DNA of 17,513 nucleotides from an uncultured delta proteobacterium (GTDB lineage: Bacteria; Desulfobacterota; Binatia; UBA9968). Position 1 is the stretch's first letter. Every line of letters begins with the position of its first letter. The translations under genes were made by a program, and so were the position numbers. The notes under the pieces are model-generated. The model was not told the DNA's origin. It ran no database searches and saw only the letters and a list, made by a program, of their open reading frames with translations. The DNA lies in NCBI GenBank assembly GCA_963840855.1, contig CAWJBB010000056.1, positions 1 to 17,513 on the forward strand, in the 5' to 3' direction. This document shows positions 1 through 17,513 of the stretch, one piece after another.

Positions 1-200
1 CAAACCGCCGACAATTGTCTTAGCCGCCTCTTCAGCCGTCACCGCGTTAGCCCCTTCGTCAATTTGAATAATGCGCTTAGCACCAATCCAGTGTCAGATC
101 AAGCCATTTTTCGCACCTCTCTTTCCTTTGCCTTTTTCTCGCTACTTAGTGTAAAAATCATAGACACCCAAAAAAAAGTCACTATGAAGGGAGATCACAG

Positions 201-803
201 ATGTTAAAGCTTTATGATTTCAAATCGTCGCCCAACTGCCAGCGCGTAAAGGTCGTCTTGGAGGAAAAGAAGATCCCCTACGAGACCGTAAACGTCGACC
301 TACGCGCCGGGGAACAAAAAACCCCCGATTATCTTAAGATCAATCCCTACGGCAAGGTGCCGGCCATCGCCGATGGCGACAACGTTCTGTACGAAAGCTG
401 CATCATCAATGAATATCTAGATGAAAAGTATCCGGCGACGCGGCTCATGCCCACTGACCCTGGGGCGCGGGCGAAAGCGCGCATCCTGGTCGATTTCGGC
501 CTGACGCAAATGGACTCGGCGTATACGAAGTTGCGCATGGAAATGACAAAGGACGAAAAGGAGCGCAACCAGGAGACCCTCAATGCGGCAAAAGAGGACA
601 TCAAGAAACGGCTCCAGCGTCTGGAACAAGAACTCGGTGATAAAGAGTATCTGATGGGTAATTTTTCCCTGGTTGACGCCGACTTGATCCCGCGCTTTAC
701 GCGGCTTGAAGGTTTTGGCGTGTTACCGGATCCCTCACTGCCCCGCCTGGGCAAATATCTGCAGAGAATGAAAGACCGCCCATCGGTTAAAACGATTCTT
801 TAG
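201..803 (+). CDS. Glutathione S-transferase family protein
   Basis: 200-aa ORF with GST N-terminal motifs SPNCQRV, INPYGKVP and LYESCIINEYLDE, plus C-terminal YLMGNFSLVD. RBS GGGAG at about 189-193. Confidence 0.93.
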   Translation: MLKLYDFKSSPNCQRVKVVLEEKKIPYETVNVDLRAGEQKTPDYLKINPYGKVPAIADGDNVLYESCIINEYLDEKYPATRLMPTDPGARAKARILVDFGLTQMDSAYTKLRMEMTKDEKERNQETLNAAKEDIKKRLQRLEQELGDKEYLMGNFSLVDADLIPRFTRLEGFGVLPDPSLPRLGKYLQRMKDRPSVKTIL

Positions 804-827
804 CGGCCCGCTGAATAACCTCTGATT

Positions 828-1005
828 GCAGGCTGCTCAAAGATCTCAGAGGCGAGGCGCGCGAATGAAATGGAGCGTTGGAGTAACGGAGTATTGGAGG
901 ATTGGGGCTCGAGCCCATCATTCCGCCACTCCAGTACTCCAGCACTCCAGTCACTATGAGGTGATCGCGCGCAACGAAGCATATGAGTCTTTTTCAGCAA
1001 CCTGC
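828..1005. mobile_element. MITE/REP-like non-coding element with imperfect terminal inverted repeats and an internal inverted 8-bp tandem array
   Basis: Left end GCAGGCTGCTCAAAGATCTCA (828-848) versus reverse complement of the right end GCAGGTTGCTGAAAAAGACTCA (984-1005). Inner inverted pair GCGCGCGA (857-864) / TCGCGCGC (965-972). TGGAGYRT-type units at 871-903 are mirrored by ACTCCAG units at about 926-950 around the perfect palindrome GGGCTCGAGCCC (905-916). No transposase is encoded. Confidence 0.65.
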
Positions 1006-3403
1006 TAGAGTCTTTTCGGCCCTGCTCCGTCCGTATCTTCGCCATCTCGCCAAACCTTCGCTGCCGCGCTACCGCGGCGAACTCGCTCTTCGCGGCCTAG
1101 AAAAACAAGTGAGTGTCTTCTGGCAGAGCGAAGGCATTCCCCATGTTTTCGCGGCGAATGAACATGATTTATTTTTCGCGCAAGGCTACCTGCATGCCCA
1201 GGAGAGGCTCTGGCAGATGGATTTCAACCGGCGCTTTCTCTCGGGACGCCTGGCCGAGATCCTCGGGCAGGTTGTCGTTCCGTGGCAAGAGCTCACCAGC
1301 CAATTTCGCGGCTGCGACAGCGTCGACGCCGATTATTTCATGCGCCTAATCGGCATCCGCCGCGCCGCGCTCGCGTCCGCCGGCATGCTTAGCGAGGAGG
1401 ATCGGCGGCGGCTTGAAGCCTATAGCGACGGCGTTAATAGATTCATCGAGCAATGCGGTAAACGTTTGCCGTTGGAGTTTCGCTTGCTGCATTATACACC
1501 CGATCCGTGGCGGCCCGAGGACACTCTCACAATCGGCAAAGGCTTTGCGTTTCTTCTGTCACTGCCGCTGTTCACGCGCCTGAACGCCATTGCGGTCGCG
1601 GCCAAGCTCGCCGGCGAGCCGGAAAAGCTGCACGACCTTTATCCGTTGGGTTACGACGGCAACTTTACGATTACTCACGCTATGTGGGATTCGACGCGGC
1701 ACCTCTGGCGTTTTACCGCGGGCATGCTCGCCGCAAACGATTGTTACCCCGCGGGGCACGGCAGCAACGCTTGGGTGATTGGCCCGAGCCGTTCCGATGC
1801 TGGCTGCGCGATTCTGTGCAACGATCCACACCTGCGCATGATGGTGCCATCGGTTTGGTACTTGATGCATTTGAAAGCCGACGCCGAGCCACCTCAAAAT
1901 GATAGCTACGAGGTCTGGGGCGCCTCTTTACCCGGCTGTCCGGGCATCCAGGTCGGGCACAACAGATGGATCACCTGGGGCATTACCGCGGCGCTGTGCG
2001 ACGATGTCGACGTTTATTGCGAGAAAATCCATCCGTTGGAGCCTGACCGCTACCAAATAGACGGCCGCTGGTTTTTGATGGACCGCCATGGCGAAAGCAT
2101 CCGCGTCAGGCGGAAAGGTTTGGTCGAGAAAACCGTACGCTGGACTCGCCACGGCCCGGTGATCAGCGATTTTGCTGGGCGACTATCAGGGCCGGAAGCC
2201 TTGAGCCTGCGCTGGACCGCCCATGAGGCGAGCCAGGATTTTAGCGGTCTCTATCGTCTTAATCGCGCGCGCAACTGGGATGAATTTCTCGAGGCGCTAT
2301 CCTATCAATCCGCCCCGAGCTTAAACTTCGTCTATGCCGACCGTCTGGGAAACATCGGCTACAGCCTCGCCGGCAAGGTTCCACTACGGAGCGGCGCGCC
2401 ATCGGTATTGCCGCGCGAGGGTTGGCGCGGCGAAAATGAATGGCGAGGTTTTGTGCCCTTTCGCGATTTGCCGCGCCTGTTCAATCCCTCTGAGGGCGCC
2501 ATCGCCAACGCCAATAATCAGATTGTGGATGACGCTTTCGAACATTATCTTTCGGGATTCTTCGAGCCCCCATATCGTGCACGGCGCATCCGCCAACTGC
2601 TCGCGGCAAGCGAGACCCACTCAATCAAGAACATGTCAGCCACGCAGGGTGATCTTGTTTCACTTCACGCCAGGGAACTAATTGCGACCCTCAGCGCCGA
2701 GCTAGCGGCAATACGCGCCGATGGAAGCGATCTCATGGCCGCCGCCGATTACCTGCTTCGTTGGGACGGTCACTGCGGTACGGATAGCGTCGCAGCGACA
2801 ATCTTCCATGTGTTTCATCACCAGCTTATCAAGAGCCTCCTGGTTCCAGCTTTGAGCGAAGAGTTCTTCGTTACCTACGTCGAAATTATCAATCAGAGCA
2901 TTATACCTATCGATAAGATTCTGGGTAACCCGGCCTCACCCTGGTTTACCGAGCGGCCACGCGGAGAACTGGTGCGCTCGGCCCTGGCCGAGGCCTGCGC
3001 CAAACTCACGGAATCTCTCGGTCCGGAGCAAGTTCACTGGCAGTGGGGCAAGCTCCATACCTTGACTTTGAATCACGCTTTCAGCCGGATCGGCTTCTTA
3101 CGTCCAGTTTTCTCGGTAGGGCCCTTCCCCTCTGGCGGCGACAACTTTACGATCAATCTTGGCTTTTACCGTCATTCAAACCCTTATCAACATACCGTCG
3201 GTCCCTCCATGAGAATGATCGTCGAGACCGGGCCAAGTATTCGGTCAAAGTTCATCCTCCCGTCAGGCCAATCCGGTCATCCCTTCTCTCAACACTTCCG
3301 TGACCAAACGGCGCGATGGCAAAGGCAGGACTACATCGAACTCAGTGGCAACGAAGAACAAATTCGCCATTGGCCACTGCTCTTACTAAAACCAGCGAGC
3401 TAG
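983..3403 (+). CDS. Penicillin acylase family protein (Ntn hydrolase; penicillin amidase/AHL acylase-like)
   Basis: 806 aa. Motifs GIPHVFA, AQGYLHAQERLWQMDFNRR, beta-chain start G-SNAWVIG (Ser261, codon 1763-1765), LCNDPHL, TRHGPVIS, NFVYADRLGNIGY, PSGQSGHPFSQHFRDQ. Start is uncertain because the ATG lies inside the repeat element. Confidence 0.93.
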   Translation: MSLFQQPARVFSALLRPYLRHLAKPSLPRYRGELALRGLEKQVSVFWQSEGIPHVFAANEHDLFFAQGYLHAQERLWQMDFNRRFLSGRLAEILGQVVVPWQELTSQFRGCDSVDADYFMRLIGIRRAALASAGMLSEEDRRRLEAYSDGVNRFIEQCGKRLPLEFRLLHYTPDPWRPEDTLTIGKGFAFLLSLPLFTRLNAIAVAAKLAGEPEKLHDLYPLGYDGNFTITHAMWDSTRHLWRFTAGMLAANDCYPAGHGSNAWVIGPSRSDAGCAILCNDPHLRMMVPSVWYLMHLKADAEPPQNDSYEVWGASLPGCPGIQVGHNRWITWGITAALCDDVDVYCEKIHPLEPDRYQIDGRWFLMDRHGESIRVRRKGLVEKTVRWTRHGPVISDFAGRLSGPEALSLRWTAHEASQDFSGLYRLNRARNWDEFLEALSYQSAPSLNFVYADRLGNIGYSLAGKVPLRSGAPSVLPREGWRGENEWRGFVPFRDLPRLFNPSEGAIANANNQIVDDAFEHYLSGFFEPPYRARRIRQLLAASETHSIKNMSATQGDLVSLHARELIATLSAELAAIRADGSDLMAAADYLLRWDGHCGTDSVAATIFHVFHHQLIKSLLVPALSEEFFVTYVEIINQSIIPIDKILGNPASPWFTERPRGELVRSALAEACAKLTESLGPEQVHWQWGKLHTLTLNHAFSRIGFLRPVFSVGPFPSGGDNFTINLGFYRHSNPYQHTVGPSMRMIVETGPSIRSKFILPSGQSGHPFSQHFRDQTARWQRQDYIELSGNEEQIRHWPLLLLKPAS

Positions 3404-3442
3404 AAACAGCGGCCGACGGCGCGACTAAAATTGCCGGTTTGG

Positions 3443-3469
3443 GGAATAAATTCCGTTGGCGGGTTGTTT
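3443..3469 (+). promoter_or_regulatory. Putative ECF sigma-dependent (autoregulatory) promoter
   Basis: GGAATAAA (3443-3450), 15 nt, GTTT (3466-3469), directly upstream of the ECF sigma gene. Resembles the GGAATA...GTT promoters of PrtI-like/ECF26 sigma factors. Confidence 0.5.
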
Positions 3470-3536
3470 GCTCATGAAAAGGTTTCTCGCGAGATCGCGC
3501 GGCCCGCGTCATAATGAGCGAGGAGTCGAGACGACC

Positions 3537-4043
3537 GTGGCGGATGCTGACGGCATAATCAACTACATTCCGCAACTACGCCGCTACGCAAGAGCGTTGA
3601 CCGGTGATTTCACCTCGGCGGAAGACCTAGTGCAGGATACCATCGAGAGGGGTTGGAAGCGCATGGCACTTTGGCGTCCGGGCAGCGACCTGCGCGCTTG
3701 GCTCTTCACAATTATGCACAATCTTTATGTCAACCAACTCAAGGCCGGACGACGGCGCACGAGTCAGGGCATCGGGCATAACGAAGTTGATTTGCAAGTT
3801 TCGCCGACACACGACAATCAGCTCGAGTTAATCGACCTGAACAAATTCCTGCAGCGATTGCCCCATGAACAAAGGGAAGTCGTATTATTGATTGGGTTAG
3901 AACAGCTGTCCTATGACGAAGCAGCAAAGGTCCTCGGCGTGCCTATCGGCACCGTCATGTCCCGTTTGTCCCGCGGCCGCGAACAACTGCGCTCGATGAT
4001 GAACAGAGGCAGTTCTGCGGCGCAACTCAAGGTGATCAAATGA
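3537..4043 (+). CDS. ECF (sigma-70 family) RNA polymerase sigma factor, PrtI/ECF26-like
   Basis: Region 2: LRRYARALTGD..AEDLVQDT...LRAWLFTIMHN. Region 4: LSYDEAAKVLGVPIGTVMSRLSRGRE. Start taken as GTG 3537 behind GAGGAG (3520-3525); in-frame ATG 3474 is an alternative. Confidence 0.93.
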   Translation: MADADGIINYIPQLRRYARALTGDFTSAEDLVQDTIERGWKRMALWRPGSDLRAWLFTIMHNLYVNQLKAGRRRTSQGIGHNEVDLQVSPTHDNQLELIDLNKFLQRLPHEQREVVLLIGLEQLSYDEAAKVLGVPIGTVMSRLSRGREQLRSMMNRGSSAAQLKVIK

Positions 4044-4801
4044 CCACCCAAAGCGCAGCCGTATCAGAAACTGACTTACACGCTTATGTTGACGGCGGGC
4101 TGGCGCAGGAACGCCGGGGCGAAGTGGAAACTTTTCTCTCCGGCAATCCACAGGAACAGGCGCGGGTGCAAGCTTACCAGGAGCAAAATCGGATACTGCA
4201 TGCTTTCTTCGACCCAGTGCTAGCTGAACCTGTCCCAGCGAAGTGGCAAACTTTGGCGCGCCGCTGGCCCTTCCCGGCAAAAGCCGTTGCCGCGGCCCTG
4301 GCTTGGATCGTTGTCGGGGGAATATTGGGTTGGTTTCTGCGCGGAGAAACAACCAGCAGGTCAGCAAAGGACGTTGATTTTGCCCGGCAGGCGGCCCTCG
4401 CCCATACGGTTTACACCCCAGAAGTGCGCCACCCCGTGGAAGTAACCGCGGAGCAGGAAGAACACCTGGTAAACTGGCTCTCAAAGCGGTTGGGCGGTAA
4501 GCTCAGAGTCCCGCACCTGGTCGATCTCGGCTTCGAACTAGTGGGTGGACGCTTGCTTCCGGGCGATCAGGGACCAGTGGCGCAGTTCATGTACCAGGAC
4601 CCAAGCGGCAAGCGCTTGACCCTGTACGTAAAGACCGATCCCAGCTCAGAGCGTGAAACTGCTTTCCGATATTCCCAACAAGGAAAGGTCGCTGTATTTT
4701 ATTGGCTCGACCGTCGTCTAAGCTATGCGCTGTCCGGAGAGATGCCGAAAGACGAGCTTTTAAAGGTCGCCAACGCGATATACCAGAGGCTTAATCCCTA
4801 G
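4040..4801 (+). CDS. Transmembrane anti-sigma factor (PrtR/RsiW-like)
   Basis: ATGA overlap with the sigma gene. N-terminal DLHAYVDGGL, one TM helix (AVAAALAWIVVGGILGWFL), and C-terminal AHTVYTPEVRHPVEV...HLVNWLSKRLG...LVGGRLLP...AQFMYQD...RLTLY. Confidence 0.92.
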   Translation: MTTQSAAVSETDLHAYVDGGLAQERRGEVETFLSGNPQEQARVQAYQEQNRILHAFFDPVLAEPVPAKWQTLARRWPFPAKAVAAALAWIVVGGILGWFLRGETTSRSAKDVDFARQAALAHTVYTPEVRHPVEVTAEQEEHLVNWLSKRLGGKLRVPHLVDLGFELVGGRLLPGDQGPVAQFMYQDPSGKRLTLYVKTDPSSERETAFRYSQQGKVAVFYWLDRRLSYALSGEMPKDELLKVANAIYQRLNP

Positions 4802-4854
4802 TTTGAGCCATAATGGCAAAGCTGGCCGCAGAGGGCAAAAGCGCCCGTAGTTTA

Positions 4855-4885
4855 ATTTGACAATTTGTCAAATGTACGGCATAAA
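4855..4885 (+). promoter_or_regulatory. Sigma70-type promoter overlapped by a perfect 9-1-9 inverted repeat (candidate operator)
   Basis: TTGACA (4857-4862), 17 nt, CATAAA (4880-4885). ATTTGACAA-T-TTGTCAAAT (4855-4873) covers the -35 element. Confidence 0.6.
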
Positions 4886-4924
4886 GGGCCGCTCGTTAAC
4901 AAACGTTTGGCAAGGAGATTTCAT

Positions 4925-5470
4925 ATGGCACACGTTAGAAATGCGATGTTGGCCGGGATATTCAGTGCCCTCATGACACTGTTTTCGGTCTCTTCTATTG
5001 CGGCCGTCGAAGTGGGGCAACCCGCTCCCGATTTCGAACTTGACAGCACCTCGGGTGGCAAGCTCAAATTGAGTAGCCTGAAAGGTAAAAACGTACTCAT
5101 CAATTTCTACGTGCTCGATTTTAGCCCAACCTGAATCAAGGACCTTCAGGCGTCCGGTTCGGACAATCTTGCGATGTTTAAGGCCGAGAACACTGAAGTC
5201 TTAGGGATTAGCGCCAACGCCACGTTTTCTCAGAAGGCATTCGTGGATTTCGCCAAAATCAACTACCCACTACTGAGCGATAGAGACGGTAAAGTGATGC
5301 AGTCGTACGGCGTCTATGACGAGCCGAGAAAACTCGCCAAACGTTCCTACATCATTATCGATAAAGAGGGGGTGATCCAGTATCTCAACATTCGACCGAC
5401 GAACACAGAGAAAGATTTGCTCTCGACTGAACAGCTTTTAAGTGAAGTGAAGAAAGTCAACAAAAAATAG
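4925..5470 (+). CDS. Selenocysteine-containing peroxiredoxin-like protein (AhpC/TSA, AhpE/BCP-like) with N-terminal signal peptide, 181 aa
   Basis: Track ORFs 4865-5134 and 5174-5470 are in one frame, separated only by TGA 5132-5134. Read-through gives ...LINFYVLDFSPT-U-IKDLQASGSDNLAMFKAENTEVLGIS..., placing the UGA at the peroxidatic Cys position. The catalytic Arg region (AKRSYIIIDKEGVI) is retained. RBS AAGGAG (4912-4917) precedes ATG 4925. Confidence 0.88.
5135..5175 (+). promoter_or_regulatory. Putative bacterial SECIS hairpin of the peroxiredoxin
   Basis: Upper stem GTCCG (5152-5156) / CGGAC (5160-5164), with a G-initial loop GTT starting 22 nt after the UGA. Lower stem CAAGG (5137-5141) / TCTTG (5167-5171). 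Confidence 0.7.
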
Positions 5471-5512
5471 ACGTTAACGAATTCCACAAAAGGAAAGGAG
5501 ATATCAATCTTT

Positions 5513-5958
5513 ATGGGCAAATACTTTTTGATCGCGGCGGCGATCTTCACGACTTTGGTATTCTCTTCGCAGGCGTTCGCGCAGGCCGATGTCATTGAGA
5601 AGCGCCAGCAACTAATGAAAGGCCAGAGCGCTGCTGCCAAGGCGATAAAAGGCGCCGTCGAGTCAAAAGACTACGCGACTGTGGAAACCAAGGCCAAGGA
5701 AATCATGGGCACCGCCGCCAAAATTGTTGACCACGTTTCCCAAAGGGAAGCACACAGGAAAAACTAAGGCAACTGCGGCAATTTGGGAAAAATCGGATGA
5801 TTTTGCCACCAACGCCAAGAACTTGAACAAAGCGGCCGGTGAGCTCGCAGCCGCGGCCAAGAGCGACGACGCGGGAGCGTGACGCTAAGGTCAAAGCTGT
5901 AGCCGCAGCTTGCGACACTTGCCACAAAGAGTTCCGGGCCGCCAAATATTCCGAATAA
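5513..5958 (+). pseudogene. Cytochrome c' / c556 (class II cytochrome c), interrupted by at least two frameshifts (sequence error or pseudogene)
   Basis: First frame: signal peptide then VIEKRQQLMK. After a +1 shift near 5732-5736: FPKG...TKATAAIWEKSDDF...ELAAAAKS. After a second +1 shift near 5880: DAKVKAVAAA-CDTCH-KEFRAAKYSE*, with CxxCH at 5911-5925 and TAA at 5956-5958. Confidence 0.85.
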
Positions 5959-6008
5959 CGTTTCCTTAATTTTTTATTCCACCCGCCGGCGAAAACATTG
6001 ATTTTCCC

Positions 6009-6046
6009 AGGAAAGCCCTTGCGTTGGTAAGGGCTTTCTTGTGTTT
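6009..6046 (+). terminator. Probable intrinsic terminator after the peroxiredoxin-cytochrome c' unit
   Basis: GAAAGCCCTT (6011-6020), 8-nt loop, AAGGGCTTTC (6029-6038), followed by TTGTGTTT. Confidence 0.6.
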
Positions 6047-6077
6047 CGCCCGGTTCTTGGTAAACTCGTTCAATTTC

Positions 6078-7104
6078 ATGTCGTTTTGGAGGTTTACGTC
6101 GTGTCGAATACGTGCTTATTTTTTTGCGCTTTTAATCTTGCTCGCTTTAGCTTGCGGCCGCCCCCGCAACTGCCCAGCTTACCCGGCTTAACGTCGGCTA
6201 TAGCGCTGTCAGCGCCGACCAGTTGCCGGCCTGGGTTGCCAAGGACAGCGGCATCTTCACCAAGAACGGCCTGGAAGTGCAGTTGATTTTTTTCACCGGC
6301 GGCACGACGGCCATTCTCGCGCTGGTCTCGGGTGATGTGCCGATTACCCAGGTGTCCGGACCCGGCCTGGTAAGCAGTTCTCTGGCGGGTTCCGACTCGG
6401 TGTTCGTCGCTTCTGGCATTACTTCCCTCAACTACGTACTGATGGGCAGGCAAGGAGTCAAAACCACGGAACAACTTAAAGGCGGAACCCTGGCGATTAG
6501 CCGGTTCGGTTCGGCCACCGACTCCATCGCCCGTTTTGCGCTGCGGAACGTGGGGCTCACGCCGGGCAAAGATGTAACGCTCGTGCAGGTAGGCAGCGGA
6601 CCTGAGCGCCTCAACGCGTTGGTAACCGGCAAAGTAACCGCGGCGGTCATCAACCCTCCTTCCAGCTTCATGGCCGAAAAGCGCGGCCTCGCGGTGCTCG
6701 CGGATGTGGCGAAGATGGGGTTGGTGTTTCAGCACACCGGCGCGGCAACCACCAAAAAATATATCCGCGAGCACCAGGACACAGTTCGCCGCTACGTCAA
6801 GGCTCACGTTGAAGCAGTGCACAAAATGTGGACGGACAAGGAAGCCACCATCCGTGCCATCGGTAAACACATGCCGGGCGTAGAACGAGAGTTTCTGGAG
6901 AAGAGCTACGAAAACGTCATGAGCGAAACGCTATTTTCGAAAAAGCAGTATCCGAGCCTAGAGGGCTTGAAGACGGTTCTCAACGAGATTGCGGAGCGGG
7001 ACCCGCGGGCGAAGAGCGCCAAACCCGAACAATTCGCCGATTCAAGTTTTATCAGGGAACTTGACCAGAGCGGCTATATCGACAGCCTCTATAAGAAAAA
7101 ATGA
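6078..7104 (+). CDS. ABC transporter substrate-binding protein (NMT1/THI5, SsuA/TauA-like), 5' end frameshifted
   Basis: The main frame is open from 6151 (LAAAPATAQLTRLNVGYSAVSADQLPAWVAKDSGIFTKNGLEVQL...) to TGA 7102-7104. The signal peptide (RIRAYFFALLILLALA) is in another frame starting at ATG 6078. GTG 6101 behind GGAGG (6088-6092) is an alternative start that needs a further shift. Confidence 0.85.
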
Positions 7105-7107
7105 CTC

Positions 7108-7207
7108 CGTTCAAATCGTTCAAGCCGTTCAAGCGATTCAAATCGTCTCGATTCATCCAATCCAAAACGGCTTGAACTGTTTCAACGTTTTGAACCGCTT
7201 GAACGAT
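7108..7207. repeat. Inverted 9-bp tandem array (CGTTCAARY units), copy 1
   Basis: CGTTCAAAT CGTTCAAGC CGTTCAAGC GATTCAAAT (7108-7143) is mirrored by GCTTGAACT GTTTCAACG TTTTGAACC GCTTGAACG (7170-7205). Confidence 0.85.
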
Positions 7208-7216
7208 ACGTTTTAG

Positions 7217-7480
7217 ATGCTCACCGACAAGAAGGGCGAGGAGGCCGCGCGGGAAATCGCTGCCTGGGCGAATCGTATTTCGTCTACCGTTGACAAGGAG
7301 CTCACCGTAGATGTCCACGACGACCACCCTGACTCGAACACTTACTTGATCCGACTTGGCAAAGGCGCCCGTGTCCTGCTCTTCCGCTTATCCTATGGCC
7401 AGGCGCACGGCGACGGGCGGGAAGCCGAATGCGAACGCACCCTGAGGCGTAAAATTAAAGACCTGGCGAATTTGATTTAG
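7217..7480 (+). CDS. Small hypothetical protein (87 aa)
   Basis: ATG-started ORF that fills the gap between two repeat elements and has protein-like composition. No recognised motif and no clear RBS. Confidence 0.65.
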   Translation: MLTDKKGEEAAREIAAWANRISSTVDKELTVDVHDDHPDSNTYLIRLGKGARVLLFRLSYGQAHGDGREAECERTLRRKIKDLANLI

Positions 7481-7486
7481 AATTTC

Positions 7487-7559
7487 CGTTCAAACCATTT
7501 CAAACGTTCGAGTCATTCAAATCGTCTCAGGGCACTCGCGAATCGAACGTTTTGAACTG
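7487..7559. repeat. Inverted 9-bp tandem array, copy 2 (degenerate)
   Basis: CGTTCAAAC CATTTCAAA CGTTCGAGT CATTCAAAT (7487-7522), then TCGAACGTTTTGAAC. Shares the exact strings ATTCAAATCGTCTC and AACGTTTTGAAC with copy 1. Confidence 0.8.
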
Positions 7560-8537
7560 TTATTCTCGGTGCAGCAGCCGCGCCGCGTCTTTGGCGAAAT
7601 AGGTAAGAATCATGTCCGCGCCGGCGCGGCGGATCGAAAGTAGAACCTCCATCATGATGCGCTGTTCGTCGATCCAGCCGTTGGCCCCCGCCGCTTTGAT
7701 CATCGAGTACTCGCCGCTGACGTTATAGGCAGCCACCGGATAGCCGAACTTCTGCTTGACGCGGTAAACGACGTCGAGGTAGGCCATCGCCGGTTTTACC
7801 ATGACGATGTCCGCGCCCTCGCGGATGTCCATTTCGACTTCCCGCAACGCCTCATCTGCGTTTGCCGGGTCCATCTGGTACGAGCGGCGGTCGCCGAACT
7901 GCGGTGTCGACTCCGCCGCTTCGCGAAACGGCCCGTAAAATCCCGACGCGTATTTAGCCGCGTAAGCCATGATCGCGGTGTGCGCAAAACCGTTTTCGTC
8001 GAGCGACTTGCGAATCGCGCCGACCCGCCCATCCATCATATCCGATGGCCCGACAATATCGGCGCCGGCGCGGGCGTGAGACAGCGCTTCTTTCGCGAGC
8101 AACTCCAGGGTGCTGTCGTTGTCAACGTCGCCATTTTTGATCACCCCACAGTGGCCATGGTCGGTGTATTCGCACAAACAGACGTCGGTGATCACCAGCA
8201 TCTCGGGAGTTTTCTCTTTCATGAGCCGAATCGCCCGCTGCACCACACCGTCGTCAGCGTAGGCTTCGCTGCCCGCGCCATCTTTGTGTTCCGGAATACC
8301 GAAGAGAATTACCGCCGGTATTCCTAACGCACTGGCCTCCTCGCACTCGCGCGCCGCGCGGTCTACGGACAATTGCGCCACGCCGGGCATGGACGAAACC
8401 GGCTGAACCTTGTCCTTTCCCGGACCGATGAATAGCGGATAGATGAGATTCTTCGGGCTGAGGCTCGTTTCACGCACCATCGTCCTGATTCTTTCATTGC
8501 GCCTCAGTCGTCTTGGCCGGTAACGCGGAAAGTCCAT
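7560..8537 (-). CDS. hemB: Porphobilinogen synthase (delta-aminolevulinic acid dehydratase)
   Basis: RPRRLRR N-terminus, Zn-binding [60 protein letters not shown]. Confidence 0.98.
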
Positions 8538-8583
8538 TTGTTTCTCCGACCTCCCCTCCCATTTCCTCCCCCGCTTACGCAGG

Positions 8584-9402
8584 TTAGGGTGGGGGCAAAT
8601 TGCCTTGGAAATATTCGACCATAGCGTATACCAATCCGGTAATCGTAAACTCCCGCGCCGATACTGCAGCGATACCGCCTAGCTCTTCGATGGTTTTTTT
8701 TGTGATCGGTCCGATGCAGGCAATCGGCGTCTCGGCCAAGATATCCGCCAACCGTTGCCCGTCGAACAGCCGCGCGAAATTCGATACCGTGCTGGGACTA
8801 GTGAACGTAACCATGTCGATGGCCCGCCGCCGGAGCGTTTCTTTCAGCTTGCCTGTGTCGGCTTGCGGAATGACCGTGCGATAGGTTTCGACGACATCGA
8901 CCTCGGCGCCCCACTGCCTTAGCGTTTCGGGTAAAATTTCTCGCGCTTTGGCCGCGCGTGGGATCAGGACGCGCTTGCCGCGCATGGCCGCCGTATTCAG
9001 GACGTCAAGAATGCCCTCGGCCTGGTAAGTCGCGGGCACCAAGCAGTTCTTCACGCCGGCCGTTTCCAAGCGTTTCGCCGTTTCAGGCCCGATAGCGGCG
9101 ATTTGAACGTCCTCCAGTTCGGCCACGCTTCTTTTATGTTGAGCCATGCATTCAAAAAATCTCTCGACGCCGTTGGTGCTGGTGAACATCAGCCAGTCGT
9201 AGCAATTTAATTTTTTGATGGCTTCCTCGAGCGGCCGTGGATCCCTAGGAGGATGTATCTCAATCGTCGGGAATTCGATCACCTCGCCACCCTGCTCTTC
9301 AATTCTGCGCGCCAAGCTATCCGCTTGGGCCCGGGCCCGCGTAATCACGATGCGCTTCCCCAACAGAATCTGCGACGCCGGCGCCGGGTGGTTACCGTTC
9401 AT
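8584..9402 (-). CDS. hemD: Uroporphyrinogen-III synthase
   Basis: [53 protein letters not shown]. Located between hemC and hemB. Confidence 0.93.
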
Positions 9403-9416
9403 GTCCTACGACTCGC

Positions 9417-10337
9417 TTACTCCGGCTGCAACCGCGCCAGCAGCTTTTGCGCCCCCTGGCTGAGCAGCCGATCAGCCAACTCTTTTCCCAACTCTTCGGC
9501 TTTCATGGCCAGTCCAGCCAGTTCGGCCTTGAAAAGCTCATGGCCACCCGGGTCCGCGACAACGCCGATGATCTCGATCAATTCACCATAAACCTGAGCC
9601 CGTGCCCCTACGGGCAAATGGCAACCGCCACCGAGGCGTTTGAGCAGACCGCGCTCGCCCTGCACCTCGAAATGCGTCGGCATATCATCGAGGAACTCGT
9701 ATTCTTCGCGCAAGGAATCATCGTCGCGCGCCTCGACGGCCAGCGCGCCTTGAGCCGCGGCGCCCACGCAGATATCTCCAGGAAGAAATTCGCTAATGCG
9801 GTCTTCCCTGCCGATGCGCTTGAGTCCCGCCGCGGCCATGACCAGGGCATCGACCTCGCCGGCGTCGAGTTTTTTGAGACGGGTATCGATGTTGCCGCGA
9901 ATCGGCGCCACGGATAAATCGGCGCGGTAATGTAAAAGCTGGGCTTTGCGCCTCAAGCTGCCGGTGCCGATCCGCGCGCCGGCAGGCAATTCGCTCAACC
10001 GCGCGCCGCTTCGCGCCACCAACACATCGCGCGGATCTTCCCGCTCCGGCACGGCGATGATGGCCAGGCCCGGCGCCAATTCCGTCGGCAGGTCCTTCAT
10101 CGAATGCACGGCGAGATCGATTTCGCCGCTGAGCAAAGCCTCTTCGATCTCTTTGGTGAAGACGCCTTTGCCGCCAATGGCCTGGAGGGAAGCTTCGACG
10201 AAGCGGTCGCCACTGGTCTTGATGATTCGAAGGTTCACCTCCGCCGCCGGCCACTGCCGCTCGATCTCTCCCTTCAGCCAATTGGCCTGCGCCAACGCGA
10301 GGGCGCTCCCGCGGGTGCCGATGCGGACGGTTTTCAC
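9417..10337 (-). CDS. hemC: Hydroxymethylbilane synthase (porphobilinogen deaminase)
   Basis: IGTRGSALALAQA, GGKGVFTKEIE, AVHSMKDLP, GTGSLRRKAQ, IRGNIDTRL, and the cofactor-binding Cys in LGGGCHLPVG. Confidence 0.97.
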   Translation of the reverse strand: MKTVRIGTRGSALALAQANWLKGEIERQWPAAEVNLRIIKTSGDRFVEASLQAIGGKGVFTKEIEEALLSGEIDLAVHSMKDLPTELAPGLAIIAVPEREDPRDVLVARSGARLSELPAGARIGTGSLRRKAQLLHYRADLSVAPIRGNIDTRLKKLDAGEVDALVMAAAGLKRIGREDRISEFLPGDICVGAAAQGALAVEARDDDSLREEYEFLDDMPTHFEVQGERGLLKRLGGGCHLPVGARAQVYGELIEIIGVVADPGGHELFKAELAGLAMKAEELGKELADRLLSQGAQKLLARLQPE

Positions 10338-10383
10338 GACACTAACCTCGCGAGTTTATCCGCTCCTACGCGGCGGCATCTGA

Positions 10384-11670
10384 TCATTTGCCCTCCAGGT
10401 CAAAGAGCTTTTTCAAGGCGGCTATAGACCGCATGTCCTCTTCGTCTTCTTCCGGCGCGTCTTTCTTCAAATGTGAGATCGGGCCGTGCAGCATCTTGTT
10501 GATCATCGCTGCGGTCATGTCGTCGAGGGCTTGCCGTTGTTCCGAGGACAAATCTTTCAGATTGCCGCTCAAGGACCTCGCCAATTCGCGCCGGCGAATC
10601 TCGTCAAAGTGCGCGCGCAGCGCAGCGATGGTTGGCGCGCGCTCCAGCGATCCGATCCAACGCCCGAAACTCTCGACTTCCTGGACCACGATCTCTTCCG
10701 CTTTTTGCGCCTCGTTGGATCGCTCCTGGAGATTTTCTTCGGCGACTTCCTTCAAGTCATCGATGTTGTAGAGATAGGCGTTGTCAATATCGTTGATGGC
10801 AGAGTCGAAATTTCGCCGATCGCCGATGTCGATAAAAAACATCGGCTGCTGCTTGCGCTCGCGCAGCACTTTTTCCACCGCCGGTGCATCCACCAGGATT
10901 TCCGGCGAGCCGGTGCAGCCAATCACCAGGTCGGCCATCTTAAGATAGCGCGGAAAATCTTCGAATAGGATCGGACTTCCATGTATCCGCTCGGCCACCG
11001 CCACCGCCCGTTCAAAAGTACGATTGGTCACCATCAGACTCTTTACGCCGCTGCGCTGGAGCTGGCGCGCCATCAGATCGCCCATCTTGCCCGCGCCGAT
11101 CAGCATGACGGTCTTGTCATCGAAGCTATCGAAGATCCGCTTCGCGAGATCTACCGCCACCGAACTCACGGAAACGGCGCGGCTGGCGATGCCGGTCTCG
11201 GTGCGCACCCGCTTGGCCACGAAAAAGGACCGGTGGAATAGCCGATGCAAGACCGTTCCCACAGTACCGGCTTGCCGCGCAGCATCGTAAAACTCTTTAA
11301 GCTGGCCCAATATCTGCGGCTCGCCCACTACCATGGAGTCGAGGCTTGCCGCCACGCGAAATAAATGGCGCACCGCATCGGCGCCCCGATAAGTGTAAAG
11401 ATGATCCTCCAGACTGCTCCCCGCATGCTCAGCGCGCTGCTCGTCGAGAAATACTTTCATGTCATGACAGGCGGTCTGCGCATCGGCGACCGCCGCGACC
11501 ACTTCGACGCGGTTGCAAGTCGAGAGAATCACGCTTTCTTGGACGGCGGGGTAGCCGCGCAACCGCACCAACGCGTCGCGCACATAGCCGTTTTCGAAAG
11601 CGACGCTTTCGCGCACTTCGATAGGCGCGCTACGGTGATTCAAACCGACGATGACGATCTCTTTTTGCAC
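10384..11670 (-). CDS. hemA: Glutamyl-tRNA reductase
   Basis: VGLNHRSAPIEVRE, active-site LSTCNRVE, HLFRVAASLDSMVVGEPQILGQ, NADPH-binding IGAGKMG. Confidence 0.97.
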   Translation of the reverse strand: MQKEIVIVGLNHRSAPIEVRESVAFENGYVRDALVRLRGYPAVQESVILSTCNRVEVVAAVADAQTACHDMKVFLDEQRAEHAGSSLEDHLYTYRGADAVRHLFRVAASLDSMVVGEPQILGQLKEFYDAARQAGTVGTVLHRLFHRSFFVAKRVRTETGIASRAVSVSSVAVDLAKRIFDSFDDKTVMLIGAGKMGDLMARQLQRSGVKSLMVTNRTFERAVAVAERIHGSPILFEDFPRYLKMADLVIGCTGSPEILVDAPAVEKVLRERKQQPMFFIDIGDRRNFDSAINDIDNAYLYNIDDLKEVAEENLQERSNEAQKAEEIVVQEVESFGRWIGSLERAPTIAALRAHFDEIRRRELARSLSGNLKDLSSEQRQALDDMTAAMINKMLHGPISHLKKDAPEEDEEDMRSIAALKKLFDLEGK

Positions 11671-11673
11671 GGC

Positions 11674-12492
11674 TTATTCGAACCGGCCCCCATGCCGGCT
11701 GGGGAACAAGGTTTCGCCCCAGATAAAGTAACCAAGCACAACGCAGAATCCGAACATGGTAAGAATCGCGGCCTTCTTGCCACGCAAACCCGCGGTGATA
11801 CGCCCGTGCAACAAAGCACCATAAAAAAGCCAGGCGATTCCCGATGAAATCTGCCGCGGGTCCCAAGTCCAATAATCCCCCCAGTAAATGCGCGCCAAGA
11901 GGCTCCCGGTCAAGATGCCGAGGGTCATCAGCGGGAAACCCCATACGAGCAACTGATAGTTCAACCGGTCCAGCGCCTCCAACGACGGGATTCGCTTGAG
12001 GAGAGCGGTCATCTTTTTATGCTTGAGGCCGCGTTCTTGAAGCAGATAAATCAGGCTCACCGCGAAGGCTAAAGCGAAGACCGCGTTGCCGAGGAACGCG
12101 AGCGTGAAATGAACCGGCAGCCAATAAGTCCTCAGTCCCGGCGGCAGCTCACCGCTGGCAGCGCCGAACGCGAAGGCGGCAAGAGTCATGAGGGATGCCA
12201 CCGGCGTCACAATGGCGCCGAGAACCGTGAGCCGGTATTTGATTTGAATGACTAAATAAAGCGCGACAATGAGCCAGCTCTTGAAAGTCAGCGCCTCGTG
12301 AAACTGTGTTACAGCGGGATATCCTTCCTGGAGAAAATGGACGCTCAGCGCCGAGGTGTGGAGCAAGAATCCAGCGAGCAAGACTAGTGTCGGCAGCCGC
12401 GACGCGGTATTGCGAACGAGTACATAGAAGACAAAACTCGCGGTCGCTAGAAGATACAATACCGCGGTGGCCTTGAGCAGGATGATATCCAT
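11674..12492 (-). CDS. ccsA: Cytochrome c assembly family membrane protein (CcsA/HemX-like)
   Basis: Multi-TM protein with YWLPVHFTLAFLG, WGDYWTWDPRQ (WWD-like) and LLHGRITAGLRGKKAA. Sits upstream of hemA. ATG 12492 preferred over TTG 12516 because the latter region contains the promoter -10. Confidence 0.88.
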   Translation of the reverse strand: MDIILLKATAVLYLLATASFVFYVLVRNTASRLPTLVLLAGFLLHTSALSVHFLQEGYPAVTQFHEALTFKSWLIVALYLVIQIKYRLTVLGAIVTPVASLMTLAAFAFGAASGELPPGLRTYWLPVHFTLAFLGNAVFALAFAVSLIYLLQERGLKHKKMTALLKRIPSLEALDRLNYQLLVWGFPLMTLGILTGSLLARIYWGDYWTWDPRQISSGIAWLFYGALLHGRITAGLRGKKAAILTMFGFCVVLGYFIWGETLFPSRHGGRFE

Positions 12493-12504
12493 GATTTCAG
12501 GGCC

Positions 12505-12532
12505 ATTATAGGACAACGTCGGCGGCCTTCAA
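12505..12532 (-). promoter_or_regulatory. Sigma70-type promoter of the ccsA-hem operon
   Basis: Minus strand TTGAAG (12532-12527), 16 nt, perfect TATAAT (12510-12505), 12 nt before ATG 12492. No RBS. Confidence 0.6.
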
Positions 12533-12602
12533 GCCCGTAGAATGCGCTGATTTCTACGCCCCAAATCCAGTCCGCCTGCTGTGCATCTCCCCCCGCCGCA
12601 AC

Positions 12603-12653
12603 CTGGATGCCCGCTGGAGCTTGTCCTGAGTCCAGCCGAAGGGCGGGCATGAC
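12603..12653 (-). repeat. REP-like palindrome GTCATGCCCGC...GCGGGCATCCAG with a second repeat unit in its loop
   Basis: Arms ATGCCCGC (12607-12614) / GCGGGCAT (12643-12650). On the minus strand the loop carries CCCTTCGGCTGGACTCAGGACAAGCT. Confidence 0.6.
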
Positions 12654-12685
12654 GATTGAGGAAACGCCTTCCCCCTCGTCTCACC

Positions 12686-13432
12686 TTACCCCACAAAATG
12701 CGCGCCGCCGTCGACATTCAGCAGCTGCCCGGTCATGAAATCGCTCTCGGGTGACGCCAAGAACATCACGGTGCCAACCAGATCATTTTCCACCTGCGTG
12801 CGTTTGAGCGCGCGACCAGCGACGCGGCTGGCATTGAAGGCTGGATCCACTTGCCGTCCTTCGGTGACGACGAAGCCTGGGCTTACCGTGTTGACGCAAA
12901 TGTTATAATCACCGAGCTCTTTTGCCATCGCCCGAGTCATAGCGATGAGCGCGCCTTTCGAGGTCACGTAATGAATATAATTCTGGCCGCCGTTGAGCGC
13001 CGTGCCGGAAGAAATATTGATGATCTTCCCCTTTCCCTGCTGCTTCATATACGGAAATGCCGCCTTGGCGCAGAGCCACGACCCGCGCACGTTGACCGCC
13101 ATCGCCTTGTCGAATTCATCGACTGCCATTTCCCAAAACACGCTTTTCTTGACGCTCATGAAATACGCCGCATTGTTGACCAGCACATCGACGCCGCCGA
13201 ACTGCTTCGCCACTTCGTCGACCATCGCCCTGACGCTCTTTTCATCCGAAACATCGCACACCATGCTGAGGGCCGTGCCGCCCATGTCCCGGATCGCTTT
13301 CACCACGTGATCGGCGCTGGCAATGTCGGGCAAAGCGACTTTCGCGCCTTCTTTAGCGAAGCCAATGGCGTAAGCTTTGCCGATCTTGCCGCCGCCGCCG
13401 GTAATGATGACTGATTTGTCCGTGAAGCGCAT
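12686..13432 (-). CDS. SDR family NAD(P)-dependent oxidoreductase
   Basis: ITGGGGKIG, VDVLVNNAA, IINISS, catalytic YVTSK, VNTVSPG, FMTGQLLNVDGG. RBS AAGGAGG (13444-13438). Confidence 0.95.
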   Translation of the reverse strand: MRFTDKSVIITGGGGKIGKAYAIGFAKEGAKVALPDIASADHVVKAIRDMGGTALSMVCDVSDEKSVRAMVDEVAKQFGGVDVLVNNAAYFMSVKKSVFWEMAVDEFDKAMAVNVRGSWLCAKAAFPYMKQQGKGKIINISSGTALNGGQNYIHYVTSKGALIAMTRAMAKELGDYNICVNTVSPGFVVTEGRQVDPAFNASRVAGRALKRTQVENDLVGTVMFLASPESDFMTGQLLNVDGGAHFVG

Positions 13433-13466
13433 AAGGGCCTCCTTGAAATATAGGCATCTAGTTCAG

Positions 13467-13496
13467 CCCTTAGCACCGCCCACGCGGACCTGTCAA
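13467..13496 (-). promoter_or_regulatory. Possible sigma70 promoter for the SDR gene
   Basis: Minus strand TTGACA (13496-13491), 18 nt ending in TGC, TAAGGG (13472-13467). The -10 is weak but TG-extended. Confidence 0.4.
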
Positions 13497-13590
13497 TTCC
13501 AAACGAGAGTTCTGGTTGAATCCACGACAGATTTTAGTAATGATCTGTCCGGGGACTTGAAACAAACTGAACGACGCGGGACGTGATGCA

Positions 13591-13680
13591 ATGGCTAAAC
13601 TAAAACTGACCGTCGCCTGTGACAAGTATGATTATTTGCAGCCCCTGCGGGAGGGAAGAGTTCAAGCCAGAAATACGTGA
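13591..13680 (+). pseudogene. 29-codon N-terminal remnant of a 4,5-dihydroxyphthalate decarboxylase-like / solute-binding-fold protein
   Basis: Translates to MAKLKLTVACDKYDYLQPLREGRVQARNT*, matching the recalled family N-terminus (L.LT.AC..YD...PL..G.V). It is followed by AT-rich DNA with a further in-frame stop. Confidence 0.6.
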
Positions 13681-13749
13681 ATTCAAATTACCAGACTACA
13701 CTTAATCTTATAGTTTAAGTTATCGAAAGTAGCACAGGAGGTTTTGCCA

Positions 13750-14850
13750 ATGTCAGATTACCGCATCATCGACGCCGATGGGCATGTCATGGAACTGGAC
13801 AGCGAACTTCGCGAATTCATCGGCCCGCCCTATAAGGATTTGGAATGGCACCAGAGCTATTCCTTCTGGCCGGGTCTCACGATGGACGGCTATCTCCGTT
13901 CGCTGCGCCAGAAGGGCGGCTGGGCTGGCGGCGGCGACGGACCCAAGGCCAATCATTGGCTAGATTTTCTCGACAAAAACAAAATCGAATTGACCGTTCT
14001 TTACCCGACGCAGGGTCTCACCCACGGCGCCATTCAAGACAAAGACTGGGCGATCTGCATGGCGCGGGCCTATAACGACTGGCTTTATAACAAGTTCATG
14101 AAAGTCAGCCCGCGACTGGTGGGGGTCGCGCTCCTGCCGATTCAAGACATTGCCGAAGCCGTGAAAGAACTGCGCCGCGCTGTTAGTGAACTAGGTATGG
14201 TCGGAGCCGTGCTTCCGGCGGTGGCGCCGGCGGGAAGGCTTTACAGCGGGCCTGAGTTCTATCCGCTCTGGGAAGAAGCGCAGAAACTCGACGTGCCGGT
14301 TTCTACGCACGGCGGGCTCAGCATGCCGTCCCTCGGGCTGGACATGGTCAACAACTTTACCATCGGACATACTTTAGAACATCCCTTCGCGCAGATTCGC
14401 CAATTCGTCGCTATGATGTTCGAAGGCGTGTTCGAGCTTTTCCCCAATTTCAAATTCGGCTGCATCGAATGCGGCGTCGGTTGGGTGCCGTACATGATGG
14501 ACCGCATGGACGAGGAACAAGAGCGCAAAGGCCACTACTCGCCGCGCTGCAAGCTCAAGCCGAGCGAATACGTCAAAAAGGGCAATATCTACTTCGCCGT
14601 GGAGGTCGAAGAATCGGCGCTGCCCCTCGCCGCCAAGGTAGCGAACGACAACGCGCTCATCTGGGCATCGGACTATCCCCACGAACGCGACCAGCGCGAC
14701 TTCAGCCAGGACATCCCGAATTTGATCAATCGCAAAGACGTGAGCGACGAGCTGAAGCGCAAGATTTTCTGGGACAACCCGCTGAGATTCTATCCCAGGC
14801 TCAAGACGCGAGTCGAAAAGGAGCAGACGAGAAAAGCCGCCAACGCGTAA
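13750..14850 (+). CDS. Amidohydrolase family protein (Amidohydro_2, decarboxylase/hydratase-like)
   Basis: IIDADGHVME, VLYPT, ARAYNDWL, PLWEEAQKLDVPVSTH, IECGVGWVP, WASDYPH, KIFWDNPLRFY. RBS AGGAGG (13736-13741) favours ATG 13750. Confidence 0.93.
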   Translation: MSDYRIIDADGHVMELDSELREFIGPPYKDLEWHQSYSFWPGLTMDGYLRSLRQKGGWAGGGDGPKANHWLDFLDKNKIELTVLYPTQGLTHGAIQDKDWAICMARAYNDWLYNKFMKVSPRLVGVALLPIQDIAEAVKELRRAVSELGMVGAVLPAVAPAGRLYSGPEFYPLWEEAQKLDVPVSTHGGLSMPSLGLDMVNNFTIGHTLEHPFAQIRQFVAMMFEGVFELFPNFKFGCIECGVGWVPYMMDRMDEEQERKGHYSPRCKLKPSEYVKKGNIYFAVEVEESALPLAAKVANDNALIWASDYPHERDQRDFSQDIPNLINRKDVSDELKRKIFWDNPLRFYPRLKTRVEKEQTRKAANA

Positions 14851-14880
14851 ATACAATCAAGCGCTCTATCGCGCGTCCGA

Positions 14881-14924
14881 CCCTCTCCCGCTCTCATCCT
14901 AACCTTCTCCCAGAGGGAGAAGGA
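14881..14924. repeat. CCCTCTCCC...GGGAGAGGG-type palindromic (REP-like) unit; may also act as a terminator or stabiliser
   Basis: CTCTCATCCTAA, then a perfect 9-bp stem CCTTCTCCC (14903-14911) - AGA - GGGAGAAGG (14915-14923). Confidence 0.6.
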
Positions 14925-14987
14925 ATTAGACTAAGCCCGTTCTACTTGCTATGGACAATAGCGCTGCAATTGCGCTACACCTTATTC

Positions 14988-15740
14988 ATGACCGCTGACG
15001 AGTTCATCGCCGAACTGTGGAGCTACGCCGCCGAAGTCCCGATGGAACAACACCCGTGGTTCGACGGCATCATCAAGCACCGTTGGAGCAAAGAGCAGAT
15101 CATCCTGGGTGAAGTGCAGCATTATCTGCGGGTGCGCACGAATCCGATCTTCTTCGGTTACATGGCCATCAATGCCGTATCGGCCAAGGAATACGCGGTA
15201 ATGGACACCGTCCTGGAAAATTTCATGGAAGAGCTGGGCGGCAAACACACGCACGTCGATATCATGCTGCAATTCCTCCAAGAAGGCGGCATCTCGCGTG
15301 AAGAAGCTGATAACGCCGAGCCCGCGCCCGGGACGTTAGCGGCAATCGAAATGATCATCGGGTGCTGCCAGCGCCGCTCGGCATTGGAAGGTGTCGCCAT
15401 GCTCGCCTTCGTCGAAAGCCAACTTGGCGGCGCTGGTAAAATTTCCGCGAAGGTCTATCGAGAGCTAACCGGTCACTATGGGTTTTCACCACGCGCGGCG
15501 CAAACCTACGATTTGCACGCGGCCCAGGACGAAGGCCACGGCAGCCGTCAGATTGACGCAATTCGCCTGTTAGCGAAGGACGACGAGACCCAGAAAAAGA
15601 TTCGTGCCGCGGTCAAACTTGGGCTGACTGCATTCACCTTGGAATGGGACGGCCATGTCCAGGCAATGACGGGCAAGCGGGAGTTCTGGGGTGGAGTGGC
15701 GGATCTCAATATGCGGCAACCAACGGTTAGATTGCGATAA
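14988..15740 (+). CDS. Heme-oxygenase-like iron-containing redox enzyme (PqqC/CADD/TenA superfamily), 250 aa
   Basis: Start taken as ATG 14988 (MTADEFIAELW...HPWF). Di-iron-type ligand motifs E-x6-H (ELGGKHTH), FVES and H-x3-D-x2-H (HAAQDEGH). The upstream part of the 423-aa track ORF is a shadow overlapping the amidohydrolase. Confidence 0.85.
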   Translation: MTADEFIAELWSYAAEVPMEQHPWFDGIIKHRWSKEQIILGEVQHYLRVRTNPIFFGYMAINAVSAKEYAVMDTVLENFMEELGGKHTHVDIMLQFLQEGGISREEADNAEPAPGTLAAIEMIIGCCQRRSALEGVAMLAFVESQLGGAGKISAKVYRELTGHYGFSPRAAQTYDLHAAQDEGHGSRQIDAIRLLAKDDETQKKIRAAVKLGLTAFTLEWDGHVQAMTGKREFWGGVADLNMRQPTVRLR

Positions 15741-15744
15741 CGAA

Positions 15745-15896
15745 AGTCTAGGGTCTAGCGTTTTGAGTCTAGGGTTAGGGGAGAGGAGAAGCTCAAGACA
15801 CCAGACTCGGGACTCGAAACTGCGATCAGATGGTCTGGGGTCTAGAGTTGATTAGCCGAATCGGAACGCGAAACGCGAGACTCTAAACTCTGGACA
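15745..15896. repeat. Two adjacent inverted 7-bp tandem arrays between convergent genes
   Basis: AGTCTAG GGTCTAG CGTTTTG AGTCTAG (15745-15772) versus CAAGACA CCAGACT CGGGACT CGAAACT (15794-15821). GGTCTGG GGTCTAG (15832-15845) versus CGGAACG CGAAACG CGAGACT CTAAACT CTGGACA (15862-15896). Confidence 0.8.
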
Positions 15897-15902
15897 ACCG
15901 AT

Positions 15903-16124
15903 TCAGAGGGGCCAATCTTTCGGCAGATCTTTTCTGAGTTTCTGATAATCTGCGTCTTCGGCATAGGCCTTCCGGATGCGCTGGAGCTCTTTGAGCAGCT
16001 TTTTCTGATCCATCTTCAAAGAATTGGAGACCATACCCGTGGTCTCTTCGAAGCCGACGCCTCAATTGCTCCGTCAGCCGCGCATGCGTCTGAGGACGTA
16101 CAGGTCTTTTTCTTTATCCGCCAC
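15903..16124 (-). CDS. Putative small double-selenocysteine protein (73 aa, U-x-x-x-U motif), not in the ORF track
   Basis: GGAG, 6 nt, GTG (16124). Translates to MADKEKDLYVLRRMRG-U-RSN-U-GVGFEETTGMVSNSLKMDQKKLLKELQRIRKAYAEDADYQKLRKDLPKDWPL*, with TGA at 16076-16074 and 16064-16062. A SECIS-like hairpin lies downstream, and the ORF fills the end of a minus-strand operon. Confidence 0.75.
16014..16053 (-). promoter_or_regulatory. Putative bacterial SECIS hairpin of the UxxxU protein
   Basis: mRNA reads CUUCGAA-GAGACCA-[CGGGUA]-UGGUCUC-(CAAUUC bulge)-UUUGAAG: a 7-bp lower stem, a perfect 7-bp upper stem and a G-rich loop starting 22 nt after the second UGA (34 nt after the first). Confidence 0.7.
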
Positions 16125-16160
16125 GGTTTTCTCCACTGAGTTCGGGATCGCTCACGCCCG

Positions 16161-16580
16161 CTAGAATTTTACGCCGGTGAAGCCGACCGCTTGCGTCGTT
16201 ATCAACTCGGTTGTTGCGTTCGGTTCGCCCTTTTCATTGACGACTATTCGTAGCCGGACAAATATACGCCACGGCTCGCCTCGCCAGTTTGCCTGGAAAA
16301 TCACGAATGCGTTTTCGGTAACCAACCCCGACGGTTCATCGCAGCGCACCAAAGTCGAAAACTGCCTCGTTGCACCGGGCGCCAGATCGACCGGCGGATC
16401 GAATCCAAGTTCCTTCGACCTAAATTGCCCATGCGGCAAGCGAACCGCTATGATGCGAATCAGCTCCGCGCCGAGGTTTTGAACGCTCCATCCAACGCTC
16501 CAACGCGCCAGCGTGTCCTTTCGTTCGACCGAACTCTGGACAAGCGAAATTTGCGGCTCTGCATCTTTCACTGAAGCCAC
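16161..16580 (-). CDS. Hypothetical protein (139 aa, beta-rich)
   Basis: GTG start 8 nt after the upstream stop codon. Alternating beta-strand patterns (WSVGWSVQN, FVIFQANW, WRIFVRLRIVV). Family not recognised. Confidence 0.7.
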   Translation of the reverse strand: MASVKDAEPQISLVQSSVERKDTLARWSVGWSVQNLGAELIRIIAVRLPHGQFRSKELGFDPPVDLAPGATRQFSTLVRCDEPSGLVTENAFVIFQANWRGEPWRIFVRLRIVVNEKGEPNATTELITTQAVGFTGVKF

Positions 16581-16588
16581 CGCGCCGT

Positions 16589-17512
16589 TTACGGTTTGAG
16601 CCGTCCTTCGACCCGCAGCTCCTGCTGGGCAAGCTTGAGAACACGATCGTTGACCACTCTTTCGAGAGTGAACTTGCTATCGACAAGACCGGCACGGATG
16701 TCCTCGTCGAGCATTTGTTGAAGTCCAGAGGTGACTATCGATAAATCAGCGGTAAGGCCCGGCGCGAAAAGGTCCCAGGCGGCGCCGATGATTTCGGGAT
16801 CCCCTGTCAGGCCGGAATCGAAGCCGGCCTTGAGCGCCTCTTTCTTGTTGTACTTGGCGAGCTGGATTCCTTGAATATAAGCTTTTAGCATCCGTTTACT
16901 CGTCTCGGGATATTTTTCCAGGACTTCGTTGCGACTGACGATGATGTTTTGCGGTATGCCCAAAGACTCGCTCAAGTTGCTGATCAAAGAATAACCGCTC
17001 CTCAGTAGCCGCACCCCGTCTTCAGGCGAAAATGGCGCAGCCGCAATGATTCCCTTTTCGATGGCCGCCGCGCGCAACACGGTTCCGCCGATGGCCCGCA
17101 AGGTAACATCCTTGTCCGGGTTGATGTTATATTTTCTGAGAAACGCCTTCATGGCAAATTCCGAATATGTGCCGGCTCCGGTTATGCCGATCATTTTGCC
17201 CTTGAGATCCTCTACCGTCCGAGTCTGCTTGTTGCCAAGCAAGATGTAATTGGTCGTGCCGGAGGTGCATCCAATGATGGAAAGATCCAATCCGCGGGCG
17301 CGGCTGCGAAAAACCGCCTGCGCGCCGCCAATGGCGGCAAAGTCAACTTCACCGGAGACCAGCGCGGCTATGGCCGCCGGACCGCCGCGAATCAGGATCG
17401 GTTCGATACTCAACCCTTGTTGCTTGAAAAAACCTCGCGCCAGCGCCGCCCGAAAGGGAATCTCACTGTTCCAAGCGAGGCTTACGAACACCATTCGAAT
17501 GTTTTTCTTTTC
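16589..17512 (-). CDS. ABC transporter substrate-binding protein (NMT1/THI5, SsuA/TauA-like), 5'-truncated by the window edge
   Basis: Frame is open to the window end (EKKNIRMVFVSLAW...). Motifs GFFKQQGLSIE, AALVSGEVDFA, TVEDLKGKMIGIT, INPDKDVTL. Confidence 0.9.
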   Translation of the reverse strand, partial: EKKNIRMVFVSLAWNSEIPFRAALARGFFKQQGLSIEPILIRGGPAAIAALVSGEVDFAAIGGAQAVFRSRARGLDLSIIGCTSGTTNYILLGNKQTRTVEDLKGKMIGITGAGTYSEFAMKAFLRKYNINPDKDVTLRAIGGTVLRAAAIEKGIIAAAPFSPEDGVRLLRSGYSLISNLSESLGIPQNIIVSRNEVLEKYPETSKRMLKAYIQGIQLAKYNKKEALKAGFDSGLTGDPEIIGAAWDLFAPGLTADLSIVTSGLQQMLDEDIRAGLVDSKFTLERVVNDRVLKLAQQELRVEGRLKP

Positions 17513-17513
17513 C

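Follow-up and report, generated by a model that had tools for sequence, protein, structure and literature searches.

A candidate double-selenocysteine protein family with a U-x3-U motif, encoded beside a haem-oxygenase-like enzyme gene in bacteria

The window, i.e., the whole 17,513-nt stretch of DNA from an uncultured delta proteobacterium that was analyzed in this study, contains an apparent gap after a 139-aa gene. According to an earlier note on this DNA, the gap hides a gene with two in-frame TGA codons, and the locus therefore raises the question of whether these codons are stops or are read as selenocysteine (Sec). Direct reading of the minus strand bore out the claimed layout: a Shine-Dalgarno-like GGAG (16134-16131) is followed, after 6 nt, by a GTG start codon (16124-16122), 15 sense codons, TGA as codon 17 (UGA-1, 16076-16074), CGG AGC AAT, TGA as codon 21 (UGA-2, 16064-16062) and 52 further sense codons, the last of which are ...YQKLRKDLPKDWPL, before the stop TGA at 15905-15903. 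The putative gene (15903..16124, minus strand) has 73 codons, and its predicted product of 73 residues, MADKEKDLYVLRRMRGURSNUGVGFEETTG MVSNSLK..., contains no Cys and has a G on either side of the motif (G-U-R-S-N-U-G), as the earlier note had stated. The table-11 ORF listing gives just the 43-aa piece that starts at Met31 (15903..16034). The note was also right that TGA is a normal stop elsewhere in the window, where it ends the ORFs at 3456-4043, 6223-7104 and 10384-11670 (hemA). Given that TGA terminates these other well-supported genes, reassignment of the genetic code is not the explanation for the two internal TGAs.

In the homologs, a start codon, which is ATG in most of them, is found at the position of the window's GTG or two codons later, with GGAG/GAGG-like strings ahead of it, and the stretch upstream of the start is unconserved and contains stops. 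In several closely related genomes of genus g25 (L054-L065), an in-frame TGA followed by R/H-S-N-V is found approximately 12 codons upstream of the start; this string echoes the U-R-S-N of the window protein and probably marks where the preceding gene ends.

The two TGAs are conserved among relatives. In a six-frame search of 61 related genomes, 49 proved to contain a full-length match that is interrupted by exactly two in-frame TGAs; these carriers include the unpublished G009 and G015, neither of which alone bears any claim. The 51 copies extracted from them align without gaps over 71 codons, and both TGAs are found in all 51, while the terminal stop varies (TGA in 19, TAG in 23 and TAA in 9). 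When one genome of each prokaryotic species was scanned with the pattern FEET[TA]GMV, which limits the scope to forms with that motif, 214 relatives were obtained, mostly from soil lineages, including Binatia, Syntrophobacteraceae, Chloroflexota, Verrucomicrobiota, Acidobacteriota and others. The family is thus widespread, with 214 species-representative genomes. Among the best 80 of these 214 relatives, 78 have TGA at both positions, one locus of Chloroflexota (L129) has TGT/TGT and one of Nocardioidaceae (L140) has TGC/TGA, so that UGA-1 is TGA in 51/51 and 78/80 loci (exceptions TGT and TGC) and UGA-2 in 51/51 and 79/80 loci (exception TGT). Together, both TGAs are found in 129 of 131 homologous loci (the 51 copies plus the best 80 of the 214) from several bacterial phyla. 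Across the Sec- and Cys-form loci, positions 17 and 21 carry TGA or TGY only and never TAA, TAG or a codon for another residue. The double-TGA pattern is far beyond chance. The relatives thus align across both TGAs in the way that the earlier note had proposed for a genuine selenoprotein, with the N-terminal segment conserved, and neither a TAA or TAG nor a non-Cys residue, either of which the note had regarded as fatal to its reading, occurs at these positions in any homologous locus.

The gene is covered by contigs from RNA libraries of three runs, in which both TGAs are intact, and one of these contigs spans 15910-16122 with 5 differences; because such libraries can contain DNA, these contigs are a weak hint of expression and not proof of transcription. 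The genome bin from which the window comes contains a second copy of the gene, with 93% protein identity, on the 333-kb contig C41 of the same bin. We rejected this copy as a paralogue or as independent evidence, given that window positions 9665-17513 are 98.1% identical to C41:65171-73000 over at least 7,850 bp; owing to this near identity of the contigs, the second copy probably reflects strain mixture or assembly redundancy.

Further analyses revealed how selection acts along the frame. In the 109 distinct Sec-form rows among the 131 loci, the Nei-Gojobori-type proportions pS and pN are 0.640 and 0.342 for codons 3-16 (before UGA-1), 0.606 and 0.281 for codons 18-20 (between the UGAs), 0.174 and 0.048 for codons 22-33 (after UGA-2) and 0.676 and 0.322 for codons 34-73. 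The pN/pS ratio is 0.53 ahead of UGA-1 and 0.48 beyond codon 34, and the segment before UGA-1 is thus as coding-constrained as the part after Met31. In all the variable segments of the ungapped alignment of the 131 loci, pN/pS ranges from 0.46 to 0.53, i.e., the UGAs are conserved (129/131 loci) while the flanks on both sides evolve as coding sequence. These comparisons of sequences indicate that the locus is a real protein-coding gene over its whole frame, including the 16 codons before UGA-1. In codons 22-33, three quarters of the synonymous variation are gone in the Sec forms, while pS over the same codons is 0.753 in 67 distinct Cys-form rows. Given its absence from the Cys forms, this freeze goes with the UGAs rather than with the protein.

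The Cys forms came from a profile search over 1.84 billion representative proteins, which returned 126 matches. Of these, 87 are exactly 43 aa long and correspond to the miscalled Met31 fragment, in line with the earlier note's claim about gene callers, and 22 are full-length proteins with the motif C-x3-C-x3-F-x2-T-x2-M. All 80 metagenome loci that were fetched with the Cys-form pattern, which are of archaeal type, have TGY, and hence Cys, at both positions. Where the source of related proteins is named, it is archaeal and mostly Thermoplasmata. Thus, Cys is aligned to the UGAs in L129, in L140, in 80/80 Cys-form loci and in the 22 CxxxC proteins. The residues that are invariant across the Sec and Cys forms are C/U17, C/U21, F25, T28, M31, R64, P68 and P72. 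A search with one Cys form (P0066) found 137 relatives without a Pfam domain, most of them without a source name; the rows named by NCBI are "hypothetical protein" or carry incidental labels from Thermoplasmata archaeon MAGs, and other Cys-form clusters have members labelled Sulfolobaceae and Heimdallarchaeota. In 30 of the 80 Cys-form loci (L152-L231), a Cys-rich 105-aa gene of the Ta0938 family (PF11494) follows on the same strand at a distance of approximately 0.9 kb.

The earlier note had placed a hairpin just 3' of the UGA. A structure is indeed predicted there, but it consists of two hairpins, and they were recognized from frozen synonymous sites rather than from covariation. The RNAalifold consensus of 99 distinct 75-nt rows has two adjacent hairpins, with 99.4% of the cells paired. 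Hairpin 1 (U-GAGGC / 4-nt loop / GCUUC-G; 16049..16064, minus strand) begins 10 nt past UGA-1 and contains UGA-2 in its 5' arm. It is paired in 99.0% of the cells; 22 of the 99 rows show G-U to A-U changes and none shows a double change. Its minimum free energy (MFE) is -6.8 to -7.5 kcal/mol, and it is lost in the Cys/Cys locus L129. Hairpin 2 (GAGACCA / CGGGUA / UGGUCUC; 16027..16046, minus strand), the best candidate for a SECIS element, has a 7-bp stem, a 6-nt loop and an MFE of -9.2 kcal/mol; it is nearly invariant (99.8% paired), with third-position identity of 100% at most codons. Its loop starts 22 nt past UGA-2 and 34 nt past UGA-1. The bSECIS model given in the Fig 2 legend of PMC13188914 has a loop of 3-9 nt, a stem of 4-16 bp, a G in the first two loop positions, an MFE of -7.5 kcal/mol or lower and a distance of 16-37 nt from the UGA. 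By the values in that legend, hairpin 2 agrees with the model on every point for both UGAs, with G at loop position 2 followed by another G, while hairpin 1 departs from it, with approximately 15 nt to the loop, the first two positions of which usually lack a G.

It should be noted that compensatory base changes were found at 0 of 12 pairs in the alignment of 99 rows; with no double changes, the hairpins are therefore deduced from the invariance of the sequence and not from covariation. As a single sequence, the window's copy is no more stably folded than shuffled versions of it (z = -0.99), and no Rfam family, SECIS or otherwise, matches the gene at E up to 10. In the same genome, the Sec codon of fdhA has a hairpin with a GGUCU loop 18 nt away, and that of selD has a hairpin with a GUU loop 33 nt downstream. 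A 5-bp mini-hairpin also starts at the G of the selD UGA, a layout that resembles the two hairpins of the 73-residue gene. Hairpin 2 was also considered as a terminator, which we rejected on the ground that the T-run after it is unconserved in the homologs.

It is plausible, judging from these conserved features, that hairpin 2 is a SECIS decoding element. SelB with Sec-tRNA would bind hairpin 2 through its 7-bp stem and the loop CGGGUA, and, as the loop distances of 22 and 34 nt both lie inside the 16-37 nt of the model, one SECIS could serve both codons in turn. Hairpin 1, the stem of which includes UGA-2, may act as a brake on the ribosome or as an obstacle to release factor 2. Compared with the bSECIS consensus as set out in that legend, the locus would differ in that one element seems to serve two UGAs 12 nt apart and in that an extra conserved mini-hairpin embeds UGA-2. 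Two UGAs in reach of one SECIS, together with a hairpin 1 that is specific to the Sec form, would make a compact natural system for the study of closely spaced Sec decoding.

Decoding of this kind presupposes Sec machinery in the genome, for which the earlier note had named selA, selB, selC and selD; selA, selB (as a split gene) and selD were identified, while selC was not found in the assembly, though it is present in relatives. The genes selA (616 bits), selB and selD are clustered on contig 1. The product of selD (C1:37592-38518; L001; 383 bits) is itself a selenoprotein with an in-frame UGA (...VKAAGUAAKLG). selB (C1:38613-40500; L005 and L006) is split into two matches, with 208 and 193 bits, which are in different frames and overlap near C1:39976-39989; the split may be a frameshift or a broken gene, or an assembly indel. 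Aragorn found 39 tRNAs in the assembly, none of them tRNA-Sec, and the best hit for tRNA-Sec in an Rfam search of the assembly scored 43 bits against a cut-off of 47. The assembly is a metagenome bin that is 94% complete, with 8% contamination and a near-duplicate contig. In the relatives that were checked, all of which carry the gene, tRNA-Sec was found in 5/5, with 73-77 bits.

Taken at face value, the callers' 43-aa ORF suggests that the TGAs are true stops, in which case the locus would hold a 16-codon leader and a separate protein that starts at Met31, and the hairpins would be an attenuator-like RNA. Hairpin 2 followed by CAATTCTTTG forms a terminator-like pattern in the window, and the SECIS candidate comes without proof by covariation, both of which would suit such an arrangement. 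Codons 18-30, however, hold no start codon and yet conserve F25, E26, E27, T28 and G30, and F25, T28 and M31 are invariant also in the Cys-form ORFs, which are uninterrupted over 71 aa. True stops would moreover drift among TGA, TAG and TAA as the terminal stop of the 51 copies does, which the internal ones never do, and Cys codons are the only replacements seen. We therefore consider true stops very improbable. A pseudogene, or TGAs that stem from sequencing errors, would be in keeping with a contaminated metagenome bin that contains a near-duplicate contig, but the same two TGAs are found in 129/131 loci from independent assemblies, among them several closed genomes, and in the RNA-library contigs of all three runs, and these comparative data refute an artefact. 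The TGAs may also be read through without Sec, with Trp, Cys or Arg inserted by a near-cognate or suppressor tRNA, or with Cys delivered by SelB on tRNA-Sec at low selenium. UGA followed by C is a leaky context, and C follows UGA-1 in the window; the lack of a detectable tRNA-Sec in the assembly and the two frames of selB point in the same direction. The pairing of Sec with Cys at both sites is, in contrast, the classical signature of Sec; the SECIS-like frozen element follows the UGAs in Sec forms only; and with selA, selB and selD present, selD and fdhA using Sec and tRNA-Sec found in every gene-carrying relative checked, read-through of this kind is improbable. Insertion of Sec at both UGA codons is thus the reading that we favor, and on the evidence of the sequences we put its probability at roughly 0.85.

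The 73-residue protein is predicted to be a cytoplasmic four-helix bundle. The AlphaFold2 model (67 sequences; pLDDT 85.8) has four helices (residues 2-21, 25-35, 40-54 and 58-66) and no strands; the final two turns of helix 1 carry Sec17 and Sec21 side by side. With an all-alpha topology and with U17 and U21 at the C-terminal end of helix 1, the predicted fold is not thioredoxin-like, in agreement with the earlier note. Foldseek against the PDB returned nothing for the small protein at E below 1. In a wide structure search (VIA), Z did not exceed 6.4; the best match was MntR (Z 6.4), followed by sigma region 4 and proteins of the LuxR and LysR types (Z 5-6), and these values do not reach the level that the tool itself gives for chance arrangements of helices. 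Like the thioredoxin-fold selenoproteins with CxxU or UxxC motifs (Trx, Grx, Prx-like and SelW-like), the new protein would have a chalcogen pair able to cycle between the reduced and bridged states, and it has Cys homologs. It differs from them in that both members of the pair would be Sec, with a spacing of i and i+4, and in the location of the pair at the C-terminal end of a helix. A search of the genome that contains the window for PF10262 (Rdx) gave no match. Most prokaryotic selenoproteins have a single Sec in a UxxC or CxxU motif, according to section 7 of PMC13188914. A helix with Sec at both i and i+4, outside a thioredoxin fold, would thus be unusual among prokaryotic selenoproteins.

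The earlier note did not recognize the family, and neither did the curated models. At E up to 1, the Sec form had matches to 0 NCBIfam families, and its single Pfam match was below threshold; ten Cys forms match no NCBIfam or Pfam family; and the ESM Atlas gave unnamed clusters only (score 0.76). A U-x3-U entry is absent from section 7 of the 119-family 2026 inventory of prokaryotic selenoproteins, and the two-Sec entries in the sections consulted are all tied to HMMs that do not match the new protein (PMC13188914). Small two-Sec bacterial families in Table 1 of that inventory are the UxxU "metal-binding protein" NF041115, the FmdB-family UxxU TIGR02605, MbdU (NF045648) and TsoB (UxxxxU, NF045694). 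As far as that table goes, the new protein resembles these families in having two Sec close together within a short protein or motif, for which a redox or metal role is inferred, and in coming from a bacterium that uses Sec, where one SECIS downstream presumably serves both UGAs. In contrast to them, it has U-x3-U on an alpha helix, matches none of their HMMs, is predicted to be a four-helix bundle rather than a zinc ribbon, rhodanese or thioredoxin fold and has another gene neighbourhood. In the portions of the sources consulted, BSepDB is built from known families and the new families of deep-Sep are other ones. A literature search that included Binatia selenoproteins found no description of the family, which the supplementary tables of deep-Sep and BSepDB might list. 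As far as the sources examined show, the double-Sec U-x3-U family is undescribed. The databases hold its Sec form only as a 43-aa "hypothetical protein" stub, and, with U allowed at both sites, an HMM would mend hundreds of annotations and add a family to the selenoproteome.

The genes around the Sec gene are conserved with it. The upstream, co-directional 139-aa gene (16161..16580, minus strand) ends 36 nt before the GTG and is found on the same strand in 79/80 Sec-form loci and in all 76 with room for it. Its product belongs to no known family, with no match in Pfam or NCBIfam; the AlphaFold2 model (pLDDT 85) is an 8-strand beta sandwich, for which the structural matches are only generic Ig-like or FnIII-like beta sandwiches (TM 0.3-0.4). 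A homolog of the 139-aa protein, at G029:C207:5317-5658, has an in-frame TGA, which may point to either a damaged copy or a further Sec site. Further upstream is a gene for an NMT1/THI5-like substrate-binding protein (16589..17494, minus strand; Pfam and NCBIfam), which is found in 30/80 loci. Convergent to the Sec gene is a gene for a 250-aa haem-oxygenase-like (HO-like) "iron-containing redox enzyme" (14988..15740, plus strand), which matches PF14518 and PF03070, the models of the superfamily of HO-like di-iron oxidases/oxygenases and TenA/PqqC, above the Pfam cut-offs and keeps motifs of the E-x-x-H type. According to 45 aligned homologs its true start is at 14988 (MTADEFIAELW), so that the 423-aa ORF at 14469-15740 is over-extended. 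The HO-like gene is on the opposite strand in 71/80 Sec-form loci (66/72 with room). The enzyme is neither CADD, for which the score against TIGR04305 is 57.3 bits with a cut-off of 200, nor BesC; only the superfamily models PF14518 and PF03070 pass, and the JGI name "PQQ biosynthesis protein C" is an automatic label. An Amidohydrolase_2 gene (PF04909; 13744..14850, plus strand; Pfam) is directly upstream of the HO-like gene and is found in 26/80 loci.

Among the 61 relatives, the HO-like gene and the Sec gene co-occur in 49 and are both missing from the other 12, and the 139-aa gene is found in those 49 plus one more; because the relatives are kin and the three genes form one cassette, these counts are not independent and overstate the support. 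The Cys-form loci give the link between neighbours more weight than such counts do. In 49 of the 61 Cys-form loci with room, the gene downstream on the same strand encodes a protein with a zinc finger and a TenA/PqqC/haem-oxygenase-like part, mostly at a spacing of 17-24 nt. Comparison of this neighbour with the bacterial HO-like enzyme by hhalign gave a probability of 91.8% (E 7e-7; 163 columns; 22% identity), while tblastn with the bacterial enzyme found no match in the Cys-form loci at E 1e-5, so that the kinship is visible at the profile level only. The orientation of the HO-like gene differs between the bacterial and archaeal loci, and the two neighbours share just those 22% of residues. 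A predicted complex of the HO-like enzyme with P0002, a Cys-form stand-in for the Sec protein, scored 0.00 against a mark of 0.32, which is evidence neither way. We know of no dedicated small Cys/Sec partner for the HO-like enzyme class, the physiological partners of which are, to our knowledge, largely unknown. The pairing with an HO-like enzyme, by the Sec form in bacteria and by the Cys form in archaeal-type loci, points to an unrecognised accessory protein.

We infer the function of the 73-residue protein only from its predicted fold, motif and neighbours. A possible, though tentative, reading is that the selenol pair is a redox site (diselenide/diselenol) or a metal-holding site that works with the 139-aa protein and the HO-like enzyme. 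The pair might, for example, reduce or load the metal center of the HO-like di-iron-type enzyme, with the 139-aa beta-sandwich protein as a co-transcribed partner. The protein might instead sense redox state or metals as a small helix-turn-helix (HTH)-like regulator of the genes next to it, given that its best structural neighbours, weak as they are, are all DNA-binding HTH domains; their Z values are, however, under the level for chance helices, and Foldseek gave no match at E below 1. The position of the archaeal-type gene 17-24 nt ahead of the enzyme gene is, moreover, more like that of a subunit in an operon, and an invariant C-terminal LPxDWP tail and an equally invariant face of F25, T28 and M31 would be unusual for a reader of DNA. 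A sensor is accordingly unlikely. The broadest form of the accessory-protein reading, in which the helix-borne Sec pair belongs to a dedicated redox or metal-delivery partner of the HO-like enzyme, in a partnership so old that archaea share it in Cys form, and with one SECIS plus a helper hairpin, is in our opinion rather doubtful as a whole. If true, it would add a new kind of accessory protein for the HO-like class and provide a natural test of SelB reloading on one SECIS within four codons.

Several other features of the window are worth recording. A haem-precursor cluster (7560-11670, minus strand) contains hemB, hemD, hemC and hemA, a gene for a cytochrome c assembly protein is located at 11674-12516 and a penicillin-amidase family gene at 983-3403 (plus strand); no link of any of them to the Sec gene was seen. 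In the spacer between the convergent HO-like and Sec genes (15741-15902), several CTAGAC(C/T)-like words can be recognized by eye.

Follow-up and report, generated by a model that had tools for sequence, protein, structure and literature searches.

The canonical bacterial SECIS element, as in Escherichia coli fdhF, is a hairpin that lies within the open reading frame just 3' of the Sec-encoding UGA and is read by SelB. In fdhF, about 11 nt separate the UGA from the SelB-binding minihelix, which has a bulged U and a GGUC-type loop, and this UGA-to-hairpin spacing is reportedly strict. Single SECIS elements that serve several UGAs are found in eukaryotic SELENOP and in archaeal multi-Sec proteins; these elements lie in untranslated regions, act over a long range and depend on other factors. 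The possibility that one downstream SECIS serves two close UGAs was raised in 2026 for the UXXU hydrogenases (PMC13582414). Families with two Sec residues are also listed in Table 1 of PMC13188914, with the motifs UxxU (Prx-like, NF041115 metal-binding and FmdB family) and UxxxxU (TsoB, NF045694), all of them predicted from sequence.

The locus described here lies in a 17,513-nt stretch of DNA from an uncultured delta proteobacterium (contig CAWJBB010000056.1 of GCA_963840855.1; hereafter the window, meaning this whole stretch). It is a real, previously unannotated gene for a predicted double selenoprotein, with a conserved, putative two-hairpin recoding element. Unlike the SELENOP and archaeal systems, the candidate element is located within the ORF, a few nucleotides from the codons. 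It resembles the UXXU hydrogenases in that two in-frame UGAs stand close together where Cys would be, and a single SECIS, with a G in its loop, is predicted downstream of them (PMC13582414). However, the hydrogenase UGAs are 9 nt apart rather than 12 nt, the proteins are unrelated, and in the present family every member has both UGAs fixed and intermediates of the CXXU kind do not occur; nor do the passages on the hydrogenases in PMC13582414 mention a helper hairpin containing the second UGA. As in the UxxU and UxxxxU families, two Sec residues a few positions apart take the place of a Cys pair. The NCBIfam models of those families do not match this protein at E up to 1, though, and a string search did not find a U-x3-U motif in Table 1 of PMC13188914. 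Nor does the string 'UxxxU' occur in the main text of the review PMC13188914 or of the deep-Sep paper PMC12013277, and no literature combining 'selenoprotein' with 'Binatia' was found.

The gene has 73 codons, with a GTG start at 16124-16122 and its own TGA stop at 15905-15903, and the stretch singled out in the preliminary description makes sense only on the minus strand. The frame reads (GTG)ADKEKDLYVLRRMRG-U-RSN-U-GVGFEETTGMVSNSLKMDQKK...DLPKDWPL-stop. The two in-frame TGAs, whose spacing of 12 nt (start to start) is as first described, are codons 17 (UGA1) and 21 (UGA2). A GGAG motif upstream of the start is likely to be a Shine-Dalgarno sequence, and AGGA/GGAG-like motifs precede the starts of homologues too. 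Coordinates are collected in the table.

Table. Positions of the U-x3-U gene, its RNA elements and its neighbours in the window
Feature	Position	Strand	Basis and remarks
U-x3-U selenoprotein gene	15903..16124	-	Translation of the minus-strand frame; 73 codons
GGAG, likely Shine-Dalgarno	16131..16134	-	Read from the sequence; 6 nt upstream of GTG
UGA1 (codon 17)	16074..16076	-	TGA in 119/119 genes; aligns with an invariant Cys of the Cys-forms
UGA2 (codon 21)	16062..16064	-	TGA in 119/119 genes; aligns with an invariant Cys of the Cys-forms
H-A, 6-bp hairpin UGAGGC/GUCG/GCUUCG	16049..16064	-	RNAalifold consensus
H-B, 7-bp hairpin GAGACCA/CGGGUA/UGGUCUC	16027..16046	-	RNAalifold consensus and window fold
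139-aa protein, predicted beta-sandwich	16161..16580	-	Alignment A5; AlphaFold2 pLDDT 91
NMT1/THI5-like ABC substrate-binding protein	16589..17494	-	Pfam PF09084, E 2.5e-22
Haem-oxygenase-like/CADD-family protein	14988..15740	+	Pfam PF14518, NCBIfam TIGR04305
Amidohydro_2 gene, precedes the CADD-like gene	13744..14850	+	Pfam PF04909

A word-based search returned 43 database homologues, of which only 4 are full length; the other 39 are calls of 43 or 51 residues that start just after UGA2, so that public gene calls shorten the family to these lengths. Nucleotide loci were collected from genomes (34 loci, labelled as 11 Candidatus Binatia, 13 'delta proteobacterium', 4 Syntrophobacter(aceae), 2 Thermodesulfobacteriota and 4 with other labels) and from metagenomes (80 loci, the best 80 of 525 confirmed stretches). 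Together with the window, and leaving out one locus that is cut off (L054), these 114 sequences reduce to 101 unique genes. The gene is also present in 22 of 201 sampled genomes from the class of one carrier genome, all with both TGAs, and these contributed 18 additional, more divergent unique genes, giving 119 in total. Among 400 other genomes of the phylum of the window's genome no homologue was found, the weak matches, none with a TGA, having E values no better than 4e-4.

Codons 17 and 21 are both TGA in all 101 unique genes, and in 119 of 119 once the further 18 are added; TGY is seen at neither position. The terminal stop, on the other hand, varies (TGA 37, TAG 33, TAA 30 and TAT 1 among the first 101 unique genes). 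The frame and the length of 73 residues are the same in 33 genome loci, and nearly all have ATG or GTG at the homologous start. Before, between and after the UGAs, residues are conserved while their codons change synonymously, in the same frame through codons 2-16 and 18-20: among the 101 unique genes, Leu11 uses six different codons and Asn20 is AAT in 86 and AAC in 15. Conserved residues with free synonymous change around the UGAs indicate that the frame is translated throughout.

A profile search run exhaustively against 1.84 billion representatives yielded 115 matches, about 20 of which are full-length Cys-forms of about 71 residues, with C-x3-C at exactly the UGA columns (type GMGNCYxxCHxDFExTVxMV...LRxRLPxEFPF). 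Where a source is named for a Cys-form, it is a Chloroflexota MAG or a Heimdall-, Hod-, Mars-archaeal or Sulfolobaceae MAG, and every such protein is annotated as 'hypothetical protein'. The full-length Cys-forms align over all 73 residues. In a joint alignment of 11 Sec-forms and 17 Cys-forms (A3), Cys stands at both UGA positions of the homologues, and the invariant columns are C/U17, C/U21, F25, T28, M31, R64, P68 and P72. Residues 22-33 are frozen in the Sec-forms but variable in the Cys-forms, which is the pattern that constraint of the protein by an RNA element would produce. One Cys-form, P0044, was not found in 400 sampled genomes from the phylum of genome G406, where the sole match was the Sec-form of G406 itself. 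With the UGAs fixed, the true stop variable and the distant homologues carrying C-x3-C, the gene is best regarded as a real U-x3-U double selenoprotein. Both UGAs are almost certainly recoded, as was supposed at the outset, and most likely both encode selenocysteine, to judge from these sequence patterns.

Some database proteins depart from this pattern. Tryptophan is given at both sites in three of them, one of which (P0003) is locus L132 with TGA read as W, and TGG occurs at the UGA positions in none of the loci; thus the W-forms are gene-calling artefacts and not Trp variants. Decoding of UGA as Trp (code 4) was considered and rejected, as the W-proteins are code-4 calls of TGA in genomes that use TGA as a true stop, this gene included. 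Two further full-length homologues, P0011 and P0054, read ...QKCAVDGAIEGLGFEE... and ...QCAVDAAIEALGFEE... instead of ...MRGURRNUGLGFEE.... The variant stretch is the +1-frame product of the UGA-containing stretch, which implies a compensated pair of indels that removes both UGAs; either a genuine lineage without Sec or homopolymer errors could account for this.

In the RNAalifold prediction from the unique genes, two hairpins, H-A and H-B, lie next to each other downstream of UGA1. H-B is the upper part of a stem-loop in the preliminary description, and its exact position was confirmed: from UGA2 it is 15 nt to the start of the stem and 22 nt to that of the loop, and from UGA1 27 and 34 nt, respectively. 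All seven pairs are present in 119 of 119 genes; six never vary and one changes only from A-U to G-U. The 6-nt loop is CGGGNA across homologues. Its second position, a G, is the wobble base of Thr29 (ACG), a synonymous site, yet it is invariant in all 119 genes, and the Gly30 codon within the same loop varies (GGT 78, GGC 18, GGA 4, GGG 1). If codon choice were free, 12.5% of the synonymous encodings of ETTGMVS would keep the hairpin. The published criteria for bacterial SECIS elements include a loop of 3-9 nt, an upper stem of 4-16 bp, a G in the first two loop positions, a UGA-to-loop distance of 16-37 nt and an MFE of -7.5 kcal/mol or lower (PMC13188914). H-B lies within these limits for both UGAs in loop, stem, G at position 2, distances of 22 and 34 nt and energy (-9.2 kcal/mol), in agreement with the earlier claim that both distances fall in the usual range. 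It is the only hairpin here that does so.

H-A is smaller (consensus UGAGGC/NUCG/GCUUCG) and contains UGA2 as the first three bases of its 5' arm. It starts 9 nt after UGA1, and two unpaired bases lie between it and H-B. All six pairs are standard in 119 of 119 genes, with paired cells at 100% and seven one-sided changes, all compatible. The wobble bases of codons 22, 24 and 25 within it are frozen (Gly22 is GGC in 96 of 96 and Gly24 in 100 of 101), although only 25% of the synonymous encodings of U-G-[LV]-G-F-E would keep the hairpin if the choice were free. Measured against the same published limits, H-A lacks a G in the first two loop positions in 81 of 119 genes and has one in 38; its loop starts 15 nt after UGA1, below the range of 16-37 nt, and its energy, -6.8 kcal/mol for the window and -5.2 for a typical relative, is weaker than -7.5 kcal/mol.

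Pair counts on the 101-sequence alignment, which has 92 distinct rows, show standard pairs in 1196 of 1196 cells of the 13 pairs. Nine of the pairs never vary, and the other four vary on one side only and always compatibly (8 cells). Among the 92 rows no pair of H-A or H-B has changed on both sides; a shuffle control is therefore uninformative, and the case for the RNA structure rests on conservation, not on covariation. Thus, of the conservation and covariation that the preliminary description had named as a check on the hairpin, the former is found (intact in 119 of 119) and the latter is not, as the element hardly varies. The constraint is clear at the codon level: mean codon entropy is 0.195 bit within codons 22-32 (10 codons) versus 1.10 bit elsewhere (56 codons; Mann-Whitney p about 1e-5), with values of 0.14 bit or less at codons 22, 24-29 and 32 and a minimum of 0.26 bit outside codons 22-32. 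The fold of the 81-nt stretch is not beyond chance in energy (MFE -23.2 kcal/mol, z = -1.20; an equally stable fold was reached by 29 of 200 shuffles).

Other pairings of the same region are less well kept. The lower seven base pairs that had been described beneath H-B (columns 33-39 with 66-72) are not conserved, being 70.5% paired, with two pairs failing in 72 and 74 of the 92 sequences; they form in the window's own sequence when a ribosome on UGA2 holds the first nucleotides. An alternate pairing, CGGAGC/GCUUCG, had been proposed as mutually exclusive with the SECIS hairpin. It can form in the window's own sequence but is 67.4% paired overall, with two pairs failing in 68 and 82 of 92. The conserved second structure is instead H-A, which shares only the 3' arm with that pairing, holds UGA2 in its stem rather than in its loop, and is compatible with H-B. 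The suggestion that the RNA refolds as the ribosome advances survives in part: a conserved second structure must indeed melt between UGA1 and UGA2, but it is a different hairpin from the one proposed. A 6-bp pairing of GGYUGA with UCGGCU, with UGA1 inside, competes with H-A and excludes it, and is largely conserved. The hairpin GGCUGACG/CGUCGGCU, found as the MFE structure when only the window's own copy of this region was folded, was rejected since two inner pairs fail in 61 and 70 of the 92 sequences; its outer six pairs are kept in most sequences and may compete with H-A, which this hairpin would exclude.

The bases flanking H-B (16047 and 16026; columns 39 and 60 of alignment A4) switch together from GAA...UCC to GAG...UCG in seven sequences (L053, L152, L159, L163, L164, L166 and L167), and neither change is seen alone. 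These bases form no standard pair in either state, and the joint switch may reflect shared ancestry. In the GAG...UCG variant, UUCGAG and CUCGAA could form a competing 6-bp helix.

H-B shares with canonical bacterial SECIS elements its place in the coding region and a G near the start of the apical loop. It does not have the features of the E. coli fdhF type as commonly described: there is no bulged U, the stem begins 15 and 27 nt from the UGAs and not about 11 nt, and the loop is CGGGNA. Two UGAs lie upstream of it, and a separate small hairpin replaces the continuous lower stem.

The window's genome (7.1 Mb in 93 contigs, 94% complete, 8.3% contamination) contains selA and selD above cut-off, the latter with a UGA of its own (GUAAK). 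Its selB is in two overlapping frames with a combined score of about 400 bits (G000:C1:38613-40500, minus strand; overlap 39976-39989; 207.6 and 193 bits), and is a single ORF of about 640 aa in relatives; the split is a frameshift or an assembly error. In five other carrier genomes, selB is above cut-off in four. A tRNA-Sec was not found in the 94%-complete assembly (39 tRNAs), and tRNA-SeC(tca) is present in four of five related genomes that carry the gene.

The window's genome is rich in selenoprotein genes, with at least 14 others of selenoprotein families having an in-frame TGA; such a TGA is seen in 9 of 21 AhpC/TSA matches, 3 of 11 CMD/AhpD-like matches, FdhA and SelD. None of its six FmdB-family matches has a TGA, and so no UxxU gene of that family is seen there. 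In MFE folds, 11 of the 14 other Sec sites are followed by hairpins with a G in the loop at 16-25 nt after the UGA (loops GGUCU, GUU, AGUU, AGUG, GGC and AGCC); the selD loop begins at 33 nt, and two cases are unclear. selD is the only precedent within the genome for a spacing of about 33 nt, and was set aside as weak support because its hairpin is kept only in this genome and in two of five relatives. A second selenoprotein gene lies in the window itself, a Prx-like (AhpC/TSA) ORF at 4925..5470 (plus strand) with a TGA at 5132-5134 (FSPTUIKDL), which ORF lists split at the TGA. It is followed by a hairpin, GUCCG/GUU/CGGAC, with its loop starting 22 nt after the UGA. Another contig of the genome (G000:C41:66569-66778, plus strand) carries the double-UGA gene a second time, in near-identical form and with the same upstream neighbour, and that contig also has a copy of the Prx-like gene (C41:77433-77645); the second copy is either a real duplication or strain redundancy in a bin with 8.3% contamination.

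H-B is very probably the SECIS of UGA2. That it also serves UGA1 is somewhat less secure, but still favoured: conservation is just as strict at UGA1 as at UGA2, and there is no standard SelB site other than H-B, so that H-B most likely serves both. One element for two UGAs, as proposed in the preliminary description, is thus the best-supported reading of the sequence data, held with moderate confidence. The fuller version of this reading, held with similar, moderate confidence, is that H-A is folded while UGA1 is decoded and melted while UGA2 is. H-B would bind SelB.GTP.Sec-tRNASec and pass the tRNA to the ribosome. While UGA1 occupies the A site, H-A would begin 9 nt further on, far enough to stay folded at the mRNA entrance; folded, it would loop out 16 nt, leaving H-B at 9 + 2 unpaired nucleotides from UGA1. 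Four codons later H-A would necessarily have melted, and H-B would be 15 nt from UGA2. When the RNA that a ribosome at UGA1 or at UGA2 leaves uncovered is folded, both proposed states are recovered. That H-A acts as a spacer or a ribosome pause site is put forward only tentatively; it might equally be a weak second SelB site. More speculative again, and on balance doubtful, is a two-state module in which the hairpin built from UGA2 is a collapsible spacer that lets one SECIS insert two Sec residues one helical turn apart. If true, this would mean that mRNA refolding can bend the positional rule for bacterial SECIS elements. The reportedly strict spacing of about 11 nt in E. coli, if applicable here, argues against one hairpin acting at two positions 12 nt apart.

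Alternatively, each UGA might have a SECIS of its own, with H-A binding SelB for UGA1 and, after its melting, H-B serving UGA2. The usual rule of one nearby element per UGA would then be preserved. The intactness of H-A in 119 of 119 genes, with its frozen wobble bases, speaks for this reading; moreover, the H-A loop begins with G in the window and in 36 other sequences (GUCG in 34), resembling the GUU and AGUU loops at other Sec sites of the same genome. This is unlikely, however, as H-A fails the criteria of PMC13188914 in most members, by its loop (G in 38 of 119), its distance of 15 nt and its energy of -6.8 to -5.2 kcal/mol, and as the first base of its loop follows the choice between Val and Leu at codon 23 and is itself unconserved. 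A single SECIS for both UGAs therefore remains preferred over two.

What the UGAs encode can be questioned separately. One or both might be read as Cys by a SelB/SECIS-dependent tRNA of the tRNA-ReC (SelC*) type, or as a mixture of Sec and Cys. PMC13582414 finds such tRNAs enriched among genomes encoding UXXU hydrogenases and points out that sequence-based calls are limited in this respect; in addition, the homologues work with Cys at both sites. Were Cys the product, though, TGY would be expected somewhere among the 119 genes and there is none. The Rfam tRNA-Sec model has one strong match each in four of five related genomes, all of them tRNA-SeC(tca), and the next-best matches examined are ordinary tRNA-Ser or tRNA-Leu, making Cys decoding improbable. 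Still less credible, to the point of being negligible, is that the UGAs are plain stops, separating a short leader ORF from an independent protein of 43 or 51 aa or marking a decaying pseudogene. Public gene callers annotate just this tail, but codons 2-16 and 18-20 show, in one frame, synonymous change with conservation of the protein, TGA is the sole triplet seen at codons 17 and 21 where the true stop uses all three codons, the Cys-forms align over their full length, and the length of 73 aa is fixed across 33 loci. Sec at both positions thus remains the preferred reading.

The gene adds an unannotated family of predicted selenoproteins, with members in 22 of the 201 genomes sampled from one bacterial class and in more than 500 metagenome stretches. 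It also offers a compact natural test case, comprising 38 nt and a pair of UGAs 12 nt apart together with a canonical hairpin and a conserved helper hairpin, for a question already raised in print, namely whether a bacterial SECIS, thought to be strictly position-dependent, can serve two codons.

Both Sec codons are fixed in every bacterial member seen and Cys appears only in distant homologues, which points to a function that may depend on a diselenide or a two-selenolate site. An AlphaFold2 model (28-row alignment) has four helices with a mean pLDDT of 86, and places U17 and U21 one turn from each other on a single helix. The selenoprotein has no NCBIfam (release 20) match at E up to 1 and one Pfam-A match far below cut-off, and 12 Cys-forms gave nothing over the Pfam or NCBIfam cut-offs. 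Foldseek against the PDB found no match at E 1 or lower, and the ESM Atlas only sub-threshold HTH-like neighbours. As a guess, the protein could be a diselenide redox switch or a soft-metal site.

A homologue of the 139-aa protein is encoded directly upstream in all ten loci inspected; in further loci the conserved motif at its C-terminus can be recognised upstream of the selenoprotein gene. This protein has no Pfam or NCBIfam match, and Foldseek gives only generic Ig-like folds (TM 0.3-0.4). Its ORF is in the frame of the selenoprotein gene, with TAG-CGG-GCG-TGA between them (16161..16152, minus strand); this arrangement looks coincidental, since spacer and stops differ in relatives. An NMT1-like gene lies upstream of the 139-aa partner in six of the ten loci (L024, L025, L028, L031, L036 and L051). 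On the other side, the CADD-like gene is convergent in all ten, and an amidohydrolase gene follows it in three (L030, L044 and L051). The window from 201 to 13432 is ordinary context, with genes for GST, penicillin amidase, an ECF sigma factor and SDR, as well as a haem-biosynthesis run of HemB, HemD, HemC, HemA and a cytochrome c assembly protein.
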